From Caulobacteraceae bacterium (lineage in GTDB: Bacteria > Pseudomonadota > Alphaproteobacteria > Caulobacterales > Caulobacteraceae), in contig DASXGR010000047.1 in NCBI GenBank assembly GCA_036488935.1, forward strand, positions 150 to 64,149: DNA of 64,000 nucleotides, written 5' to 3'. The first letter of the stretch is position 1, and every line of letters starts with the position of its first letter. Shown piece after piece: positions 1-64,000 of the stretch. The notes below the pieces were generated by a model. That model saw only the letters and a program-made list of their open reading frames with translations. It searched no databases and was not told where the DNA came from. The position numbers were made by a program, and so were the translations under genes.

Positions 1-311
1 ATACGGCGCGCCTCTATCGCCTCGCGTTGGAGAAGGGATCGCCGGGCGCGCGCTACCACGCCGTTGGCGACGAGGGCGTGCCGACGCGCGAAATCGCCGG
101 GGCCATCGGCCGCCACCTCGGACTTCCGGTGGAAAGCCTGCCGGCCGAGAAGGCCGGCGAGCATTTCGGCTTCCTCGGCATGTTCTTCGGCGTCGACGCG
201 CCGGCCACGGCGGCGCGCACGCGCGCCGAGCTGGGCTGGGCGCCTCGCGAGCCCGGCCTGCTCGCCGGCCTGGCTACCGACGCCTATTATCAGAGCGGCA
301 GCAAATACTAA
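1..311 (+). CDS. NAD-dependent epimerase/atypical SDR family oxidoreductase, C-terminal part (truncated by window start)
   Basis: Frame open from nt 3: ARLYRLALEKGSPGARYHAVGDEGVPTREIA...ELGWAP, typical C-terminus of extended SDR/epimerase proteins. Confidence 0.75.
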   Translation, partial: TARLYRLALEKGSPGARYHAVGDEGVPTREIAGAIGRHLGLPVESLPAEKAGEHFGFLGMFFGVDAPATAARTRAELGWAPREPGLLAGLATDAYYQSGSKY

Positions 312-334
312 GGAGGGGGACGGCCGCCGGTGAT

Positions 335-1693
335 TCAGCTCGCGGTCGAACGCGGCGAGGGCTGGGTGATCTCTGCTCCGCCATAATGGAGGCCGATGCG
401 GCCGTTGCGGATGAAATCGGCCATCATCTGAAAATAGCCCGGCGCGTAGCGGGTCGAGATCCGTTCGCCCTTCGCGTTCAACTCATACTCGGTCATGCCG
501 TGTTCGGCGCCGGGATAGATGGCGAGCGTGTAGTCTTTGCCGTCCGTGATCAGCGACTTGATGCGCCTGGCGGTTTCCGGACTCGGCGCGTCGAGGTCGT
601 CGCTACCCAGGACCCACAGTTGCGGCGTCGTTGAACGTCTAAGCGCCGGCATCGGCTCATACCGGAACGGTACGTGGAAATCGAACTGCTTCGCGGCCTC
701 GTCCATCTGCGCCTTGTCGAGCGGCAGAATGAAGAATAGGAAATCACCATGAACATACTTGTACCAGGGTTCATTCTTGTACTTCTGCCGTAGCGCGTCG
801 AACTCGGCATAGCCTTCTTTTCCGTCTGTCTCGACAACCCGGTCGCCTGCGCGAGTCAGCTCCAGAGCCTTGGGCGTGTCGGCTTCGTGACCGCTGAAAT
901 GCATATCCAGCGCGACGCTCTGCTGATCTTCTTCCAGTATCGTGACGGCAAGGCCGAAGCTGACGACTGTAAAATCCACTCGCGCCTTTTCCGCCGCGAG
1001 CGGCGCCACCCATCCCCCCTCACTGCCGCCCTGATAACCGATGCGACCCACACGCGCGCCGCCAACCTTGCGCGCCTGTTCCATGGCGACCACCGCATCG
1101 TCGGCCAGGGTTTCGAAGTCCTGGGTATAGACGCCCCCGGACGCCCCGGTCCCGCGCTTGTCATAGACGAACGCGCCAATGCCCTGGGCCGGAAACATTC
1201 GTTGGAGGGAGTAAGAATCCAGCGCGGAATCGTGCTCCGAGCCGTGGATCAAGACAACCACGGGGACCTTGCCGCTGCCCTTGGGCATGGTGAGGCGGCC
1301 CACCAGTTTTACGCCATTACTGACGAAGGTCGTGTCGGTGACGTCGAATGCGATGCGATGGCCTGTCTCGGCGCCGAACCTCACCTCGCCCTTCTCGCAA
1401 TCGGAAAAGGAAACGGACCTCCCGTCCGGCCGACCGGTCCAGCCAAACGTACTGTTCCACGCGCCGTCGGCCTGTTTATGAAGCTGCCCGGTTTCCCCGG
1501 ATAGCAATCGCCATCGCAGGGTGTCTCCCTCCGAGGGCGCGATATCCACCACCGAGCCATTCGCCAGTCGATACGAGCCCACATGGCAGTTCGTCGTCGA
1601 ATCTGCGAACGCCGGCGCGGAGGACATCAGGCCGAAGCCAAAAATCGCCGCCCTGAGCCCCGCGGACATGCGGCGCGAGCAAGCCCTTGCCAC
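335..1693 (-). CDS. Secreted alpha/beta hydrolase (S9/S33-like peptidase/esterase)
   Basis: N-terminal signal-like segment (AAIFGFGLMSSAPAFA), HGS oxyanion motif, YDKRG, nucleophile motif GGSEGG, candidate Asp (DDLD) and His (AEHG); start may be ATG at 1669. Confidence 0.8.
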   Translation of the reverse strand: MARACSRRMSAGLRAAIFGFGLMSSAPAFADSTTNCHVGSYRLANGSVVDIAPSEGDTLRWRLLSGETGQLHKQADGAWNSTFGWTGRPDGRSVSFSDCEKGEVRFGAETGHRIAFDVTDTTFVSNGVKLVGRLTMPKGSGKVPVVVLIHGSEHDSALDSYSLQRMFPAQGIGAFVYDKRGTGASGGVYTQDFETLADDAVVAMEQARKVGGARVGRIGYQGGSEGGWVAPLAAEKARVDFTVVSFGLAVTILEEDQQSVALDMHFSGHEADTPKALELTRAGDRVVETDGKEGYAEFDALRQKYKNEPWYKYVHGDFLFFILPLDKAQMDEAAKQFDFHVPFRYEPMPALRRSTTPQLWVLGSDDLDAPSPETARRIKSLITDGKDYTLAIYPGAEHGMTEYELNAKGERISTRYAPGYFQMMADFIRNGRIGLHYGGAEITQPSPRSTAS

Positions 1694-1817
1694 CTGACGG
1701 TCCTTTTCTGATCCCCAGTGGCGGCCACGCTCGCACTGGCGTGAGAGACAGTCCCGTTAAACGTTCTCCATTTTTCGTCTCGAGATCGCCGGGAACGGGA
1801 GCGCCCAACCGCCGCCG

Positions 1818-3776
1818 TCAGGGCAGCGCGAAGGCCACCACCTCGTCGCCTCTCTTCGTATCCGACTTTGCGTGCCCGCCGGCGGCGATCACCACGTACT
1901 GCCGACCCTTCCAGACATAGGTCATCGGCGTGGCCTGCCCTCCTGCGGGCAGGCGGCCGCGCCACAGCACCCGGCCGGTTCTTGCGTCCAGCGCGCGAAG
2001 AAAATTGTCCAAGGTCGCCCCGATGAACACGAGACCCGAAGCCGTCGCGATGGGCCCCCCGAAGTTCGGAACCCCGCTATTGTGCAGAACGAGTTGGCTT
2101 CCGGGCGCGAGGTCCATGGTGGTCCCCAGTGGCGTTTCCCAGAGGACCCTGCCGGTTCGCATGTCGACGGCGTGCAACTGCCCCCATGGAGGAGGATTGC
2201 ACGGCATGCCGATAGGCGAGCGCAGCACTTCGCGCCGGATGCCGAAGGGCGCGCCTGTCTGCGGAGAGATTTCCATATCCGGATCGGCGGTTTGCGCCGC
2301 CTTCACCCGGGCCGCCGGGATCAAGGTGATCAGGTGCAGGAGCGAGGTCGTGTTGAGATAGGCGACCTGCCGCCCTGGATCGAAGGCCAGCCCGCCCCAA
2401 TTCGCCCCGCCGCCGGTGAAAGGATACTCCAGCGTGCCCTGAAGGGACGGGGGCGTGTAAATGCCGTCGTGTCGCGCGGCCGCTATCTGGCGACGACATT
2501 TGGCGCGATCCCACGGGGTCAGCCCGAAGGCTTCGGCGGGGCTGATCGTGTTGGGCGCCAACGGCCGAGGCGCAGTCGGAAACGGTTGAGTAGGAGCCAG
2601 AGCTTCGCCGGGGGCGCCGCCCTGGGGAACCGGCCGCTCCTCAACCGGAATTACCGGGGCCCCCGTGTCGCGATTGAGCGTGAAAAGGAGGCCCTGCTTG
2701 GTCGGCTGGAGAACGGCGGCCTGAACGACGCCGTGGAAGGCGACCGTCGCGAGGGTGGGCTGGGCGGGATTGTCATAGTCCCAGACGTCGTGATGGACGG
2801 TCTTGAAGGCCCAGACCTTGCGGCCGGTCCTGATGTTGAGGGCGACGACCGAATCGGCGTCCCCGTCGTCGCCCTTCCGCAGACCGCCCCAGAAGTCCGG
2901 GCTCGGACTGGTGGTCGGCAGGAACACCAGGCCCCGCTGGGAATCGACCGACATCGGCGCCCACACATTGGCGGCGCCCGCGACGACCGAGTCCCCTGCG
3001 GCGGCGAGGGGATCGAAGCTCCAGAGAAGCTTGCCGGTCATGGCGTCGTAGGCGCGCACCGCGCCGCTCACTTCCTTCACCCGCTGGTTGTCGGCGAGCG
3101 ACGACCCGACCACGACGACGCCGGCGGCGACCACCGGCAGCGAGGTCAATTGCATTTCGCGCGACGCAGCTAGGCGCACGCCGGCGGCCACATCCACCAC
3201 ACCCGCCCGGCCGAAACCTGGGCAGGGTTTCCCGGTCGCTGCGTCCAGGGCGATCAGGCGACGATCGTTCGTCACCATGAAGGTGCGCTCGGCGCAGACA
3301 GCTCCGTCCGCGACGTGTGCCGCGCGCCAGTAGGCGACGCCGCGGCTGGCGAAGCCTTCCCCGTACCGGACGGTGGTGTCGATCTTCGGGTCGAATCGCC
3401 AGAGCTGGCGTCCGGTCCCCGGATCGAGCGCCGAAACCTCGTTGAACGGCGAGGAGACGAACAGACGCCCCCCGACCATGATCGGAGTGTTTTCGAACGC
3501 AGCCCGCTTTATCGCGGCCGGTTTCGTCGCGAGATCGTCCGTCGAATAGGTCCACGCGATCCGCAAGGTCTTGACGTTGCCCGGCGTGATCTGGCGAGCG
3601 GGCGAATAGCGCTGCCCGCCTTCGTCGCCCCCGTAGTACGGCCAATCGCGCGCGGGCTCGGCAGCGACCCTGCCTGGCGAGCCCTGCCCGCACGCGGTCA
3701 GACACAGCGTCGAGACGAGAGCCAGGGCCATCGCGCCGCGGTCGATCCACTCCGAGCCCGTCATTCGCCGCCGCAT
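1818..3776 (-). CDS. PQQ-dependent dehydrogenase (glucose/quinate/shikimate family), probable lipoprotein
   Basis: WPYYGGD..G.RYS start, repeated Trp-docking beta-propeller motifs, HHDVWDYD, GGANWGG, GQATPMTY..GRQYVVIAAGG; lipobox-like LCLTAC. Confidence 0.9.
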   Translation of the reverse strand: MRRRMTGSEWIDRGAMALALVSTLCLTACGQGSPGRVAAEPARDWPYYGGDEGGQRYSPARQITPGNVKTLRIAWTYSTDDLATKPAAIKRAAFENTPIMVGGRLFVSSPFNEVSALDPGTGRQLWRFDPKIDTTVRYGEGFASRGVAYWRAAHVADGAVCAERTFMVTNDRRLIALDAATGKPCPGFGRAGVVDVAAGVRLAASREMQLTSLPVVAAGVVVVGSSLADNQRVKEVSGAVRAYDAMTGKLLWSFDPLAAAGDSVVAGAANVWAPMSVDSQRGLVFLPTTSPSPDFWGGLRKGDDGDADSVVALNIRTGRKVWAFKTVHHDVWDYDNPAQPTLATVAFHGVVQAAVLQPTKQGLLFTLNRDTGAPVIPVEERPVPQGGAPGEALAPTQPFPTAPRPLAPNTISPAEAFGLTPWDRAKCRRQIAAARHDGIYTPPSLQGTLEYPFTGGGANWGGLAFDPGRQVAYLNTTSLLHLITLIPAARVKAAQTADPDMEISPQTGAPFGIRREVLRSPIGMPCNPPPWGQLHAVDMRTGRVLWETPLGTTMDLAPGSQLVLHNSGVPNFGGPIATASGLVFIGATLDNFLRALDARTGRVLWRGRLPAGGQATPMTYVWKGRQYVVIAAGGHAKSDTKRGDEVVAFALP

Positions 3777-3835
3777 CGCTTTTCCCCCTTCGGCCAGACT
3801 CCGCCCCGGAAAACTACTCGCTTCCGAATCGTTTT

Positions 3836-3960
3836 TGGTCCGCCGGCGTCCCGCCGGCTCTTCTTTCTTTCATCGACGTTTACTCTGAAGACGTCGCCAT
3901 CATCACGATGAAGGGGGCGGGGGCCAAGAAGAAAGAGGCCGGCGAGACGCCGGCGGACCA
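3836..3960. repeat. REPIN-like inverted repeat pair (two GC-rich REP-like hairpins in inverted orientation)
   Basis: TGGTCCGCCGGCGTCCCGCCGGCTCTTCTTTCTT (from 3836) is an imperfect reverse complement of AAGAAGAAAGAGGCCGGCGAGACGCCGGCGGACCA (3926-3960); inner TTCATCG/CGATGAA also pair. Confidence 0.8.
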
Positions 3961-4141
3961 GGGCACGGGGGTGCGCCGCAGGTTAATTCACAGGCTTTCT
4001 CGCCGGCTCCTCCAGGCGGGGAAGCCTCACCATAGCGCCAGTCTTGCGCGACGCCGCAAGACGTGTCGGTCCATAATCCCAGGCAGCAAGCACCGAGGCG
4101 TGTTCCATGCCTTTCCTGCTCAGCAAGCCCTGGAGACGCTT

Positions 4142-4516
4142 ATGAATTCTCGCATCCGATTCCAATTCCTCGCAGGACTTGGCGTCTTCGCCGCCGCGCT
4201 CGCCGCGGCGGTCCAAGCCCAGGCTCACGCTCACCTCATCGCCTCTGCGCCCGCGAAGGATACGACGGTCGCCTCGCCCACGCTCCTCACCCTGCATTTC
4301 AGCGAGAAGCTCGAAGCGAAGTTCTCTGGTCTGCAGCTAGACAAGTCGGACGGAACCCAGGTTCCGGTCACGACAGCCGTGCCAAAGGACGATCCCACGA
4401 CGATGGTCGCCAGGGTGGCCGGCCGGCTTCCTCCCGGCGTCTACACCGTCAAGTGGCATAACGTGTCGGCCGACACGCATCGCATGGAAGGCTCCTACAG
4501 CTTCACCGTACGCTAG
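4142..4516 (+). CDS. copC: Periplasmic copper-binding protein CopC
   Basis: Signal peptide ending AQA followed by HAHL; C-terminal WHNVSADTH..EGSYSFTV; start moved to ATG 4142. Confidence 0.92.
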   Translation: MNSRIRFQFLAGLGVFAAALAAAVQAQAHAHLIASAPAKDTTVASPTLLTLHFSEKLEAKFSGLQLDKSDGTQVPVTTAVPKDDPTTMVARVAGRLPPGVYTVKWHNVSADTHRMEGSYSFTVR

Positions 4517-4522
4517 ATCCGG

Positions 4523-5458
4523 ATGCCTGAAATCGCCCTCATCGGCTCGCGCCTCGTCCAATACGTGGCGGCGGTGGTCCTGTTCGGGTCGCCACTATTT
4601 TTTCTGTACGGCCTGCCGCGGCGAGGAAGCGAGGCCGCCGCGCGCCTCGGCTGGACGCGCCCTCTCCTCTGGGCGGCGAGCGCCGCGCTGTTCCTCGGCG
4701 CCATCATCGGACTGGCCGCTCAGACGGCGAACGTGACCGGAGACCCCACCGACGCCTTCAGGCCGAACGCATGGCTAAGCGTGGTGACCGGCGCCGACTT
4801 CGGGCCCGCGATGGCCGCACGGATCGTTCTGCCCGTCGCTGCTCTCGCGCTCGCGCGGCTGACCCGCCCCGGGGTTCCGCTCTGGGCCGTGTCCAGCCTG
4901 ATTGGCGGCGCCGCTCTGGCAAGCTTCGCCTGGAATGGCCACGGTGTTTCAAACGAAGGCATTGCCGGGCTCGTCCACCTTGGAGCCGACGTCATGCATC
5001 TACTCGCCGCAGGTGTTTGGCTGGGCGCGCTGGCCGCCCTCGCCATTATTCTGTGCACGTCGGGCGGTCGCTCGAATCCGGCGGCGCCTGAAGCGCTCCA
5101 CCGCGGGCTGAAAGGCTTCTCCGGCGTTGGCGCGGCGACTGTGGCGATTCTTCTCGCGACGGGGCTGCTGAACAGCTGGTTCCTTGTCGGGCCCAGCCAT
5201 ATCCGAGACCTGTTTGCCACGCCGTACGGGCTGCTGCTCTGCGCCAAGGTCGCCATCTTCGCCGCAATGCTTGGCTTCGCCGGGCTCAATCGATTCAGGC
5301 TGACTCCGACCCTTGGCCAGTCTTTGTCAGACAGCGGATCATTTGCCGTCGTCAGACGCCTGCGCCTCAGTATCGCGACTGAAACGGCTTGCGGAGCCGC
5401 CGTTCTCGCGCTCGTCGCCGCTCTGGGAACGCTCGAACCTCCCTCGGCGATGGGCTAG
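4523..5458 (+). CDS. copD: Copper resistance inner membrane protein CopD
   Basis: Multi-TM protein directly after copC; GH...HLGAD.MHLLAAGVWLG, LLCAK, NRFRL, LGTLEPP motifs. Confidence 0.9.
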   Translation: MPEIALIGSRLVQYVAAVVLFGSPLFFLYGLPRRGSEAAARLGWTRPLLWAASAALFLGAIIGLAAQTANVTGDPTDAFRPNAWLSVVTGADFGPAMAARIVLPVAALALARLTRPGVPLWAVSSLIGGAALASFAWNGHGVSNEGIAGLVHLGADVMHLLAAGVWLGALAALAIILCTSGGRSNPAAPEALHRGLKGFSGVGAATVAILLATGLLNSWFLVGPSHIRDLFATPYGLLLCAKVAIFAAMLGFAGLNRFRLTPTLGQSLSDSGSFAVVRRLRLSIATETACGAAVLALVAALGTLEPPSAMG

Positions 5459-5467
5459 CTCAATTCT

Positions 5468-5986
5468 CTAGTGTGTGGATGTGGCGCCCGCCGTCCCGCC
5501 CGCCGGGAAGCGGTCCATCAGCTTGGTGACGGCGGCGTCGATCTTCTTCAGGTTCGGCTTCTCGGGGTTGATGGTCTCCGCAGCCTGGCCGTGCCAGACG
5601 GCCTGCCGGGTCTTGGTGTCGAAGGCGTCCACCGACAGTCGGCCAGTGGTGGTCTGGTAGACGTCCATTTGTCGTCCCATCCAGCCCCAGCTCTGGAACT
5701 CGGTCTGCTGGTGGGCGCCGGCGCTGATGATCAGGCTCAGGTCGCCAGGTTCGGCATGGGCGTATCCCCTTTGCGCAAGGGAGGCTGCAATGACCGCCTG
5801 TATCCGCTGGAACTCCACCGGGTTCATGCCGCCGGGCGGCTCCTGGTTCACCCAGGTATAGGTCTTGTATCCGGCGAAGCTGACGCCCGGCGCCGACATG
5901 GTCGAGATGTCGGGGCCGCCTGCGTAGGCCAGGACGGCGATCGAAACGAAGCCGGCGGCGCACGTCAGAAAGAGTCTGCGGGGCAT
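5468..5986 (-). CDS. DUF4136-like exported protein
   Basis: SFAGYKTYTW, GRLSVDAFDTKTRQAVWHG.A, IDAAVTKLMDRFP pattern; GGAGG RBS before ATG 5986. Confidence 0.7.
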   Translation of the reverse strand: MPRRLFLTCAAGFVSIAVLAYAGGPDISTMSAPGVSFAGYKTYTWVNQEPPGGMNPVEFQRIQAVIAASLAQRGYAHAEPGDLSLIISAGAHQQTEFQSWGWMGRQMDVYQTTTGRLSVDAFDTKTRQAVWHGQAAETINPEKPNLKKIDAAVTKLMDRFPAGGTAGATSTH

Positions 5987-6125
5987 GGCTGGCCCTCCGG
6001 AACGATGGTCCGAAGAGGGTCGCCAAACACCCGGCGGAGCAAATCGGTCCAAACCCGAAAGCCCCTGCGCGCCAAACCCGCAGCTAGAGGATCGATCGAC
6101 GAGGCCTCCCAGGGCGGTAGGGTCT

Positions 6126-7037
6126 TCACCCTCCGCTCGTCATCTCCGAGCGTCGCGCCTCGATGAAACGCAGGAACACCTGCAGCGGCATGGGGGTGTG
6201 GCGTCGGCTGGGGTGGTAGAGGAAGACGCCGTTAATCGTGCGGGCGTAGTCCTCCAGCAGGGGAACCAGGCGACGGTCAGCGAGCCAAGGCGCGGCCATG
6301 ACCTCGGAGACATAGGTGACGCCCGCGCCGTCCACCGCCGGGCGCAGTAGGAGATCCGGGTCGTTGACGATCAGCGAGCCCTCGACGGCGATCTCGGTCT
6401 GCTCGCCGTCCTTCTCGAAAATCCACGGCAGCAGGGATCCGTCCCACGGGGAGCGGAAGCGGATGCAGTTGTGCCCGTGGAGGTCGCGCGGGGTCATCGG
6501 CCGGGCCCGGCCTGCCAGATAGGCTGGCGAGGCGACCGGCATCAGGCGGAACGCATCGGTGATCCGCAAGATGGTCATATCGCGCTCCACGCGATGGCCC
6601 GCCCGGATGCCGGCGTCGAAGCGGCCGCTGACGATGTCGCCGTTGGTGTCGTCGACCGAGATCTCCAGGCGGATATCGGGATATTCGGCGAGGAAGGGCT
6701 GGATCAGCGGCGCCAGCATCAGGTTGGCGTAGGGACGGGCGACAGCGAGACGCAGCGTCCCCATCGGCTTTGACCGGAACGAGTTCACGCTCTCCAGGAC
6801 ATTGTCGAGGCCTGCCAACACCGGGCGAACCTCGGTGAGGAGACGTTCGCCGGCTTCGGTCAGGGCCACACTGCGGGTCGTGCGGTTGAACAGACGCACC
6901 CCGAGCCTCTGCTCGAGGTTGCGGATGGTCTGGCTCATTGTGGGAAGTGCTATGCCCACCTGGGCGGCGGCGCGCGTGAAACTGCCATGCTCGGCGACCG
7001 CCGCGAAGGCATTGAGTTCGTTGAGCTGAATGGACAT
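6126..7037 (-). CDS. LysR-family transcriptional regulator (CrgA/DmlR-like)
   Basis: HGSFTRAAAQVG...SQTIRNLEQRLGVRLFNRTTRSVALTEAG HTH; GRFDAGIR; divergent from efflux operon. Confidence 0.95.
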   Translation of the reverse strand: MSIQLNELNAFAAVAEHGSFTRAAAQVGIALPTMSQTIRNLEQRLGVRLFNRTTRSVALTEAGERLLTEVRPVLAGLDNVLESVNSFRSKPMGTLRLAVARPYANLMLAPLIQPFLAEYPDIRLEISVDDTNGDIVSGRFDAGIRAGHRVERDMTILRITDAFRLMPVASPAYLAGRARPMTPRDLHGHNCIRFRSPWDGSLLPWIFEKDGEQTEIAVEGSLIVNDPDLLLRPAVDGAGVTYVSEVMAAPWLADRRLVPLLEDYARTINGVFLYHPSRRHTPMPLQVFLRFIEARRSEMTSGG

Positions 7038-7198
7038 TCTTCGTCCAAAACGAAGAAACTATTCGGAATATGTTGAATTAACAAAAGCCGCTGGATGGTG
7101 CAATGCAGCGTAGCGCTCAAAGGCTCTGCGCCCCCGTAATGGCGGGCGACGGCTCGGGGCTCCGCGCAAAGGCACGGCCCTTCTGAGCCGCAACACCA

Positions 7199-8383
7199 AT
7201 GGATCAGCGGCGAATGAATGGTTCGGCGAGCGTGAGCGAGGCTGCGAAGGACGTCACCCCGACGGGGAAGCGCGACAGCGCCGAAATCTCCCTTCCTCGT
7301 CCTGGCGTCGCGCGACGGGTCCGCGTCGTGCGCTGGCGTCGCTGGGCCCTGTTCCTGCTCCTGCCGATCGTGCTGATCGCCTCGGCGATCTGGTACGTGA
7401 ACGGCGGCCAGATCGTCTCGCTGGACGACGCCTATGTGAACACCCGCAAGGTCGGGATCTCCACCGACGTCACGGGGATCGTCGATCAGGTCAACGTCAC
7501 GGAGAACCAGCACGTCCAAGCCGGCCAGGTCCTCTTCAGCCTGCGCCTGCAGCCTTTCCAGATCGCCCACGAACGAACCGACGCCGAAATCGGAATGGTG
7601 CGCGACCAAGTGGAGGCGCTGCAGGCCAATTATCGCGACATGCAGTCCCAGATCCGGCAGGCGCAGGAGGACGCGGCCTATTACGACACCGAGGCGACCC
7701 GCCAGCAGAACCTGCTGAACGCGCACGTCTCATCCCAGGCGAATTTCGACCTGGCCCAGCGCAATCAGCAGACGGCCCATCAGAAGGTCGAGTCCCTGCG
7801 CCAGCAGCTGGCCTCCCTCTCCGCCCAGCTCGACGACCATCCCGGCGGTCCGGCCGAGTCCAACCCGCGCTACCACGAGGCCGTGGCCGCCCGGGACGAG
7901 GCCGCGCGGGAGCTGAACGACGCTGTTGTGCGGGCGCCCTTCTCCGGCATCGTCACCGGCGTCCCCTCGATCGCGCCGGGCAAGTCCCTGTCGACCGGGA
8001 CCACCGCCTTCTATCTGGTCGACACCGATCACGCCTGGGTGGACGCCAACCCCAAGGAGACCGAACTCACCTGGGTGCGGCAGGGGCAGCCTGCCCGCGT
8101 CCATGTGGACACCTATCCCAACGTGACCTGGAAGGGCGTGGTGGAGAGCATCAGCCCGGCGGCGGCGCAGGAGTTCTCCCTGCTGCCGGCGGAGAATACG
8201 AGCGGCAACTGGGTGAAGGTCGTGCAGCGCGTCCCGCTACGGGTCCGCATCGACACCGATCCGCGGCAGCCGCCGCTTCGCGCCGGCATGAGCGTCGAGG
8301 TGAAGGTCGACACCGGCCATCGGCGCGGCCTCCCGCGCTTCCTCACCGGTCTCTTCGGCGGCGGCCCGCAGACAAATCGATGA
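7199..8383 (+). CDS. emrA: EmrA/HlyD-family membrane fusion protein
   Basis: N-terminal TM, DDAYV, coiled-coil, FSLLPAENTSGNWVKVVQRVPLRV motif. Confidence 0.92.
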   Translation: MDQRRMNGSASVSEAAKDVTPTGKRDSAEISLPRPGVARRVRVVRWRRWALFLLLPIVLIASAIWYVNGGQIVSLDDAYVNTRKVGISTDVTGIVDQVNVTENQHVQAGQVLFSLRLQPFQIAHERTDAEIGMVRDQVEALQANYRDMQSQIRQAQEDAAYYDTEATRQQNLLNAHVSSQANFDLAQRNQQTAHQKVESLRQQLASLSAQLDDHPGGPAESNPRYHEAVAARDEAARELNDAVVRAPFSGIVTGVPSIAPGKSLSTGTTAFYLVDTDHAWVDANPKETELTWVRQGQPARVHVDTYPNVTWKGVVESISPAAAQEFSLLPAENTSGNWVKVVQRVPLRVRIDTDPRQPPLRAGMSVEVKVDTGHRRGLPRFLTGLFGGGPQTNR

Positions 8384-9915
8384 GCGAGCAGGCCCCCGCC
8401 GGCGGCGGCAACCGCGCCGCCATCACCATCTGCGTCATCCTGGCTACGGTGATGCAGGCGCTGGACACGACCATCGCCAACGTCGCCCTGCCCTACATGC
8501 AGGGCAGCGTGTCGGCGAGCCAGGACGAGATCGACTGGGTGCTGACGTCCTATATCGTCGCCGCGGCGATCATGACGCCTCCGGTTGGCTATCTGGCGGC
8601 CCGCTTCGGGCTCAAGCGGCTGCTGCTGGTCTCGATCTTGGGCTTCACCGTCGCCTCGATGATGTGCGGCATGGCCCAGTCGCTGGTCCAGATCGTGCTG
8701 TTCCGGGTCCTACAGGGGGTGTTCGGCGCGGCCTTGGTCCCGCTCTCCCAGACGACCCTGATGAACATCAACACCCGCGAGCGGCAGGGCTCGGCCATGG
8801 CGCTGTGGGGAATGGCGGTGATGGCGGGGCCGGTGCTGGGGCCGGTGCTCGGGGGCTGGCTTACCTCAGCCTACAGCTGGCGCTTCGTCTTTTACATCAA
8901 CCTGCCGATCGGCATCCTCGCCTTTCTGGGCGTGATGACCTTCCTCCCCGAAACGCCGCGCAACACGACCGCGAAGCTGGATGGTTTTGGTTTCGCCATG
9001 CTCAGCATCGCCATCGCCGCCTTTCAGATCGCGCTAGATCGAGGCGAGGAGATGGACTGGTTCGGGTCGAAGGAAATCATCATCGAGATGGTTGTCGCGG
9101 CTTCCGCATTCTATCTTTTCCTCGCGCACACCTTCACGACGAAGGCGCCCTTCATCCGACCCTCCCTGTTTCGCGATCGCAATTTCACCGCCGGCGTCAT
9201 TTTCGCCTTCGTCGTGGGCCTGACCTACTACGCCTCGCTGGCCCTGCAGCCGCCCTTCCTGCAGGAGCTCATGGGCTATCCGATCGTCACGGCGGGCCTG
9301 GTGATGGGTCCGCGGGGCATAGGGACCATGGGCGCCATGATGGTGGTGGGGCGTATGGTCGGACGCGTCGACACCCGCCTCCTGCTCGGCGCGGGCCTGA
9401 TCATCACAGGCTGGACCTTCTATCTGATGACCCACTGGACGCCGGCGGTCGCGACCTCGACCATCGTTGTCGTGGGGATCGTCCAGGGGATCGGCCTCGG
9501 CTTCCTGTTCGTACCGCTGAGCGTGGCGACCCTCTCGACCCTGTCGGCGACGGACCGCGCGGAGGGAGCGGGTATCTACAGCCTCTCGCGCAATATCGGC
9601 TCGAGCGTCGGCATCTCGGTGGTCAACAGCCTGCTGACCCAGAACACCCAGATCAACCACGCCTCGATCTCCAATTACGTGAAGCCCACGAACCCCGGCT
9701 TTGGCGTCCCGGACGTGGCCCGGCTTTGGGACCCGTTCACCGCCGCCGGGCGCGCCGCCCTGGACGCCGTGATTACCGGACAGGCGCAGATCATCGCCTA
9801 CATCGACGACTACAAGCTGCTGATGATCGCCACCCTGGCCGTGATCCCCCTGCTCATGGTGTTCAGCAAACCCTCCGCGCCCGCGGCCGCGGACCACAGC
9901 GTGGTGATGGAATAG
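8380..9915 (+). CDS. emrB: EmrB/QacA (DHA2) MFS efflux transporter
   Basis: MQALDTTIANVALP, WVLTSYIVA, LFRVLQG, GPVLGPVLGGWLT..YSWRFVFYINLPIG; ATGA overlap with emrA. Confidence 0.95.
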   Translation: MSEQAPAGGGNRAAITICVILATVMQALDTTIANVALPYMQGSVSASQDEIDWVLTSYIVAAAIMTPPVGYLAARFGLKRLLLVSILGFTVASMMCGMAQSLVQIVLFRVLQGVFGAALVPLSQTTLMNINTRERQGSAMALWGMAVMAGPVLGPVLGGWLTSAYSWRFVFYINLPIGILAFLGVMTFLPETPRNTTAKLDGFGFAMLSIAIAAFQIALDRGEEMDWFGSKEIIIEMVVAASAFYLFLAHTFTTKAPFIRPSLFRDRNFTAGVIFAFVVGLTYYASLALQPPFLQELMGYPIVTAGLVMGPRGIGTMGAMMVVGRMVGRVDTRLLLGAGLIITGWTFYLMTHWTPAVATSTIVVVGIVQGIGLGFLFVPLSVATLSTLSATDRAEGAGIYSLSRNIGSSVGISVVNSLLTQNTQINHASISNYVKPTNPGFGVPDVARLWDPFTAAGRAALDAVITGQAQIIAYIDDYKLLMIATLAVIPLLMVFSKPSAPAAADHSVVME

Positions 9916-9917
9916 AG

Positions 9918-11447
9918 ATGCGCCGCCTCCTTAACCGCGCCGCCCGCGCCCCGGTCATCGCCGCCGCCCTGCTCGCAGTGGCCGGATGCGCAGTCGGGCC
10001 GAACTTCAAGCCCCCCGCCACCCCGACCCAGACGCACTATCTGCCGCCGTCCGAGCAGGCGCCTTCCGCTCCGTCCGGCCAAGCCACGCCGCCAGCCCAG
10101 ACCGTCGAACTAGGGGCGCAGGTGACCGCCGACTGGTGGACCCTGTTTCAGTCTGCCCCGATGGACTCTCTGGTTCGCCAGGCGATCGCCGGAAGCCCGA
10201 CGCTCGATAGCGCCCGGGCGCGCCTGGCGGAGGCGAACGAAACAGTCCGGGTGGCGCGCTCGGCCCTGTCGCCCCAGGTCGGTTTCACCGCGAGTGAGGG
10301 CGAGGAGAAGTACAGCGCCAGCGCCTTCGGCCTCGCGCCCAACGTCTTTCCCCTGCCGTCGCACTTCAACCTGTTCCAGCTCGGCCCCAACGCCAGCTAT
10401 CACATCGACGCCTTCGGCGGCGTCCACCGGCAGATCGAAGCGAAGGCCGCCCTCGCCGACTACCAGCATGACCAGCTCGACGCCGCCTACCTCACCCTCA
10501 CCGGCGAGACGGTGAGCGAGGCCTTGCAGGTGGCCGCGGCGCGCGCGCAGCTTCAGGCGGCCACCGAGATCGTGGCCCTGGACAAGCAGAACCTGGACCT
10601 CGTCCGCCGGTCGCGGGAGGCTGGAGAGGCGCCCGACAGCGACGTTGTCCTGTCGCAAAGTCAGCTCGCCGCCGACGAAACCCTGTCGCCGCCGCTGGAG
10701 CAGGAACTGGACGTGGCGCGTCACGCCCTGGCCGTCCTGACGGGTCGCGCGCCCTCAGACTGGTCTCCGCCCGACTTCGACCTGGACGCGCTGACCCTAC
10801 CCCAGACTTTGCCGGTGAGCCTTCCCTCGGAGCTCGTCCATCACCGGCCCGACATCATGGCCGCCGAGTCCCAGCTGCACGCGGCCAGCGCGCAGATCGG
10901 CGTCGCCACGGCCAGGCTCTATCCCGACATCACCCTGAATGCGGGGATCAGCGCCGCGTCCCTGAACGCCGGAGCCCTCTTCGATCCCTCAGGCCTGGTG
11001 TGGAGCGTCGCGGCGGGGCTGACCCAACCGGTGTTCGACGGCGGCATGCGCCGGGCCGAGCGCCGCGCGGCCCTGGACGACTTCAAGGCCACGGCCGCGG
11101 ACTACCGCCAGACCGTGCTGCGGGCCTTCGAAGACGTGGCGGACATCCTGCGCGCCCTCGATCACGACGGGTCCCTGCTGGCCGCCCAGCAGAGAGCCCT
11201 GGCGAGCGCCACGGAGTCGGTGCGTCTACAGCAGATCAACTATCAAGGCGGCGGGACGGGCCTCCTGAGCCTCATCGACGCCCAGCGCCAGTACCAGCAG
11301 GCCCGCCTCGGCTACGCCCGCGCCCTCGCCGCCCGCTACCAGGACACCGCCCGCCTTCTCATCGCGATGGGCGGCGGCTGGTGGGGACCAACCGGCGCCG
11401 ACGCGACCCGCGTAGCGACCCAGGCGGGAACGCCGCCCGCGCGTTAG
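9918..11447 (+). CDS. Outer membrane efflux lipoprotein (NodT/OMF family)
   Basis: Lipobox LAVAGC-AVGPNF, WW.LF, PSELVHHRPDIMAAE, ARLYPDITL; true start ATG 9918 inside the 927-aa ORF call. Confidence 0.92.
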   Translation: MRRLLNRAARAPVIAAALLAVAGCAVGPNFKPPATPTQTHYLPPSEQAPSAPSGQATPPAQTVELGAQVTADWWTLFQSAPMDSLVRQAIAGSPTLDSARARLAEANETVRVARSALSPQVGFTASEGEEKYSASAFGLAPNVFPLPSHFNLFQLGPNASYHIDAFGGVHRQIEAKAALADYQHDQLDAAYLTLTGETVSEALQVAAARAQLQAATEIVALDKQNLDLVRRSREAGEAPDSDVVLSQSQLAADETLSPPLEQELDVARHALAVLTGRAPSDWSPPDFDLDALTLPQTLPVSLPSELVHHRPDIMAAESQLHAASAQIGVATARLYPDITLNAGISAASLNAGALFDPSGLVWSVAAGLTQPVFDGGMRRAERRAALDDFKATAADYRQTVLRAFEDVADILRALDHDGSLLAAQQRALASATESVRLQQINYQGGGTGLLSLIDAQRQYQQARLGYARALAARYQDTARLLIAMGGGWWGPTGADATRVATQAGTPPAR

Positions 11448-11463
11448 GCGGAACAGGGTAGGA

Positions 11464-11640
11464 TCAGAGCTCGATCATGTCGAAGTCGGATTTGGGGGTG
11501 CCGCAGGCAGGGCAGGACCAGTCGTCGGGAATGTCTTCCCAGCGGGTCCCCGGAGCTATGCCGCCGTCGGAGTCGCCTACCGCTTCGTCATAGATCCAGC
11601 CGCAGGTGCGGCACTGGAAGGTCCGATACGCCTCGGCCAC
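11464..11640 (-). CDS. Rubredoxin (58 aa; absent from the ORF track)
   Basis: Hand translation: [58 protein letters not shown]; two CxxCG motifs; GTG start with GGAG RBS. Confidence 0.93.
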
Positions 11641-11679
11641 GCTGGTCTCCGTCGATCCGTCCGGCCGATCGTCGGGTGC

Positions 11680-13923
11680 TCAGAGCAGCTTGTCGAGGGT
11701 GATGGGCAGGCTGCGGATCCGCTTTCCGGTCGCATTGAACACAGCGTTGGCGACGGCCGCGCCCACGCCGGTGATGCCGATCTCGCCGATGCCCCGGACA
11801 CCCATCGGGCTGTGCGGGTCGGGAATGTCGGTCCACATCACCTCGATCTTCGGCACGTCCCCGTGAACCGGCACATGATAACCGGCCAGGGACCGGTTCA
11901 TGATCCGCCCGGTGCGGACGTCGAACAGGGTCTCCTCCTCGAGCGCCAGACCGATCCCCATGACGATGCCGCCGCGGAACTGGCTGGCCGCGGTGCGCGG
12001 ATTGAGGATGCGGCCGGTGTCGAACGAGCCGAGGAAGCGCGAGATGCGCACCTCGCCGGTGAAGGTGCTGACGCGCGCCTCGCAGAACTGCGCGCCGTAT
12101 GAGTGCATCGACCAGGCCGCGATCTCGCTCGGCGCCGGCGCGTCAGCCTCGCCGACCTCCTCGGATCGACCCGCGCGGGAGAGGATGGCCGCATAGCTTT
12201 CCCATCGCTCGGGCGCGTCCTTGCGGCCAAGGCCGCCGCCGCGCGCTTCCACGTCGCCCGGCGCCAGGCCGGCGAGGGGCGAGTCGTTGCCCGCAAGCTG
12301 GATCAGCTCGGCGGTGAGGGCGTCGGCGGCGGCGTCGACCGCGGCGATGATCGAGACGGTCTGCGAGGAGCCGCCGGCAACCGTCCCCGAGGGCAGGTCG
12401 CTGTCGCCGTATTCGAACGTCACCTTGTCCAGCGGCAGACCGAGACGGTCGGCGGCGTTCTGCGCCTGGGCCGTGGCGGTGCCCATGCCCATCTCATGGC
12501 TGCCCATCTGGACCGTGGCGCAACCATCGTCGGAAAGGCGGATGCGCGCGGCCCCGCCGGGCATGCGGTAGTAGGGATAGGTGGCGGTGGCGACGCCCAT
12601 GCCCACAAGCCACTCGCCCTCGCGTCGCGATCCCGGAGTTGAGCTGCGCCGCTCCCAGCCGAAGCGCTCCGCGCCCCTGCGATAGGCCTCCAGCAGGTGG
12701 CGTGAGGAGAAGGGCCGCCCAGTGGTCGGATCCTCGCGGGGTTCGATCCTCTCGCGCAGCTCGATCGGATCGAGCCCCATCGAGTGAGCCAGTTCGTCGA
12801 TCGCCGATTCCAGGGCGAAGGAACCCACCGACTCGCCGGGCGCGCGCATGAAGGTGTTGGCGACCATGTCGAGGTCGACCACCTCCTGGGAGATCAGCAT
12901 GGCGTCGGCCGCGTAGAGATGGCGCGCGGGAAAGGTGAACTGCTCGGTGCAATCATTGTGCGTGGTCATGCCCACGCAGCCGGTGTGGACGAGTGCGGCC
13001 AAGGTCCCGTCATCCCGCGCGCCCAGCGCCACCCTCTGCCGCGTGAGGGTGCGGCCGCCGACGATACGGAACACCCCCTCGCGCGAAAGCAGGATTCGAA
13101 CGGGCCGGCCCGCGAGACGAGCGGCAGCGATCGCTAGGATCTGATGGTTCCACAGCGTCTTGCCGCCGAATCCTCCACCGACGAAGGGCGACAGCACGCG
13201 AATCTCGGATTCATCGACGCCAAAGATCTGCGCCAGGGTGTATCGCGTGCCGTGCAGCGCCTGGGTGGAGTCGTGCACGGTCAGGCGATCGCCCTCCCAG
13301 GCCACTGTCGCGGCGTGCAGTTCGATGGCGTTGTGGTTCTGGCGCGGCGTCTCGTAGATCTCGTCGATCACGAAGGTCGCAGTCTTCAGGGCGGCCTCGG
13401 CGTCCGCCACCTCCAGCTTCGCCGGTTCGCCCAGGATGGAGCCCGGAGGATGCGCGCTCCCTCGCTCGCGCTCGAAATCCAGGGCCGCGGGAGCAGGTTC
13501 GTACGTCGCGCGCACGAGGCTAGCCGCATGGTCGGCCTGCTCCTGGGTTTCAGCCAGGACGAGGGCGACCGGCTCTCCGTTCCAGTGGATCTGGTCGTCC
13601 TGCATCACCGGCAGGGTGCTGGCGCCCACAGCCAAGGGCTTGGAATTGAACAGTTCCGGCGACGCGAGCCGCGGGGCGTTCCTGTACGTCATCACCAGGA
13701 CCACGCCCGCCGCGCGGGACGCCTCCTCCACGTCCAGGTCGGCGATGCGGCCACGCGCAATCGTGCTGTAGACGAGGGCGGCGTAGGTCAAATTCTCGAA
13801 CGGAACCTCACCTGCGAAGCGTGCGGCGCCCTTGACCTTGAGAGGACCGTCGATGCGCGCCACCTGCGCGCCGACCGCCCCGCGCTGCTGCGGCGCCGCC
13901 GTGCTTCGGGTTTCAAGGCTCAT
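11680..13923 (-). CDS. Xanthine dehydrogenase-family molybdopterin-binding subunit (PaoC/YagR-like)
   Basis: [70 protein letters not shown]. Confidence 0.95.
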
Positions 13924-14915
13924 GCGCGCTCTCCCTCGCCGACGAGATCCTCCAGGACAGCGACGATCGTCCGGTTGGCCAGCTCGACCTTGAATCCGTT
14001 CTGGCTCAGTGGCGCGGCCGCCTTCAGCTCCGCCTCCGCCGCGGCCCGAAAGGCTTCACGCGTCGCTCGCTGGCCGCGCAGGGCCGCCTCCGCAGCGAAG
14101 GCGCGCCAGGGCTTATGCGCCACGCCGCCGAGAGCCAGCCGCACGTCGTGCACGCGCCCATCCGGCGCGAGATCGAGAGCTGCTGCCACTGAGACCAAAG
14201 CGAAGGCGTAGCTCGCCCGGTCTCGCACCTTGCGATAGGTCGACCGGGCCGCGAACGGCAGCGGCGGTAGTTCCACCGCCACGATGAGTTCCCCGCGCGT
14301 GAGTTCAGTCTCGACATCCGGCCTCTCGCCGGGCAGGCGATGCAGGGCGGTCAGGGCGAGGGTGCGCGAACCCTCCGGTCCCTCCAGCCGGACCTGCGCA
14401 TCCAGGGCCGCCAGCGCCACGCACATGTCGGAGGGGTGCACCGCCACACAGGCGGACGAGGCGCCGAGGATCGCGTGCTCGCGGTTGAACCCGTCGATGG
14501 CGTCGCAACCCGCGCCTGGCGTGCGCTTATTGCAGCGCGAGGCCTGGTCATAGAAGTAGGCGCAGCGGGTCCGCTGCAGGATGTTGCCGCCAACGGTCGC
14601 CATATTGCGGATCTGGGCGCTGGCCCCGGCGAGGATCGCACGCGCCAGCATCGGATAGGCGCGGCGCACAGTCGGGTCTTCCGCCACCGCGGTGTTCTTC
14701 ACCCCTGCGCCGATCGTCAGGCCGCCATCGCCCCGTAAAGCAATGCGAGTGTCGAGGCCCGTGACATCCACCAGTGTCGACGGCCGCTCGATCGTCTCGC
14801 GCATCAGGTCCACGAGGTTGGTGCCGCCGCCCAGGTACCTGGCGCCCGCCATGGCGCCGGCCATACGCACCGCCGCCGCCGCGTTCGGGGCCTTCTGGTA
14901 GCTGAACGGAGTCAT
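13920..14915 (-). CDS. FAD-binding subunit with 4Fe-4S insertion (PaoB/YagS-like)
   Basis: [37 protein letters not shown]...[31 protein letters not shown]; start ATG 14915. Confidence 0.95.
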
Positions 14916-15421
14916 CGCGCCGCCTCGGGCGCGAGGATCTCGACGATGGCGTCGAGGATCCCATTGTAAGCCCCGCAGCGGCAAAGATTGCCGCTCATGC
15001 GCTCGCGGATCTCGTCCGCGTCCAGGACGATGCTCTCATGAGCCAGGTCGGCGGTGAGGAGGCTGGGCGCGCCACGCTGCGCCTCGGCCGCCATGGCCAC
15101 CGCCGAGCACAGCTGACCAGGCGTGCAGTAGCCGCACTGGAAGCCGTCATGGTCGATAAAGGCCTGCTGGAGCGGGTGCAGAGAGCCGTCGGCGCCAAGG
15201 CCCTCCACCGTCGTGATGGCCCGATCCTGGTACTGCGCGGCAAGGGCGAGACAGGAGACGATCCGCTCGCCGTCCGCCAGTACGGTGCAAGCGCCACAGG
15301 CGCCCTGGTCGCAACCCTTCTTCGTCCCGGTAAGACGCAGCCGCTCGCGCAGCAGATCGAGCAATGAGGTGCGCGGATCGACCTCTAGTTCTACGTCCTG
15401 CCCATTGATGCTGAAATGCAT
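14912..15421 (-). CDS. [2Fe-2S] subunit (PaoA/YagT-like)
   Basis: [38 protein letters not shown]; no Tat leader. Confidence 0.95.
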
Positions 15422-15547
15422 GCGCGCCTCGATGACCCCGGCGACCCCACTCGTTAGCTAGGGGCGCGTGCGGAGCGGCTCCAGCGCCTGCGACCGATGT
15501 ATTTTTTTGCGTCGGCGGGGAACCAAACCCGTCGAAGGAGTGCGGAT

Positions 15548-16414
15548 ATGGACGTTGGCTTCATCGGCCTTGGGATGATGGGACGAGCGATGGCTCGCAA
15601 TCTCGCCAAGGCGGGACACAAGGTGCGAGCCTGGAACCGGTCGAAGGCGGAAGCCAGCGAAGGAGTGGAGATCGTTGGCGCGCCGGCTCAGGCCTTCGAC
15701 GCCGACGCGACCTTCACCATGCTTTCGGACGACGCGGCGCTCCGTGCGGTGGTGCTGGACAGCGGCGTGCTGGCTCATGCGCGGCCGGGTGTCGTGCATA
15801 TCGGCTCATCCACGATCTCGGTCGCCTGCGCCGAAGAGCTGACGACGGCGCACCGGGCGGCGGGCGTGGCCTATGTGTCCGCCCCTGTGTTCGGGCGTCC
15901 CGACGCGGCCGAAGCGGCAAAGCTGAACGTCCTGGCCGCCGGCGAGCCTGCGGCCGTCGAGAAGGTGAAACCCCTGCTGGAGGTGATCGGGCAACGCGTC
16001 TGGCCGATGGGCGCCGAGCCCAAGTCCGCCAACGCCGCCAAGATCGGCGGCAACATGATGCTCGGCATGGCCGTGGGCGCCATGTCCGAGGGCGCGGCCC
16101 TGGCCAGGGCGAACGGCCTCGATCCCAAGGCCTTCTTCGAGCTGATGCTCGGCACTCTGTTCGCCGGCTCCCCGATCTACGGGATCTATGCGCCCAAGAT
16201 CCTCAGCGGCGACTTCGAGCCGGGATTCAAGCTTCGCCTGGCCCTGAAGGACATCGGCCTTGCGATCTCCGCGGCCGGCGACGAGTCCCGTCACATGAAG
16301 CTGCTGCACGCCATCAAGTCTGAGATGGACGCCGCACTCGAGGCGGGCCTGGGGGAGAAGGACCTGTCGGCTGTATCAGCGTGGGTGGCGGGATCGACCG
16401 CCCCGGCGGAGTAA
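15548..16414 (+). CDS. Beta-hydroxyacid dehydrogenase-family NAD(P)-dependent oxidoreductase
   Basis: VGFIGLGMMG, SAPVFG, catalytic Lys in AAKIGGN, FKLRLALKDI. Confidence 0.9.
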   Translation: MDVGFIGLGMMGRAMARNLAKAGHKVRAWNRSKAEASEGVEIVGAPAQAFDADATFTMLSDDAALRAVVLDSGVLAHARPGVVHIGSSTISVACAEELTTAHRAAGVAYVSAPVFGRPDAAEAAKLNVLAAGEPAAVEKVKPLLEVIGQRVWPMGAEPKSANAAKIGGNMMLGMAVGAMSEGAALARANGLDPKAFFELMLGTLFAGSPIYGIYAPKILSGDFEPGFKLRLALKDIGLAISAAGDESRHMKLLHAIKSEMDAALEAGLGEKDLSAVSAWVAGSTAPAE

Positions 16415-16568
16415 TTTCGTTCGCTCCCTGAACCCCGGCGAGGCCGGCCGAAAAGCGCTCGGGGTTGGTCTCCGGCGCGGTGGCGAGCGCGCGACGCGGG
16501 GTCGCGGCTGGACGGCCAGGGTCTAGAAAAGAGATGGAGCGCCGCGTGACGGTAGAGGACTTTCGCGA

Positions 16569-16916
16569 ATGTTGCGGTTCACGGCGCCGCTAGCCGGCGC
16601 CTTGGCTCTGATGGCGGCGGGCTCGGCGTTGGCCGCCTCTCGCGGGCAGACGATCGCCACCCAGGGGGCAGCCGGGGGCGTTCCCCCCTGCTCCGCCTGT
16701 CACGGTGCGAACTACCAGGGCAATCCGGCGATGAAGGCCCCTGCTCTGGCGGGATTGTCCAAGACCTACATCCTTGCTCGACTGGCCCACTACGCGAGCC
16801 CGGCGGGCAAGAACCCCTCGATGAAGATGGTCGCCACCGCCCTCACCCCCGCTGACCGCGATGCGGTCGCCACCTATCTCTCCTCGCTCCCCAAGGCCCC
16901 CGCCGCCGGGAAATGA
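16569..16916 (+). CDS. Periplasmic monoheme cytochrome c (c4/c553-like)
   Basis: Signal peptide, CSACH heme motif, PALAGL...YI, Met ligand candidate in NPSMKMVA. Confidence 0.88.
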   Translation: MLRFTAPLAGALALMAAGSALAASRGQTIATQGAAGGVPPCSACHGANYQGNPAMKAPALAGLSKTYILARLAHYASPAGKNPSMKMVATALTPADRDAVATYLSSLPKAPAAGK

Positions 16917-16932
16917 CCTCATTCGCGAAGCC

Positions 16933-17955
16933 TCAAGCGGCGCGGGCCGCTGCGGGCTTGAGCGCCGCTTCAACCGCCTGGGGGGCCGCTTCCGGGCGGG
17001 CGCCATAGCGACGGGCGAGGATGGCGCAGGCGAAGAGCTGAGCCTGGTGGAACAGCATCAGGGGTAGGACGATCAGCGCCACCGCGTGCCCGGGAAAGAT
17101 GATGGCCGCGATGGGCATGCCGCTCGCCAGACTTTTCTTCGAGCCACAGAAGACGATGGCGATCTCGTCCTCTTTCGAAAAGCCCAGCCGCCGGGAGCCC
17201 AGGGTGGTCGCGACGAGCACCGCGCCAAGCATCACGAGATCAAGCGCCAGGATCACGCCCAGATCGGCCGCAGAGACGCGGCTCCAGACTCCGGCCACCG
17301 CCCCGGCGCTGAAGGCTGCATAGACGATGATCAGGATCGAGCCGCGGTCGAACGCCTGGGTGAGCGCCGGATGCCGCAGCAGCCACTTGGCCGTGAAGGG
17401 TCGCACCGCCTGGCCCGCCGCAAAGGGCAGGACGATCTGCAGCCCTATGTCCTCCATCCCGTGCAGGGTAAGGCCGCCCCGGCCGGTCAGGATCAGCGAA
17501 GCCAGCAGCGGTGTGATGACCACGCCCAGCATGTTGGAGATCGAAGCGCTACACAGGGCCGCCGGCACATTGCCGCGGGCGATCGAGGTGAAGGCGATCG
17601 AGGACTGCACCGTCGAAGGGAGCAGGGCGACGAAGATCAGGCCCAGCGCCAGGTCCGTCGGCAGGAACGGCTTGGCCAACTGACCCACGGCGAGGCCGAC
17701 GATGGGGAAGAGAACGAAGGTGCTGGCGAACACCAGCGCCTGCAGCCGCCAGTTGGCGAGGCCCGACCACACCGCGCCCGGCGAGAGGCGCGCCCCGTAC
17801 AGGAAGAAGAGAGCCGCGACGGCGAGGTAGACCAGATCCTCCACGGCGCCGTGCGCCCAACCCCGCGCCGGCGCCAGCAGGCCAAGCGCCACGGCGCCCA
17901 CCAGCATCAGCAGGTAGCGGTCGATCGGAATGCGAAAGCGCCGAAGGGCGGACAT
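16933..17955 (-). CDS. Bile acid:sodium symporter family protein (YfeH-like)
   Basis: LFFLYGARLS, LPSTVQSSIAFTSIARGNVPAALCSAS.SN, AIVFCGSKKSLASG.P. Confidence 0.93.
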   Translation of the reverse strand: MSALRRFRIPIDRYLLMLVGAVALGLLAPARGWAHGAVEDLVYLAVAALFFLYGARLSPGAVWSGLANWRLQALVFASTFVLFPIVGLAVGQLAKPFLPTDLALGLIFVALLPSTVQSSIAFTSIARGNVPAALCSASISNMLGVVITPLLASLILTGRGGLTLHGMEDIGLQIVLPFAAGQAVRPFTAKWLLRHPALTQAFDRGSILIIVYAAFSAGAVAGVWSRVSAADLGVILALDLVMLGAVLVATTLGSRRLGFSKEDEIAIVFCGSKKSLASGMPIAAIIFPGHAVALIVLPLMLFHQAQLFACAILARRYGARPEAAPQAVEAALKPAAARAA

Positions 17956-18026
17956 AGAAGATCTCCTATGTCCAAGCAGCTACGCCCTGACTCCGCGATG
18001 CACAATTCCGATGACCGCGATAACGT

Positions 18027-18042
18027 TCATTACGATTCATGA
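18027..18042. promoter_or_regulatory. Candidate LysR-type box TCAT-N8-ATGA upstream of the symporter
   Basis: TCATTACGATTCATGA contains T-N11-A with dyad symmetry; the same TCAT-N8-ATGA pattern occurs at 21791-21806. Confidence 0.45.
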
Positions 18043-18099
18043 TGATAGGCCCTCACTGCACGGAGCGTCCCGGCCGTGAGGGCATCAGGAAAGTCGCGT

Positions 18100-21000
18100 C
18101 TATGTCGGGGTCCAGACGGCGATGACCTGCGTGCCGGCGCCCGGCTCCGACACAATGGTCAGGTCCGCGTCTATGGCGCTCGCGCGGTCGCGCAGACCGG
18201 CAAGGCCGAAGCCTTTGGTGACCACGCCAGGATCGAACCCCTTGCCGTCATCCGCTACGGCGACCCGCACGCCGGGCCCCGGCATGGCCGAAAGTGTGAC
18301 GCGCACGGTGCTCGCCTCGGCGTGGCGCACGGCGTTCAGCATCGCTTCCTGGCAGATCCTCAGGAGCTCATGGGCGACTTCGGTCGGAGGCTCTGGCGCG
18401 GAGTCGAGCTGAGCCACGACCTGCGTCTGGCCCAGGCGGCGCACCCCTTCAATGGCGGCCGAAAGGGACGCGATCAGCGAGGGCCGCTCAGCGGTCAGGA
18501 CGGCCATGGAACGACGCGCTTCGACCAGGTTCTCCGCCGCGATCTTGTTGGCCCGATCGAGCGCTTCGGGCGCAGCGGCCGGGTCGCGACGACCCAGTTC
18601 CAGCTGCATCCGAATGGCCGCGAAGCCCTGGGCCAGGGTGTCGTGGATCTCCCGCGCCAGCCGGTTGCGCTCCTGAAGGACGGCGCCTTCGCGCGCCTTG
18701 GCCGCCAGCCGCGTCAACTGCAGGGCGAGGGTCGCCTGGTGGCTGAGGGTCCTGGCCAGACTGATCTCGTCTTCGGTCCAACTCTCGCGCTCGGTGTTAT
18801 GGAACCCGACCGCGCCCAGAACCTCCGACCCTAGCATCAGGGGCGCCAGGAGCAGCGAACGGACGCCGAAGCGCCTCATCCGGTCCCGCACCGCGCCCAC
18901 GGGCAGATCGGGGTTGTTGGCCGCGTCATCGAAGGCCATCGGGCCGCCCTTTTCGATCAGACGACGCCAGAATGGCCATTCACCCGCCGTGATCACGACT
19001 CGCGGTGTGCCCGTCTCCACCGTAACCGCGCCCTCGTGGCACATCATGTGCAGCCTGTTCACCCCCTGCTCGGCGTCGTAGAGCCAGAGCGTCGAGCGGC
19101 GCACGTCGAGGTGCGTGTTCGCGGAGCGCAGGACGTAACCGAGAAAACCCTCGAGTTCCGGCTCCGCGGCCAGCATGTCCAATGAAGCGCGGAGGGTTTC
19201 GGCGGTGCGCTCGGCCGCCTCGGTGCGCTGGCGCGCCGCCGACGCACGCTCTTCGGAAAGCGCCGCCTCGCGCGCCTTGGCCGCCAGCCGCGTCAGTTGC
19301 AGGGCGAGGGTCGCCTGATGGCCGAGGGCCCTGGCGAGACTGATCTCGTCTTCAGTCCAGCTCTCGCGCTCGGTGTTATGAAACCCGACAGAGCCCAGGA
19401 CCTCCGACCCCAGCATCAGGGGCACCATGAGCAGCGAACGGACGCCGAAGCGCCTCATCCGGTCCTGCACTTCCGCCAGATGCGGGTTGCGGGTCGCGTC
19501 ATCGAAGGTGAGCGGGCCGCCCTTTTCGATCAGACGACGCCAGAATGGCCATTCATCGTCCGTGATCACGACTCGCGGTGCGCCCGTTTCCACCGTAACC
19601 ACGCCCTCGTGGCACATCATGTGCAGCCTCATCGCGCTCTGCTCGGGGTCGTAAAGCCAGAGCGTCGAGCGCCGCACGTTGAGATGCTTGTTCGCAGCGC
19701 GCAGGACGTAACCGAGAAAGCTCTCGAGCTCCGGCTCCGCGGCCAGCATGTCCAGTGAAGCGCGCAGGGTCTCGGCGGTTCGCTCGGCCGCTTCGGTGCG
19801 CTGACGCGCCGCCGACGCGCGCTCTTCGGAAAGCGCCGCCTCTCCCGCCGCGGCTGCGAGCCTCTGCATTTCGAGCGCAAGGGCGATCTGATTGCCAAAC
19901 GCCAGGGCGAGCTCACGACGTTCAGGAGGATAGTCGGGGCTCTCGCTGGTGTGGCGAAAGACGAGCGTGCCGAGCCAGCGATCACCGATGAACATGGGTA
20001 CCTGCGCCGCAGTACGGACCTGGTCGGTCTCAATGGCGTGTCGCAGGGTGGGCCCCCACTCGTCGATCAGATCGTCAAAGTCAGCCAATTTCACGAAGGC
20101 GATCTGGCCACGCGACAGGTCCGGATCGAGATGCCCCATGGCCGTCAGCCGGGAGAGATAATCGCCTTCCGCAGGCCGGCGGATCTCGCCGCCGTGCCAG
20201 GATATCAGCAGGCCGTGGTCTCCCTGGCCGCGGCGGATCCAGATCCCAGCGCCCGCCGCGTCCATCTCGCGCGCGCACATCTTCAGGGCGTCGCCGAGGA
20301 ACGCGGGCAGATCCTGCTGCTCGGAGAGGCGCTCGAGCATGGCCCGAAGCACCTCGTTCGCCCGGTGCAGGGTGTCGGCGCGGCTGCGCTCCGCCACCTC
20401 ACGCTCCCTGCCGACAGCAGCCTGTTTGGCCTCCTCGGCGAGGCGGGTGAGATTCAGCGCGACCGCGGCCTGGCCAGCCAGCGCCTGGATGATATCGAGC
20501 TCCTCCTCGAGGATATGGCGCGTGTCGGTCAGCCGGATCGTGAAGCGACCAAGGACACGATCGCCAAGCCCCAGCGGGACCGACAGGAGCCGCCGCACGC
20601 CAAGACCGAGCAGGTAGAGCCGCTCGTCTTCGTGCATGAGGCCATCGTTCGCCTCCAGATCGAGCAGATGGGGCTTCGAGGTTGGCCCATACATTCGCGA
20701 GTCGCGCTTGCGCTTGGGCGTCGGGGTGGAGCCGATTTCCCGCCTGGGGTGCGACGACTGGGCCCCGGCAACGACGCGTCCGTCCTCCACGACGTGGTGG
20801 ATCCTGTAGTGGTCGGGGCTGTCCGGATCGACGAGCCAGAGGGTGCCGGAGTGGCCGCCAACCACTTCGTACATCGTCAGCAACACGCGACCCAGGAAGG
20901 TGTCGAGGTCCTCGACCGCCCCCAGTCGCTCGGAACTCTCGCGGAGCAGGGCGTTGGCGAGGGCGAGCTTCTCCGCGCGCGCCTTCGCCGTGGCGGCCTG

Positions 21001-21633
21001 CAGCTCGCGCGCGGCGCTGGCTTCGCGAAAGGCCCCGGCGAAGCCGGAGAGGTGCAGAGCCATCGCCGCCCGCTGGGCCAGTCGATCGATCAGCTGACGG
21101 TGCTGGTCCAGGACCGGCCGCTCATGGGCGAGGCGAACGATCAGCACCCCAAAGGAGATGTCCGCAAGGACGAGGTCGATGATCACCGACGAGCGGACGC
21201 CTGTCTGAAGCAGAAGGGTGTCTTCCGCGTCGGCCAGCCCATCCCGTGCGATGATGCGCTGGCAAGGCAGGCCATCGACCCCGACGCGACGCAGCTCGAC
21301 CCAGGGCGTTGGCGCCGCCTCCTGCCAGAGACCGGCTCCGGAAAGATTGGGTCGCAATCCGCTTCGGCCTTCGGCCCTCAGGACGGTCTCGGTTTCGAGA
21401 GAAACCTCGAGCCTGTACCCAACCGGGGCCTGCGCGTCGCGACGCCAGATACTCGCCGACTCGCCGCCCAGCAGCTTGCGCGTCGCCCGCAGCAGGTCGG
21501 CGAGGAAACTGTCGATGTCTGCGGTCGCGCTGAGACGAGCGACACCCTCTTCGAGCACAAGTCTGGCTTCGTCCGACGGGTCCGGCCGCGGACGGGATTC
21601 GAAGCGCCCGGTAACCTTGGATCGCGCTTCCAT
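18100..21633 (-). CDS. Cytoplasmic multi-GAF (five GAF-like units) HisKA_3 sensor histidine kinase
   Basis: No TM segment; five GAF-like units ending in A.QAA.AL-type helices; H-box ERNRLAREIHDTLAQ; HATPase_c EAMLNAVRHA, DDGKGF, GFGLAGLRDRA, PGAGT. Confidence 0.92.
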   Translation of the reverse strand: MEARSKVTGRFESRPRPDPSDEARLVLEEGVARLSATADIDSFLADLLRATRKLLGGESASIWRRDAQAPVGYRLEVSLETETVLRAEGRSGLRPNLSGAGLWQEAAPTPWVELRRVGVDGLPCQRIIARDGLADAEDTLLLQTGVRSSVIIDLVLADISFGVLIVRLAHERPVLDQHRQLIDRLAQRAAMALHLSGFAGAFREASAARELQAATAKARAEKLALANALLRESSERLGAVEDLDTFLGRVLLTMYEVVGGHSGTLWLVDPDSPDHYRIHHVVEDGRVVAGAQSSHPRREIGSTPTPKRKRDSRMYGPTSKPHLLDLEANDGLMHEDERLYLLGLGVRRLLSVPLGLGDRVLGRFTIRLTDTRHILEEELDIIQALAGQAAVALNLTRLAEEAKQAAVGREREVAERSRADTLHRANEVLRAMLERLSEQQDLPAFLGDALKMCAREMDAAGAGIWIRRGQGDHGLLISWHGGEIRRPAEGDYLSRLTAMGHLDPDLSRGQIAFVKLADFDDLIDEWGPTLRHAIETDQVRTAAQVPMFIGDRWLGTLVFRHTSESPDYPPERRELALAFGNQIALALEMQRLAAAAGEAALSEERASAARQRTEAAERTAETLRASLDMLAAEPELESFLGYVLRAANKHLNVRRSTLWLYDPEQSAMRLHMMCHEGVVTVETGAPRVVITDDEWPFWRRLIEKGGPLTFDDATRNPHLAEVQDRMRRFGVRSLLMVPLMLGSEVLGSVGFHNTERESWTEDEISLARALGHQATLALQLTRLAAKAREAALSEERASAARQRTEAAERTAETLRASLDMLAAEPELEGFLGYVLRSANTHLDVRRSTLWLYDAEQGVNRLHMMCHEGAVTVETGTPRVVITAGEWPFWRRLIEKGGPMAFDDAANNPDLPVGAVRDRMRRFGVRSLLLAPLMLGSEVLGAVGFHNTERESWTEDEISLARTLSHQATLALQLTRLAAKAREGAVLQERNRLAREIHDTLAQGFAAIRMQLELGRRDPAAAPEALDRANKIAAENLVEARRSMAVLTAERPSLIASLSAAIEGVRRLGQTQVVAQLDSAPEPPTEVAHELLRICQEAMLNAVRHAEASTVRVTLSAMPGPGVRVAVADDGKGFDPGVVTKGFGLAGLRDRASAIDADLTIVSEPGAGTQVIAVWTPT
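18691..19842 (-). repeat. Intragenic tandem duplication of a GAF module (579 nt + 573 nt)
   Basis: Units 18691-19269 and 19270-19842 encode 193 and 191 aa; about 25 substitutions plus a 2-aa indel by hand count. Confidence 0.95.
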
Positions 21634-21802
21634 GACGAACAGGGCTTTGTACAGCAGCAGGTACCGCCCGATATTGATACGTTTTGGCGCATAGTGCGAG
21701 GGCTGGGCGCAGGGGGCTGTCGAGCAGCCCGAACCAAAGCGCCAGAAGGCGTGGAGCGGGAACGCCTTTCGGTGGGTCTGCCTTCGCCTATCATGGACGC
21801 CG

Positions 21803-22678
21803 ATGACGGATCGCGCCCTGAACCCCGACCTGCTGCGCAGCTATATCGCGGTCTGCGAGGCGGGCTCCTTCAGCGGCGCAGCCCGGGCCTTGGGGCTCCG
21901 GCAATCGACGGTCAGCCAGCACTTGCAGAGGCTGGAGGCGGCGACAGGCCGGCGGCTGATCGACCGTGACACCCACCGGGTGAGAATAACGCCCCAGGGC
22001 GAAGGCGTGCTGGAGCACGCGCGCCGGGTGCTCGAAGCCCATGACGAAATGGCGCGCGCCCTGAGTGGGGCGCCTCTGCGGGGGCGACTGAGGTTCGGGG
22101 CCTCGGAGGACTTCGTCCTCTCCGCCTTGCCGAACGTGCTGGCGGCGTTCGTGCGGCGCCACCCCGACGTCGACATGGAGCTGACCGCCGGCCTCAGCGA
22201 GGACCTCTATGACGCCTTCGACGCGGGCGATCTGGACATCATCTTCGTCAAGCGCCGCGCCGGCGACGGACGCGGCGTCAGCGCCTGGCGCGAGGCGCTC
22301 GCATGGATCGGTCGGCCTGGCTACTGGGTGGACCCGGATTCTCCCCTGCCCCTGCTGCTCTATCCGCTTCCGAGCGTCACGCGCGCCCGCGCCTTCGAGA
22401 CACTGGACGCCGCCCGTCGCCCGTGGCGCATCGCCTTCACCAGCGGCAGCCTCAGCGCCCTGAGCGCCGCGGCGCGCGCAGGGATAGGGCTGATGCCGCA
22501 TTCGGTGCGACTGGCGCCGCCGGGTCTCGCGGTTGTCGAGCCCGGACCCAGCCTGCCGCGGCTGCCGGACGTGGAGTTCGTGATCGTAGAGGCCGGGAGA
22601 GGTAACGCCGTGGCCGAGGCCCTGACGAGCGTGATCCTGCAATGGGCCGCCTACGGCGCAAGAGGGACGAGGGTTTAA
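21803..22678 (+). CDS. LysR-family transcriptional regulator
   Basis: LLRSYIAVCEAGSFSGAARALGLRQSTVSQHLQRLE HTH; GRLRFGASEDF. Confidence 0.95.
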   Translation: MTDRALNPDLLRSYIAVCEAGSFSGAARALGLRQSTVSQHLQRLEAATGRRLIDRDTHRVRITPQGEGVLEHARRVLEAHDEMARALSGAPLRGRLRFGASEDFVLSALPNVLAAFVRRHPDVDMELTAGLSEDLYDAFDAGDLDIIFVKRRAGDGRGVSAWREALAWIGRPGYWVDPDSPLPLLLYPLPSVTRARAFETLDAARRPWRIAFTSGSLSALSAAARAGIGLMPHSVRLAPPGLAVVEPGPSLPRLPDVEFVIVEAGRGNAVAEALTSVILQWAAYGARGTRV

Positions 22679-22756
22679 GGCGGCGCTCCGGATGGACTGA
22701 GTTCAGTCCTGCGTTCTAGTCTGCTGGCCAGCCAATGGACGGCCAGGGGGGACGTC

Positions 22757-23422
22757 TTGGAACATACGCTCAGGACAGCGTTTCCGATTGCGTTCCCGAT
22801 CTTCTTTGTCGGGATGTGGCTGCTGGTCTCGACCCTAATTGGCGCCAAATCGGGCTGGTATGAGTTAGCCAGGCGCTATCCCGACCGCCCAGAGCCAGCC
22901 CTTGCGAAGCTCGGCTTCCAGTCAGGGGTGATGGGTCCCACCGGTATAGGCATCAACGGCATTCTGACGGTCAGCGCATGCCGCTCGGGACTGCGGGTCG
23001 AAATCTGGCAGGTGTTCGGCCCCTTCAGCAAGCCATTCCTTGTGCCGTGGAACGAGATAAGCGTTCGGCCAAGGCAGATCTTCTTTCACCCGTACGCCAG
23101 ACTGGGCTTTGGGAATCCGGAAGTCGGCGTGCTGAGCATCGGCAGGGACGTATGGGGTCACCTCGCCGGCCGCGCATCCGCGACGGCTGGATCGACGGTC
23201 GCAGAAGCCCTGCCGCCACTCCCCAAAGGACGGATGCTGCGCGCCTACCTCCTACAGTGGCTCGCCGTGACGGCTTTCGGCGCCGCTTTCTTCTTCCTGG
23301 CGCCCCGGCTCATGAGCCCGGCTGGACCGCATCCCTCGCTGATCGTCTGCTTCGCCTTGCCGGCGATCGTCTTCGGAATCGGAACGCTGATCCGATACGC
23401 GGCCCAGCAGCCTCCGCCCTAA
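22757..23422 (+). CDS. Hypothetical membrane protein (about 3 TM)
   Basis: Hydrophobic N-terminal helix followed by SGWYELARRYP, soluble middle with PF.VPW.EI, two C-terminal TMs; TTG start with GGGGG RBS. Confidence 0.6.
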   Translation: MEHTLRTAFPIAFPIFFVGMWLLVSTLIGAKSGWYELARRYPDRPEPALAKLGFQSGVMGPTGIGINGILTVSACRSGLRVEIWQVFGPFSKPFLVPWNEISVRPRQIFFHPYARLGFGNPEVGVLSIGRDVWGHLAGRASATAGSTVAEALPPLPKGRMLRAYLLQWLAVTAFGAAFFFLAPRLMSPAGPHPSLIVCFALPAIVFGIGTLIRYAAQQPPP

Positions 23423-23431
23423 GGCGCTTAG

Positions 23432-24109
23432 CTAGTGGGCGTGCGCGGAACCGCGGCGCGAGCGGAGGGCGGCGCCGACAGCGCCGAGACCGACAAGCAT
23501 GAAGGCCCAGGTCGCCGGCTCCGGTACGGCGACGGTCGGCGTCGTGGGTGTGGTCCCGGTCGGAGGCGTGGTATCGGTCGGTGGTGGCGTGGTGTCGGTC
23601 GGCGGAGTCGACACCGCCGGTTTCGATCCGAGGAAGCCGGATGGGGACCCGCCAGTGCCCGTGAAGAATGAGGGCGTCGGGCCTCTTTGGGAGGACTCGA
23701 ACGGTCCGCCGCCCATCCCTGGGATATGGCCGGAATCATAGCCGCCGTTGATGGTGTGGCCTTGATCTCCATCGGGCCCATCGGGGCCAGGGACGCCGCC
23801 GGGGGATGGATCCGGAGTTATCGGAGGGGCGAAGGCTCCGCCTCCGTCGTAGACTCCATGCACCGGGCCGGCGCAGGACGCCCCGCAGTCGGACTTGTGT
23901 GTGCCCGTCTGGCCGCTGTCGTCGAATTCCTTGTGCCCCCTATGGGAGTGCCTGTCGGACCCCCAATCGGCGAGAGCGCCGCTGCCTAGATGCGGCGCGG
24001 CGATCACAAGAGTCGCAAGAAGGACAGCTCCGGCGACTCCCGCAGACGCGCCGATCACGCTCGCGAGCGAATAATCGCGTTCCATAACTCGCCCCAACCC
24101 TGGCGCCAA
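23432..24109 (-). CDS. PEP-CTERM (PEPxxWA) sorting domain protein, Gly/Pro/Thr-rich
   Basis: C-terminus VPEPATWAFMLVGLGAVGAALRSRR; N-terminal hydrophobic signal; PPTDTTP repeats; start could be ATG at 24085. Confidence 0.88.
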   Translation of the reverse strand: MAPGLGRVMERDYSLASVIGASAGVAGAVLLATLVIAAPHLGSGALADWGSDRHSHRGHKEFDDSGQTGTHKSDCGASCAGPVHGVYDGGGAFAPPITPDPSPGGVPGPDGPDGDQGHTINGGYDSGHIPGMGGGPFESSQRGPTPSFFTGTGGSPSGFLGSKPAVSTPPTDTTPPPTDTTPPTGTTPTTPTVAVPEPATWAFMLVGLGAVGAALRSRRGSAHAH

Positions 24110-24213
24110 AACGCCACAATTAGCTTGGCCTTAACGCGCGCGAAGGTCCATAGATTTCGAATGGTTTTTGCTGCGCTTTTTGTCGCGCCTGGCGCCGAAA
24201 GACGCCTCCCGGC

Positions 24214-25326
24214 TCAGAGCTGGGTGAGGGTGAAGACGAGAAGAGCGATCAACATGGAGCCGAAGGCCGTGACCGTCGTGAGCCAGACAACCGCAGTCTT
24301 GAGGCTCGCGCCGAGGATGCTCGAGCCGTAGGCGCCCCGCAGTGTTTGGAACAGGTTCACCGGAGTCCACAGGGCGACGAGGCCCAGCCACCAGTACACG
24401 AAAGGTGGAGGAAGGATCAGGCCGAAGGCGTTTGCGAGGAAGGCGAAGGACAGAAGGTCCATCGCCACCAGCAGGTGGTCGTAGAGGAAGTACCGAGGCT
24501 TGTCGCGATAGACGCCGGCCAGCGTGAGTCCAACGATCGGCAGCAACAGGATCGCAGCCCGGTGCGCCCAGGTGAAGAGAACGGCCCAATAATAGTCGGG
24601 GTTCGCCGTGGCCTTTCTTATGCCGTCCCGCCACCAGCCGCCCCGATGGTGGGTCGCCGCGCCCGGCGCCTCGGCCGGCAGTCCGGCGGCGACGCGATCG
24701 GCCTTGGCCATGGCCGCGGCGTAGCGCGCTGCGATCTTCGACGTCTCGCGTTGGTAGGCGGCTTCGACCCGGGCGGGTTTCTCGTCGGGATCCTTGAGGT
24801 CGCCAGCCCGATCGCGGGCGGCCTCGGCAAGATCCTCGTTCCGGTCGTTCAGCGCTTCGCGCCGCATTTCCGCCGCCGCATTCGCGCGTCCCTGAGGCGT
24901 GGCGAGCTGCGCGGCTTCTCGCTGGTGCTGGCGCGCGGAGGCCTCCTGCATCTCGTGCGCGGCGTGCTCGGCGGCGAAGATGAACAGCAGCAGGGCCACC
25001 AGGAAAGTCCGGAACGGCGGCGCATGCCTCGCAATGCGGTTCTCGATGTAGTCTCGCGCCAGGCGCCCCGGCCGGAAGAAGAGGTCTGGCGCGGTTCGCC
25101 GCAGGCGGCCGTCCAGGTGGAAGAGGCCTTCGATCCCCTCCCAAGCCAGGTGGAGGATCGACCGCTTGTGGTTGTCGGCGTCCTGGCCGCACGTATGGCA
25201 ATAACGGCCCTGCAGCGCGGAGCCGCAGTTGGCGCACGTCGTGCCAGGCGGCAGGTGAAAATCAGACCGCGGGCCAGTGAGATGGCGCAGAGAGTCTGCG
25301 ACCGCCGCCTCGAGTTCCGCCAGCAT
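24214..25326 (-). CDS. DUF3667-domain membrane protein
   Basis: CANCG..LQGRYCHTCGQ zinc-ribbon, LFHLDGRL.RT..DLFFRPG.LARDY, PPFRTFL, C-terminal TMs with DHLLVA. Confidence 0.85.
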   Translation of the reverse strand: MLAELEAAVADSLRHLTGPRSDFHLPPGTTCANCGSALQGRYCHTCGQDADNHKRSILHLAWEGIEGLFHLDGRLRRTAPDLFFRPGRLARDYIENRIARHAPPFRTFLVALLLFIFAAEHAAHEMQEASARQHQREAAQLATPQGRANAAAEMRREALNDRNEDLAEAARDRAGDLKDPDEKPARVEAAYQRETSKIAARYAAAMAKADRVAAGLPAEAPGAATHHRGGWWRDGIRKATANPDYYWAVLFTWAHRAAILLLPIVGLTLAGVYRDKPRYFLYDHLLVAMDLLSFAFLANAFGLILPPPFVYWWLGLVALWTPVNLFQTLRGAYGSSILGASLKTAVVWLTTVTAFGSMLIALLVFTLTQL

Positions 25327-25423
25327 TCCGCGCCCCGGAGCTTCTGGGACGCCGACGCTAGCCCAGACGCGCTCCCCATGCACGCCAAGCGTGGCGGGAA
25401 GCGCGGCCGCAGCTGGTCGGAAG

Positions 25424-26119
25424 CTAGTGGGAGTGGGCGACGCTGAGCGCGGGGGTCAGGACGACGCCGGCGGCGATCGCCCAGAAATGGACCCCCGCGC
25501 CAGCGCAGACGAAACCGTGCCACACCGCGCGCCGGAACGGCAGTCGGCGCATGTGGAACAGCACCGATCCGGCGCTGTAGATGACGCCGCCTACGACGAG
25601 GAGGGCCAGGACGGCCAGCGAGAGGTTGCGGCTGAGGGGTCCGAAGGCGAGGAGGGCGATCCAGCCGAACGCCAGGTAGATGATGGTCCAGGCGCGCTCC
25701 GGAACCTTCGGGAACGCCAGCTTGCCGACAATCCCGGCAACGGCGATCGCCCACACCAGGGCGGTCATCCCCACCGCCCAGAGACCCTGCAGCCGCTGGG
25801 TGGTGAAGGGGGTGTAGGAGCCGGCGATCATCAGGAAGATCCCCGCCTCGTCCAGTCGCCTCAAAAAGGGCCGCGCGGGCGAGGGGTGGCTGAGATTGTA
25901 GACAGCCGAAAAGGCCAGCATGCAGATCAGAGCCACGCCGTAGAGGGCGGCTGCAGCCACGATGCCGAGCTTGTGCGTGGTCAGGGCCTCGCGGACGAGC
26001 CAGGCCGCTCCGCCTCCCGCCAAGGCGATGGCCACGACGTGAATCCACCCGTCGACCGCACGCTCCACGGCGTTCGGATAGTGGCCGACAAGGTATTCAT
26101 CGGGAATCTGGCGGACCAT
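25424..26119 (-). CDS. Hemolysin III/PAQR family membrane protein
   Basis: ERAVDGWIH, SAVYN, RRLDEAGIFLMIAGSYTPF, GGVIYSAG, AVWHGFV. Confidence 0.92.
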   Translation of the reverse strand: MVRQIPDEYLVGHYPNAVERAVDGWIHVVAIALAGGGAAWLVREALTTHKLGIVAAAALYGVALICMLAFSAVYNLSHPSPARPFLRRLDEAGIFLMIAGSYTPFTTQRLQGLWAVGMTALVWAIAVAGIVGKLAFPKVPERAWTIIYLAFGWIALLAFGPLSRNLSLAVLALLVVGGVIYSAGSVLFHMRRLPFRRAVWHGFVCAGAGVHFWAIAAGVVLTPALSVAHSH

Positions 26120-26173
26120 GGACCGCTAAGCCCTACCATGGCCGATCGTTCCAGGCCTCCCGCGCCGGACGAT

Positions 26174-26342
26174 TCATTCTGACAAAGCGATGCGCTGGCG
26201 CCCCACCGCCCGGCGATCCAGCACGACTGACAGAGCGAGAATCGGAATGGCGGCGAGGGGGAGCGCCGCGCCAATCCGGCCGGTGGACGTCCAGCCGAAA
26301 CCCGCGGCGATGGCGAGACCGCCCAACCACGCGCCTGGGCGT
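26174..26342 (-). pseudogene. Remnant 3' end of the MFS transporter gene found intact at 37194-38456
   Basis: Translates AWLGGLAIAAGFGWTSTGRIGAALPLAAIPILALSVVLDRR..., versus AWLGGLSIAAGFGWTSTGWIGAALGLAAIPILGLSVMLDRR; 112/126 nt identical (26210-26335 vs 37209-37334); no start codon or 5' part. Confidence 0.9.
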
Positions 26343-26368
26343 AGATCTTGCGCGGTTGTCGTGACCGC

Positions 26369-27496
26369 CTAGGCTGTGGCCCCGTCGAGCATTTCGGTGA
26401 AGCCGCCCGGTGCGTAGGGCCCGATGCAGATCTGTTCGAGCACACCGATGCCCCGGCGGGACCCGTCGCTTGCGCGCACCACCTGCTGGGTGTGCAGGTG
26501 CCAGGGCTCCAGCGGGTTCAGCTGCCGCGGATCGAAGGACTCGTGGCCTGTCGCCAGCTCGCCTTTCCACATGCCCTGGCCCCACTGGGGGTGGAAGTAG
26601 CCCAAGCCCTTCATCTGGAACTTGAGGATGGGATCAAGCGCGATAGTGCGCACGCCTCCGTCGTGGTCGACCAGGTCGATCTCCGCCGAGTTAGCGAGGC
26701 GCGTGCCCGGATGGTACCGAACTCGGTGCCGCGCGGTCGCCATGCGTTGGTCGAGCCCGTCCTCGACGCCTGGAACCTCTGCCTCGCTGGCGTAGAGCGG
26801 CGCAACGATTCCCTCGCGCACCAGGGCCTCGCCGTTCTCGCCGTCGAAGAAGATCGCGTGCGTAATGTGGTCTTCCCAGAACAGTGGCGCCCAGAGAAAG
26901 AATGCGCCCCGCCGCGGCTGCGGCGCGCCGCCGATCTCGGGTTCACCGACGCCCCGCACGCCCCAGGAGCGGTCCTTCGTGCCATAGCAGACCGCCTCCT
27001 CGACATGGATCTCGCCGTCAGGGTCGCGCACGAATCCACTCCAGCGACCGAATTGGTCGAAACGCGTGGAGTCCATCCCCCTGCGGGCGCCCGTCCAGAG
27101 CGTTTGTCGGGCCTCCTGGATCGCCGCCGTGCGGGCGGAGAATGTGAGGTCGCAGGAAATGCCGCTCTCGTTGTCCTCCAACACGACGCTCGCGCGCTTC
27201 ATCGGTTCGATGACCTCGATGCGGAAGGGGCCCACCTGCATCTCAGTCCGCTCGGTCGGCGCGCGGCGCGAGCCGTAGAAGCAGTGCTGCCGCCCGTCCC
27301 GTCTCACCACAGAGAAGGCGCAGTCCAGGATGCCGCGATGCGGGTAAATGGCCATGCCGACGCCGAAGTAATACGAGCCGTCGTTGGCGTAGCCGTTGAA
27401 CCAGGTCCGGTCATACACATTGCGGTCGCTGGTCGCGGGATGGGCGATCGGTTCGGGCGTCTGGTGGATCGGGAAGTCGTCGAGCTTGTTCAGCAT
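26369..27496 (-). CDS. Hypothetical protein, CrtC/AttH-like double beta-barrel fold suspected
   Basis: YDRTWFNG, GPFRIEVIEPMKR, RFDQFGRWSG, GTKDRSWGVR motifs shared with 33934-34992. Confidence 0.6.
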   Translation of the reverse strand: MLNKLDDFPIHQTPEPIAHPATSDRNVYDRTWFNGYANDGSYYFGVGMAIYPHRGILDCAFSVVRRDGRQHCFYGSRRAPTERTEMQVGPFRIEVIEPMKRASVVLEDNESGISCDLTFSARTAAIQEARQTLWTGARRGMDSTRFDQFGRWSGFVRDPDGEIHVEEAVCYGTKDRSWGVRGVGEPEIGGAPQPRRGAFFLWAPLFWEDHITHAIFFDGENGEALVREGIVAPLYASEAEVPGVEDGLDQRMATARHRVRYHPGTRLANSAEIDLVDHDGGVRTIALDPILKFQMKGLGYFHPQWGQGMWKGELATGHESFDPRQLNPLEPWHLHTQQVVRASDGSRRGIGVLEQICIGPYAPGGFTEMLDGATA

Positions 27497-27616
27497 GGGC
27501 GCGCCTCGGGAGTCAGTCCGGTTTCAGTCAAGAGGGCTGATGGTCTGAGCCGGATCGGCTCGTCGACCTGGCCCGCTCGATCGCGGCGTGGAGATCAATC
27601 AGCAGCTTCGCTGTGC

Positions 27617-27655
27617 GGGATAGCATCAACTTAATAGTTGGCCAACTAGCAAATC
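27617..27655. promoter_or_regulatory. 39-bp operator-like element, copy 1 (core palindrome TAGTTGGCCAACTA)
   Basis: 34/39 identical to 36081-36119; lies in a divergent promoter region. Confidence 0.75.
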
Positions 27656-27697
27656 TGGAGTCTTATCGCCCGAGCGCCTCCGGGAACCAAAGCGAAC

Positions 27698-29251
27698 ATG
27701 CATCCCTCGATCCACGCCAAAACCCACCCCGACAAAGCCGCCTACGTCATGGCAGGGTCAGGGGAGATCGTGACCTATGCCGAGCTCGACGCGCGCTCGA
27801 ACCAGGGCGCCCATCTTTTCCGCTCGCCGGGCGTCGAGACCGGCGACTCGGTCGCCCTCATCATCGACAACAGCCCGCGCTACTTCGAAGCGATCTGGGC
27901 CGCGCAACGCTCGGGCGTCCGCTTCACGGCGATCTCTTCCAAGCTGACCGCCGGCGAGGTCGAGTACATCGTGAAGGATTGCGGGGCGAAGGCGCTCATC
28001 GCGGGCGTCGCGGTGGCTGACGTCGCACTTGCGCTCGCCCCGCTGATCCCTGGCGTGAAACTCTACATGGTCGACGGCGCCGCGGGTCCGTTCGAGAGCT
28101 TCGAGACGGCGCGTTCGAGATTCCCGACGAGTCCGATCGCTGACGAATCAGCGGGCGGCCCGATGCTCTATTCGTCCGGCACCACCGGCCGCCCCAAGGG
28201 CGTACGGTCCGCGAACGCGGCGCAGCGGCAGCCGATCGGGGCGGCCAACGGGATCGCGAGCCTGGGGCAAGCGCTCTACGGCTGGACGTCGGAGTCGATC
28301 TATCTTTCGCCGGCTCCGCTGTACCACGCCGCCCCTCTCGGCTGGTCGATGGCCATGCAGGCGCTTGGCGGGACGGTGATCCTGATGGAGCGCTTCGACG
28401 CCGAGGACGCCCTGCGCTGCATCCAGGACTACAAGGTCACCACCGCTCAGTGGGTGCCCACGCATTTCGTCCGCATGCTGAAATTGCCGCCTGAGGCGCG
28501 CGCCAGGTATGACCTCTCGTCGCTGACCCAGGTGTTCCACGCCGCCGCGCCCTGCCCCATCCCGGTCAAGGAACAGATGATCGCCTGGTGGGGACCGATC
28601 ATCAGCGAGTACTACGCCGGCACCGAGGGCAACGGCTTCACCGCGATCAATTCCCAGGAGTGGCTGGCGCACAAAGGGTCGGTCGGCCGTGCGCTCATGG
28701 GCGAGGTCAAGATCTGCGACGAGAACGGCGATCCGCTGCCAACCGGAGACGAAGGCCTGGTCTACTTCGCCGGTGGGGGACAGTTCGAGTACCACAACGA
28801 CCCCGAGAAGACGGCGGAGAGCCGCAACAGGAACGGCTGGACGACGCTGGGCGATGTGGGCCGAGTTGACGAGGACGGCTATCTGTACCTCACCGACCGC
28901 AAGAGCTTCATGATCATCTCCGGCGGCGTGAACATCTATCCGCAGGAGATCGAGAACCTGCTCACCACCCATCCCAGTGTCACCGACGTCGCTGTGGTCG
29001 GCGCGCCGCACGAGGAGATGGGCGAGCAGGTGGTAGCGGTCATCCAGCCCGCCGACTGGAACGAGGCGGGCGAGGCCCTCGCGACCGAACTCCTGGCCTT
29101 CGCCCGCGCGAACCTTTCCCACGTCAAGGCGCCGCGCAGAATCGACTTCATGCAGGAGTTGCCTCGTCAGCCGACCGGCAAGCTCTACAAGCGCCTCATC
29201 CGCGACGCCTACTGGCGCAAAGAGGACGCGCCCATTGTCGCGAGCAGTTAG
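27698..29251 (+). CDS. Acyl-CoA synthetase (AMP-forming)
   Basis: MLYSSGTTGRPKG, PLYHAAP, EYYAGTEG, TLGDVG..DEDGYLYLTDRK...IISGGVNIYPQEIE, TGKLYKR. Confidence 0.95.
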   Translation: MHPSIHAKTHPDKAAYVMAGSGEIVTYAELDARSNQGAHLFRSPGVETGDSVALIIDNSPRYFEAIWAAQRSGVRFTAISSKLTAGEVEYIVKDCGAKALIAGVAVADVALALAPLIPGVKLYMVDGAAGPFESFETARSRFPTSPIADESAGGPMLYSSGTTGRPKGVRSANAAQRQPIGAANGIASLGQALYGWTSESIYLSPAPLYHAAPLGWSMAMQALGGTVILMERFDAEDALRCIQDYKVTTAQWVPTHFVRMLKLPPEARARYDLSSLTQVFHAAAPCPIPVKEQMIAWWGPIISEYYAGTEGNGFTAINSQEWLAHKGSVGRALMGEVKICDENGDPLPTGDEGLVYFAGGGQFEYHNDPEKTAESRNRNGWTTLGDVGRVDEDGYLYLTDRKSFMIISGGVNIYPQEIENLLTTHPSVTDVAVVGAPHEEMGEQVVAVIQPADWNEAGEALATELLAFARANLSHVKAPRRIDFMQELPRQPTGKLYKRLIRDAYWRKEDAPIVASS

Positions 29252-29664
29252 CCGGCCTCAAGCTGTTTTATGGGCGCTGCGGTTGCGTCCAGCTTCATCT
29301 TCAGTCGCTCCGAGGCTCCGGTCAGCATTTCGAGAGCCCGGTCTATCTCCTCGCGTTCGCGCGTCAGGGCGGCGAGCCGCTCCCTGAACATCGGCAGCGC
29401 GCGAGCGAACTGCGCGTCGCGGCCGCCGTTGTCGTAAGCTTCGAAGAGCTCGCGGATCTCCTTGATCGAGAAGCCCATCCGTCGCGCGTGGAGGATAAGA
29501 CGCAGCCGCACCTGCTCCTGGCGCGAATAGATGCGAACCTGGTTGTTCCGTCGTGGGGAAAGCAGTCCCTGCTCCTCGTAGAACCGCAACGCCCTCAGGG
29601 TCGCGCCCGACTGGCGGCAGAGCTGGGTGATAGTCAGCGCTTCGCGCAGCGCGGTCGTCGGCAT
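29248..29664 (-). CDS. MerR-family regulator (LiuR-like, no metal-binding Cys)
   Basis: TITQLCRQSGATLRALRFYEEQGLLSPRR...RIYS...GFSIKEIRELF; start ATG 29664. Confidence 0.88.
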   Translation of the reverse strand: MPTTALREALTITQLCRQSGATLRALRFYEEQGLLSPRRNNQVRIYSRQEQVRLRLILHARRMGFSIKEIRELFEAYDNGGRDAQFARALPMFRERLAALTREREEIDRALEMLTGASERLKMKLDATAAPIKQLEAG

Positions 29665-29713
29665 TCCGTTCCTCTCCTGCCTCCGCAGCAGACAAGGCCC
29701 ATAGATCGTATAG

Positions 29714-29736
29714 ATAATTGTTGGATGGCCAGCTAT
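29714..29736. promoter_or_regulatory. Candidate TetR operator upstream of tetR
   Basis: ATAATTGTTGGATGGCCAGCTAT; 20/23 match to the reverse complement of 30712-30734. Confidence 0.65.
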
Positions 29737-29861
29737 CTTGTCAATGTCCCTAGGACGACGCCCGTCACGGCGCGAGCCATGGCCGCTGCCGATCGACAGC
29801 GGCTTTTCGAAGGGTTCGTGGCTGATTTGAAGGGGGCGAGGGCAACAGGTAACGTTCCGTC

Positions 29862-30506
29862 TTGATGGAGAACATGCTGCACGCACCGCCGCAACGCCGC
29901 CGCACCCAGGCCGAGCGCAGAGACGAGTCCGAACGTGGACTGGTGAAGGCTGCGATCGCCGTAGTGTCCGAAGAAGGGGTCAGCGCCGCGACCTTCGAGG
30001 CCATCGGCCAGCGCGGCGGCTACAGCCGCGGGCTCGTCGGGCAGCGCTTCGGCTCGAAGCTCGGTCTGATAGAGGCTGTGATCACCTACCTGCATGACGA
30101 GAAGGAAACTCTCGCGACGGGCCCCAGCATCGACAGCCTGCCTGGCCTTGAAGCGCTTCTGACCCATGTCGACCTCTATCTACAGAGGCTGTCGAACCTG
30201 GGTGAGCTTGGGGCCTACTTCCGCCTCCTGGCATGGGCCGTGGCGGATATCTCCGCCTTCAGGTCGGCCTTTGCCGCAGCCCACGATCACGTCCGCCAGC
30301 GTTTCGAAGCCTGGATCATTCGGGGCCAGCACGAAGGCCACATCCGGTCGGACCTGGACCCAACCGCGGCGGCTCTGATGGTCGGAAGCCAGCTCCTAGG
30401 TCTCTCGATCCAGGTGCTGATCGACCCTGAGATGAACATCGATCCCATCCGCGGCACCTGCGTGGCCACGCTGCGTCAGGCATTCTCCAAGCCCAGGGAG
30501 GCATGA
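29862..30506 (+). CDS. TetR/AcrR-family regulator
   Basis: RRTQAERR...GVSAATFEAIGQRGGYSRGLV..RFGSK.GL HTH. Confidence 0.93.
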   Translation: MMENMLHAPPQRRRTQAERRDESERGLVKAAIAVVSEEGVSAATFEAIGQRGGYSRGLVGQRFGSKLGLIEAVITYLHDEKETLATGPSIDSLPGLEALLTHVDLYLQRLSNLGELGAYFRLLAWAVADISAFRSAFAAAHDHVRQRFEAWIIRGQHEGHIRSDLDPTAAALMVGSQLLGLSIQVLIDPEMNIDPIRGTCVATLRQAFSKPREA

Positions 30507-30509
30507 AAG

Positions 30510-30684
30510 TGGGCCACGAACCTCACGAACTCCACGAACGGGTGTTCGCATAGGCGTCAGACGGCCGGACGTTCGATGGGCGCCTTGGCGCGCCTCCGAA
30601 GTTCAACTGGAAGCGGGCGCGCAGGACGGCGAACGTCTCTTCCCGTGGAGCCCTGTTCGTGGAGTTCGTGAGGTTCGTGGCCCA
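30510..30684. mobile_element. 175-bp non-coding element with perfect 30-bp terminal inverted repeats (MITE/REPIN-like)
   Basis: TGGGCCACGAACCTCACGAACTCCACGAAC (30510-30539) is the exact reverse complement of 30655-30684; arms are 3x CACGAAC; nested IR GACGTTCG/CGAACGTC. Confidence 0.8.
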
Positions 30685-30711
30685 TCTGCGCAACGCAGCC
30701 ACGATCATAAT

Positions 30712-30734
30712 ATTGCTGGCTATCCAACAATCAT
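30712..30734. promoter_or_regulatory. Candidate TetR operator upstream of the P450
   Basis: ATTGCTGGCTATCCAACAATCAT, pseudo-palindrome TTGYTGG-N4-CCARCAA. Confidence 0.65.
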
Positions 30735-30783
30735 GTATGAAGCCGATCCGATTTCGAGCCGCAAACGTGAATTTGGAACGCCG

Positions 30784-32058
30784 ATGCCAGCTGCGCCACA
30801 GGACATCCTCGCGACCGTCGTCGATCCGAAGGCGCACGCCGACCCGCCGCGAATCAACGCCGCTTACGCATGGCTGCGCCGGAACGATCCCCTCGCCCTG
30901 GCCGAACTGCCCGGCCTCGATCCGTTCCGGATCGTCACCAAGCACGCCGACATTCTCGAAATCAGCCGCGACAACCGCCTGTTCCCCTATGGCGACTTTC
31001 CCTCGACGCACGCGCCGCCCGAGCAGGTGGAGCGCGGGCGCGCGGCGCGGGCGGCGGGCCGGCCCCTGCTCTACACCCTGGTGCAGATGGATGAGCCGGA
31101 CCACATGAAGTACCGCGCCCTGACCCAGGCCTGGTTCATGCCGCAGAACATCCGCAAGCTCGAGGCTCACACCCGCGAGCTGGCGCGCGAAGCGGTCGCC
31201 CGGATGGAGGCCATGGGCGGGGAATGCGACTTCGTGAACGAGGTCGCCCTGCACTTCCCCCTGCGCGTGATCATGGGGATCCTCGGCGTGCCCCGCGAGG
31301 ACGAGCCGCGCATGCTCAAGCTGACCCAGGAGCTGTTCGGCGCCACCGATCCGGACCTGCGCCGCAATGAGGGTGGCGCGACGCCTGAGGCCCGGCAGGC
31401 GGACATTCAGGCCACGATGGCGGACTTCTTCAACTATTTCAATGCATTGACGGAAGACCGCCGTGCCAGGCCGAGGGACGACGTGGCCAGCACGATCGCC
31501 AACGCCACCATCGACGGCCAGCCGATCTCGGCCTTCGACGCCGTCTCCTACTACCTGATCATCGCCACCGCCGGGCACGACACGACCTCGTCCTCTACCG
31601 CCGGCGCGATGTGGGCCCTGGCCGAGCGACCGGCCGAGCTGGCTAAGGTTCGGTCCAACCCGGCTCTGATCTCCGGCCTGGTCGACGAGTCGATCCGCTG
31701 GACCACGCCGGTCCGGCACTTCATGCGCAGCGCCGCGCAAGACACCACCGTGCGCGGACAGGCCATCGCCAAGGGCGAGTGGCTGATGCTGTGCTACCCC
31801 TCCGGCAACCGCGACGAGGAGGTGTTCGAAGACCCGGACGAGTTCCGCGTCGATCGCAGTCCCAACCGCCATCTGGCGTTCGGCTATGGCGCCCACCTCT
31901 GCCTCGGCCAGCACCTGGCGAAGATGGAGATGCGCATCCTCTGGGAGGAACTGCTGCCCAGGCTGAGCTCAGTCGGCCTGGCCGGCGAGGCCAAGCTCTC
32001 CGAAGCCAGCTTCGTCAACGGCCCCAAGACCCTGCCGATCCGCTACGCCCTGGCCTGA
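30784..32058 (+). CDS. Cytochrome P450, CYP108 (P450terp)-like
   Basis: AYAWLR.NDPL, MDEPDHMKYR.LT..WF.P.NIRKLE, EPRMLKLTQE.FG, I-helix IATAGHDTTSSS, ESIRWTTPVRHFMR, heme motif HLAFGYGAHLCLGQHLAKMEM. Confidence 0.93.
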   Translation: MPAAPQDILATVVDPKAHADPPRINAAYAWLRRNDPLALAELPGLDPFRIVTKHADILEISRDNRLFPYGDFPSTHAPPEQVERGRAARAAGRPLLYTLVQMDEPDHMKYRALTQAWFMPQNIRKLEAHTRELAREAVARMEAMGGECDFVNEVALHFPLRVIMGILGVPREDEPRMLKLTQELFGATDPDLRRNEGGATPEARQADIQATMADFFNYFNALTEDRRARPRDDVASTIANATIDGQPISAFDAVSYYLIIATAGHDTTSSSTAGAMWALAERPAELAKVRSNPALISGLVDESIRWTTPVRHFMRSAAQDTTVRGQAIAKGEWLMLCYPSGNRDEEVFEDPDEFRVDRSPNRHLAFGYGAHLCLGQHLAKMEMRILWEELLPRLSSVGLAGEAKLSEASFVNGPKTLPIRYALA

Positions 32059-32118
32059 CCGGCCCCTTCACCCAAACGGCGTCATTGAGCGGCGGCGTCG
32101 CGCCTTCGGAGAGTGTTC

Positions 32119-32913
32119 ATGATCATCGATCTCACCGGCCGCAAAGCCGTCGTCAGCGGGTCCACCGGCGGCATCGGCCGCGCGATCGCGGAAGGGCTGG
32201 CCAAGGCCGGCGCCTCCGTCGTCATCAATGGCAGGGGCGAGGCGCGCGTGGCGACTGCGCTGCAGGAGATGCGGGCGGCGCTGCCAGAGGCAAAACTCGA
32301 CGGCGTCGCGGCGGACCTGGCGACTGCCGAGGGCGTCGCGGCCTTCATCGGGCACGCTGCGGACGCCGACATCCTCGTCAACAATCTGGGGACCGCCGTT
32401 CCCAAGCCCTTCGAGGCCTTGAAGGACGAGGATTGGCTGAGCCTCTTCCAGACCAATGTGATGAGCGGCGTGCGCATGACCCGCCACTATCTCCCGGCGA
32501 TGGTGAAGCGGGGCTGGGGTCGCGTGATCTTCATCTCCAGCGAGTCGGCCGTGAACATCCCCAAGGAGATGATCGACTACGGCATGACCAAGGTGGCGCA
32601 GCTGGCGATTTCGCGCGGCCTGGCCGAACAGGTCGCCGGGTCCGGCGTGACGGTCAATGCGGTCTTGCCGGGTCCGACGCGATCCGAAGGTCTTGGCCGC
32701 TACGTGAAGGCGGCGGCGGAGTCGCAAGGCGTGACCCAGGAGGTCATCGAGCAGCAGTTCCTGACCGCCTTCCGTCCGACATCCCTGATCAAGCGCTTCG
32801 CCACCACCGAGGAGGTCGCCAACATGGTCGTCTATGTCTGTTCGGAACAGGCCTCGGCGACCACCGGCGCCGCCCTGCGGGTCGACGGCGGCGTCGTCCG
32901 CTTCGTCGCGTAA
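32119..32913 (+). CDS. SDR family oxidoreductase
   Basis: SGSTGGIG, DILVNNLG, FISSES, YGMTK, NAVLPGPT. Confidence 0.93.
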   Translation: MIIDLTGRKAVVSGSTGGIGRAIAEGLAKAGASVVINGRGEARVATALQEMRAALPEAKLDGVAADLATAEGVAAFIGHAADADILVNNLGTAVPKPFEALKDEDWLSLFQTNVMSGVRMTRHYLPAMVKRGWGRVIFISSESAVNIPKEMIDYGMTKVAQLAISRGLAEQVAGSGVTVNAVLPGPTRSEGLGRYVKAAAESQGVTQEVIEQQFLTAFRPTSLIKRFATTEEVANMVVYVCSEQASATTGAALRVDGGVVRFVA

Positions 32914-33092
32914 GAGCGCCTTCCGCACCGGCCCAGGTTGGCGCTGCGCTCTGCTCAAAATCCAACATTCGAGCTCTGCTGGACGGTTAACGCCGCTCTG
33001 GCCGTGGCGTCTGCTTCCGGGAGTTGGATCAAGGGAGAAGCTCGACCCTGAGCGGACCTAAGCGGGAGCGGCAGGCGGGCGCTGACACTCGG

Positions 33093-33689
33093 CTAACCGT
33101 GGCGCTTACGCCTGGGATGAAAGGCCTCGCCTGACGCAAGCCGCGCCACGACTTCGGCGATCTTCGCGGCCCGACGGTCCGGCCCCTTGGCCCAATGGAC
33201 GCGATAAAGGACCGCATAGCGGTTCGCTGCGTCAAGACTGTCGAAGAACCAGCGCGCATCGGGCTGCGCCTCGAGGGCGGCTACCAGGTCCGGGTCGGGA
33301 GTTGCGCGGCCCTGAGGCGGGTACGCCGCCTCCCAACGTCCGTCGGCCTTCCCGCGCGCAACCTCAGCCAAGCCTGCGGGCTTCATTCGACCATCGGCGA
33401 TCAGACGCTCCACGCGTTCCCGGTTCATCTGGGACCAGGCGCTGCGGGCCTTACGCGGCGTGAACCGAACCTTGTAATAATGTTCGTCCACGCGGCCGAG
33501 CTGCCCGTCGATCCAGCCATAGGCGAGTGCGCTGTCGATTGCGTCCGACTTGCTTAGCGTCGTCTCCGGCGCGCCTGGCTTGCCGAACGTCAGCCAGGCG
33601 CCAGCGGCGGGTTCCGGTTGATCTGCGAGCCAGCTCTCGAAAGCGTCGGCGTCTCGGAAGGTCAGGAGTGGAAGTTCTTGCGAAGGCAC
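33093..33689 (-). CDS. YdeI/OmpD-associated family protein
   Basis: AIDSALAYGWIDG, FTPRKARSAWSQ.N, GRMKPAGLAEV, DGRWEAAY, NRYAVLYRV..AK. Confidence 0.88.
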   Translation of the reverse strand: MPSQELPLLTFRDADAFESWLADQPEPAAGAWLTFGKPGAPETTLSKSDAIDSALAYGWIDGQLGRVDEHYYKVRFTPRKARSAWSQMNRERVERLIADGRMKPAGLAEVARGKADGRWEAAYPPQGRATPDPDLVAALEAQPDARWFFDSLDAANRYAVLYRVHWAKGPDRRAAKIAEVVARLASGEAFHPRRKRHG

Positions 33690-33933
33690 GCGAACTCCAA
33701 TTTGCGACGTCGCCCGCCATCGGCCGATGGCATGGGAGCTTAATGCGATGGCGCCCGGAGTGACTGCAAGCCGCCCTTTTGCGAACCTCGGATCGCCCGC
33801 TTACCTGTAGCAGCGCGTCGCACTAACGCTTGCTCTCTGGCGCGCGTCACCAGCCCCTAAACGTGTAATTCCAGGCGTTTGATGCGTCTTTCTGGCGACC
33901 TGCTTCTCACTTCGCCAAGTCTCTGGGCCCGGG

Positions 33934-34992
33934 CTATTTCGATCCAACAAAGTCCGCGGGCAGGTCCGCCCCCGTCGGTCGGCCGTCAACGATCTGGTCG
34001 AGATACTCCGACAGGCCGTAGCCGACCTTCCCGTCACAGCGGTATTCGGTCATCCCTTCGGTGATCCGCGTCGTCAGCTCCGCCCCGTCAGGCGTCTTGC
34101 GGCGGTTGCGCAGAGGGACCGGCGATAGCACCCGGCCCTCGACCTGGTACTCCGCCCCGGACTCCGTCCTGATCCGCGAGCGCAGCGCGGTCTGGTAGCC
34201 CTCGTTGTCCCAGTCGCTTTCGATGCTGGCTTCCTTGATCAGGTCGTAGACCCCGTCCTTCAGCACCATGCCGCCCTGGCGCACCTGGCCCTCCTCGTTG
34301 GCGACCAGCGAGATCATCATCGCAAAGTCGGACCCGAAGTTCATCGGGCACCAGCGGTACCAGTTGATCGCCTGCCAGTGGCGCGGGCCCCAGCTCTTGT
34401 CGCGCAGACCGTGACCGGAGACTTCGAAGCTCTCCTCGCCGACGGTGAAGCGGCCCTTCGCGGCCATGTGCTGCTCGTAGTGGGCGCGCGCGAACGACTT
34501 CTCCGGGTCGACCTCCAGGGAAGAGCCGTCTTCCTTCACCGTCTCCCCGCCGAACATCGGCGAGACTCCCTCGTAATCCAGCTCCACCGTGCAGGGCAGC
34601 TGCGGGTTCGTCTTGAAAGCCTTGGACGGCTCGGCCATCTCGCCTGGCCGCTCGAGCAGCAGCACCTTGCCCGAATAGGTGACGCGCAGTCGCTTGAGCG
34701 GCTCGACCACCTCGACCTTAAGCCCGCCGGCGTTCATCTCGGTGTTGCCGCTGATCCTGGGCCGGCCGAACATGAAACCGACCCGCCCGCCAGGCAGGTA
34801 CAGGCAGATCGAAATCTCCGCATAGCCTTCGTTTGGCCGGTTACCGATGCGGAACCAGCCGCCGACCTTTTGGGCCGGATCGAACATGTTGAAATACATG
34901 CTCTCGTTATAGTTGGTCGCTGCGTCGGGAACGTGGGGGAATTCGTCCTGGGGCTCCAGTCTAACCTTGAAGCCTTGTGGAGAACGGGCCAT
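33934..34992 (-). CDS. Hypothetical protein, CrtC/AttH-like fold suspected
   Basis: YNESMYFN, GGLKVEVVEPLKR, HYEQH..KGRFTVG, GLRDKSWGPRHW. Confidence 0.6.
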   Translation of the reverse strand: MARSPQGFKVRLEPQDEFPHVPDAATNYNESMYFNMFDPAQKVGGWFRIGNRPNEGYAEISICLYLPGGRVGFMFGRPRISGNTEMNAGGLKVEVVEPLKRLRVTYSGKVLLLERPGEMAEPSKAFKTNPQLPCTVELDYEGVSPMFGGETVKEDGSSLEVDPEKSFARAHYEQHMAAKGRFTVGEESFEVSGHGLRDKSWGPRHWQAINWYRWCPMNFGSDFAMMISLVANEEGQVRQGGMVLKDGVYDLIKEASIESDWDNEGYQTALRSRIRTESGAEYQVEGRVLSPVPLRNRRKTPDGAELTTRITEGMTEYRCDGKVGYGLSEYLDQIVDGRPTGADLPADFVGSK

Positions 34993-35100
34993 GGCGTCTC
35001 CTTCCGGCCGATCAACTCGGCGACGAACATTCTTCGCGATGCGCCCAACCTGGGCTCAATGTCGCGGCGTCAACGCAAGCGCAAAGTCGCGCCCATCCGA

Positions 35101-36027
35101 CTATGCCGCTGACGGCGCTGGCGCCGGCTGTTGGGAGCCGGGGCCGGCGAGCGAGGTGAATTGCGGCGCCATCTTCGGCAGGGCCTCGCTGAGGATCGAG
35201 GCCACGCTCCAGGTGTCGGCGGCGGTGACGCTCTCGATCGGGCGCGGTTGGCTGAACAGTTCGAGCGTCTCGGCGCGGGCGCCGAAGATCTGGCCGCTCA
35301 CGGCCTTGGCCGCAGGCGAGGCCAGCGCCACCGCCAGCTTGGCGGGCTGGTCGGGGCGCAGCGCGGCCTGCATCGCTTTCATCCGCGCCGCGCCGGCTTC
35401 GTCCTTGACTGGGATGGTGGCGATCAGGCGCGTCCAGGCGACGGGGGCGATGATGTTGGAGCGGACGTTCTTCGAGGCCCCCTCCATCGCCACCACGCGC
35501 GAGAGGCCCATGATGCCGAGCTTGGCGGCCGCGTAGTTGGCCTGGCCGATGTTGCCGATCAGGCCCGAGGTCGAGGTGAAGAGGACGTAGGAGCCCTCGT
35601 TCTGGTTGCGGAAGTGCTCCACCGTTGCGCGGCAGACGTTGTAGGAGCCGCGCAGGTGGACATCGACCACGACGTCCCAGTCCTCGTCCGGCATCTTGTG
35701 GAACATGCCGTCACGCAGGATTCCGGCCGGATTGATCACGGCATGCAGGCCGCCGAAGGTGTCCAGCGCCTGTTCGAGCATGCCCTTCACCGAGGCCATG
35801 TTGCTGACGCTCTCGGAGTTCGCGGCGGCCTCGCCGCCGGCGGCGCGGATCTCGCGCGCCACGGACTCGGCTGGACCTGCAGAACCCTCGTCGCCGCCGC
35901 GCTCGCCGCCGCCGAGGTCGTTCACCAGCACCTTGGCGCCTTCTCGCGCCGCAATCAGGGCACACTCCCGGCCGATGCCGTTGCCGCCCCCGGTGACGAG
36001 CACCACCTTGCCGTCCAATGCGCCCAT
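35101..36027 (-). CDS. SDR, hydroxyacyl-CoA dehydrogenase/MFE-2-like
   Basis: TGGGNGIG, GAKVLVNDLGG, AGILRDGMFHKM, GNIGQANYAAAKLG. Confidence 0.92.
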   Translation of the reverse strand: MGALDGKVVLVTGGGNGIGRECALIAAREGAKVLVNDLGGGERGGDEGSAGPAESVAREIRAAGGEAAANSESVSNMASVKGMLEQALDTFGGLHAVINPAGILRDGMFHKMPDEDWDVVVDVHLRGSYNVCRATVEHFRNQNEGSYVLFTSTSGLIGNIGQANYAAAKLGIMGLSRVVAMEGASKNVRSNIIAPVAWTRLIATIPVKDEAGAARMKAMQAALRPDQPAKLAVALASPAAKAVSGQIFGARAETLELFSQPRPIESVTAADTWSVASILSEALPKMAPQFTSLAGPGSQQPAPAPSAA

Positions 36028-36080
36028 TCTGAAAATCCTCCTCAGCTGCGTCCCGCTGTTTTCAGCGTCTCAGCCTCGTT

Positions 36081-36119
36081 GGGATAGCAGCAACTTACTG
36101 GTTGGCCAACAATCAAATC
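36081..36119. promoter_or_regulatory. 39-bp operator-like element, copy 2
   Basis: GGGATAGCAGCAACTTACTGGTTGGCCAACAATCAAATC, between the divergent SDR and AKR genes. Confidence 0.75.
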
Positions 36120-36161
36120 GACTTCTATAACCGGGCCCCTTCCGTCAGGAGTCGCCTCGCC

Positions 36162-37103
36162 ATGCAAACCGTTCGTCTCGGCCGCACCAACGCCGAGGTC
36201 AGCGTCGCCGGCCTCGGGTGCGGCGGACACAGCCGCCTGGGCATGGCCCGGGGTGCGGATGTGAGCCACGCCGCGGGGGTCGTCCGGCGCGCCCTCGACC
36301 TCGGCGTCAGCTTCATTGACACGGCCCGCGCGTACGGCACCGAGGAAGCGGTGGGCCAGGGGATCGCGGGACGGCGCGACCAGGTGTTCCTGTCGACCAA
36401 GGCCAGCCCCCGCCGCGGCGATGGGGCGCTGCTCACCGCCGCCGAACTGACCGAGAGCCTTGAAGGCTCCCTGCGCCGGCTGGGAACTGATCACGTGGAC
36501 GTCTTCCACCTGCACGGCGTGCAGGGCGCCCAGTACGAGCACTGCGCCAAGGTCCTGGTCCCCGAGATGAAGCGTCAGCAGGCGGCGGGAAAGATCAGGT
36601 ACCTTGGGATCACCGAGCAGTTCGGCGGCGACACGGGCCACGCCATGCTGCCCCGCGCCCTCGACGACGACCATTTCGATGTGATCATGGTGGGCTTCAA
36701 CCTGGTCAATCCCTCGGCCCGCAAACGGGTGTTTCCCCTGACCTTGGCGCGCGATGTGGGCACGCTGATCATGTTCGCCGTGCGCCGCCAGCTCAGCGAT
36801 CCGGAGGCCCTGCGCGATGCGGTGGCCGGCCTGATCGCGCGCGGCGAGGTGGACGGCGCCCAGATCAACGCCGCCGACCCGCTGGGCTTTCTGCGGGATA
36901 ATGTCGGGATCGGCTCGGCGGTCGAGGCCGCCTACCGGTTCTGCCGCCACGAGCCGGGCGCGCACGTGATCCTCACCGGCACCGGCGACGTCGCCCACCT
37001 GGAGGCCAACCTCGCCGCCATACAGGCTCCGCCGCTTCCTGCGGACGTGCTGGAGCGCCTGACGCACCTGTTCGGCAAGGTGGACAGCGTCTCGGGGAAC
37101 TAG
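36162..37103 (+). CDS. Aldo/keto reductase
   Basis: VS..GLGCGG, catalytic tetrad in IDTARAYG, LSTK, DVFHLH; GKIRYLGIT; ILTGT....HLEANL. Confidence 0.9.
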   Translation: MQTVRLGRTNAEVSVAGLGCGGHSRLGMARGADVSHAAGVVRRALDLGVSFIDTARAYGTEEAVGQGIAGRRDQVFLSTKASPRRGDGALLTAAELTESLEGSLRRLGTDHVDVFHLHGVQGAQYEHCAKVLVPEMKRQQAAGKIRYLGITEQFGGDTGHAMLPRALDDDHFDVIMVGFNLVNPSARKRVFPLTLARDVGTLIMFAVRRQLSDPEALRDAVAGLIARGEVDGAQINAADPLGFLRDNVGIGSAVEAAYRFCRHEPGAHVILTGTGDVAHLEANLAAIQAPPLPADVLERLTHLFGKVDSVSGN

Positions 37104-37193
37104 AGCGCCGTCCTCCCCCAAGTGGGAACGGGTTGGGCGACCGGAAGGCGCTCACGCTACCGGGCGCGCTCCGTGGGTGTTTGCACAACCTGG

Positions 37194-38456
37194 CTAACGC
37201 CTCGCTCGCCGGCGATCCAGCATGACCGACAGGCCGAGGATCGGAATGGCGGCCAGGCCGAGCGCCGCGCCGATCCAGCCGGTGGACGTCCACCCGAAAC
37301 CTGCGGCGATGGAGAGGCCGCCCAACCACGCGCCCAGGGCGTTGGCGAGATTGAACGCCGAGTGGTTGAGTGCGGCGGCGAGCGTCTGCGCGTCGCCCGC
37401 GGTGTCCATCAGCCGGGTCTGGAGCGCCGGCACGATGGCGACGATACCGCCCATGAGGAAGAGGTCGACCACGGCGGTCCAGGTCTGGGCGGCGGCCACG
37501 CCGAACACCGCCAGCACCACAACGCTCCACACCAGACCACCGAGGATCGAGGCCATCAGCGCGCGATCGGCAAGCCACCCCCCAACGAGGCTGCCCGCGA
37601 CCATCCCCAGACCGATCACTGACAGGAACAGGGGTACGCTCGCGAGCGGCGCGCCGGTCACCCGCGTGAGGGCGGGAGTGATGTAACTGTAGACGGCGAA
37701 GAGACCGCCGAAGCCGACAGCCGCCACGCCCAGGGTCAGCCAGACTTGCGCCCGCTTGAGGCCGGCAAGCTCGCGTGTAGGCGAGGCGCCGCTGTGCACG
37801 GGGATGACTGGGACGAACAGGCTCACGAGGGCGGCCGTGAGCAGGCCCAGCCCGCAGACCGCCATGAACGCCGCCCGCCAGCCGAGCCACTGACCCAGCC
37901 AGGTTGCAAAGGGCACACCCACGACATTGGCCACGCTCAGCCCCAGCATTACTCTGCCCACCGCCTTGGCGCGGCCCTCCGGTCCTGCAAGGCCGGCGGC
38001 CACCAGGGCGGCAATGCCGAAATAGGCTCCGTGGGGCAGGCCGGCGAGGAAGCGGGCGGCCACAAGTGGGACGAACGAGGGAGCCGCCGCCGTGGCGGCG
38101 TTACCCAGGGCGAAAAGGATCATCAGCCCGATCAGCATGGCCCGGCGCGGGGCCCTCGCCATCAGAACGGTGATGATCGGAGCCCCGACCACCACGCCCA
38201 GCGCGTACGCACTGATCATGTGACCCGCGGTGGGGATGGACACCCCCACGCTCCGCGCTGCGCCAGGCAGGAGGCCCATCGCGGCGAACTCGCCGGTGCC
38301 GAGGGCGAAGCCGCCCATCGCCAGGGCGAGCTCCGCCATAGCCGCGCCGTGGGGGGTCCGAACCGGAGGCTCCTCTGCATCGCGCGAAAGCGGCGGCAGA
38401 GGTTCGGTCCCCCAACCGGCCTGGTCGTGGGCGCGTTCGTCGAGTTGAAGCTGCAT
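37194..38456 (-). CDS. MFS transporter (DHA1/AraJ-YdhP-like)
   Basis: GGFALGTGEFAAMGLLP, ISAYALGVVVGAP, RFLAGLPHGAYFG, ALNHSAFN.ANALGAWLGG; true start may be downstream. Confidence 0.92.
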   Translation of the reverse strand: MQLQLDERAHDQAGWGTEPLPPLSRDAEEPPVRTPHGAAMAELALAMGGFALGTGEFAAMGLLPGAARSVGVSIPTAGHMISAYALGVVVGAPIITVLMARAPRRAMLIGLMILFALGNAATAAAPSFVPLVAARFLAGLPHGAYFGIAALVAAGLAGPEGRAKAVGRVMLGLSVANVVGVPFATWLGQWLGWRAAFMAVCGLGLLTAALVSLFVPVIPVHSGASPTRELAGLKRAQVWLTLGVAAVGFGGLFAVYSYITPALTRVTGAPLASVPLFLSVIGLGMVAGSLVGGWLADRALMASILGGLVWSVVVLAVFGVAAAQTWTAVVDLFLMGGIVAIVPALQTRLMDTAGDAQTLAAALNHSAFNLANALGAWLGGLSIAAGFGWTSTGWIGAALGLAAIPILGLSVMLDRRRARR

Positions 38457-38588
38457 GATAGTGGGCGGTCAGTCCTGCTGGAGCGTCTTTCAACGAAGCG
38501 GGAACTGGTCGCCGCAAGAAAGCGCGTTAAATCAAAGAATTAGAGCGCAGCTCCGACGCAATCGGAACTGCGCTCCAGCGAGCGCCAA

Positions 38589-40010
38589 TCAGGCGGCGCG
38601 CGCTTGCGGTCCGATGATCCCCGAGGCCGTCATGAGCCGGCGGCCCATCTCCGCGGCCCGGCGTGCGCCCACCGGCTCGGACGCCACCGAAGCATGGGCG
38701 AACTTCCGCAGCCTGCCGGCCACCATCACCGTGTGCACGTTGGCGACGCTGCTGTGGAAGACCACGGCCTGGACCGGGTTCGCGAGCGGCGAGGAGAACT
38801 CGTGGTCCCAGGAAAGCATCGTCAGGTCGGCGTCCTTTCCCGGCCGGATCGAACCGATGCGGTGATCGAGGCGCAGGGCGCGCGCGCCCTCCAGGGTGGC
38901 GCTGAGTAGGATGTCGCGCGCGCCGATGGCCACGCGCTCGGGCATGGCCCCTCCGGCGTGGGCGTCGGCGTTGGCGAGCATGCGCTGGGCCTGAACCGCG
39001 AAGCGCATCTGGGAGAACATGTCGGCGCTGACGCTGGAGACAACATCGGTGCCCAGGGTGATGCGCCCGCCGGCGGCCTGGACCCGTCCGGTCACCGGCA
39101 AGCCGTGGCCCATCTGCATCTCCACTTCCGGCGTCACCGAGATGCTGGCGCCGAGCTCGACAGCCATGGCGATCTCGTCGTCGCCCAGACGATTGCAGTG
39201 GGTGAGGTTGATGTCCGGCCCAAGCAATCCGGCCTCGGCCAGCCGGCGGCCGTGGGGGACGTAGTCCCCGTACACGCCCACGGCCAGATGCATGCTCGCG
39301 ATGATCCCCAGGGATCGGGCCAGCTCGATGTCCGCCTGGTTCACCTCGTCCACGGCGAAGTCCGGACCGCGCATGGAAAGGCCCAGGGTCACCAGGGCGT
39401 CGTCCGAGGCCAGACGCGTCCTGCGCAGGCGCACGATGTCCTGCGGGTGGGTCTCGCGGCTCTGATAGTACCACCGGGAGACATCGTCCCCGGGCGTTCC
39501 GTGGCCGAATACCGCGCGGATCCCCGAGGCCTGCAGGGCGTCGATCGCAGCGTCCGCATGCTCGGGCGTGTTGAGGATGTGAGCCCAGTCGTAGACGGTG
39601 GTCACGCCGGCCTCGATCTGCTCGATCGCGCCCAGGAGGGTCGCGACGTGCACGTCCTCGGGCCGGTAGTGCTTGCCGGCCTCGCCCAGGATGAACTGGA
39701 GATAGTCGCCGAAGGCGTAGTCGCCGCCGCAGCCCTTGATGGTCGTCTGCCACAGATGGATGTGGCTGTTCACGAACCCGGGGATCACCACCTTGTCCAC
39801 GCCATCGATGACCGCCGCGCCTTCGCAGGCGAGATTCGGTCCGACCTCGGCGATCTTCCCATCCTTGACGAGGATGTCGCCGACGAGATCTCCGATCTGT
39901 TCCTCGAGGGTGATCACGTGCGCCCCCCGGATCAGGATCGGCCGGGATGGATCGAGGAGTTCCTCGCGCTGAGCCTCGGCTCGCGGATCGGCAGGCCTGG
40001 ACACGGTCAT
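38589..40010 (-). CDS. Amidohydrolase superfamily protein (Atz/Trz/SAH-deaminase-like)
   Basis: PGFVNSHIHLWQT, GVTTVYDW, SMHL, THCN, LGTD, GSIRPGKDADL; GAGGAG RBS before 40010. Confidence 0.9.
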   Translation of the reverse strand: MTVSRPADPRAEAQREELLDPSRPILIRGAHVITLEEQIGDLVGDILVKDGKIAEVGPNLACEGAAVIDGVDKVVIPGFVNSHIHLWQTTIKGCGGDYAFGDYLQFILGEAGKHYRPEDVHVATLLGAIEQIEAGVTTVYDWAHILNTPEHADAAIDALQASGIRAVFGHGTPGDDVSRWYYQSRETHPQDIVRLRRTRLASDDALVTLGLSMRGPDFAVDEVNQADIELARSLGIIASMHLAVGVYGDYVPHGRRLAEAGLLGPDINLTHCNRLGDDEIAMAVELGASISVTPEVEMQMGHGLPVTGRVQAAGGRITLGTDVVSSVSADMFSQMRFAVQAQRMLANADAHAGGAMPERVAIGARDILLSATLEGARALRLDHRIGSIRPGKDADLTMLSWDHEFSSPLANPVQAVVFHSSVANVHTVMVAGRLRKFAHASVASEPVGARRAAEMGRRLMTASGIIGPQARAA

Positions 40011-40022
40011 TCTACGCACTCC

Positions 40023-41381
40023 TCAACTCAAATCGGCCGGTTGCAGGCCGACCTCTCGGCAGATCCTTCGGCCGGACTCACCCAGTTCCGCGGCCAGGTC
40101 GGCCAGGTCCGGGCAGAGCAGACGCCCGTGACGCTTGCGCCAGACGCCCGCGATCATGACCGAATCGATGTTGCCGGGGTTTGCCTGCATCACGACGCTC
40201 GAGACGGGATCGTGGATCGGGTGCAGGTTCAGGGCGTCGCTGCGGACAAGGACGAGATCGGCCTGCTTGCCCGGCGCGATCGAGCCGATGCGATCCTCCT
40301 GACCCAGCATGCGCGCGCCCTCGCGCGTCACCCAGCGCAGGGCGTCACGGGTGCGCAGCCGGGCCTTGCCACCGAACGCGCCCCGCTCGCGCGCCGCGAT
40401 GTTGTCCAGGCAGCGCTGATGGGTCAGGGCCATGCGCGCCACGGTAAGCATGTCAGCCGAATGGGCGCTCTCGATGTCCGCCCCGAGGGACGGGCTCGCC
40501 CCCAGGTCATGCAGGCGTCCCACGATTGGGTGGCCGTGACCCGAGATCAGCTCCGACTCGGGCGTGACGGTGAAGCGGACGTCCAGGGCGACGAACCGCT
40601 CGAGCTGGGCGTCGCTGAGATCATTGCCGTGCACGATGTTGACGTGCGGCCCGATCAGGCCCTCGGCTTCCAGCCGGTTCCAGCCATCTGGGTCGCGGGG
40701 CGGCCCACCGCCCTGATGCATGGAGGCGATCAGGCCGAACTCCTTGGCGAGGGCGAAGTCCTGCAGCGAGACCGCAAGTGTGGCGTAGTGGGGACCGAGG
40801 ATCGCCATCCCCAGCGAGATCATGCCACCGTCCGCCTCCAGCTCCCGGCGCAGGCGCTCGATCTCATCGCGCGGATGGGGAACCTCCCAATAGGGCGGCT
40901 CACCCGGCCGCGGGTCGGGCTTGGGCGTTCCGTGCATGAAGCACGCCCGGATCCCCGAGGCGCGGAGACCGGCGATCGCCGCGTCTGTATGTGCGGGCGT
41001 GGGATTGTTGTGGCACCAGTCGACCAGAGTGGTGGCGCCGGAATTTATCTGGTTCAGGGCCCCAAAAAGGGTGGCGATCTGGATGTCCCGCGGCCGGAAG
41101 TGGGTCGCGAGCCCGGCATGCATCCAACGGGCGTATTCGGGAAAGGTCCAGTTCGAGGAGATCGAGCGCAGGGCGGTTTGCCAGGTGTGCATGTGGGCGT
41201 TCACCAGGCCGGGAAGGACGATGAGATCGCCCCCCTCGACCACTTCGGCGTCCTGCGAGGGCAGATCACGGCCGACCGCAGCAATCACATCGTTCCGTAC
41301 AAGGACGTCACCATGCACGAGGTCGTCCTCACCCCCCTCCATCGTGATGATGGTCGCCCCGCGTATCAGGACAGAGGTCAT
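40023..41381 (-). CDS. Amidohydrolase superfamily protein, paralog 2
   Basis: PGLVNAHMHTWQT, GATTLVDW, SMHQ, VHGN, LGAD, GSIAPGKQADL; AGGAG RBS before 41381. Confidence 0.9.
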   Translation of the reverse strand: MTSVLIRGATIITMEGGEDDLVHGDVLVRNDVIAAVGRDLPSQDAEVVEGGDLIVLPGLVNAHMHTWQTALRSISSNWTFPEYARWMHAGLATHFRPRDIQIATLFGALNQINSGATTLVDWCHNNPTPAHTDAAIAGLRASGIRACFMHGTPKPDPRPGEPPYWEVPHPRDEIERLRRELEADGGMISLGMAILGPHYATLAVSLQDFALAKEFGLIASMHQGGGPPRDPDGWNRLEAEGLIGPHVNIVHGNDLSDAQLERFVALDVRFTVTPESELISGHGHPIVGRLHDLGASPSLGADIESAHSADMLTVARMALTHQRCLDNIAARERGAFGGKARLRTRDALRWVTREGARMLGQEDRIGSIAPGKQADLVLVRSDALNLHPIHDPVSSVVMQANPGNIDSVMIAGVWRKRHGRLLCPDLADLAAELGESGRRICREVGLQPADLS

Positions 41382-41470
41382 CGTCGGACTCCTGGGACTC
41401 GAGGCGGACATGCCTCGCGCGGCCGCCGGCGCCTCCCAACGCCCGGCGGCCTCTTCTGCAAACAGCTCGT

Positions 41471-42526
41471 CTATGGTCTTGCCCTTGGCTGTCGCGGCTG
41501 AGCGGTGGATGCGCGGGCCACGAGGTCGGGCTTGAGGACCAGGTCGACGCCGCCCTCGGCGGCGCCTTGGACTTTCTTCAGCAGGATCTCCGCGGACCGT
41601 TCGCCCATTTCGCGATGGCGGATGCGCACGGTGGTGAGCGGCGGGGAGATCAGGTCGACGAAGGGCATGTCGTTGTGCCCCACGACCGAGATGTCGCCGG
41701 GGCAGGCGAGACCCCGGTCGGCCAGGGCGTCGTAGAGGCCGATCGCCAGAAGGTCGTTGGCCGCCACCACGGCGGTGAGGTCGGGCCTCCGGTCCAAAAG
41801 CCGCGAAGCGGCCTCCCGGCCGGCCTCGCGGGAGAAGGCCGTGGCAAGGATCACATTGGCGCCCGGCGCGGGCAGGTGATGCGCCTGCATCGCGGCGCCG
41901 AAACCTTCCAGGCGTCCCTTTCCCGTGGAGAGGTTCAGCGGACCGGCGATGTGCCCGATATGGCGGTGGCCGAGTTCGACCAGATGGTCGACCGCCAGCT
42001 TCATGCCCCGCGCGTCGTCGCTGACCACCGAGGAGACCCGATGGTCGCCGGCCGCCTCGCTGCGGTTGATCACCACGACGGGCGCGCCCGCCTTGAGGCA
42101 GAAGTCGACGAGCGAGTCGCGGCGCGTGACCGTCGCCAGGATCAGGCCGTCGACCTGACGGGCGAGCAGGCGCTCGACGACCAGCCGCTGATGCGCCTCC
42201 TCGGAGCCGGCGTTGGCGACGATCGCCACATAGCGCTCGGCGGACAGCACCGCCTCGATGCCCTCGAGTATGGGTGGGAAGACCGGGTTCGTGATGTCGG
42301 GCAGGACGACGCCGACGGTCATCGAATTGCGCGTGCGCAGGCTGGCGGCCAGGTCGTTGCGCACGTAGCCGAGCTCTTCGGCTGCAGCCAGGATCCGCGC
42401 CGTGACGTCCTCGGACAGGCGATGGCGCGTCGCCGGGTTGAGCGCGCGCGACACGGTGGAGGGGTGCACTCCCACCTTCCGGGCAATGTCCTGCGCCGTA
42501 TAGCGTCCCGCGCCAGTGACGTGCAT
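41471..42526 (-). CDS. LacI-family transcriptional regulator
   Basis: TAQDIARKVGVHPSTVSRALN, LGY.RN..AASLR, NPVFP, HRHIGHIAG, GDISVVGHND. Confidence 0.95.
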   Translation of the reverse strand: MHVTGAGRYTAQDIARKVGVHPSTVSRALNPATRHRLSEDVTARILAAAEELGYVRNDLAASLRTRNSMTVGVVLPDITNPVFPPILEGIEAVLSAERYVAIVANAGSEEAHQRLVVERLLARQVDGLILATVTRRDSLVDFCLKAGAPVVVINRSEAAGDHRVSSVVSDDARGMKLAVDHLVELGHRHIGHIAGPLNLSTGKGRLEGFGAAMQAHHLPAPGANVILATAFSREAGREAASRLLDRRPDLTAVVAANDLLAIGLYDALADRGLACPGDISVVGHNDMPFVDLISPPLTTVRIRHREMGERSAEILLKKVQGAAEGGVDLVLKPDLVARASTAQPRQPRARP

Positions 42527-42535
42527 TCGATTGCG
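42522..42535. promoter_or_regulatory. LacI-type operator 1 (overlaps the lacI start codon)
   Basis: TGCATTCGATTGCG, two mismatches from the palindrome TGCAATCGATTGCA; fits the LacI consensus TGnAAnCGnTTnCA. Confidence 0.7.
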
Positions 42536-42644
42536 CATGAGTTGCTTATTCGACTCGGGCGTCCAGCTTGTCAACGTCCATCACGATAACCTGTGCTACC
42601 CTCTGGCTCCCTTGACTCTCGCAGCCGGGACATGAAATGGGTTG

Positions 42645-42658
42645 TGCAATCGAATGCA
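42645..42658. promoter_or_regulatory. LacI-type operator 2 (upstream of the dioxygenase)
   Basis: TGCAATCGAATGCA, one mismatch from the palindrome. Confidence 0.75.
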
Positions 42659-42669
42659 TGGAGAGCCCC

Positions 42670-43560
42670 ATGATCATCGAGCAGGAGCACGAGATCACGC
42701 CCGCCGTGGAGCAGGCGATGTCGCGCACGCCTGACCTCCGCCTGCGCGAGGTGATGGCCGCTTTCGTGCGCCACGCCCACGCCTTCGTGCGAGAGGTGCA
42801 TCCCACCGAGGAGGAGTTCGAGGCCGGGATGAGGTTCCTGGCCGCCCTCGGCCACCACACCAACGACGTGAACAACGAAGTGGTGCTGGCCGCCGACGTG
42901 CTGGGCGTCTCGTCGCTGGTCGGCCTGCTCAACAACGAGCGGGGCTGCGGTCAGACTGCCGCGGCGCTGCTGGGGCCCTTCTGGCGCGACAACGCCCCGC
43001 ACTACGAACTGGGCGCCAACATCGTCCAGTCGGACACTCCCGGCATTCCACTGTTTGTGTCAGGCGTCGTGCGCGACACGAGTGGCGCTCCGATCACGGG
43101 CGCATCCGTGGACGTCTGGCACGCCTCGCCAGTCGGCCTGTACGAAAACCAGGATCCCGAGCAGGCGGAGATGAACCTCCGGGGGCTGTTCAAGACCGAC
43201 GCGCAGGGCCGCTTCCATTTCCGCTCTGTGCGGCCGGCGGGCTATCCGGTGCCGACCGACGGCCCGATCGGCGATCTGCTGCGCGCCCAGCTGCGCCACC
43301 CCTTCCGGCCCGCGCACATCCACTTCATGGTCACCAAGCCGGGCTTCAAGACGCTCGTCACCCAGATCTTCTCGGACGACGCCGAACATCTGGAGACGGA
43401 CGTCACCTTCAGCGTCATCCGCTCGATCGTGGGCCGTTACGTGCGCCACGAGAGCGGACCGGCTCCGGCGCCCGACGTCACGTCGCCCTACTACACCCTC
43501 GAATACGACTTCGTGCTCGAGGCGGGCGAGATGCGCATCCCCGTTCCCCCGATCCGCTGA
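42670..43560 (+). CDS. Intradiol ring-cleavage dioxygenase (hydroxyquinol/catechol 1,2-dioxygenase family)
   Basis: N-terminal dimerisation helices (RLREVM..FVRH.H.FVRE, D.LGVSSLV), LLGPFW, Fe ligands Tyr (GLYENQD), Tyr (GYPVPTDGP), RPAHIH. Confidence 0.93.
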   Translation: MIIEQEHEITPAVEQAMSRTPDLRLREVMAAFVRHAHAFVREVHPTEEEFEAGMRFLAALGHHTNDVNNEVVLAADVLGVSSLVGLLNNERGCGQTAAALLGPFWRDNAPHYELGANIVQSDTPGIPLFVSGVVRDTSGAPITGASVDVWHASPVGLYENQDPEQAEMNLRGLFKTDAQGRFHFRSVRPAGYPVPTDGPIGDLLRAQLRHPFRPAHIHFMVTKPGFKTLVTQIFSDDAEHLETDVTFSVIRSIVGRYVRHESGPAPAPDVTSPYYTLEYDFVLEAGEMRIPVPPIR

Positions 43561-43568
43561 GCCCGCCA

Positions 43569-44324
43569 ATGACAACCGCTTCCCTACCCCTCGCCGGCAA
43601 GGTGGCCGTCGTGCTTGGCGGGTCGGGCGCCATCGGTTCCGCCGCCGGCGCCCTCTTGGCCGAAGCCGGCGCGCGAGTCGCAGTGGTCGCCGCCCGGGAC
43701 GCCGCAAGGGCAGCGCAGGTCGCCGGCGCGCTGATGGGCGGGCCTCATGGAGCCTATGCCGCAGCGATCCAGGACACCCAGGCTCTAGGAGACCTCGCCA
43801 AGGCCATCCGCACCGAGATGGGTCGCGCGGACATCCTGGTGAACTCCGCCGGCATGACGCGCCCGGTCCCCCACGCGGACCTGGACGCCCTGACCGACGA
43901 GATCTTCGACGAGGTGATGGCCGTGAACTGCCGCGGCGCCTTCGCGGCGGTCCGCGCTTTCGCCCCGCTCCTGCGCGAGAGCGGCGACGGCCTGGTCGTC
44001 AACATCTCCTCGATCGCGGCGACTACCGCCGTGGGTTCAAGCATCGCCTACTGCGCCGCCAAGGCGGGCATGGACGTGATGGGCGCGGCCCTGGCTCGCG
44101 CCCTCGCGCCAGCCATCCGCGTGCTGACCATCTCGCCGGGCGTGGTGGACTCCGACTTCGTGCCGGGCCGCGACCGTGCATGGAGCGACAAGGCCGCCGC
44201 CTCCACGCCGCTGAAGCGACTGGCCAGCGCCGAGGACGTCGGCAGGGCGGTCCTGGCCTGCGCCGTCAATCTTCCGTTCTCGACCGGATCGGTGATCCAG
44301 GTCGATGGCGGCCGCCACCTCTGA
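43569..44324 (+). CDS. SDR family oxidoreductase
   Basis: LGGSGAIG, DILVNSAG, VNISSIAA, YCAAK, ISPG.VD, VDGG. Confidence 0.93.
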   Translation: MTTASLPLAGKVAVVLGGSGAIGSAAGALLAEAGARVAVVAARDAARAAQVAGALMGGPHGAYAAAIQDTQALGDLAKAIRTEMGRADILVNSAGMTRPVPHADLDALTDEIFDEVMAVNCRGAFAAVRAFAPLLRESGDGLVVNISSIAATTAVGSSIAYCAAKAGMDVMGAALARALAPAIRVLTISPGVVDSDFVPGRDRAWSDKAAASTPLKRLASAEDVGRAVLACAVNLPFSTGSVIQVDGGRHL

Positions 44325-44337
44325 GCGAGACCGAGGC

Positions 44338-45222
44338 ATGCTGGAAAAGCCGATCATCACCTGCGCCATCACCGGCAACCTCACCACGGTCGAGCAGAAT
44401 CCGCACTTGCCGGTAACGCCCGAGCAGATCGCGGAGGCGGTGCTGGAGGCCGCCGAGGAAGGCGCCGCGATCTCTCACATCCATGTGCGTGACCCGGCCA
44501 CCGGCCGCCCCTCGATGGAGCTGGACTACTACCGCGAGGTCATGGACCTGGTGCGCCGCCGCAACCGCGACGTGGTGATCAACCTGACCACGGGACCGGG
44601 CGGGCGGTTCGTCCCTGGCGAGGAGGATCCCAGCGCCGCCGGCCCCGGCACCACGCTTTGCCGGCCCGAAAAGCGGGTCGAGCACATCGCCATCCTCAAG
44701 CCGGACATCGCCACGCTGGATCTCAACACGATGAACTCCGGCGAACAGGTCGTGATCAACACGCCGCGCAACGTCGCGCGCATGGCCCGCGTCATCCGCG
44801 CCGCGGGCGTGACGCCGGAGATCGAGCTCTTCGACTCCGGCGACGTCCACCTCGCCCGCGCCCTGATCGCCGCCGGCGAACTCGAGGGGCCGGGACTGTT
44901 CTCGATCGTCATGGGGGTGCGCTACGGCTTCGACGCCTCGCCCGAGACCCTGATGTACGCGCGCAACCTGCTGCCGGCCGGCGCCCTATGGACGGGCTTT
45001 GGCATCGGCCGCTCGGCCCTGCCCATGGTCGCCCAGTCCTGGCTGCTTGGCGGCAATGTGCGGGTCGGCATGGAAGACACGGTCTACATCGCCAAGGGCG
45101 AGCTGGTGCGGTCGAACGGCCAGCTCGTCCGACGGGCTCGCGAGATCCTCCAATCCCTTGGTGTTTCCCCCGCCACGCCCGCCGAGGCGCGCCGCGCGCT
45201 CGGCCTCGCCCCGGTCGCTTAG
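44338..45222 (+). CDS. Beta-keto acid cleavage enzyme (BKACE/DUF849, Kce family)
   Basis: IITCAITG, PVTPEQIA, GAAISHIHVRD, PDIATL, PEIELFD.G, GGNVRVGMED, SN.QLV. Confidence 0.93.
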   Translation: MLEKPIITCAITGNLTTVEQNPHLPVTPEQIAEAVLEAAEEGAAISHIHVRDPATGRPSMELDYYREVMDLVRRRNRDVVINLTTGPGGRFVPGEEDPSAAGPGTTLCRPEKRVEHIAILKPDIATLDLNTMNSGEQVVINTPRNVARMARVIRAAGVTPEIELFDSGDVHLARALIAAGELEGPGLFSIVMGVRYGFDASPETLMYARNLLPAGALWTGFGIGRSALPMVAQSWLLGGNVRVGMEDTVYIAKGELVRSNGQLVRRAREILQSLGVSPATPAEARRALGLAPVA

Positions 45223-45231
45223 GAGGTCTGC

Positions 45232-46209
45232 GTGCAACGACTGAGAGTCTATGAGAAAGCCGCCGACATCGGCGCTCTGAAACTCGCCCTCGAGTCATGG
45301 GACCCGCCGGCCGCCGGGCCGGGCGAGGCCGTGGTCGAAATCCGCGCTTCCGGGGTCAATCCCTCGGACGTCAAGGCCACGCTGGGCGCGATGCCTCACG
45401 CCGTGTGGCCGCGCACGCCCGGCCGCGACTGGGCCGGCGTCGTCATCGATGGACCCGCTGAGCTGAAAGGGCGCGCAGTATGGGGCTCGAGCGGTGAGCT
45501 CGGGATCCGCAGGGACGGCGGCCACGCGAGCCATCTTGTCCTGGATGTCGCACAAGTCCGGCTCAAGCCGGAGACCGTCAGTCTGAGCGAGGCGGGCGCT
45601 GTCGGGGTGCCATTCGTCACGGCCTATGAAGGCCTGCGCCGCGCCGGACTTCCCGGCGCCGGAGACGTGGTGCTCGTGCTGGGCGCCAACGGCAAGGTGG
45701 GCCAGGCGACGATCCAGATCGCGACCATGCTGGGCGCGACGGTGTTCGGCGTGGAACGGTGGGCCGAAGCCTATGGCGGCCACGCCTCGGCGCCGGTGCG
45801 GATGATCGCGGCCGACGCGGAGGACCTCGCGCAGGTCGTGCGCGACGAGACGGACGGCCATGGCGCCGACATCGTCTTCAATACGGTCGGGAGCCCCTAT
45901 TTTCAGAAGGCGAACGCGGCCATGGCGCTGCGCGGCCGGCAGATCTTCATCTCCACGATCGAGCGGCCCGTCCCGTTCGACATCCTGGAGTTCTATCGCG
46001 GGCAGCGGACCTACGTCGGCATCGACACCCTGGGCATGGACGGGCGCGACAGCGCGCAGATCCTGGACGCCCTGGCGCCGGGTTTCGAGAGCAGGTCACT
46101 TCGCCCCTTCCCGGTGCTCGACGCCGCTGTCTATCCTCTCGAGCGGGCGAAGGACGCCTACGCCGCAGTCCTTTCCGGCGCCCGCGACCGCATCGTGCTC
46201 GCCCCATGA
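45232..46209 (+). CDS. MDR superfamily QOR/zeta-crystallin-type NAD(P)H oxidoreductase
   Basis: ASGVNPSD (no catalytic Zn Cys), PGRDWAGVV, VLVLGANGKVG, GADIVFNTVG; GTG start with AGGAGG RBS. Confidence 0.87.
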   Translation: MQRLRVYEKAADIGALKLALESWDPPAAGPGEAVVEIRASGVNPSDVKATLGAMPHAVWPRTPGRDWAGVVIDGPAELKGRAVWGSSGELGIRRDGGHASHLVLDVAQVRLKPETVSLSEAGAVGVPFVTAYEGLRRAGLPGAGDVVLVLGANGKVGQATIQIATMLGATVFGVERWAEAYGGHASAPVRMIAADAEDLAQVVRDETDGHGADIVFNTVGSPYFQKANAAMALRGRQIFISTIERPVPFDILEFYRGQRTYVGIDTLGMDGRDSAQILDALAPGFESRSLRPFPVLDAAVYPLERAKDAYAAVLSGARDRIVLAP

Positions 46210-46541
46210 AGGTCACCCGTCTGGCCGACGCCCCAGCCTATTTCCCCGCGAACCACTTCGACATGAGGTGCCTGAGGCTGCAGGGTCACGAGGCCGGGCC
46301 GAGCGACACCCTGTGGCTGGGACTTTCCCAGCTTCTGCCGGGCGGCCGAACGACGCTGGACGCCGCGGCGGTCGAGAAGCTCTACGTCGTGCTGGAAGGC
46401 TCTGTGACCGTGTCGAACGGAGAGGAAGAAGTCACCCTGGAGCCCTGGGACTCCTGCCGTATTGCGCCCGGCGAGGGCCGGCAGCTGGAGAACCGGACCA
46501 ACCGGCCGGCAAGCATCCTGCTGGCGATGCCCCTGACCTGA
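46206..46541 (+). CDS. Small cupin-fold protein
   Basis: PGG....EKLYVVLEG.V.V..G.EEVTL.PWDSCRIAPGE.R.LEN; ATGA overlap with the upstream gene. Confidence 0.85.
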   Translation: MKVTRLADAPAYFPANHFDMRCLRLQGHEAGPSDTLWLGLSQLLPGGRTTLDAAAVEKLYVVLEGSVTVSNGEEEVTLEPWDSCRIAPGEGRQLENRTNRPASILLAMPLT

Positions 46542-46543
46542 AG

Positions 46544-46567
46544 CGGGGCGGAAGAAGCTCCGCCCCG
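46544..46567. terminator. Hairpin between convergent cupin and cobS genes
   Basis: CGGGGCGGA-agaagc-TCCGCCCCG, 9-bp perfect stem. Confidence 0.6.
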
Positions 46568-46579
46568 TCCCCTTAGCTC

Positions 46580-47587
46580 CTACGCCACCTTCACCCGCGC
46601 GGCGCTCTCGGGCAGGTCGGCGCCGAACGCGCGCTGGTAGAACTCGGCCACTGTCGGGCGCTCGAGCTCGTCGCACTTGTTCAGGAAGGTGAGGCGGAAG
46701 GCCAGGCCCAGGTCGCCGCCGAAGATTTCGGCGTTCTGGGCCCAGGTGATCACGGTGCGGGGGCTCATGACGGTGGAGATGTCCCCGTTCATGAAGGCGT
46801 TGCGCGACATATCCGCGACGCGGACCATGGCCGCGATCTGACGACGGCCCTCGGCGGTCTTGCCGTAGTTGGGCGCCTTCGCCAGGACGATCTCGCCCTC
46901 CACGTCGTGAGGCAGGTAGTTGAGGGTGGTGACGATCGACCAACGGTCCATCTGACCCTGATTGATCTGCTGGGTGCCGTGGTAGAGCCCGGTCGTGTCG
47001 CCAAGGCCGATCGTGTTGGTGGTCGAGAACAGCCGGAAATATGGATTCGGCCGGATCACCCGGTTCTGGTCGAGCAGGGTCAGGCGGCCCTGAGCCTCCA
47101 GCACACGTTGAATGACGAACATCACGTCCGGACGGCCCGCATCGTATTCGTCGAACACCAGGGCCATTGGACGCTGCAGGCACCAGGGCAGCATGCCCTC
47201 ACGGAATTCGGTGACCTGCTTGCCTTCGCGAAGAACGATGGCGTCCTTGCCCACCAGGTCGATGCGGCTGACATGGCTGTCGAGGTTCACGCGGATCATC
47301 GGCCAGTTCAGCCGCGCCGCGACCTGCTCGATGTGGGTCGACTTGCCCGTACCGTGATAGCCCTGGACCATCACCCGGCGGTCGTAGGCGAACCCGGCGC
47401 AGATCGCCATCGTCGTCTGCGGGTCGAATCGGTAGGCCTCGTCGAAATCCGGGACGTGGCTGTCCCGGGTCGAGAAGGCGGGGACCATCATGTCCGAGTC
47501 CACGCCAAAGGTGTCGCGGATCGAGACCTTGCGGTCCGGCGTCAGCGTCAGGAGCGGATCTTCGGAGGTTTCGAGGGCGACGGGCAT
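46580..47587 (-). CDS. cobS: Cobaltochelatase subunit CobS (MoxR-type AAA+)
   Basis: [73 protein letters not shown]. Confidence 0.95.
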
Positions 47588-47650
47588 GGCGGGGTTCACT
47601 AACGCGGCCCTTTGGCGGACGCAAACGCCGCGGGGCGAGTTGACGCAGGA

Positions 47651-48280
47651 TCAGACGATCTTGGCTTTTTGCAGGGTCTTGTAGGCGCGGATGACTTTCT
47701 GCAGGCGTCCTTCAGACGATCGGTCGCCGCCGTTCGCGTCGGGGTGGCATCGCTTGACGAGGTCCAGATAGCGGGCCCGGATGGCCGGGCCGTCGGCGGA
47801 CGGATCGAGGTCGAGGTCGTCGAGGGCCACGCGCTCGAGCTTGCCGAGGCGTCGATCGGCTGGAGCTGCGCCGCCCGTGCGCCGCTGCTGTTCGGCGAAC
47901 ATACCGAGGGGGTCGTGAAATTCGCCCCGCGAGGCGCCGGCCTCGCGGTTGCGCGCGCCGGCCTTGAAGGACCAGGTCGGCCGTCCGCCGGTCGCCTGGT
48001 CCTTGATGATCTGCTCGGCCACCTCGGTTTCGCTCATGCCCGAAAAGAAGTTCCAGCTACGGTTGTACTCCGCGGCGTGCGGAACGCAGAACCAGTAGTG
48101 ATCGCCCGGAAGGTTGCGCGACTTGGGCGCGCGCGTGGTGGCAGGGGCGTGGCAACCGACGTGATCGCACAGCCGCTCGCCCGGCTGGGTGCGATGTGTC
48201 GAGGCCTCTTCGTCCGCCGCCTTTGGGGGGCGAACGCGGATGTCCACAAAGCGTGGCCTGTACTTGAACCCCTGCGGCAT
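47651..48280 (-). CDS. J-domain protein (C-terminal DnaJ domain, N-terminal Cys/His motif)
   Basis: CDHVGC...APKSR...YWFCVPHAAEYN..WNFF; RCHPDANGGDR (HPD); conserved bolA-J-cobS order. Confidence 0.9.
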   Translation of the reverse strand: MPQGFKYRPRFVDIRVRPPKAADEEASTHRTQPGERLCDHVGCHAPATTRAPKSRNLPGDHYWFCVPHAAEYNRSWNFFSGMSETEVAEQIIKDQATGGRPTWSFKAGARNREAGASRGEFHDPLGMFAEQQRRTGGAAPADRRLGKLERVALDDLDLDPSADGPAIRARYLDLVKRCHPDANGGDRSSEGRLQKVIRAYKTLQKAKIV

Positions 48281-48354
48281 GCCGAAGATTAGGGGCGCCG
48301 AAGGAAGCAGTTCAAGAATTGACAAGACGGTTCCTCGCGACGACCCTTTCGGCC

Positions 48355-48636
48355 ATGGGTCCAGTCGCCAGCGCCATCCGCGACAAGCTTACTGCCGCCC
48401 TCTCCCCCACCCTGCTGCAGATCGACGACGAGTCCGCGCGTCATGCGGGCCATGCCGGCTCGCGCGAAGGTGGCGAGAGCCATTTCCATGTCACGGTGGA
48501 GTCGCAAGCCTTTGCCGGCCAATCCGCCGTCAGCCGCCAGCGGCGCGTCTACCAGGTGCTCGCGGAAGAACTGAAGGGTCCTGTACACGCACTGTCGCTG
48601 ACACTGCGCGCGCCGGGCGAGGCGTCGAAGTCGTAG
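48355..48636 (+). CDS. bolA: BolA family protein
   Basis: IRDKLTAALSP, DESARHAGHAG, ESHFHV...F.G.S.VSRQRRVY, VHALSL. Confidence 0.93.
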   Translation: MGPVASAIRDKLTAALSPTLLQIDDESARHAGHAGSREGGESHFHVTVESQAFAGQSAVSRQRRVYQVLAEELKGPVHALSLTLRAPGEASKS

Positions 48637-48640
48637 GGTT

Positions 48641-49018
48641 TCAGGCGACCTTAAGGGCGGCCGCCAGGGTGTCGGCGAGGTCCTTGGCGCGGTAGGGCTT
48701 CTGCAGAACAGGCGCGCCCCGATCCGCGTCGCGCAGGCCGGCGTCGCCATAGCCGGTGCAGAAGATGATCGGCACGTTCTTGGCCCGCAGGACGTCGGCG
48801 ACGGCGAACACAGGCTGGCCCGCGAGATTCACGTCCAGGAGAGCCGCGTCCAAATCCTTTGCGTCCTCCGCCAGGTCCATCGCGGCCTGCAGGCCGTGGG
48901 CGGGCCCAACGACGGAGCAGCCAAGGTCAGCGAGCATGTCCTCGACGAGCATGGCGATCATCATCTCGTCCTCGACCACAAGGACGCGGCGGCCCTTGAG
49001 CCCGTCGTTGTCGTTCAT
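48641..49018 (-). CDS. Single-domain response regulator of the FATGUY type (MrrA/SdrG-like)
   Basis: VLVVEDE, ALLDVNL (phospho-Asp), VPIIFCTGYG, VLQKPY. Confidence 0.88.
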   Translation of the reverse strand: MNDNDGLKGRRVLVVEDEMMIAMLVEDMLADLGCSVVGPAHGLQAAMDLAEDAKDLDAALLDVNLAGQPVFAVADVLRAKNVPIIFCTGYGDAGLRDADRGAPVLQKPYRAKDLADTLAAALKVA

Positions 49019-49112
49019 CCTCGCTTGTCCGCCTGTGACACCTCGTCGCGGAGCCTAGAGGAAGCAGCGGGGCTGCGCAAACCCTCTCCCGAACGCTCCA
49101 CAACAAGCGGAT

Positions 49113-50399
49113 TTAAAGAGCTTCGTTCTCCGGAAGCGGCTGGCTGACGCGTAGAAGCGTGACCTGGTTGCGCTGGCGACGCAGGACCTGGAAGCGGTGG
49201 CCATGGAAGAGAAACCGCTGGCCCGGTTCCGGAATCGCGCGCGCCTCGTGGATGACGAGCCCCGCGACGGTCACCGCATGCTCGTCCGGCAGGTTCCAGT
49301 CCATGGCCCGGTTGAGATCGCGAATGGTGACGTCGCCGTCTACATGTACTGAACCGTCGGGCTGGCGGCGGACGCCCTGGACCGGTTCGTCGTACTCGTC
49401 TTCGATCTCGCCGACGATCTCCTCGAGGATGTCCTCCAGGGTGACCAGGCCCTGAAGCGCCCCATACTCGTCGACCACCAGGGCGAAGTGCGCACGCCGC
49501 TTCAGAAAGACGGCGAGCTGGTCCTTGAGGCTGGTGGTCTCAGGGATGAACCATGGCGGGCGCATGAGGGTCGCCACATCGATCTTCTCGGCGGAGCCGC
49601 CCGCCTGGACCAGGCCCTTGAGCACGTCCTTGGAGTGCACGACGCCGATGATGTTCTCCGGTTCGCCGCGGTAGACAGGCAGGCGCGTATGCTCGGCGTC
49701 CATCACCCGGGCGACGAACTCGCGCGGCGGCAGGTCGCCATCGAGCATGATGATCGACTTGCGGTGGACCATGATTTCCGAGACGTCGACGTCGGAGAGG
49801 TCGAGGACGCCACCCAGCATCTGGCGTTCGCGCGATTCGAACGCCCCCTCGGAATGGTGCAGGGCGACCGCGCCGCGGATCTCCTCGCGCGCGGCGAGGA
49901 CATCTGCGCCCCGTTCGAGCCGGACGCCGAACAATCCGAGGGTCAGACGCACAACCCATTGCACCGCCGCGATCACCGGCCCCAGGACGCGCGTGGCCAG
50001 GAGGATGGGGCTGGAGATGGCGCGCGCGACGTCGTCCGCCTTCACGATCGCCAGGGTCTTGGGCATCACCTCGACGAACACGACCACCAGCACGGTCATG
50101 ATCCCCGTGGCGATGGCTACGCCCTCGGCCCCTGGGATTGCGTGGGTGATCGCCTCCGTGGCGAGGGAAGAGGCGAGGATGTTGAGGGTGTTGTAGCCGA
50201 TCAGCACCGCGCCGATCATCCGCTCCTCCTTGGCCAGGAGGAGGTTGACCCGCCGGGCAGCCGGATCGTGCTCGCGCTCGAGCTGATGCATCCGGCCACG
50301 GCTGGCGCGGGTGAGAGCCGTCTCGGCGGCCGAGAAAATTGCCGAAACCGCCAGAAGAGCCAGGATCACCAGCCCCATCAGGGCGACGGCGGCGGTCAC
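49113..50399 (-). CDS. HlyC/CorC (CNNM-CBS-CorC) transporter
   Basis: [17 protein letters not shown], two CBS domains (HTRLPVY; ALVVDEYG...[19 protein letters not shown]), CorC_HlyC tail; GTGA overlap with aroB. Confidence 0.93.
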
Positions 50400-51511
50400 G
50401 GGCGGGCGCCCTCCGCAACAAGGAATTCCTGCAGCGATCCCCGATCGACCCCGCGGGCGACGAAGGCTTCGCCGAGGCCGCGGACAAGGATGAATGTGAG
50501 CTCTCCACCCTCCGCCTTCTTGTCCTGAGCCATCGCCTCGATCAGGGCGTCGGCCTCCGGGGCGGTCGGGAAGACCTGATCGAGGCGGGTAGGCAGACCC
50601 GCGGCTGCGATCGCCGCTTCGGCGCGTTGGACGTCCTGGCGTGGGCACAAGCCCAAGGCGGCCGAAAACCGGAACGCCTGGGCGCAGCCAAGGCCCACAG
50701 CCTCGCCGTGTTTGAGCTCGTCGCCAAATCCGGTCACCGCTTCCGCCGCGTGCCCGAACGTGTGGCCGAGGTTCAGCAGCGCGCGGCGACCGCCCTCGCG
50801 CTCGTCCTCGGCGACGATGTCCGCCTTCATCTCCACGCACCGCGCCACGGCCTGCGCAAGGGAAGCGCCGCGCAGGTCCAGAACCTCGCCGCCGTGCGCC
50901 TCAAGCCACTCGAAGAAGGCGAAGTCTCCAAGCAGACCGTACTTCAGGACCTCGGCATAGCCGCAGACCAGCTCGCGCCGCGGCAGGGTAGCCAGCACGT
51001 CGAGGTCGGCCAGGACGAGGCGCGGTTGGTGGAAGGCTCCGATCAGGTTCTTGCCGCGCGGGGAGTCGATGGCGGTCTTGCCGCCGACCGACGAGTCCAC
51101 CTGGGCGAGCAGGGTCGTCGGGACCTGGATGAAGTCGACACCGCGCTTGAGGATCGCGGCGGCAAAGCCCGCCAGGTCGCCGACCACGCCGCCGCCGAAG
51201 GCGATGATGCGGTCGCTACGCTCCACGCCCAGCGCCAGCAGGCGATCGCAAAGGTCGGCGAGGCCGGCGAAGCTCTTCGTCTGCTCGCCCGGCGGAATGA
51301 CCACCGCAGGGCTCTCCACCCCTGCCGACCGCAGAGATCCGCACAACGCCTCGCCGTGCAGGGCCGCCACGGTCTCGTCCATCACGACCGGAGCGAACGG
51401 GCGCCGGAGCAGTGGGCGTACGTGCGCGCCCGCCTGAGCGATCAGGTCCGATCCGACCAGGACATCATAGGCGCGCCCATCCAGGGCCACGCCGAGAGTG
51501 CGCACGTTCAC
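50396..51511 (-). CDS. aroB: 3-dehydroquinate synthase
   Basis: [60 protein letters not shown]. Confidence 0.97.
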
Positions 51512-52059
51512 GATGAGCAGGCCGCCGAATGATGGCGCGACAGGGCCGCGACGATCGCCTCCACGGCGATCTGGTGAGGGAAATCACCCACCTCCACGGT
51601 CAGGTGGGCGGTGGCGAAGGTGGGATAGCGGTCGCGCGCGTGGGCCTCCAGGACCTCCATGGGATCGCGCCCGACCAGGAGAGGTCGATGGTCACGGCGC
51701 GCCACCCGGCGGGCGAGCACCTGCAGGTCGGCCTTGAGCCAGACCGTTAGCGCCTTGGCGCGAAGGAGCTCGCGCGTGAGGGGCTGGGCAAAGGCGCCGC
51801 CGCCGGTGGCCAGAACGTGCGGCGACTCTTCGAGCAGACGCGCGATCACTCTCCGCTCACCATCGCGGAAGGCAGGCTCGCCCATGCCTGCGAAGATGTC
51901 GGAGATCGACTGTCCGGCCGCCGTCTCGATCTCGTTGTCGGCGTCGCGGAAAGGCATGTCCAAAGCGAGGGCGAGCCGCCGGCCGATGGTGCTCTTGCCC
52001 ACGCCCATCAGGCCCACGAGGGCGATGGTCTTGTCTGTAATGTGCGGTGGGGCGCTCAT
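51508..52059 (-). CDS. aroK: Shikimate kinase
   Basis: [34 protein letters not shown]. Confidence 0.96.
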
Positions 52060-52180
52060 GGGACTGTCAGGATTACAACATGGGACGGCCCAGGCGAATG
52101 GTCGAGGCGTCGTGATGGCGTCCGACGCCCATCTCGCCTCGGCGCAAAGCATGTTCCGTCGACCGAGGAGCCGCCCCGCG

Positions 52181-52684
52181 ATGTTCTTTGCCTGGACTGC
52201 GTTCTATCAGACGATCGGCTCGGCCTCCGCCGCCCTGGTCGGCCTGCTGTTCATCGTCGCCACTCTCTCGTCCCGTCAGCAGCAGGGTGGCGTGCACCTG
52301 GGCGTGCAGCTCTTCATGACCCCGACGGTGTTCCATCTTTCGCTGGTGCTGGTCGTTAGCGCCCTGGCGCTGGCGCCCCTCTCCCCCACGTATCGGCCGG
52401 CGGCCGCCATGACCCTGGTCGCGCTGGTCGGCTGCGGCAATTCCATCCCCGTGGCGATTCGGATCGCCCGCCTGCCCAACCCGAGCCACTGGTCCGACTT
52501 CTGGTATTACGGTGCGGCGCCGGGCGCCGCGTACCTGGCGCTGGCTGGTGCGACGGGCGCCGCCTGGGCTGGAGCGGGTCAAGCCGCACATTGCGTCGGG
52601 CTGGCCGTGCTCATCCTGCTGGCGCTCGGGATCCGCAACGCTTGGGACCTCGTCACCTGGCTCGCGCCGCGCCGGCCGGGGTGA
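52181..52684 (+). CDS. Hypothetical membrane protein (about 5 TM)
   Basis: W..FY..IGSASAALVGLLFIVATL, TPTV.H, DFWYYG, IRNAWDLVTW; GAGGAG RBS. Confidence 0.7.
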   Translation: MFFAWTAFYQTIGSASAALVGLLFIVATLSSRQQQGGVHLGVQLFMTPTVFHLSLVLVVSALALAPLSPTYRPAAAMTLVALVGCGNSIPVAIRIARLPNPSHWSDFWYYGAAPGAAYLALAGATGAAWAGAGQAAHCVGLAVLILLALGIRNAWDLVTWLAPRRPG

Positions 52685-52769
52685 GCGAGGCGAGGCGTCC
52701 AGCGGCTCGTGCGTTGGCTCCCGCACGCCTAGGCTTGCGGCCCAACTTTCCTGACGAAAGCCGGACCAG

Positions 52770-53543
52770 ATGTATCTCGAGCGACTGAGGTTGGACGGCC
52801 GCACGGCGTGGATCACTGGAGGCGCGCGCGGGATCGGCCTGGCCGCCGCCGAGGCGCTGGCGGAGGCGGGCGCGCGCGTGACGATCTCCGACCGGGACGA
52901 AGCAGCCCTGACGGAGGCGCGGAGCGCCCTTATCGCAAAGGGATTCGATCCGGCGATCGAGGTGATGGACGTCACGCGACCGGTTGAGGTCGAAGCGGTC
53001 GCCGACCGCATCAGTCAGCGCGAGGGGCGGCTCGACATCCTCATCAACAACGCCGGGATCGCGCGCAGCGAGATCTCGGCGGAGGATATGGAGGACGAGC
53101 GGTGGCTGAACGTCCTCGACGTCAATCTCAACGGCGCCTTCTGGTGCGCCCGCGCGGCGGGCCGGCGCATGCTGGCGGCGGGCGCCGGGGCGATCGTCAA
53201 TGTCGGCTCGATGAGCGGGGTCATCGTCAACCGGCCGCAGGGCCAGAGCCACTACAACGCCTCCAAGGCGGCGCTGCACCAGTTGACGAAGTCCCTCGCC
53301 GCCGAGTGGGCGGCGCGCGGCGTGCGCGTCAATGCAATCGCCCCGACCTACATCCGCACGCCGCCCAACGCCTTCGCCGACCCGAACTCGGAGATGTATC
53401 GCCGGTGGATCGACGGAACGCCGATGGGCCGGCTGGGCGAGCCCGAAGAGGTCGCCTCGGTGATTCTTTTCCTGGCCTCCGATGCGTCGAGCCTGATGAC
53501 CGGAGCGATCGTGATGGCCGACGGCGGCTATAGCTGCTGGTGA
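52770..53543 (+). CDS. SDR, polyol/sugar-alcohol dehydrogenase-like
   Basis: TGGARGIG, DILINNAG, VNVGSMSGVIVNRPQ.Q.HYNASK, VRVNAIAPTYI. Confidence 0.9.
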   Translation: MYLERLRLDGRTAWITGGARGIGLAAAEALAEAGARVTISDRDEAALTEARSALIAKGFDPAIEVMDVTRPVEVEAVADRISQREGRLDILINNAGIARSEISAEDMEDERWLNVLDVNLNGAFWCARAAGRRMLAAGAGAIVNVGSMSGVIVNRPQGQSHYNASKAALHQLTKSLAAEWAARGVRVNAIAPTYIRTPPNAFADPNSEMYRRWIDGTPMGRLGEPEEVASVILFLASDASSLMTGAIVMADGGYSCW

Positions 53544-53590
53544 GAGCCGCCCTTAAGGGTCCCGAAATCCGCGAGGTCCAAAGTCATGGC

Positions 53591-54505
53591 ATGAGCGCCG
53601 ACGCCTGGACCGAAGCCTTCCTGGAGATGATGTCCGCCGAGCGCGGCGCGGCGGCCCATACCCTGCGCGCCTACGCCAACGATCTCGCCGACGCCGCCGC
53701 CTTCCTCGCCGCCCGAGGCTCCAACTTCCGACAGGCCGCGCCGGAGGATCTGGAGGCGTATTTCCGATCCCTCGGCGAACGGGGGCTGGCGGCGTCGACA
53801 GCGGCGCGGCGGCGCTCCGCCCTCAGGCAATTCTACCGATTCGTCCTGGACGAGGGCTGGCGCGACGGGGATCCCACCGCGCGGGTGGAATCGCCGCGCC
53901 GCGGCAGACCCCTGCCCAAGATCCTCAGCCGGGCCGAGGTCGAGCGCCTGATCGCCGCAGGGCTGGCGCGCGACGGCGCGGACGGCGCGCGGCTGGGGGC
54001 GATGATCGAGCTGGTCTACGCCTCGGGCTTCCGAGTCTCCGAGCTGGTGGCCCTGCCCCTGGGGCCGTTCCTGAAGGATCCGGATCACCTGATCATTCGC
54101 GGCAAGGGCGGCAAGGACCGGCTTGCGCCCCTGAGCACGGCCGCCCGCCGCGCGGTCGCCGCCTACCTTCCCCTGCGTGCAGCCCACTTGCCCAGGGGGG
54201 CGAAGAGCAGTCCCTGGCTGTTCCCGTCCCGCGGAAAGAGCGGCCGCCTCACCGAGAGGCGGTTCGCCCAACTGCTCGAGGCGGCCGCGATCGACGCCGA
54301 GATCGATCCGTCGCGCGTGAGTCCGCACGTCCTGCGCCACGCCTTCGCGACGCACCTGCTGGAGGGCGGGGCGGATCTGCGGGTGGTGCAGACCCTGCTC
54401 GGCCACGCGGACATCGGCACGACGCAGATCTACACCCACGTGACCCAGGACCGTCTGCGCGCCCTGGTCGAGCGCGCGCATCCGCTTTCGCGTGGCGTGC
54501 GGTAG
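53591..54505 (+). CDS. xerD: Tyrosine recombinase XerD
   Basis: EAFLEMM.AERGAA.HTL.AY, LPKILS, YASGFRVSELV, RGKGGK.R, HVLRHAFATHLL.GGADLRVVQ.LLGHADI.TTQIYTHV. Confidence 0.93.
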   Translation: MSADAWTEAFLEMMSAERGAAAHTLRAYANDLADAAAFLAARGSNFRQAAPEDLEAYFRSLGERGLAASTAARRRSALRQFYRFVLDEGWRDGDPTARVESPRRGRPLPKILSRAEVERLIAAGLARDGADGARLGAMIELVYASGFRVSELVALPLGPFLKDPDHLIIRGKGGKDRLAPLSTAARRAVAAYLPLRAAHLPRGAKSSPWLFPSRGKSGRLTERRFAQLLEAAAIDAEIDPSRVSPHVLRHAFATHLLEGGADLRVVQTLLGHADIGTTQIYTHVTQDRLRALVERAHPLSRGVR

Positions 54506-54556
54506 ACGCAGCGGCTAGCGATTTTCGCCTTCGCGCCATCACGCTACACCGCTGCC

Positions 54557-56530
54557 ATGACGTCACGAGACTCCCGCGTCGCGCCCACCCGAAGGGGCCT
54601 CGGGCAGTGGCTGGCATCGATCGGCGCCGCCCTTGCCGCTCCCCGCGCCCTCGCCCAGCCCGAGGCGCCCTACGAGGTGGTCGTGACTTCGAACGTCATG
54701 ATCCCCATGCGCGACGGGGTGAAGCTGGCGACGGACATCTATCGGCCAGCTCGCGACGGCAAGCTGGTCCCAGGCCGCTTTCCCGTGATCCTTGAGCGCA
54801 CGCCTTACGGCAAGACGGTGGTGAGCCGCTCGGAGCTGAGCGTGGCCGATCCGACGCCCAAGAGCCGCGCGGAGGTCGCCAGGTTCTTTGTCAGCCGTGG
54901 CTATGTGGTCATCTACCAGGACTGCCGCGGCCGCTACGGCTCCCAGGGCGAATTCGTGAAGTACCTCAGCGACGGCGCGGACGGGTACGACACCTGCGCC
55001 TGGATCGTCCGCCAGCCGTGGTGCGACGGCAAGATCGGCACCATGGGCCTGTCCTACGCCGCCCACACCCAGGGCGCACTGGGCTGCGCCGGCGCGCCAG
55101 GCGTGTCGGCGATGGTCATCGACTGCGGCGCTTTCGCCAACGCCTACCAGGGGGGCATCCGCCAGGGCGGCGCCTTCGAGCTCAAGCAGGTGACCTGGGC
55201 GGTGCCGGCCGCCATCGAGAGCCCGCAGGTCGCGAATGACCCGCTTCGGCTAAAGGCGATGAAGGCGATCGACCTGCGCGCGTGGTTCGCCCGCATGCCG
55301 TGGAAGAAGGGCCATTCGCCGCTCAGCGACGCGCCCGAATACGAGGACTACGTTTGGGACCAGTGGGAGCACGGGAACTTCGACGCCTACTGGAAGCAGA
55401 TCGGCATCTACGCGGAAGGCTTCTACGATCAGTTCGTCGACGCTGCGATGACCCACATCTCCGGCTGGTACGATCCCTATTCGCGCACCGCGACGACCAA
55501 TTACATGGGGCTCTCGCGGCGCAAGCGCGGGCCGGTGCGTCTGATCATCGGCCCCTGGACCCATGGCGATCGCAGCCTCACCTACGCTGGCGACGTCGAC
55601 TTCGGGCCCCAGGCGACGCTGGACGGCAATGTCGCCCCCGACTTCCTGACCCTGCGCCTCCGCTGGTTCGACGCGTGGCTGAGAGGCGAGCGCAACGGAG
55701 TCCAGGGGGATCCCGCGGTCCGCATCTTCGTTATGGGCGGCGGTTCTGGGCGCCGCAACGCGCAGGGGCGGCTCGATCACGGCGGCCGATGGCGCGCAGA
55801 ACGGGACTGGCCGATCCCCGACACGCGCCTGACCGAGTACCACTTCCACGGCGACGGACGGCTCTCGACCCGGGCGCCGGCGGCGGACGCCGCGCCGCTT
55901 GTCTACGACTTCGACCCCGACCACCCGGTCCCCAGCATCGGCGGCACGATCACCTCGGGAAAGCCTGTAATGGTCGGAGGCGCTTTCGATCAGGTGGAGG
56001 GCCCGAGGTTCTTCGGTTCGCGCGCACCCTACCTGCCGCTCGCGGCGCGGCCGGACGTGCTGGTGTTCGAGACCGAGCCGCTGAGCGAGGAGGTGGAAGT
56101 CACCGGCGCGATCGAGGCGCGGCTGTTCGTCGCCTCCGACCGGCCCGACACCGACTTCACGTTCAAGCTGATCGACGTCCATCCGCCCAGCGAAGACTAT
56201 CCTGAGGGCTTCGCCATGAACCTGACGGACGGGATCCTGCGCGCTCGCTACCGCAAGTCGTGGGAGCATCCGGAGATGCTGACGCCCGGCGAGGCGCAGG
56301 AGGTCCGCGTCGACGCCTTTCCGACCTCAAACCTGTTCAAGGCGGGGCACCGGATCCGGATCGACATCTCATCCAGCAATTTCCCGCACTTCGACGTGAA
56401 CCCGAACACAGGCGCGCCTGAGGCGCTCGGACTGACGCGGCAGGCGGCGCGCAACACCCTCTTCGTCGACGCCTCCCGTCCGTCGCGGGTGATCCTGCCG
56501 ATCATCCCGCCCAGACCCGCTCCGACCTGA
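54557..56530 (+). CDS. CocE/NonD family hydrolase (peptidase S15), Tat-exported
   Basis: Twin-arginine leader TRRGLG..L, MRDGVKLATDIY.P, ERTPYGK, QDCRGRYGSQG, nucleophile GLSY, GPWTHG, SSSNFP-like C-terminus. Confidence 0.92.
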   Translation: MTSRDSRVAPTRRGLGQWLASIGAALAAPRALAQPEAPYEVVVTSNVMIPMRDGVKLATDIYRPARDGKLVPGRFPVILERTPYGKTVVSRSELSVADPTPKSRAEVARFFVSRGYVVIYQDCRGRYGSQGEFVKYLSDGADGYDTCAWIVRQPWCDGKIGTMGLSYAAHTQGALGCAGAPGVSAMVIDCGAFANAYQGGIRQGGAFELKQVTWAVPAAIESPQVANDPLRLKAMKAIDLRAWFARMPWKKGHSPLSDAPEYEDYVWDQWEHGNFDAYWKQIGIYAEGFYDQFVDAAMTHISGWYDPYSRTATTNYMGLSRRKRGPVRLIIGPWTHGDRSLTYAGDVDFGPQATLDGNVAPDFLTLRLRWFDAWLRGERNGVQGDPAVRIFVMGGGSGRRNAQGRLDHGGRWRAERDWPIPDTRLTEYHFHGDGRLSTRAPAADAAPLVYDFDPDHPVPSIGGTITSGKPVMVGGAFDQVEGPRFFGSRAPYLPLAARPDVLVFETEPLSEEVEVTGAIEARLFVASDRPDTDFTFKLIDVHPPSEDYPEGFAMNLTDGILRARYRKSWEHPEMLTPGEAQEVRVDAFPTSNLFKAGHRIRIDISSSNFPHFDVNPNTGAPEALGLTRQAARNTLFVDASRPSRVILPIIPPRPAPT

Positions 56531-56565
56531 ACGTCCGCTCCGCCGGCACGACCAGGGAAAAGAAA

Positions 56566-56844
56566 AAGTTCAACGCAGAGACGCAGAGACGCAGAGACCG
56601 CCTGGGCTGTCCTTCGGTGTGTCGCAAGTTGATTGCGCCTTCGGCGCGACGCATCGACACTGCGCGTGAGCAAGGGCCAGCGATACCGCCGCGGTTAGCG
56701 CGCCGAAGGCGCAATCATTCATTCTCGCGCGTCGACAGCGATTCTCCAGATTTTGACCTTGTCGCACATGGCGCTGTGAAGTCGCCTCTCGACCGCCTCC
56801 CCTGTCTCCGCGCCTCTGCGTCTCTGCGTCTCTCCGTTGAACTT
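56566..56844. mobile_element. 279-bp non-coding element with ~31-bp terminal inverted repeats and a nested REP-like pair
   Basis: Left arm AAGTTCAACGCAGAGACGCAGAGACGCAGAG (56566-56596) vs reverse complement of 56814-56844, 1 mismatch; perfect 18-bp inner IR 56631-56648/56699-56716. Confidence 0.8.
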
Positions 56845-56932
56845 CTCTAGCCCTACCATGCGGCTTGTGCCGACAGAGCGTCGCGCCTAGGTTGCGCGCC
56901 TTTTTGGCTGGCGGGCGTCTGCGCGTTTATCC

Positions 56933-57886
56933 ATGGTCGGACATTACCTGGAATTCGAGCGGCCGATCGGCGAGCTCGAAGCCAAGATCGACGAGCTTTC
57001 GAAGCTGTCGGACGCTGGCAACCCCGGAGCTTTCGACGCGGAGATCTCCGCTCTGCGGGCGCGCGTGCGCCAGGTGCGGGCTGACACCTACGCCAACCTC
57101 GACGCCTGGCAGAAAACCCAGATCGCGCGCCACCCCCAGCGGCCGCACTTCGTCGACTATATTGCCGGCCTGATCGAGGACTTCGTCGAGCTCAAAGGCG
57201 ATCGGGGATTTTCCGACGACCAGGCGATCATGGGCGGTCTGGGCCGGTTCCGCGGCCGCCCCGTGATGGTGATTGGCCACGAGAAGGGCCACGACATCGC
57301 CACCCGCACCAAGCACAATTTTGGCTCGGCCCGCCCCGAAGGCTACCGCAAGGCGATCCGGCTGATGGACCTGGCCGAACAGTTCGGCCTACCGGTGATT
57401 TCCCTGGTCGACACCGGCGGCGCCTATCCCGGCATCGGCAGCGAAGAGCGCGGCGTGGCGGAGGCGATCGCCCGGTCCACGGAGCGTTGCCTGACCCTGG
57501 GCGTGCCGATGGTCGCGGTGATCACTGGCGAGGGCATGAGCGGGGGAGCGATCGGAATCGCCGCAGCCAATCGCGTGCTCATCCTCGAACACGCGATCTA
57601 CGCCGTGATCTCGCCTGAAGGCTGCGCCTCGATCCTGCTGCGCGATCGGAACCTCGCTGAGGGCGCAGCCAAGGCGATGAAGATCACCGCCAACGACCTC
57701 CTGGCGACGAAGATCGTCGACCGCATTATCGAAGAGCCCCTGGGGGGCGCCCACGCCGACCCCGCCGGAGCCATCAAGACGGTGGGCGACATCGTGGAGG
57801 TCGAACTGGCTGCCCTGACGGGGCTCTCGGCCGACGCCCTCAGGAAACAGCGGGCGGACCGGTTCTACGCCATCGGGCGGAGTTGA
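56933..57886 (+). CDS. accA: Acetyl-CoA carboxylase carboxyltransferase alpha subunit
   Basis: YLEFERPI.ELE.KI, ARHPQRP, GDR.F.DD.AI, PEGYRKAIRLM, DTGGAYPG, GEG.SGGA, YAVISPEGCASIL. Confidence 0.97.
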   Translation: MVGHYLEFERPIGELEAKIDELSKLSDAGNPGAFDAEISALRARVRQVRADTYANLDAWQKTQIARHPQRPHFVDYIAGLIEDFVELKGDRGFSDDQAIMGGLGRFRGRPVMVIGHEKGHDIATRTKHNFGSARPEGYRKAIRLMDLAEQFGLPVISLVDTGGAYPGIGSEERGVAEAIARSTERCLTLGVPMVAVITGEGMSGGAIGIAAANRVLILEHAIYAVISPEGCASILLRDRNLAEGAAKAMKITANDLLATKIVDRIIEEPLGGAHADPAGAIKTVGDIVEVELAALTGLSADALRKQRADRFYAIGRS

Positions 57887-57887
57887 G

Positions 57888-57911
57888 GTCCCTCCCTTTC
57901 TGGGGAGGGAC
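57888..57911. terminator. Hairpin between convergent accA and ferredoxin genes
   Basis: GTCCCTCCC-tttctg-GGGAGGGAC. Confidence 0.6.
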
Positions 57912-57917
57912 GAGAGC

Positions 57918-58238
57918 TCAGTGCTGGCTTTCGGGCATCCGCACGACCAGGCCGTCGAGGCCGTCGGTCACGTTGATCTGGCACGACAGGCGCGAATTGG
58001 GAGCGACGTTCTCGGCGAAGTCCAGCATCGACTCTTCCATCGCCGACTTGTCACCGGTCTTCGGCAGCCAGGCCTCATCGACATAAACGTGGCAGGTGGC
58101 GCAGGCGCAGGCGCCGCCGCAGTCGGCGTCGATGCCCGGAATGTTGTTCTTCACCGCGCCTTCCATGACGGACATGCCCGGCTTCACGTCGACAACGTGC
58201 TCCGCCCCGTTGAACTCGATGTAGGTGATCTTGGCCAT
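57918..58238 (-). CDS. [2Fe-2S] ferredoxin, adrenodoxin/putidaredoxin type
   Basis: [15 protein letters not shown] ... SRLSCQI. Confidence 0.96.
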
Positions 58239-58279
58239 GGCCCTCCCCGAACTCCCTGAGTGCAAAAGCGCCCCGCCGG

Positions 58280-59509
58280 TCAGGCGGCGACCTCTTTCAT
58301 GGAAACCGATGTGTCTGCAAGCTTCGCGCGTGAGACGCTGCGTCGCTGGCCAATGAGCTGACGGCCCGCCATGAACTCGGCGGGGGCGTTGACCGCCTCC
58401 ACGGCCTGGATCTTGTCACCGCAGAGGTGGAAGACCGCGAATTTGGCGGTAGCTGGATCGCCTCGCACGATGACGTCGTCCACGTCGAACGGCAGGCCGG
58501 CGAACTGGTACTTGAGGTCGTACTGGTCGGACCAGTTCCAGGTAACCTCATGGGCCGGAGCCGGGCGGCCGACGATGGCGCTGGCGGCCTGCCGCGCCTG
58601 CTCGAGGGCGTTAGCCACGCTCTCGAGGCGGAACATGCGATCGTACATCGGCACCGGCCGGTGGGTGACGTCGCCGATGGCGAAGATGGCAGGATCAGAG
58701 GTGCGGGCGTGCTCGTCGACCACGATGCCGCCGGCGCATTCGAGGCCCGCCTCACGCGCCAGATCGTCGTTGGGCGTGGCGCCGATCCCAACGAGAGCAG
58801 CGTCACAGGCGACAGTCTCACCCGATCCGAGACGGACGCCGGTGATGTGACCGCCTTCGCCCACGAAGGAGTCCACCACGGCGTCCAGCCGAAATTCGAC
58901 CCCGCGGGCGCGATGGTAGTCGGTGAAGAAGTCGGAAAGGATCTGGCACGAGACCCGGGCGAGGATCCGCGGCTCCCGTTCGATAACCACCGCCTCACCG
59001 CCGAGGGCCCGCGCCGAGGCCGCGGCCTCCAGACCGATGTAGCCGCCCCCGATCACGGCCAGCCGCTTGCCCGGCCCCAGCACCGCCTTGAGCCCCTCGG
59101 CGTCTGCGGCCGAGCGCAGGACCATGACGCCCTCGAGGTCAGAACCCGGGACGGGCAGGGGGCGCGCCCGCGCGCCGGTCGCGATGATCAGGAAACCATA
59201 CGGAAGGACGCGACCGTCGGAGAAGGTGATGGTCTTCGCTTCGCGTGAGATGGCGACGATCTTCACGCCGAGGATGAGATCGATGTCCGCCTGGGCGTAG
59301 AAGCTCTCGGGCTTGAGCGCGAGGCTGTCGGCGTCGGCCTCTCCCTTCAGCCAGGCCTTCGACAGCGGAGGGCGCTGGTAGGGCGCGATGGGTTCCTCGC
59401 CCACCATGACGATCGGCTTGTCGTAGCCGTACTGCCGCAACTGGGCCGCGGCCGTTCCGCCCGCGTGACCGGCTCCGACAATGATGACGCCTGCGTCGCC
59501 TTCTCCCAT
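58280..59509 (-). CDS. FAD-dependent ferredoxin reductase (putidaredoxin reductase-like)
   Basis: [54 protein letters not shown]. Confidence 0.95.
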
Positions 59510-59609
59510 GGCCGCCTCCGATGCCGTCAAAAGCGGGCGCGGTCAACGTGGGAGACACAGCGTCTTGATGGCCGCGGCTGAGTGTGGCGACATACGCCGC
59601 GTGATCGGG

Positions 59610-59867
59610 ATGCGAAAAATTACGGCTTTCCTGCCAGTTCAAGATCTCGAGGCGGCGCTGCGGAATTCCGGCGAAGGGATTTCCGAAACACTTCGCAAGG
59701 CGCTCCGGCAGTACAACCATCGGGCTGCGAGCCAGCGCCTCCTGGCGGCGCAGGGGCAGGTCCCATTCGAGCGCGACTGGCGCGATCTCCGCGGGAAGGA
59801 CGAGGGCGGCGCTGGGCGCGCCGCCGCTAACGCCATCACACGACCCGGTCGACCAACATCACTTTGA
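59610..59867 (+). CDS. Orphan VapB-like ribbon-helix-helix antitoxin
   Basis: [35 protein letters not shown]...[23 protein letters not shown] resembles VapB32-type antitoxins; no PIN toxin follows. Confidence 0.6.
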
Positions 59868-60618
59868 TTTCGGAGATCGCCTTGGCGGGGTTCAGACCCT
59901 TCGGGCAGACCTGGGCGCAGTTCATGATCGTGTGGCAGCGGTAGAGCTTGAACGGGTCCTCGAGGTTGTCGAGGCGCTCGCCCGTAGCTTCGTCGCGGCT
60001 GTCGACCAGCCAGCGGCGGGCCTGAAGGAGGGCGGCGGGGCCGAGGTACTTCTCGCCGTTCCACCAGTAGCTGGGGCAGGAGGTCGAGCAGCAGGCGCAC
60101 AGGATGCACTCGTAGAGACCGTCGAGCTTCTGCCGGTCCTCCTCCGACTGCCGCCACTCGGTCTCCGGCTGCGGCGTCTCGGTGTGCAGCCACGGCTCGA
60201 TCGACGCGTACTGGGCGTAGAAATGCGTCAGGTCGGGGACGAGGTCCTTGATCACCGGCATGTGCGGCAAGGGCGAGATCTGGACATCCTTGCCCGGGAC
60301 CTCCTCCCAACCGTGCGTGCAGGCCAGGGTGTTGCGCCCGCCGATGTTCATCGAGCACGACCCACAGACGCCCTCGCGACAGGAGCGCCGGAACGCGAGG
60401 GTCGAGTCCATCGTGTTCTTGATGTGCAGCAGGACATCCAGGACCATGGGTCCGCAGGCCGCGACATCAACATCGTAGGTGTCCCAGACGGGATTGCCTG
60501 ATCCTTCCGGATCCCAACGGTAGACCCTGAAGGTCTTCACCTTCTTGGCGCCGGCCGGCGCCGGGTAGTGGCGACCTTTGCCGACGCGCGAATTCTTCGG
60601 GAGATTGAGCTGGACCAT
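59836..60618 (-). CDS. sdhB: Succinate dehydrogenase iron-sulfur subunit
   Basis: [51 protein letters not shown]. Confidence 0.98.
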
Positions 60619-60627
60619 CTGCGTCTT

Positions 60628-62415
60628 TCAGTAAACGCGCGCCTTGGGCGGGATGTAGGCGACGTCGTTGGTCATGGTGTAGCTGTGCACCGGGCGGTAA
60701 TCGATCGTCACATGACCGCTGGCGTCGTCGAACCAGGTGAGGGTGTGCTTCATCCAGTTCGCGTCGTCGCGACTAGAGAAGTCCTCCCGGGCGTGGGCGC
60801 CGCGGCTCTCGGTGCGGTTGGCCGCCCCGGCGACGGTGACGATCGCCTGACCGATCAGGTTCTCGAACTCGAGGGTCTCGACCAGATCCGTGTTCCAGAT
60901 CATGCCGCGGTCGGTGACGCGGAGGTCACGTCGCTTGGCCTGGACGTCGGCCAGGCGTTTCTTGCCGCTCTCGAGGGTCTCGCCGGTACGGAACACCGCC
61001 GCGTCCTCCTGGGTGGCGCGCTGCATCTCCAGGCGAAGATCGGCAGTGGGCGTTGAGCCGGAGGCATTGCGCAGGCGATCGAAGCGCTCGAGGTGGGGCT
61101 CGGTCCAGGCGTCCTGGACCTCGCGCAGGGTGGCGCCGGGCTTGAGCACCTCGCCGCAGCGAAGGCCGATGGAGCGCCCGAACACCACCAGGTCGATCAG
61201 GGAGTTGGAGCCCAGGCGATTGGCGCCGTGCACGCTCACACAGGCCGCCTCACCCACAGCCATCAGGCCGGGAACCACGGCATCGGGATTGTCGCCGTCT
61301 ACGGTAACCACCTCGCCGAAGAAGTTCGTCTGGATGCCGCCCATGTTGTAGTGGACGGTGGGAAGGACGGGGATCGGCTCCTTGGTCACGTCGACGCCGG
61401 CGAAGATCTTCGCGGTCTCGGAGATGCCGGGCAGGCGCTCGTGCAGCACCTTCGGGTCCAGGTGGTCGAGGTGCAGGAAGATGTGGTCCTTGTTCGGACC
61501 CACGCCCCGTCCCTCGCGAATCTCGATCGTCATGGCCCGGCTGACCATGTCGCGCGGCGCGAGGTCCTTCACGGAAGGCGCGTAGCGCTCCATGAATCGC
61601 TCGCCCTCTGAATTGGTGAGATAGCCGCCCTCGCCCCGGGCGCCCTCGGTGATCAGGCAGCCGGCGCCGTAGATGCCGGTGGGGTGGAACTGCACGAACT
61701 CCATGTCCTGCAGCGGCAGGCCGGCGCGCAGGACCATCCCCCCGCCGTCGCCGGTGCAGGTATGGGCGCTGGTGCAGGAGAAATAGGCCCGGCCGTAGCC
61801 TCCGGTGGCCAGGACGACCCGCTGGGCCGAGAACCGGTGCAGGGTCCCGTCGTCCAGCTTCCAGGCGGTGACGCCCCGGCACGTCCCCTCATCCATGATC
61901 AGGTCGAGGGCGAAGTACTCGATAAAGAAGTCCACGTCGCGGCTGAGCGCCTGGCCGTACATGGTGTGCAGCATGGCGTGGCCGGTGCGGTCGGCGGCGG
62001 CGCAGGTGCGCTGGATCGGCGCCTCGCCAAAGTTGCGCGTCATGCCGCCGAAAGCGCGCTGATAGATCTTGCCTTCCGGCGTGCGCGAGAACGGCACGCC
62101 CCAGTGCTCCAGCTCGTAGACGGCGGCCGGCGCGTTCCGCACGAGGTACTCGATCGCGTCCTGGTCGCCGAGCCAGTCGGAGCCCTTGACGGTGTCGTAC
62201 ATGTGCCAGCGCCAGTCGTCCTGGCCCATGTTGCCGAGGCTTGCGGAGATGCCGCCCTGGGCTGCGACCGTGTGCGAGCGCGTGGGGAAGACCTTGGTGA
62301 TGCAGGCGGTCTTCAGGCCGGCTGCGGCGCAGCCGATCGCCGCGCGCAGACCCGAGCCGCCGGCGCCCACGACGACGACGTCGAACTTGTGGTCGATGAA
62401 CTTGTAGGCGGCCAC
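60628..62415 (-). CDS. sdhA: Succinate dehydrogenase flavoprotein subunit
   Basis: [49 protein letters not shown]. Confidence 0.98.
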
Positions 62416-62416
62416 G

Positions 62417-62806
62417 TCAGGCTCCCGCGCCGAAGGCGATCTTGAGGATGCTGACGGTGGCGATCACCGCCGCGGCCCAGCCCACGAAGGTGTTGAGCAG
62501 GAGTAGCGCGGCCTTGGTCAGCGGCTTTTCGATGTAGTCCTCGATGATCACGCGCATGCCGAGCATCGCGTGATAGAGGCCGACGACCACCGTCAGTATG
62601 GCGATGGCCGCATGCACCGGCGAGGCGAGGATGGAGCGCGCCGCGTCGTATCCGCCGCGCGCCACCGCCAGGGCGACCCAGACGAGCCAGATCGTGAGGA
62701 GGATCAGGGCGACCGAGCTCACCCGCTCGGCGATAAAGTGACCCACGCCATGCTTGGCGGAGCCCAGGCCCCGTGCTCGCGACAGGCCCGTGCGATAGAG
62801 GCTCAT
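62417..62806 (-). CDS. sdhD: Succinate dehydrogenase hydrophobic anchor subunit
   Basis: [32 protein letters not shown]; start ATG 62806. Confidence 0.95.
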
Positions 62807-63216
62807 GACGCGCTCCCTTGGCCAAGGTGAGCGACTACAAAGACGACGATCGCGGCGACCACGGCGAAGATGAAGGCGGCAATGGCGCTGGCGCTGGCGG
62901 TTCGCGGCATGAAGCCCTTGCCGAAGTCCCAGAACAGATGTCGCAATCCCGCGGCGAGGTGGAAGAACAGGCACACGGCGATGCCGAAGAGGACGATCTG
63001 GCCGGGAATTGAGGCAAGGATGCTGCAATAGGCGCCGTAGGCGTCCGGTCCACCCGCCAGGGCCAGGGCCCAACCGGCGAAGATCAACCAGCCGACATAG
63101 AGACCCACGCCGGTGACGCGGTTGAAGATCGAGGCCGCCATGGTGACGTGCCAGCGCCACACGTCGGTAAAGGGCGAGAGCGGGCGTTCACGCAGGCCCG
63201 GGGTAGCGTCGGCCAT
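62803..63216 (-). CDS. sdhC: Succinate dehydrogenase cytochrome b556 subunit
   Basis: RPLSP, SIFNRVTG, FHLAAGLRHLFWDFG. Confidence 0.95.
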   Translation of the reverse strand: MADATPGLRERPLSPFTDVWRWHVTMAASIFNRVTGVGLYVGWLIFAGWALALAGGPDAYGAYCSILASIPGQIVLFGIAVCLFFHLAAGLRHLFWDFGKGFMPRTASASAIAAFIFAVVAAIVVFVVAHLGQGSAS

Positions 63217-63273
63217 CTGTTGTCTCAAACCCTCCGCAGTTCGGGCGCTATCTAGGCCGCACGGACACGCTAA

Positions 63274-64000
63274 TCAACGAACCGCCGCCAGCCAGTCCTC
63301 GGAGCGCATTTCCTCGAGGCGCGAGGCTGCGCGCTCGAATTCGAACGCCTGGTCGCCGTCGGGATAGATCGCCCCCGGCTCGGCCTGGGCCAGCACAGCC
63401 AGGCGCGAGCGCGCCTCGTAGAGCGCGTCGATCAGGGTCGCCAGCCGCCGGGCTTCATTTCGCTTTTCCGGGCGAAGGCGCGGCACCCCCTCCAGGAAGA
63501 CCGTGTGGAATCGCTCTGCGAGGGCGAGATAGTCCTCGGGCCCGCGAGGATGCACGCAGGCCTCCTCGAAGGTGACGCGCAGCATTCCGGCCGCGGCGCG
63601 CGCGAAGACCTCCCTCCGCCCCAGCACCTCCAGGGTCGCAGGCGCTTCAGCCTCGCCGTCGAGCAGCTCCTGCCAGAGGTGGTCAAAGGCGCGCCGATTG
63701 TCTGGATCATCGGGCGAGAACCAGGTCCCGGCGGCGCGGAGACGCCTCACCCGGTAGTCCCGCTCGCCCGGGACCTCCACCACCTCGAGCCGCGACGTGA
63801 TCATGTCGATGAACGGAACGAAGAGCTGCCGGTTGAGGCCGTCCTTGTAGAGATCCCAGGGCGGCCGGTTGGACGTCGCCACAAGGGTCACACCGCGCTC
63901 AAACAGGGCTTCGAACAGCCGCCCGAGGATCATGGCGTCGGCGATGTCGCTGACCTGCAGTTCGTCGAAGCAGAGCAGACGGCCCTCGGCGGCGATCATG
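63274..64000 (-). CDS. zapE: ZapE/AFG1-family ATPase, C-terminal part (truncated by window end)
   Basis: LLCFDELQV.DIADAMILGRLF, LVATSNRPP..LYKDGLNRQLF, RDYR, DYL.LA..F, NEARR...LID.LYE, FERAASRL.EM. Confidence 0.93.
   Translation of the reverse strand, partial: MIAAEGRLLCFDELQVSDIADAMILGRLFEALFERGVTLVATSNRPPWDLYKDGLNRQLFVPFIDMITSRLEVVEVPGERDYRVRRLRAAGTWFSPDDPDNRRAFDHLWQELLDGEAEAPATLEVLGRREVFARAAAGMLRVTFEEACVHPRGPEDYLALAERFHTVFLEGVPRLRPEKRNEARRLATLIDALYEARSRLAVLAQAEPGAIYPDGDQAFEFERAASRLEEMRSEDWLAAVR

What the first reader, a model, noticed from the sequence alone, without database searches (positions are those of the whole stretch)
26174..37342. ~11 kb catabolic block bracketed by direct repeats of an MFS gene 3' end: integrase-free island
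Seen: 26210-26342 and 37209-37342 are same-orientation copies 10,999 bp apart, with 112/126 nt identity in the ungapped part. One copy is the 3' end of the intact MFS gene; the other is an orphan fragment 55 bp upstream of the hemolysin III gene. This is the pattern expected when DNA integrates into a gene's 3' end and restores it, yet no integrase or transposase lies inside. Inference: the ancestral order was MFS then hlyIII, and the P450 block arrived by homology-assisted insertion or by duplication and replacement.
Basis: partly seen in the sequence, partly recalled or inferred. Interest (0 to 1): 0.68.

Follow-up and report, generated by a model that had tools for sequence, protein, structure and literature searches.

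The report
Recombinase-free P450 gene block insertion
An 11-kb set of P450-based breakdown genes was inserted between a transporter gene and a hemolysin-III gene, leaving a spare copy of the transporter's last ~45 codons and no mobility gene; this kind of host-recombination scar is already known.

Summary
Window 26210-26342 and 37209-37342 are same-strand copies 10,999 nt apart, 88% identical (E 6.5e-42 in the 4.9-Mb genome). One copy ends the intact MFS gene. The other is an in-frame orphan 54 nt upstream of hlyIII.

The predicted empty site exists. In the closest relative with this locus (G023, a Caulobacteraceae MAG), one MFS gene runs straight into hlyIII-DUF3667, with synteny on both sides. 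Its tail and spacer match the orphan, not the intact copy.

The block is a CYP108-type P450 regulon with TetR, MerR, an acyl-CoA ligase, two SDRs, an AKR and two Rv3169/DUF7064 proteins. It has no integrase or transposase, and its GC3 matches the flanks. In G023 and G052 its core lies in a variable region near tRNA-Leu(CAA), a region that in this genome lacks it. The position here is therefore derived.

A 147-kb contig from a different assembly carries both junctions, so this is not an artefact.

The two copies differ as much as orthologues between species do, and the orphan groups with G023's gene end. The most likely cause is host recombination that displaced the old 3' end (single crossover or one-sided homology). 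The mechanism is inferred and no donor was found. This is a known kind of event, of moderate interest.

The parts
26174..26342 (-). Orphan MFS 3' fragment. Repeat copy A is 26210-26342. It is followed by the ancestral 17-codon tail and a TGA at 26174-26176.
   Evidence: The tail and downstream spacer align with G023's intact MFS end. JGI annotation calls it a 50-aa ORF.
26343..26368 (-). 26-nt junction filler of unknown origin, between the stop of the Rv3169-family gene and the orphan.
   Evidence: Homology to G022's orthologue ends at 26366. There is no match elsewhere in the genome, and the sequence downstream of the orthologues differs.
26369..27496 (-). Rv3169-family protein, 375 aa. It is the left-most gene of the insert.
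   Evidence: NCBIfam NF053593, 5.3e-108. No Pfam hit. Absent from the G023 and G052 blocks.
27617..27655 (.). 39-nt operator-like element in the divergent promoter, first of two copies.
   Evidence: D5. Its core motif occurs only twice in the whole genome, and both sites are in the block.
27698..29251 (+). Acyl-CoA synthetase, FadD4-like.
   Evidence: Pfam AMP-binding 9.8e-64. NCBIfam FadD4 4.4e-187, below the curated cut-off.
29248..29664 (-). MerR-family regulator. The core shared with G052 starts at 29228.
   Evidence: Pfam MerR_1. G052 L191:5698-9337 matches window 29228-32918 at 88%.
29862..30506 (+). TetR-family regulator.
   Evidence: Pfam TetR_N.
30733..32058 (+). Cytochrome P450 of the CYP108 (P450-terp) type.
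   Evidence: Pfam p450. Best solved relative is P450-terp, E 6e-129; P450tol scores 2e-114.
32113..32913 (+). Short-chain dehydrogenase 1.
   Evidence: Pfam adh_short.
33093..33689 (-). OmdA/YdeI-domain protein. It is missing from the block in G023 and G052.
   Evidence: Pfam OmdA. G023 L019 has only 20 nt at this position.
33934..34992 (-). DUF7064/DUF7065 protein, a distant paralogue of the Rv3169-family gene.
   Evidence: Pfam. BLASTP against the 375-aa protein gives E 6e-06.
35101..36027 (-). Short-chain dehydrogenase 2.
   Evidence: Pfam.
36081..36119 (.). Second copy of the 39-nt operator-like element, in the SDR2/AKR promoter.
   Evidence: Conserved in G023 (L019:3411) and G052 (L192:1897).
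36102..37103 (+). Aldo/keto reductase, the right-most gene of the insert.
   Evidence: Pfam. Homology to G023 and G052 ends 1 nt after its TAG.
37104..37208 (.). Spacer. It holds a ~52-nt hairpin from a dispersed repeat family, then about 50 nt of unknown origin, including the new 5-codon MFS tail and stop (37194-37208).
37209..37342 (-). Repeat copy B, the last conserved ~44 codons of the intact MFS gene.
37194..38456 (-). Intact MFS transporter gene. It is the last gene of the LacI-controlled locus shared with G052 and G062.
   Evidence: Pfam MFS_1. Orthologues exist in G023, G052 and G062 only.
25424..26119 (-). Hemolysin-III family gene, the original downstream neighbour of MFS.
   Evidence: Pfam HlyIII. 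Adjacent to MFS in G023.
24214..25383 (-). DUF3667 gene, linked to hlyIII in all four genomes.
   Evidence: Pfam.

Best explanation
In the lineage of this genome, a 10.9-kb regulon (about 26343-37208) was inserted exactly between the MFS transporter gene and hlyIII. These two genes were direct neighbours before. The regulon comprises a CYP108-type P450, TetR and MerR regulators, an acyl-CoA ligase, two SDRs, an AKR and two Rv3169/DUF7064 proteins. It encodes no recombinase of its own. Its core earlier lay in a variable region next to tRNA-Leu(CAA). The join was made by the cell's general recombination, using the last ~131-142 nt of MFS as the homologous handle. Two routes fit. One is a single crossover with a circular molecule that carried this piece. 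The other is a homologous anchor on the MFS side with a non-homologous join on the other side (HFIR, or '3'-end displacement'). The result is an MFS gene that stays intact but ends in a new 5-codon tail (11 codons shorter overall) followed by cargo. The resident MFS end, about 44 codons plus its own 17-codon tail, was pushed 11 kb downstream as an orphan in front of hlyIII. Shown here: the repeat, the empty site, the derived position, the lack of recombinase genes, and the reality of both junctions. Inferred: the recombination route, the age (old, or a diverged incoming copy), and possible read-through from the block into hlyIII.
For: The repeat is real and far beyond chance. G023 has the empty site with synteny on both flanks, and its MFS tail and spacer match the orphan. 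G052 carries the block core on the same contig as tRNA-Leu(CAA), and in G023 it abuts the DUF748 gene. In G000 this same neighbourhood (C112) lacks the block. G000 holds one copy of the block only. Pfam and NCBIfam find no recombinase in any of the 11 ORFs. GC3 of the block genes is 0.79-0.91 and of the flanking genes 0.80-0.91. An operator-like motif that is unique in the genome occurs in both halves of the block, so the insert is one regulon. The orphan groups with G023's MFS end (96% bootstrap; 5:3:0 quartet sites), not with the intact copy of its own genome. This argues against a simple in-place duplication. The orphan shows relaxed constraint, with W->R, A->P and M->V changes. Experiments in E. 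coli produced single-crossover insertions flanked by 109-950-bp duplications of the homologous piece (PMC3240628). HFIR-type displacement that leaves orphans has been proposed for T6SS and Rhs loci (PMC5361080). A 147-kb contig from a different assembly carries both junctions.
Against: No donor arrangement, meaning MFS followed by AKR without an orphan, was found in 78 genus genomes or 80 metagenome loci. How the block first came to carry or adjoin an MFS end is therefore unexplained. The copies share no exact run longer than 17 nt today, so present homology is poor for RecA. The age argument rests on only 123-131 nt. Four of the five sites that join the orphan to G023 lie within 22 nt and may reflect one event. 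Ancestry along the flanks is mosaic anyway, so the switch at the junction is weak evidence. About 26 nt at the left junction and about 50 nt at the right junction have no traceable origin.
Confidence: 0.6

Rival explanations
1. Site-specific integration by a recombinase acting in trans. The block would be an integrase-less satellite island whose attachment site lies in the MFS 3' end and which is moved by an integrase encoded elsewhere.
For: The geometry is that of elements that enter a gene's 3' end and rebuild it. In sister species the same block lies near a tRNA-Leu gene with a partial tRNA repeat, a classic integrase hot spot. The same MFS|hlyIII junction is also a rearrangement breakpoint in G052 and G062.
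Against: There is no recombinase in the block or in G000:C112:11.6-21.1 kb. The repeats are 12-15% diverged and have no identical core longer than 17 nt. The block ends differ between genomes: G052 starts at MerR, and G000 adds two genes. Nothing else was found inserted at this MFS end in 80 metagenome loci.
Confidence: 0.1
2. Copy-insertion by replication template switching (MMBIR/FoSTeS-like). A fork stalled at the MFS end, copied the block from its old locus and returned 131 nt upstream. This would make an initially identical target duplication that has since diverged in place.
For: This route needs no MFS piece on the incoming DNA. It explains a duplication of arbitrary length and untraceable filler at both joints. 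Distances among the intact copy, the orphan and G023 are star-like, with 14, 14 and 16 differences in 123 nt. That fits an event soon after the split.
Against: The model predicts that the orphan and the intact copy are sisters. The ML tree instead puts the orphan with G023 at 96% bootstrap. The old copy near tRNA-Leu would also have had to be lost.
Confidence: 0.12
3. The insertion predates the G000/G023 split. G023 would have lost it cleanly by recombination between the two repeats, so its 'empty site' is secondary.
For: Recombination between the repeats would give exactly G023's structure. The divergence between the repeats is about equal to the divergence between the species.
Against: G023 and G052 both hold the block in the tRNA-Leu/DUF748 neighbourhood. 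G023 would then have had to return the block to the same place where G052 keeps it.
Confidence: 0.08
4. The orphan is the remnant of a second, tandem MFS paralogue that decayed, with the block present between them from the start.
For: The orphan keeps the reading frame, and its divergence from the intact copy is old.
Against: No relative has two MFS genes. MFS similarity stops abruptly 26 nt after the stop codon of the neighbouring gene. G023's single MFS is syntenic on both sides.
Confidence: 0.06
5. The structure is an assembly or binning chimera of the MAG contig.
For: G000 is a 254-contig MAG with 4% contamination.
Against: The repeats share at most 17 identical bases, too few for an assembler to join on. 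A 147-kb JGI contig holds the whole arrangement at 99.99% identity, and a contig from a second sample spans the left junction.
Confidence: 0.03

Closest known systems
3'-end ('C-terminal') displacement at Rhs and T6SS effector loci, proposed to work by homology-facilitated illegitimate recombination (PMC5361080, which cites Jackson et al. 2009, de Vries & Wackernagel 2002 and Prudhomme 2002)
   Same: Incoming DNA shares the conserved part of a resident gene and brings a new gene end plus cargo. The old end is kept downstream as an orphan. No dedicated integrase is involved.
   Different: Here the gene is a transporter whose new end is only 5 codons, and the cargo is an 11-kb catabolic regulon rather than toxin or immunity tips. 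There is a single displacement, not an array. No donor arrangement was found.
Single-crossover (Campbell-type, insertion-duplication) integration of a circular molecule by host recombination. In E. coli conjugation experiments this gave 109-950-bp duplications (PMC3240628).
   Same: The inserted DNA is flanked by a direct duplication of the homologous piece. The size seen here (131-142 nt) lies in the experimental range. No element-encoded recombinase is needed.
   Different: This is a natural, old event. The copies are now 12-15% diverged, and it is not known whether a circular form carrying an MFS piece ever existed.
Integrase-driven elements that enter the 3' end of a protein gene and rebuild it, such as e14 and phage 21 in E. 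coli icd (from my own knowledge, not checked here)
   Same: Insertion at a gene's 3' end, restoration of an intact gene, and a displaced duplicate end on the far side.
   Different: There is no integrase, no identical att core and no phage or conjugation genes. The block ends vary between genomes.
P450-terp (CYP108) alpha-terpineol oxidation cluster of Pseudomonas (function only)
   Same: The P450 is the closest sequence relative of P450-terp among solved structures (E 6e-129). It sits beside dehydrogenases and an acyl-CoA ligase, as expected for alcohol-to-acid-to-CoA oxidation.
   Different: No ferredoxin or ferredoxin reductase is in the block. It carries Rv3169/DUF7064 proteins, and the substrate is unknown.

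Membership tests
Integrase-mediated integrative island targeting a gene 3' end | Tyrosine or serine recombinase gene at one end of the element | tested here: not met
   Pfam and NCBIfam scans of all 11 ORFs found none. The gaps between genes are too short to hold one.
Integrase-mediated integrative island targeting a gene 3' end | Identical att core shared by the two flanking repeats | tested here: not met
   The copies are 85-88% identical, and the longest exact run is 17 nt.
Integrase-mediated integrative island targeting a gene 3' end | Target gene stays intact and relatives show an empty site | tested here: met
   The MFS is an intact 420-aa ORF. G023 has MFS directly next to hlyIII.
IS-mediated composite transposon | Flanking IS copies or a transposase, and a short (2-14 bp) target duplication | tested here: not met
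   There is no transposase, and the duplication is 131-142 nt. Only one block end carries a ~52-nt hairpin repeat.
Single-crossover insertion-duplication by host homologous recombination | Direct duplication of one homologous segment on both sides of the insert, tens to hundreds of nt long | tested here: met
   26210-26342 and 37209-37342. The experimental range is 109-950 bp (PMC3240628).
Single-crossover insertion-duplication by host homologous recombination | A circular intermediate that carries the homologous piece | not testable with these tools
HFIR / 3'-end displacement | New gene end plus cargo joined to the conserved part of the resident gene, with the old end retained downstream | tested here: met
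   The new 5-codon tail and spacer start at 37208. The orphan carries the ancestral tail, which matches G023.
HFIR / 3'-end displacement | The two copies of the gene end have different ancestry (donor versus resident) | tested here: inconclusive
   The ML tree gives (orphan,G023) at 96% bootstrap with 5:3:0 quartet sites. The segment is only 124 nt, however, and 4 of the 5 sites are clustered. Flank ancestry is mosaic.
HFIR / 3'-end displacement | A donor arrangement exists (MFS directly followed by the cargo, without an orphan) | tested here: not met
   None was found among 78 genus genomes or 80 metagenome loci.

The most novel reading that the evidence does not exclude
The MFS-end/hlyIII junction and the tRNA-Leu(CAA) region could be two docking sites of one recombinase-free cargo-shuffling system. 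The same regulon occupies one site or the other in sister species. The MFS|hlyIII junction was also used independently as an inversion or translocation breakpoint in G052/G062, within 8 nt on the MFS side. A clade-specific hairpin repeat abuts the cargo. A host-encoded enzyme acting on a cryptic site or on these hairpins might move such blocks.
Probability: 0.08. Interest if true: 0.6.

Novelty: new member of a known kind. Interest (0 to 1): 0.36.

Why it matters
This is a clean, well-bounded natural example of how a whole regulated catabolic pathway changes its chromosomal address without any mobility gene. The evidence includes the empty site, the former address in sister species, and a displaced gene end as the scar. 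Events like this are easy to misread as decayed integrase islands. They also alter transcription context: hlyIII-DUF3667 now lies downstream of a block gene with no predicted terminator in between. The case does not open a new question. Recombinase-free islands framed by duplicated gene ends are already documented, and this scan has noted several.

Tried and rejected
Read support, excision circles and empty-site reads could therefore not be checked. Independent JGI contigs were used instead.
- Plasmids: a megablast of the whole insert against PLSDB found only short hits, 72-88% identical, to acyl-CoA synthetase and similar genes. No plasmid source emerged.
- Metagenome scan with MFS: of 80 loci, none had hlyIII, AKR or the amidohydrolases beside MFS. 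The scan gave no donor and no outgroup.
- Genome scan with the DUF7064 protein: 80 loci from Phenylobacterium, Parvibaculum, Rhizomicrobium and others. The block is not a conserved unit outside this genus. Only one Rhizomicrobium contig has P450-TetR-DUF7064 together.
- Rfam over 25-39 kb: nothing above noise. No terminator-like or sigma-70-like sites at 25.9-27.8 kb.
- Composition: block GC is slightly lower in 27-31 kb (0.63-0.66 against 0.68-0.70), but GC3 is the same as in the flanks. Foreign origin was rejected.
- Inverted repeats at the two G052/G062 breakpoints: none found.
- Dating by dS: values overlap (block 0.19-0.36, flanks 0.30-0.92, repeat 0.26). Only 'not recent' can be said.
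- Exact-protein look-up of the 420-aa MFS found nothing, because the JGI gene call uses a different start.
- The spacer as a fold: it folds no better than shuffled sequence (z -0.76).


Full report
**Observation.** The window holds a same-strand repeat, 26194-26335 against 37193-37334 (142 nt, 85% identical, spacing 10,999 nt). BLAST against the whole 4.87-Mb assembly gives 26210-26342 against 37209-37342 at 88% identity, E 6.5e-42. Both copies read on the minus strand. Copy B is the end of an intact 420-aa MFS transporter gene (37194-38456; Pfam MFS_1). Copy A is an orphan that keeps the MFS frame (GAWLGGLAIAAGFGWTSTGRIG...) and stops at 26174-26176, 54 nt upstream of the hlyIII start. Similarity begins at 'ACGCCC' (26342/37342) and ends at 'CTGGATCGCCGG' (26210/37209). 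After that point the two sequences are unrelated. The longest exact run they share is 17 nt.

**What lies between the copies.** There are eleven genes:
- an Rv3169-family protein (26369-27496)
- a FadD4-like acyl-CoA synthetase (27698-29251)
- MerR (29248-29664) and TetR (29862-30506)
- a P450 whose closest solved relatives are P450-terp/CYP108 (E 6e-129) and P450tol (30733-32058)
- an SDR (32113-32913)
- an OmdA/YdeI protein (33093-33689)
- a DUF7064/7065 protein (33934-34992)
- a second SDR (35101-36027)
- an aldo/keto reductase (36102-37103)

None is an integrase, a transposase or another recombinase, and the gaps between genes are too small to hide one. GC3 of these genes (0.79-0.91) equals that of the flanking genes (0.80-0.91). 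A 39-nt operator-like element occurs in the Rv3169/ligase promoter and in the SDR2/AKR promoter. Its core motif is found nowhere else in the genome, and it is conserved in the G023 and G052 blocks. The insert therefore behaves as one regulon, probably for oxidising a terpenoid-like or alkyl-aromatic alcohol to an acyl-CoA. The substrate is inferred, not shown.

**Empty site.** Among 78 genomes of the genus, only four carry this MFS: G000, G023, G052 and G062. G023's record title calls it a Caulobacteraceae MAG. In G023, one intact MFS (C137:4166-5419) is followed 85 nt later by hlyIII and DUF3667. The contig is collinear with the window on the right side (window 24-10 kb) and shares the 46.6-47.4 kb gene on the left. 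G023's MFS has a longer tail (...LTLPE*), and this tail and the spacer to hlyIII align with the orphan, not with the intact G000 copy. The orphan is therefore the original end of an MFS gene that once ran straight into hlyIII. No relative has a second MFS.

**Where the block was before.** G023 carries P450(3')-SDR1-DUF7064-SDR2-AKR at 89-91% identity on another contig. There the AKR abuts a DUF748-type gene and 2-oxoglutarate:ferredoxin oxidoreductase genes. G052 carries MerR-TetR-P450-SDR1-[130-nt repeat]-SDR2-AKR at 88-92% identity, 2.7 kb downstream of tRNA-Leu(CAA), on the contig homologous to G000:C112. G000:C112 holds that same neighbourhood: tRNA-Leu at 11545-11631, a GIY-YIG ORF, DUF748, a MOSC gene and the oxidoreductase. 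It has no block and no integrase. G000 has a single copy of the block. Two of the three other lineages thus agree on the tRNA-Leu region, so the position between MFS and hlyIII is derived in G000. The block also varies in content. Rv3169 plus the ligase, and OmdA, are found only in G000. G052 lacks DUF7064, and G064 has a still shorter form.

**Junctions.** On the right, homology to G023 and G052 stops 1 nt after the AKR stop (CTAG). G000 then has a ~52-nt hairpin that belongs to a two-module dispersed repeat. This repeat has at least 47, 33, 48 and 39 copies in G000, G023, G052 and G062, and 0-8 copies in four more distant genus members. Most of the copies inspected sit directly after a TAG stop. 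About 50 nt of untraceable sequence follows, which supplies the new 5-codon tail and stop of MFS. On the left, 26 nt of untraceable sequence separate the Rv3169 gene's stop from the orphan.

**Age and ancestry of the two copies.** In the 123-nt codon-aligned core, the intact copy and the orphan differ at 14 sites. The orphan and G023 differ at 14, the intact copy and G023 at 16, and G052 and G062 at 13. The two copies are thus as far apart as orthologues between species (dS 0.26, against 0.3-0.6 for flanking genes). The orphan has W->R, A->P and M->V changes, which fits relaxed constraint. An ML tree puts the orphan with G023's MFS end (96% of 200 bootstraps), and the intact copy sits on a short branch near the G052/G062 node. 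Quartet sites count 5:3:0, but four of the five lie within 22 nt. HlyIII, DUF3667 and the next gene also show G000 closer to G023 (86-88%) than to G052/G062 (79-83%), whereas the body of MFS is equidistant at about 82%. This fits a resident (orphan) end and an incoming (intact) end with different histories. Ancestry along the flank alternates every few kb anyway, however, so I treat this as a hint only.

**Mechanism.** The scar matches what host recombination produces: a direct duplication of one homologous segment framing the insert, an intact gene with a new end, the old end displaced, and no recombinase. In E. coli experiments, single crossovers with circularised molecules gave 109-950-bp duplications of the homologous piece (PMC3240628). 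One-sided homology with an illegitimate join (HFIR) has been proposed for orphan-leaving displacement at T6SS and Rhs loci (PMC5361080). I rate the main claims as follows:
- insertion by host recombination with displacement of the old end: about 0.6
- insertion in the G000 lineage, taken alone: about 0.85
- absence of an element-encoded recombinase: about 0.85

The weak point is that no donor arrangement (MFS directly followed by AKR) was found. Rivals are:
- a recombinase acting in trans (0.10)
- replication template switching with later divergence (0.12; disfavoured by the tree)
- an older insertion with clean loss in G023 (0.08; disfavoured because G052 and G023 share the tRNA-Leu position)
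- a decayed second paralogue (0.06)
- misassembly (0.03)

Misassembly is countered by a 147-kb JGI contig that carries LacI-amidohydrolases-MFS-AKR...ligase-Rv3169-orphan-HlyIII at 99.99% identity. A contig from a second sample also spans the left junction.

**Context.** In G052 and G062, MFS is followed by bioB and a transglutaminase/TPR gene, and hlyIII is preceded by DNA homologous to G000:C140. The second breakpoint maps to G000:C140:34166-34199, a stretch that is contiguous in G000 and G023. One inversion or translocation explains this. Its MFS-side breakpoint lies within 8 nt of the G000 insertion breakpoint. The MFS end is therefore a boundary where contexts have changed at least twice.

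**Verdict.** It is a new example of a known kind, a recombinase-free island framed by a duplicated gene end. Earlier notes of this scan describe several similar cases in other genomes, which lowers its novelty. Interest is 0.36.

Noticed in passing
window 37104-37158; G000 copies e.g. C3:117944-118044, C243:149-249, C172:2523-2623: A two-module dispersed repeat. Module 1 is a ~52-nt hairpin (AGAGCGCCGTCC...GACGGCGCTC) and module 2 is ~47 nt. Most of the copies inspected start right at a TAG/CTAG stop codon. It has at least 47, 33, 48 and 39 copies in G000, G023, G052 and G062, 8 in G064, and 0-1 in G022, G001 and G020. It looks like a clade-specific MITE/REP-like element with a CTAG target. 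There is no Rfam match in the window copy.
   Followed up: partly
G000:C112 (L027) 11545-21113; L191 (G052), L029 (G062), L019 (G023): The region downstream of tRNA-Leu(CAA) is permuted among the four genomes. The DUF748, MOSC, hydrolase and regulator segments appear in different orders or are missing. A partial tRNA-Leu 3' repeat lies at G000:C112:20973-21056, and no integrase was seen in G000. The G000 junction between 15303-15444 and the MOSC gene is what circularising G052's [MOSC-block-15303..15444] segment would give.
   Followed up: partly
L024 (G062:C42) 10491-17046; L025 (G062:C50) 7801-8131; G000:C140:34166-34199: G052 and G062 differ from G000 and G023 by an inversion or translocation. 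Its breakpoints are the MFS end | hlyIII upstream and an intergenic point in G000:C140. An extra bioB and a transglutaminase/TPR gene sit at one joint.
   Followed up: partly
L004 (G023:C137) 1-4165 vs window 38457-47409: G023 lacks the whole LacI-controlled aromatic locus (window 38.5-46.5 kb). In its place it has 2.6 kb of unrelated DNA plus a duplicated 407-nt piece of the 46.6-47.0 kb gene.
   Followed up: no
window 26174-26371: The orphan's frame continues in frame after the TAG stop of the Rv3169-family gene, so read-through would add 64 residues with two hydrophobic helices. JGI annotation calls a 50-aa ORF here. No terminator-like site lies between this gene and hlyIII, so hlyIII-DUF3667 may now be transcribed from the block's promoter.
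   Followed up: partly
window 30510-30684: The 175-nt inverted-repeat element between tetR and the P450 gene is present in G052's block (continuous 88% alignment). It is missing from G064's homologous spacer, which is about 150 nt shorter. This suggests an insertion shared by part of the clade.
   Followed up: partly
L191 (G052:C329) 9358-9490: In G052 a different ~130-nt dispersed repeat, with copies in G000 contigs C40, C164, C231, C118 and C44, replaces the OmdA and DUF7064 genes between SDR1 and SDR2.
   Followed up: no
window 29710-29739 and 30709-30738: A second operator-like motif (TTGTTGGAT[A/G]GCCAGC) occurs only at the MerR/TetR promoter and the P450 promoter in the whole genome. Its half-sites are the same as in the 39-nt element but the spacing differs, so two regulators may be involved.
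   Followed up: partly
window 30733-32058: The CYP108-type P450 has no ferredoxin or ferredoxin reductase gene within the block.
   Followed up: no
window 17-26 kb vs L004, L025, L026: Relatedness of G000 to G023 compared with G052/G062 alternates every 1-4 kb along the right flank. For example, 18.1-19.4 kb is 92% against 87-88%, and 19.5-21.6 kb is 83% against 84-86%. This points to frequent homologous exchange among these species.
   Followed up: partly

Follow-up and report, generated by a model that had tools for sequence, protein, structure and literature searches.

A widespread LacI-linked gene cassette that may break down hydroxyquinol-type rings through a DUF849 enzyme

We asked how the product of a hydroxyquinol-type ring cleavage might be processed at a Caulobacteraceae locus from which the usual downstream genes are missing. 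In the canonical hydroxyquinol pathway (e.g. the pnp, tft and dxn clusters), hydroxyquinol 1,2-dioxygenase acts with an Fe-ADH maleylacetate reductase, a 3-oxoadipate CoA-transferase and a thiolase. Nine genes were confirmed at positions 37194-46541 of the window (the whole stretch of 64,000 nucleotides that was analysed) by Pfam, NCBIfam and the source pipeline's gene calls on the parent contig, which bears out the gene identities and the divergent layout given by the first-pass annotation. The features are as follows.

37194..38456, minus strand: MFS transporter, DHA1, AraJ/Cmx-like (PF07690, E 8.7e-39; source pipeline start at 38339)
38541..38577, minus strand: strong terminator-like hairpin of 17 pairs with a T-rich tail, separating the AH1 and MFS genes
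38589..40010, minus strand: amidohydrolase AH1, TRZ/ATZ-like, PRK08204 subfamily (NF006056, 502 bits; cut-off 391)
40023..41381, minus strand: amidohydrolase AH2, paralogue of AH1 (NF006056, 534 bits; cut-off 391)
41471..42538, minus strand: LacI-family repressor, heading the minus-strand unit (PF00356 and Peripla_BP domains)
42522..42537, minus strand: predicted operator O1, TGCGCAATCGAATGCA, overlapping the lacI start
42643..42658, plus strand: predicted operator O2, TGTGCAATCGAATGCA, 11 nt before the dioxygenase start codon
42670..43560, plus strand: hydroxyquinol-type intradiol dioxygenase (PF04444 and PF00775)
43569..44324, plus strand: classical SDR (Ser-Tyr-Lys catalytic residues, GGSGAIG nucleotide-binding motif)
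44338..45222 (ORF opens at 44305), plus strand: DUF849/BKACE enzyme, BsfD/3C6C clade (PF05853, 3e-96)
45232..46209, plus strand: zinc-free MDR of the quinone oxidoreductase/enoyl-reductase type, here QOR (PF08240, PF00107, PF13602)
46206..46541, plus strand: single-domain cupin of 111 aa (PF07883)

The five plus-strand genes are separated by 8, 13 and 9 nt and end in a 4-nt overlap, a spacing that agrees with their earlier description as a tightly coupled operon. On the other strand, the divergent arrangement of lacI, the amidohydrolases and the MFS gene stands, but the grouping of the last with the others needs correction: the hairpin between AH1 and the MFS gene suggests that the latter may be transcribed separately. 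The MFS neighbour of AH1 recurs in locus L002 (88% identity), and only some loci have an MFS gene. The reported absence of canonical downstream genes from the window agrees with the searches: tblastn found no Fe-ADH maleylacetate reductase there, and a scan of 30 further ORFs turned up no CoA-transferase, thiolase or muconate cycloisomerase. Phosphonate genes were not found either among the window ORFs scanned.

Conservation of the gene set had been put forward as a check, and the order dioxygenase-SDR-BKACE-QOR-cupin is kept in about 25-30 loci of Alpha- and Betaproteobacteria, on chromosomes and plasmids. The hosts are Caulobacteraceae, Rhizorhabdus wittichii RW1 and DC-6, Skermanella, Roseibium, Bosea, Shinella, Ensifer, Noviherbaspirillum, Comamonas, Acidovorax, Hydrogenophaga, Variovorax, Azohydromonas and Pararobbsia, and no maleylacetate reductase homologue lies beside any five-gene cassette locus. 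This comparison of sequences supports the view that the five genes would form one functional unit. In Burkholderiaceae loci the QOR gene is separated from the BKACE gene or was not detected, and a BKACE of 66% identity, encoded on a plasmid of Agrobacterium, adjoins a dioxygenase and a canonical maleylacetate reductase but neither QOR nor cupin, an arrangement counted in favour of the reading given below. At least five loci also contain a hexapeptide (gamma-carbonic-anhydrase-like) gene, and CoA-transferase or 3-hydroxyacyl-CoA-dehydrogenase genes lie near related BKACEs; these neighbours are consistent with CoA-thioester products.

The regulator also appears to belong to the cassette. O1 and O2 are exact 16-bp LacI-type palindromes, 121 bp apart in one divergent promoter; O1 begins with the second nucleotide of the lacI start codon, and O2 immediately precedes the GGAGAG ribosome-binding site of the dioxygenase gene. 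No further match was found in the 64 kb, even at 3 mismatches. Because at least two matches at 3 mismatches arose in 20 of 100 shuffles, the operator count alone is weak evidence. Stronger arguments are the presence of two exact copies in a single divergent promoter and the related palindromes that lie at the equivalent position upstream of the dioxygenase in most orthologous LacI-linked loci examined, whereas the LysR-linked loci examined have none. Together with the 64-kb search, this upholds the two operators noted earlier between the divergent units. LacI orthologues (40-79% identity) adjoin the cassette in more than 12 of the loci examined, and the cassette seems to have a dedicated, co-evolving LacI and operator. 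Since O1 overlaps the lacI start, LacI probably represses its own gene. We propose that LacI would occupy O1 and O2 (TGCAATCGATTGCA-type sites) and silence both divergent units until its effector arrives.

The best solved relatives of the dioxygenase are PnpC (1.6e-63) and the hydroxyquinol 1,2-dioxygenase 1TMX (2.5e-57), to which it is about 45-50% identical, and its iron ligands are conserved, as are D83, L80 and R218. It groups with hydroxyquinol 1,2-dioxygenases and is predicted to be an iron-dependent intradiol enzyme of that clade. The cassette dioxygenases form a clade of their own with pocket changes Q76N/H, T106A, V107L, F108L/V/I and F112W/Y, and this distinct pocket suggests that the true substrate may be a substituted hydroxyquinol. 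As for the QOR, its sequence shows no Cys/His zinc ligands. Relatives with solved structures comprise QORs and PKS enoyl-reductase domains, its best NCBIfam match is the PIG3 quinone-oxidoreductase family, and acrylyl-CoA reductase and YhdH are also among its solved and NCBIfam relatives. The protein is predicted to be of the zinc-free enoyl-reductase/QOR type and could reduce a C=C bond.

The reading that we favour, giving it somewhat less than an even chance, is a LacI-repressed catabolic system, widespread in soil Alpha- and Betaproteobacteria, that would cleave a hydroxyquinol-type (1,2,4-trihydroxybenzene-like) ring. The dioxygenase would form maleylacetate or a close analogue, the QOR would reduce the C=C bond of maleylacetate to give 3-oxoadipate in place of the Fe-ADH-type reductase, and the DUF849 enzyme would apply acetyl-CoA to this anionic beta-keto acid, whose distal carboxylate would be gripped by the clade-wide Arg91. 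The canonical BKACE reaction would then yield succinyl-CoA and acetoacetate. This passage from hydroxyquinol through maleylacetate and 3-oxoadipate would be the simplest route and is partly supported: the QOR relatives are C=C reductases, and the BKACE keeps its Zn ligands, catalytic Glu and CoA contacts. Of the pathway first proposed, the functional unit, the hydroxyquinol-type dioxygenase, the lack of a maleylacetate reductase and a plausible QOR have stood, but the BKACE proved BsfD-like, and the SDR, the cupin and AH1/AH2 have no role in it. In Bastard 2014, ASMC group G3 had positive beta-ketoadipate assays, which we counted in favour; the RW1 and Comamonas homologues seem to fall in this group, but the tentative nature of this placement, made by accession arithmetic, counts against.

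The window BKACE is probably zinc-dependent and probably uses acetyl-CoA, as judged from its residues. No NCBIfam equivalog model reached its cut-off (170 against 350 for the 3-oxoadipate enzyme, 251 against 382 for Kce), and the closest characterised protein is BsfD from Burkholderia flavophos biosynthesis (PDB 9ZSC; 4.7e-107, about 58% identity, gapless alignment); Zn ligands, CoA contacts, Phe166 and Arg91 are common to both proteins. Identity with the published 3-oxoadipate BKACE was rejected on these grounds. Classification by active-site residues, suggested in the first-pass annotation, confirmed the BKACE, Zn and CoA residues but not the 3-oxoadipate subfamily, as all three divergence features named by the BsfD authors are present: Phe166 in place of the catalytic Tyr, an insertion of 20 residues that carries Arg91, and the lack of capping helices. 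The two proteins also share a gapless architecture. BsfD acetylates and then decarboxylates its substrate with no retro-Claisen step, and its Arg91 touches the phosphonate; the F166Y mutant was insoluble, and the authors were unable to prove that Phe166 causes the changed reaction (bioRxiv 10.64898/2026.01.15.699783). The Arg91 contact suggests an anionic substrate for the window enzyme. Phe166 and Arg91 occur throughout the clade, including sugar-acid-like catabolic contexts, which contain related BKACEs and yield hydroxylated acyl-CoAs.

Scores below all the NCBIfam cut-offs count against the favoured route, and so does the fact that BsfD halts after acetyl transfer and shares its features with the window enzyme. 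The BKACE might instead C-acetylate the fission beta-keto acid and decarboxylate it to a beta-diketone (3-oxoadipate to 4,6-dioxoheptanoate, for example), which the SDR, cupin or QOR would process onward. The gapless identity and the three shared features would be explained, and the SDR (by ketoreduction) and the cupin would gain a task. We nevertheless consider this unlikely: the causality of Phe166 is unproven, Phe166 and Arg91 extend to the catabolic contexts of the clade, spending acetyl-CoA on a diketone would be a poor catabolic bargain, and the cupin lacks the metal site required by a Dke1-type diketone dioxygenase. Moreover, succinylacetone inhibits porphobilinogen synthase.

The SDR raises a second difficulty. 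Reduction of maleylacetate straight to 3-oxoadipate would leave it jobless, yet no module is conserved more tightly than SDR-BKACE, which is also found where the dioxygenase is missing, SDR orthologues (44-53% identity) adjoining BKACE homologues there. In deoxyribonate and carnitine catabolism, a dehydrogenase works together with the neighbouring BKACE, and the products enter acetoacetate metabolism (Price et al. 2019, PMC6365646). The BKACEs of these pathways are members of ASMC groups G1 and G5, and the dehydrogenases convert a sugar acid or carnitine to the beta-keto acid, whereas the pair described here is joined to a ring-cleavage module. In the favoured reading, the SDR, which invariably accompanies the BKACE, would probably supply or condition the beta-keto-acid substrate, or remove product. 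The cupin alignment has invariant R5, R24, K58, R85, R92, E57, E90, Y12, Y60 and H17, with no HxH motif and no canonical metal ligands, and the predicted model (pLDDT 94.8) is nearest in fold to TM1459 (function unknown); this arginine-rich, metal-free protein would probably isomerise or tautomerise the dicarboxylate fission product. AH1 and AH2 (41% identical) may serve as an optional upper module supplying a precursor that contains nitrogen. AH1 has the metal ligands HxH, H, H and D and lacks the HxxE glutamate. Its orthologues (66-77% identity) lie beside the cassette in L058 and L060, as do those of AH2 (65-70%), always in tandem with an AH1 orthologue; about half of the cassette loci have no amidohydrolases. 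TRAP and TctC transporters, associated with the cassette and usually for carboxylates, count against the favoured reading, and so does RW1, which also has the canonical dxn hydroxyquinol pathway, an argument against simple redundancy.

A more oxidised ring, a hydroxy- or dihydroxy-benzoquinone or tetrahydroxybenzene possibly derived from an aminoquinone via AH1/AH2, would give every core enzyme a role. The QOR would be a true quinone reductase, as its PIG3 match would allow, the dioxygenase would make a diketo- or hydroxy-keto-adipate, the SDR, placed between dioxygenase and BKACE, would adjust one carbonyl, and the BKACE would release acetoacetate and a hydroxyacyl-CoA, as in the sugar-acid-like contexts. 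Hydroxyquinones are anions, compatible with TRAP and TctC uptake, and the pocket signature is distinct. This scheme is pure inference, however; our literature searches found no such pathway, the pocket changes are hydrophobic rather than polar, and about half of the loci lack amidohydrolases. We regard it as quite unlikely. Just as improbable is a reversed order with the same end products, in which the BKACE would act on maleylacetate, itself a beta-keto acid, to give acetoacetate and maleyl-CoA, and the MDR would reduce the latter to succinyl-CoA. The enoyl-thioester reductases among the QOR relatives (PKS ER domains, acrylyl-CoA reductase, YhdH) and the position of BKACE before QOR agree with it, but the SDR and cupin would still be roleless, and in Burkholderiaceae the QOR is apart from the BKACE or not detected. 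Chance neighbourhood without a single pathway is hardly conceivable and effectively refuted by the conservation of five genes, their order unchanged, across two classes and on both chromosomes and plasmids, with a co-evolving LacI and operator.

The favoured system differs from each known one. It shares with the canonical hydroxyquinol pathway a dioxygenase of the same family and clade, with iron ligands and key pocket residues kept, but has an MDR, SDR, DUF849 enzyme and cupin instead of the reductase, CoA-transferase and thiolase, and in most loci a LacI-type rather than LysR-type regulator. BsfD serves a phosphonate biosynthetic cluster, with 3-oxo-4-phosphonobutanoate as substrate, whereas the window context is catabolic (uptake systems, ring-cleavage dioxygenase, repressor). 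According to Bastard 2014, as cited in PMC8963497, and the NetSyn supplement, an aromatic pathway can end with a BKACE that converts 3-oxoadipate and acetyl-CoA to succinyl-CoA and acetoacetate. In this BKACE-terminated protocatechuate/beta-ketoadipate pathway (ASMC group G4; pca clusters of Methylobacterium and Rhodobacterales; NCBIfam NF053568), a DUF849 enzyme and acetyl-CoA replace PcaIJ and PcaF, the very logic first proposed for this locus. The window BKACE is of another subfamily (170 against 350 bits, 20-residue insertion, Phe for Tyr), and the ring cleavage is hydroxyquinol-type rather than protocatechuate-type, with SDR, MDR and cupin as partners. The claim of an undescribed system thus goes too far, as the BKACE-ended beta-ketoadipate pathway is already published; the cassette is a real, widespread and previously undescribed form, with putative chemistry, of an already known type of pathway.

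The locus at 37194-46541 contains all the genes named in the first-pass annotation; Pfam and NCBIfam agree on their assignments, and the gene calls of the source pipeline concur for each of them:

37194-38339 or 38456, minus strand: MFS gene
38589-40010, minus strand: amidohydrolase AH1
40023-41381, minus strand: amidohydrolase AH2
41471-42538, minus strand: LacI regulator
42670-43560, plus strand: intradiol dioxygenase (DO)
43569-44324, plus strand: SDR
44338-45222, plus strand: DUF849/BKACE enzyme
45232-46209, plus strand: zinc-free MDR/QOR
46206-46541, plus strand: cupin, 111 aa

The plus-strand genes, referred to here as the cassette, are separated by gaps of 8, 13 and 9 nt, and MDR and cupin overlap by 4 nt. 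The window, with a GC content of about 67%, is part of a 147-kb contig of a Caulobacteraceae-like organism, obtained from a soil metagenome whose sequencing runs are all of DNA. A strong terminator-like hairpin (17 pairs, T-rich tail) lies between AH1 and MFS at 38541-38577 on the minus strand. Directly beyond MFS (33934-37103) are genes for a DUF7064/DUF7065 protein, a 308-aa SDR and an aldo-keto reductase, and an aldo-keto reductase gene also adjoins the cassette in L060, one of the compared loci. A separate small cluster upstream (27698-32913) encodes an AMP-binding ligase, a cytochrome P450 and an SDR. The window also carries a PQQ-dependent dehydrogenase (PF01011, E 3e-226) beside copC- and copD-like genes (1818-5458), and a very large sensor kinase (1177 aa; 18100-21633, minus strand) in which several GAF domains accompany a HisKA_3 domain.

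We then asked whether the gene set is conserved. A scan with the BKACE as query, using one genome per species, yielded 47 loci, against which the nine window proteins were compared by tblastn. The order DO-SDR-BKACE-QOR-cupin is kept in Alpha- and Betaproteobacteria, namely in Caulobacteraceae, Noviherbaspirillum, Roseibium, Skermanella, Comamonas, Acidovorax, Hydrogenophaga, Variovorax, Azohydromonas and Burkholderiaceae. The cassette was also found in Rhizorhabdus wittichii RW1 and strain DC-6, in Pararobbsia and in one 444-kb metagenomic contig, and it is plasmid-borne in Skermanella, Bosea, Shinella and Ensifer. Because of this conservation, chance juxtaposition of the genes is excluded. 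The surroundings are more variable: most loci have a LacI regulator and the others LysR, the uptake genes differ (MFS, TctC, TRAP, Liv-type ABC, TonB receptor), and a hexapeptide (gamma-carbonic-anhydrase-like) gene recurs in at least 5 loci. In the Burkholderiaceae loci of Pararobbsia (L058) and Caballeronia (L056) this gene lies directly 3' of BKACE; the cupin is missing in the former and distant in the latter, and Shinella has both. Orthologue-level SDRs (44-53% identity) also adjoin BKACE homologues unaccompanied by dioxygenase, QOR or cupin, a pattern not seen for the cupin. As a consequence, the cassette looks like the union of two modules, DO with QOR and cupin, and SDR with BKACE.

The numbering of the RW1 cassette is approximately Swit_1778-1782, deduced from Swit_1789 being NsrR, and a literature search with the RW1 locus tags returned no data on these genes. 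Of the DC-6 and RW1 loci (L049 and L050, about 3200-7800), that of RW1 has on the 5' side of the cassette genes for an Amidohydro_2 protein, RidA, a SnoaL_4 protein, one Amidohydro_1 protein and LysR; on the 3' side in RW1, a TonB receptor gene is followed by two Tricorn-like amidohydrolase genes of about 1000 aa. The pairing of SnoaL_4 (with a signal peptide) and Amidohydro_1 recurs in Comamonadaceae loci.

The two LacI-type operators proposed for the divergent region were both recovered. The regulator has an N-terminal HTH domain (PF00356) and a periplasmic-binding-protein-like effector domain (PF13377, PF00532). Two exact 16-mers, TG(C/T)GCAATCGAATGCA, palindromic with a central CG, lie inside the divergent promoter and are the sole matches in 64 kb when up to three mismatches are allowed. 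The first copy starts at base 2 of the lacI start codon and the second ends 11 nt 5' of the dioxygenase ATG. Related palindromes precede DO in most orthologous LacI-linked loci examined: TGCAATCGATTGCA in Skermanella (two copies), GGCAATCGATTGCC in Comamonas and Azohydromonas, and TGCAAACGTTTGCA in Noviherbaspirillum and on an S. mucosa plasmid. They are absent 5' of DO in all LysR-linked loci examined. Owing to this footprinting across orthologous loci, the predicted operator assignment is solid.

The dioxygenase matches PF04444 (5e-23) and PF00775 (1.3e-41). Its nearest solved relatives are PnpC (1.6e-63) and 1TMX, the Nocardioides hydroxyquinol 1,2-dioxygenase (2.5e-57); catechol dioxygenases follow at 1e-33 or weaker. 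The Fe(III) ligands (1TMX Y164, Y197, H221 and H223) are kept in the window enzyme and in every cassette orthologue, and D83, L80 and R218 are invariant among the cassette dioxygenases. The enzyme is predicted to act on hydroxyquinol itself or on one of its close derivatives. All cassette enzymes share a pocket signature relative to the characterised ones (Q76N/H, T106A, V107L, F108L/V/I, F112W/Y, I199V), and in view of the first five of these clade-specific changes the true substrate may be a substituted hydroxyquinol.

The DUF849 enzyme, with its TIM-barrel domain (PF05853, 3e-96), is a BKACE in its catalytic core and departs from the canonical type at an active-site Tyr. When it was classified by active-site residues, as had been suggested, the Zn ligands (His, His and Glu) and the catalytic Glu (Kce E143) were found in the alignment, as equivalents of H48, H50, E247 and E164. 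The Tyr implicated in the CoA-thiolate step (Kce Y145, PdKce Y173) is replaced by Phe (EIELFDSG), as it is in 3C6C and in BsfD, the DUF849 enzyme of Burkholderia flavophos biosynthesis. In NCBIfam the protein reaches none of three equivalog cut-offs, those of Kce, the triacetate enzyme and the 3-oxoadipate enzyme; against the 3-oxoadipate:acetyl-CoA acetyltransferase model (NF053568, active-site group G4 in the ASMC classification) it reaches 170.1 bits for a cut-off of 350. Its best solved relative is BsfD itself (9ZSC, 4.7e-107), with about 58% identity over 287 residues without gaps. BsfD transfers the acetyl of acetyl-CoA to 3-oxo-4-phosphonobutanoate without the retro-Claisen step, after which decarboxylation turns the adduct into a 1,3-diketone; its authors invoke Phe166 at a position where Tyr is usual, an insertion of 20 residues carrying Arg91, termed a 'unique basic residue', and the absence of capping helices (bioRxiv 10.64898/2026.01.15.699783). 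The window enzyme has all three features, the insertion falling after beta-3, together with the Zn ligands and CoA contacts.

Arg91 and Phe166 are invariant in all clade members examined at 51% identity or more, inside and outside the cassette, and these members occur in catabolic contexts without phosphonate genes. The two residues are traits of the clade rather than specialities of BsfD, which, given this invariance, looks like a recruit from a catabolic subfamily that is itself common. At positions 166 and 251, Kce has Tyr and Phe and the window clade mostly Phe and Tyr, so a positional swap is possible. Outside the cassette, some clade BKACEs adjoin an enolase-superfamily enzyme and an orthologous SDR, and others either a 3-hydroxyacyl-CoA-dehydrogenase-like gene or a lactonase, a DHDPS-family enzyme and a family III CoA-transferase; from their gene content, these neighbourhoods are of a catabolic, acid-handling kind. 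The clade is large, with 7,663 homologues at E <= 1e-60. In the published group table (725 proteins; Bastard 2014), two RW1 proteins fall in the heterogeneous group G3 with JMP134, Comamonas, Variovorax and M. tuberculosis entries, and some G3 assays were positive with beta-ketoadipate and 3,5-dioxohexanoate. From the accession order, one of the two, A5V776, is presumably the RW1 cassette enzyme. We had suspected group G6 ('not BKACE, decarboxylation of beta-ketoglutarate') because beta-ketoglutarate is isosteric with the BsfD substrate, and rejected it, as R. wittichii is missing from the G6 list and the RW1, JMP134, Comamonas and Variovorax entries are in G3.

The MDR has ADH_N and ADH_zinc_N domains without catalytic or structural zinc ligands, reading GVNPSD and PGRDWAG at the expected Cys/His positions; its relatives are quinone oxidoreductases, PKS ER domains and enoyl-thioester reductases. 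The SDR is of the classical type. The cupin is 65-92% identical among 120 matches and lacks the metal ligands of motifs 1 and 2 (no HxH): in the window protein the sole semi-conserved His is replaced by Arg, and the His of motif 2 likewise gives way to Arg. The invariant residues are Arg and Lys, plus Glu, Tyr and His. The lack of metal-binding His together with these invariant residues points to an enzyme that works without metal on an anionic substrate. The predicted model is confident and a fold search returned only generic small cupins (TM1459, RemF, DddK). The NCBIfam label 'beta-D-galactosidase' (Rv1717; NF050094) is uninformative, with 97 bits for a cut-off of 175. The family is homologous to M. 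tuberculosis Rv1717, reported as a beta-galactosidase, and the M. tuberculosis DUF849 protein P71976, which we take to be Rv1718, adjoining Rv1717, falls in group G3. If so, this would suggest a role for Rv1717 other than beta-galactosidase.

The canonical downstream genes, previously noted as missing from the window, were not found. With an Agrobacterium query, tblastn gave no match to the Fe-ADH maleylacetate reductase within the window or next to any of the cassettes, and its single match (28%, L014) is distant from the cassette; no CoA-transferase, thiolase or cycloisomerase was found among the window ORFs scanned. In the simplest reading, DO would convert hydroxyquinol to maleylacetate, the MDR would reduce this to 3-oxoadipate, and the DUF849 enzyme would make succinyl-CoA and acetoacetate from it. 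We favour this route tentatively, at somewhat short of an even chance. It had already been put forward from the sequence, and the missing canonical genes, the type of MDR, the anion-suited Arg and the accessory genes linked to CoA thioesters agree with it; the SDR, the cupin and the amidohydrolases stay unexplained, and it conflicts with what is known of BsfD, the one close relative studied biochemically. A BsfD-like route would have the DUF849 enzyme, along with its whole Arg91/Phe166 clade, C-acetylate the ring-fission beta-keto acid, decarboxylation then giving a beta-diketone that SDR, MDR and cupin dismantle. Phe166, the Arg91 insertion, the lack of capping helices and the gapless alignment argue for it. 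No phosphonate-pathway domains (PepM and others) were found among the window ORFs scanned, and the context is catabolic. We consider the BsfD-like route improbable. Alternatively, the ring substrate may be more oxidised (a quinone or tetrahydroxybenzene), making the SDR necessary, or the BKACE may act on maleylacetate with enoyl-CoA reduction following. These two and the BsfD-like route jointly account for most of the remaining probability. An Agrobacterium plasmid locus with DO, canonical reductase, SDR and BKACE was rejected as a 'missing link', its SDR being only 29% identical to the cassette SDR; its support for the pathway is weak.

Both amidohydrolases exceed the cut-off of 391 bits for the PRK08204 subfamily (AH1 502, AH2 534) and keep the metal ligands HxH, H, H and D. 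The HxxE catalytic Glu of deaminases is missing from both (MHLAVG in AH1, MHQGGG in AH2) and from all orthologues. Orthologues 65-77% identical form a tandem pair with the cassette in the betaproteobacterium Pararobbsia and in contig L060, where the pair follows the cupin in the same operon. Bosea, RW1 and six Comamonadaceae loci have a single copy with the cassette, and about half of the cassette loci have none. Given this distribution, the pair is an add-on that is both optional and ancient, and its simplest reading is as an upper module. In Acidobacteria, a homologue with 64% identity lies in an unrelated glycosyltransferase cluster. The conserved pair points to a nitrogen-containing natural substrate. 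A three-subunit molybdenum hydroxylase of the xanthine-dehydrogenase family (11680-15457, minus strand) is a possible upper-pathway link. A homologous enzyme lies directly beside the L060 cassette (11104-14966; FeS subunit 62%, FAD 54% and MoCo 41% identical), and such genes recur near some cassettes (L054, L057, L060); the Shinella cassette and a Neorhizobium SDR-BKACE pair have them as neighbours. We excluded the molybdenum hydroxylase from the system, since it is 22 kb away from the cassette in the window.

The cassette is real and widespread, and apparently undescribed. The broader claim of an undescribed system stands in this respect only, as a BKACE-ended beta-ketoadipate route is already published: PMC8963497 describes, for G4 enzymes of pca clusters, the conversion of 3-oxoadipate and acetyl-CoA to succinyl-CoA and acetoacetate in place of PcaIJF. 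A literature search returned nothing linking DUF849/BKACE to hydroxyquinol or maleylacetate, and nothing relevant on LacI with hydroxyquinol or on inosose or tetrahydroxybenzene with such a pathway. Compared with the hydroxyquinol and beta-ketoadipate pathways, the cassette represents a novel variant of that type, with a key step whose chemistry may differ.

Resorcinol, nitrophenols, chlorophenols and phenolics derived from lignin or tannin share hydroxyquinol as a hub intermediate, and the route assumed below it is maleylacetate reductase and then PcaIJF. Many soil Proteobacteria, among them the model degraders R. wittichii RW1 and Comamonas testosteroni, appear to have a second route, made up of non-homologous enzymes. 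Its confirmation would change genome-based pathway prediction, give a function to a large DUF849 clade, and decide whether the non-canonical reaction of BsfD is an oddity of a biosynthetic cluster or the norm of a catabolic family. Should the cassette chemistry be BsfD-like, this would be an aromatic lower pathway unlike any known, and the 'new chemistry' of BsfD would have been borrowed from a common catabolic enzyme family.
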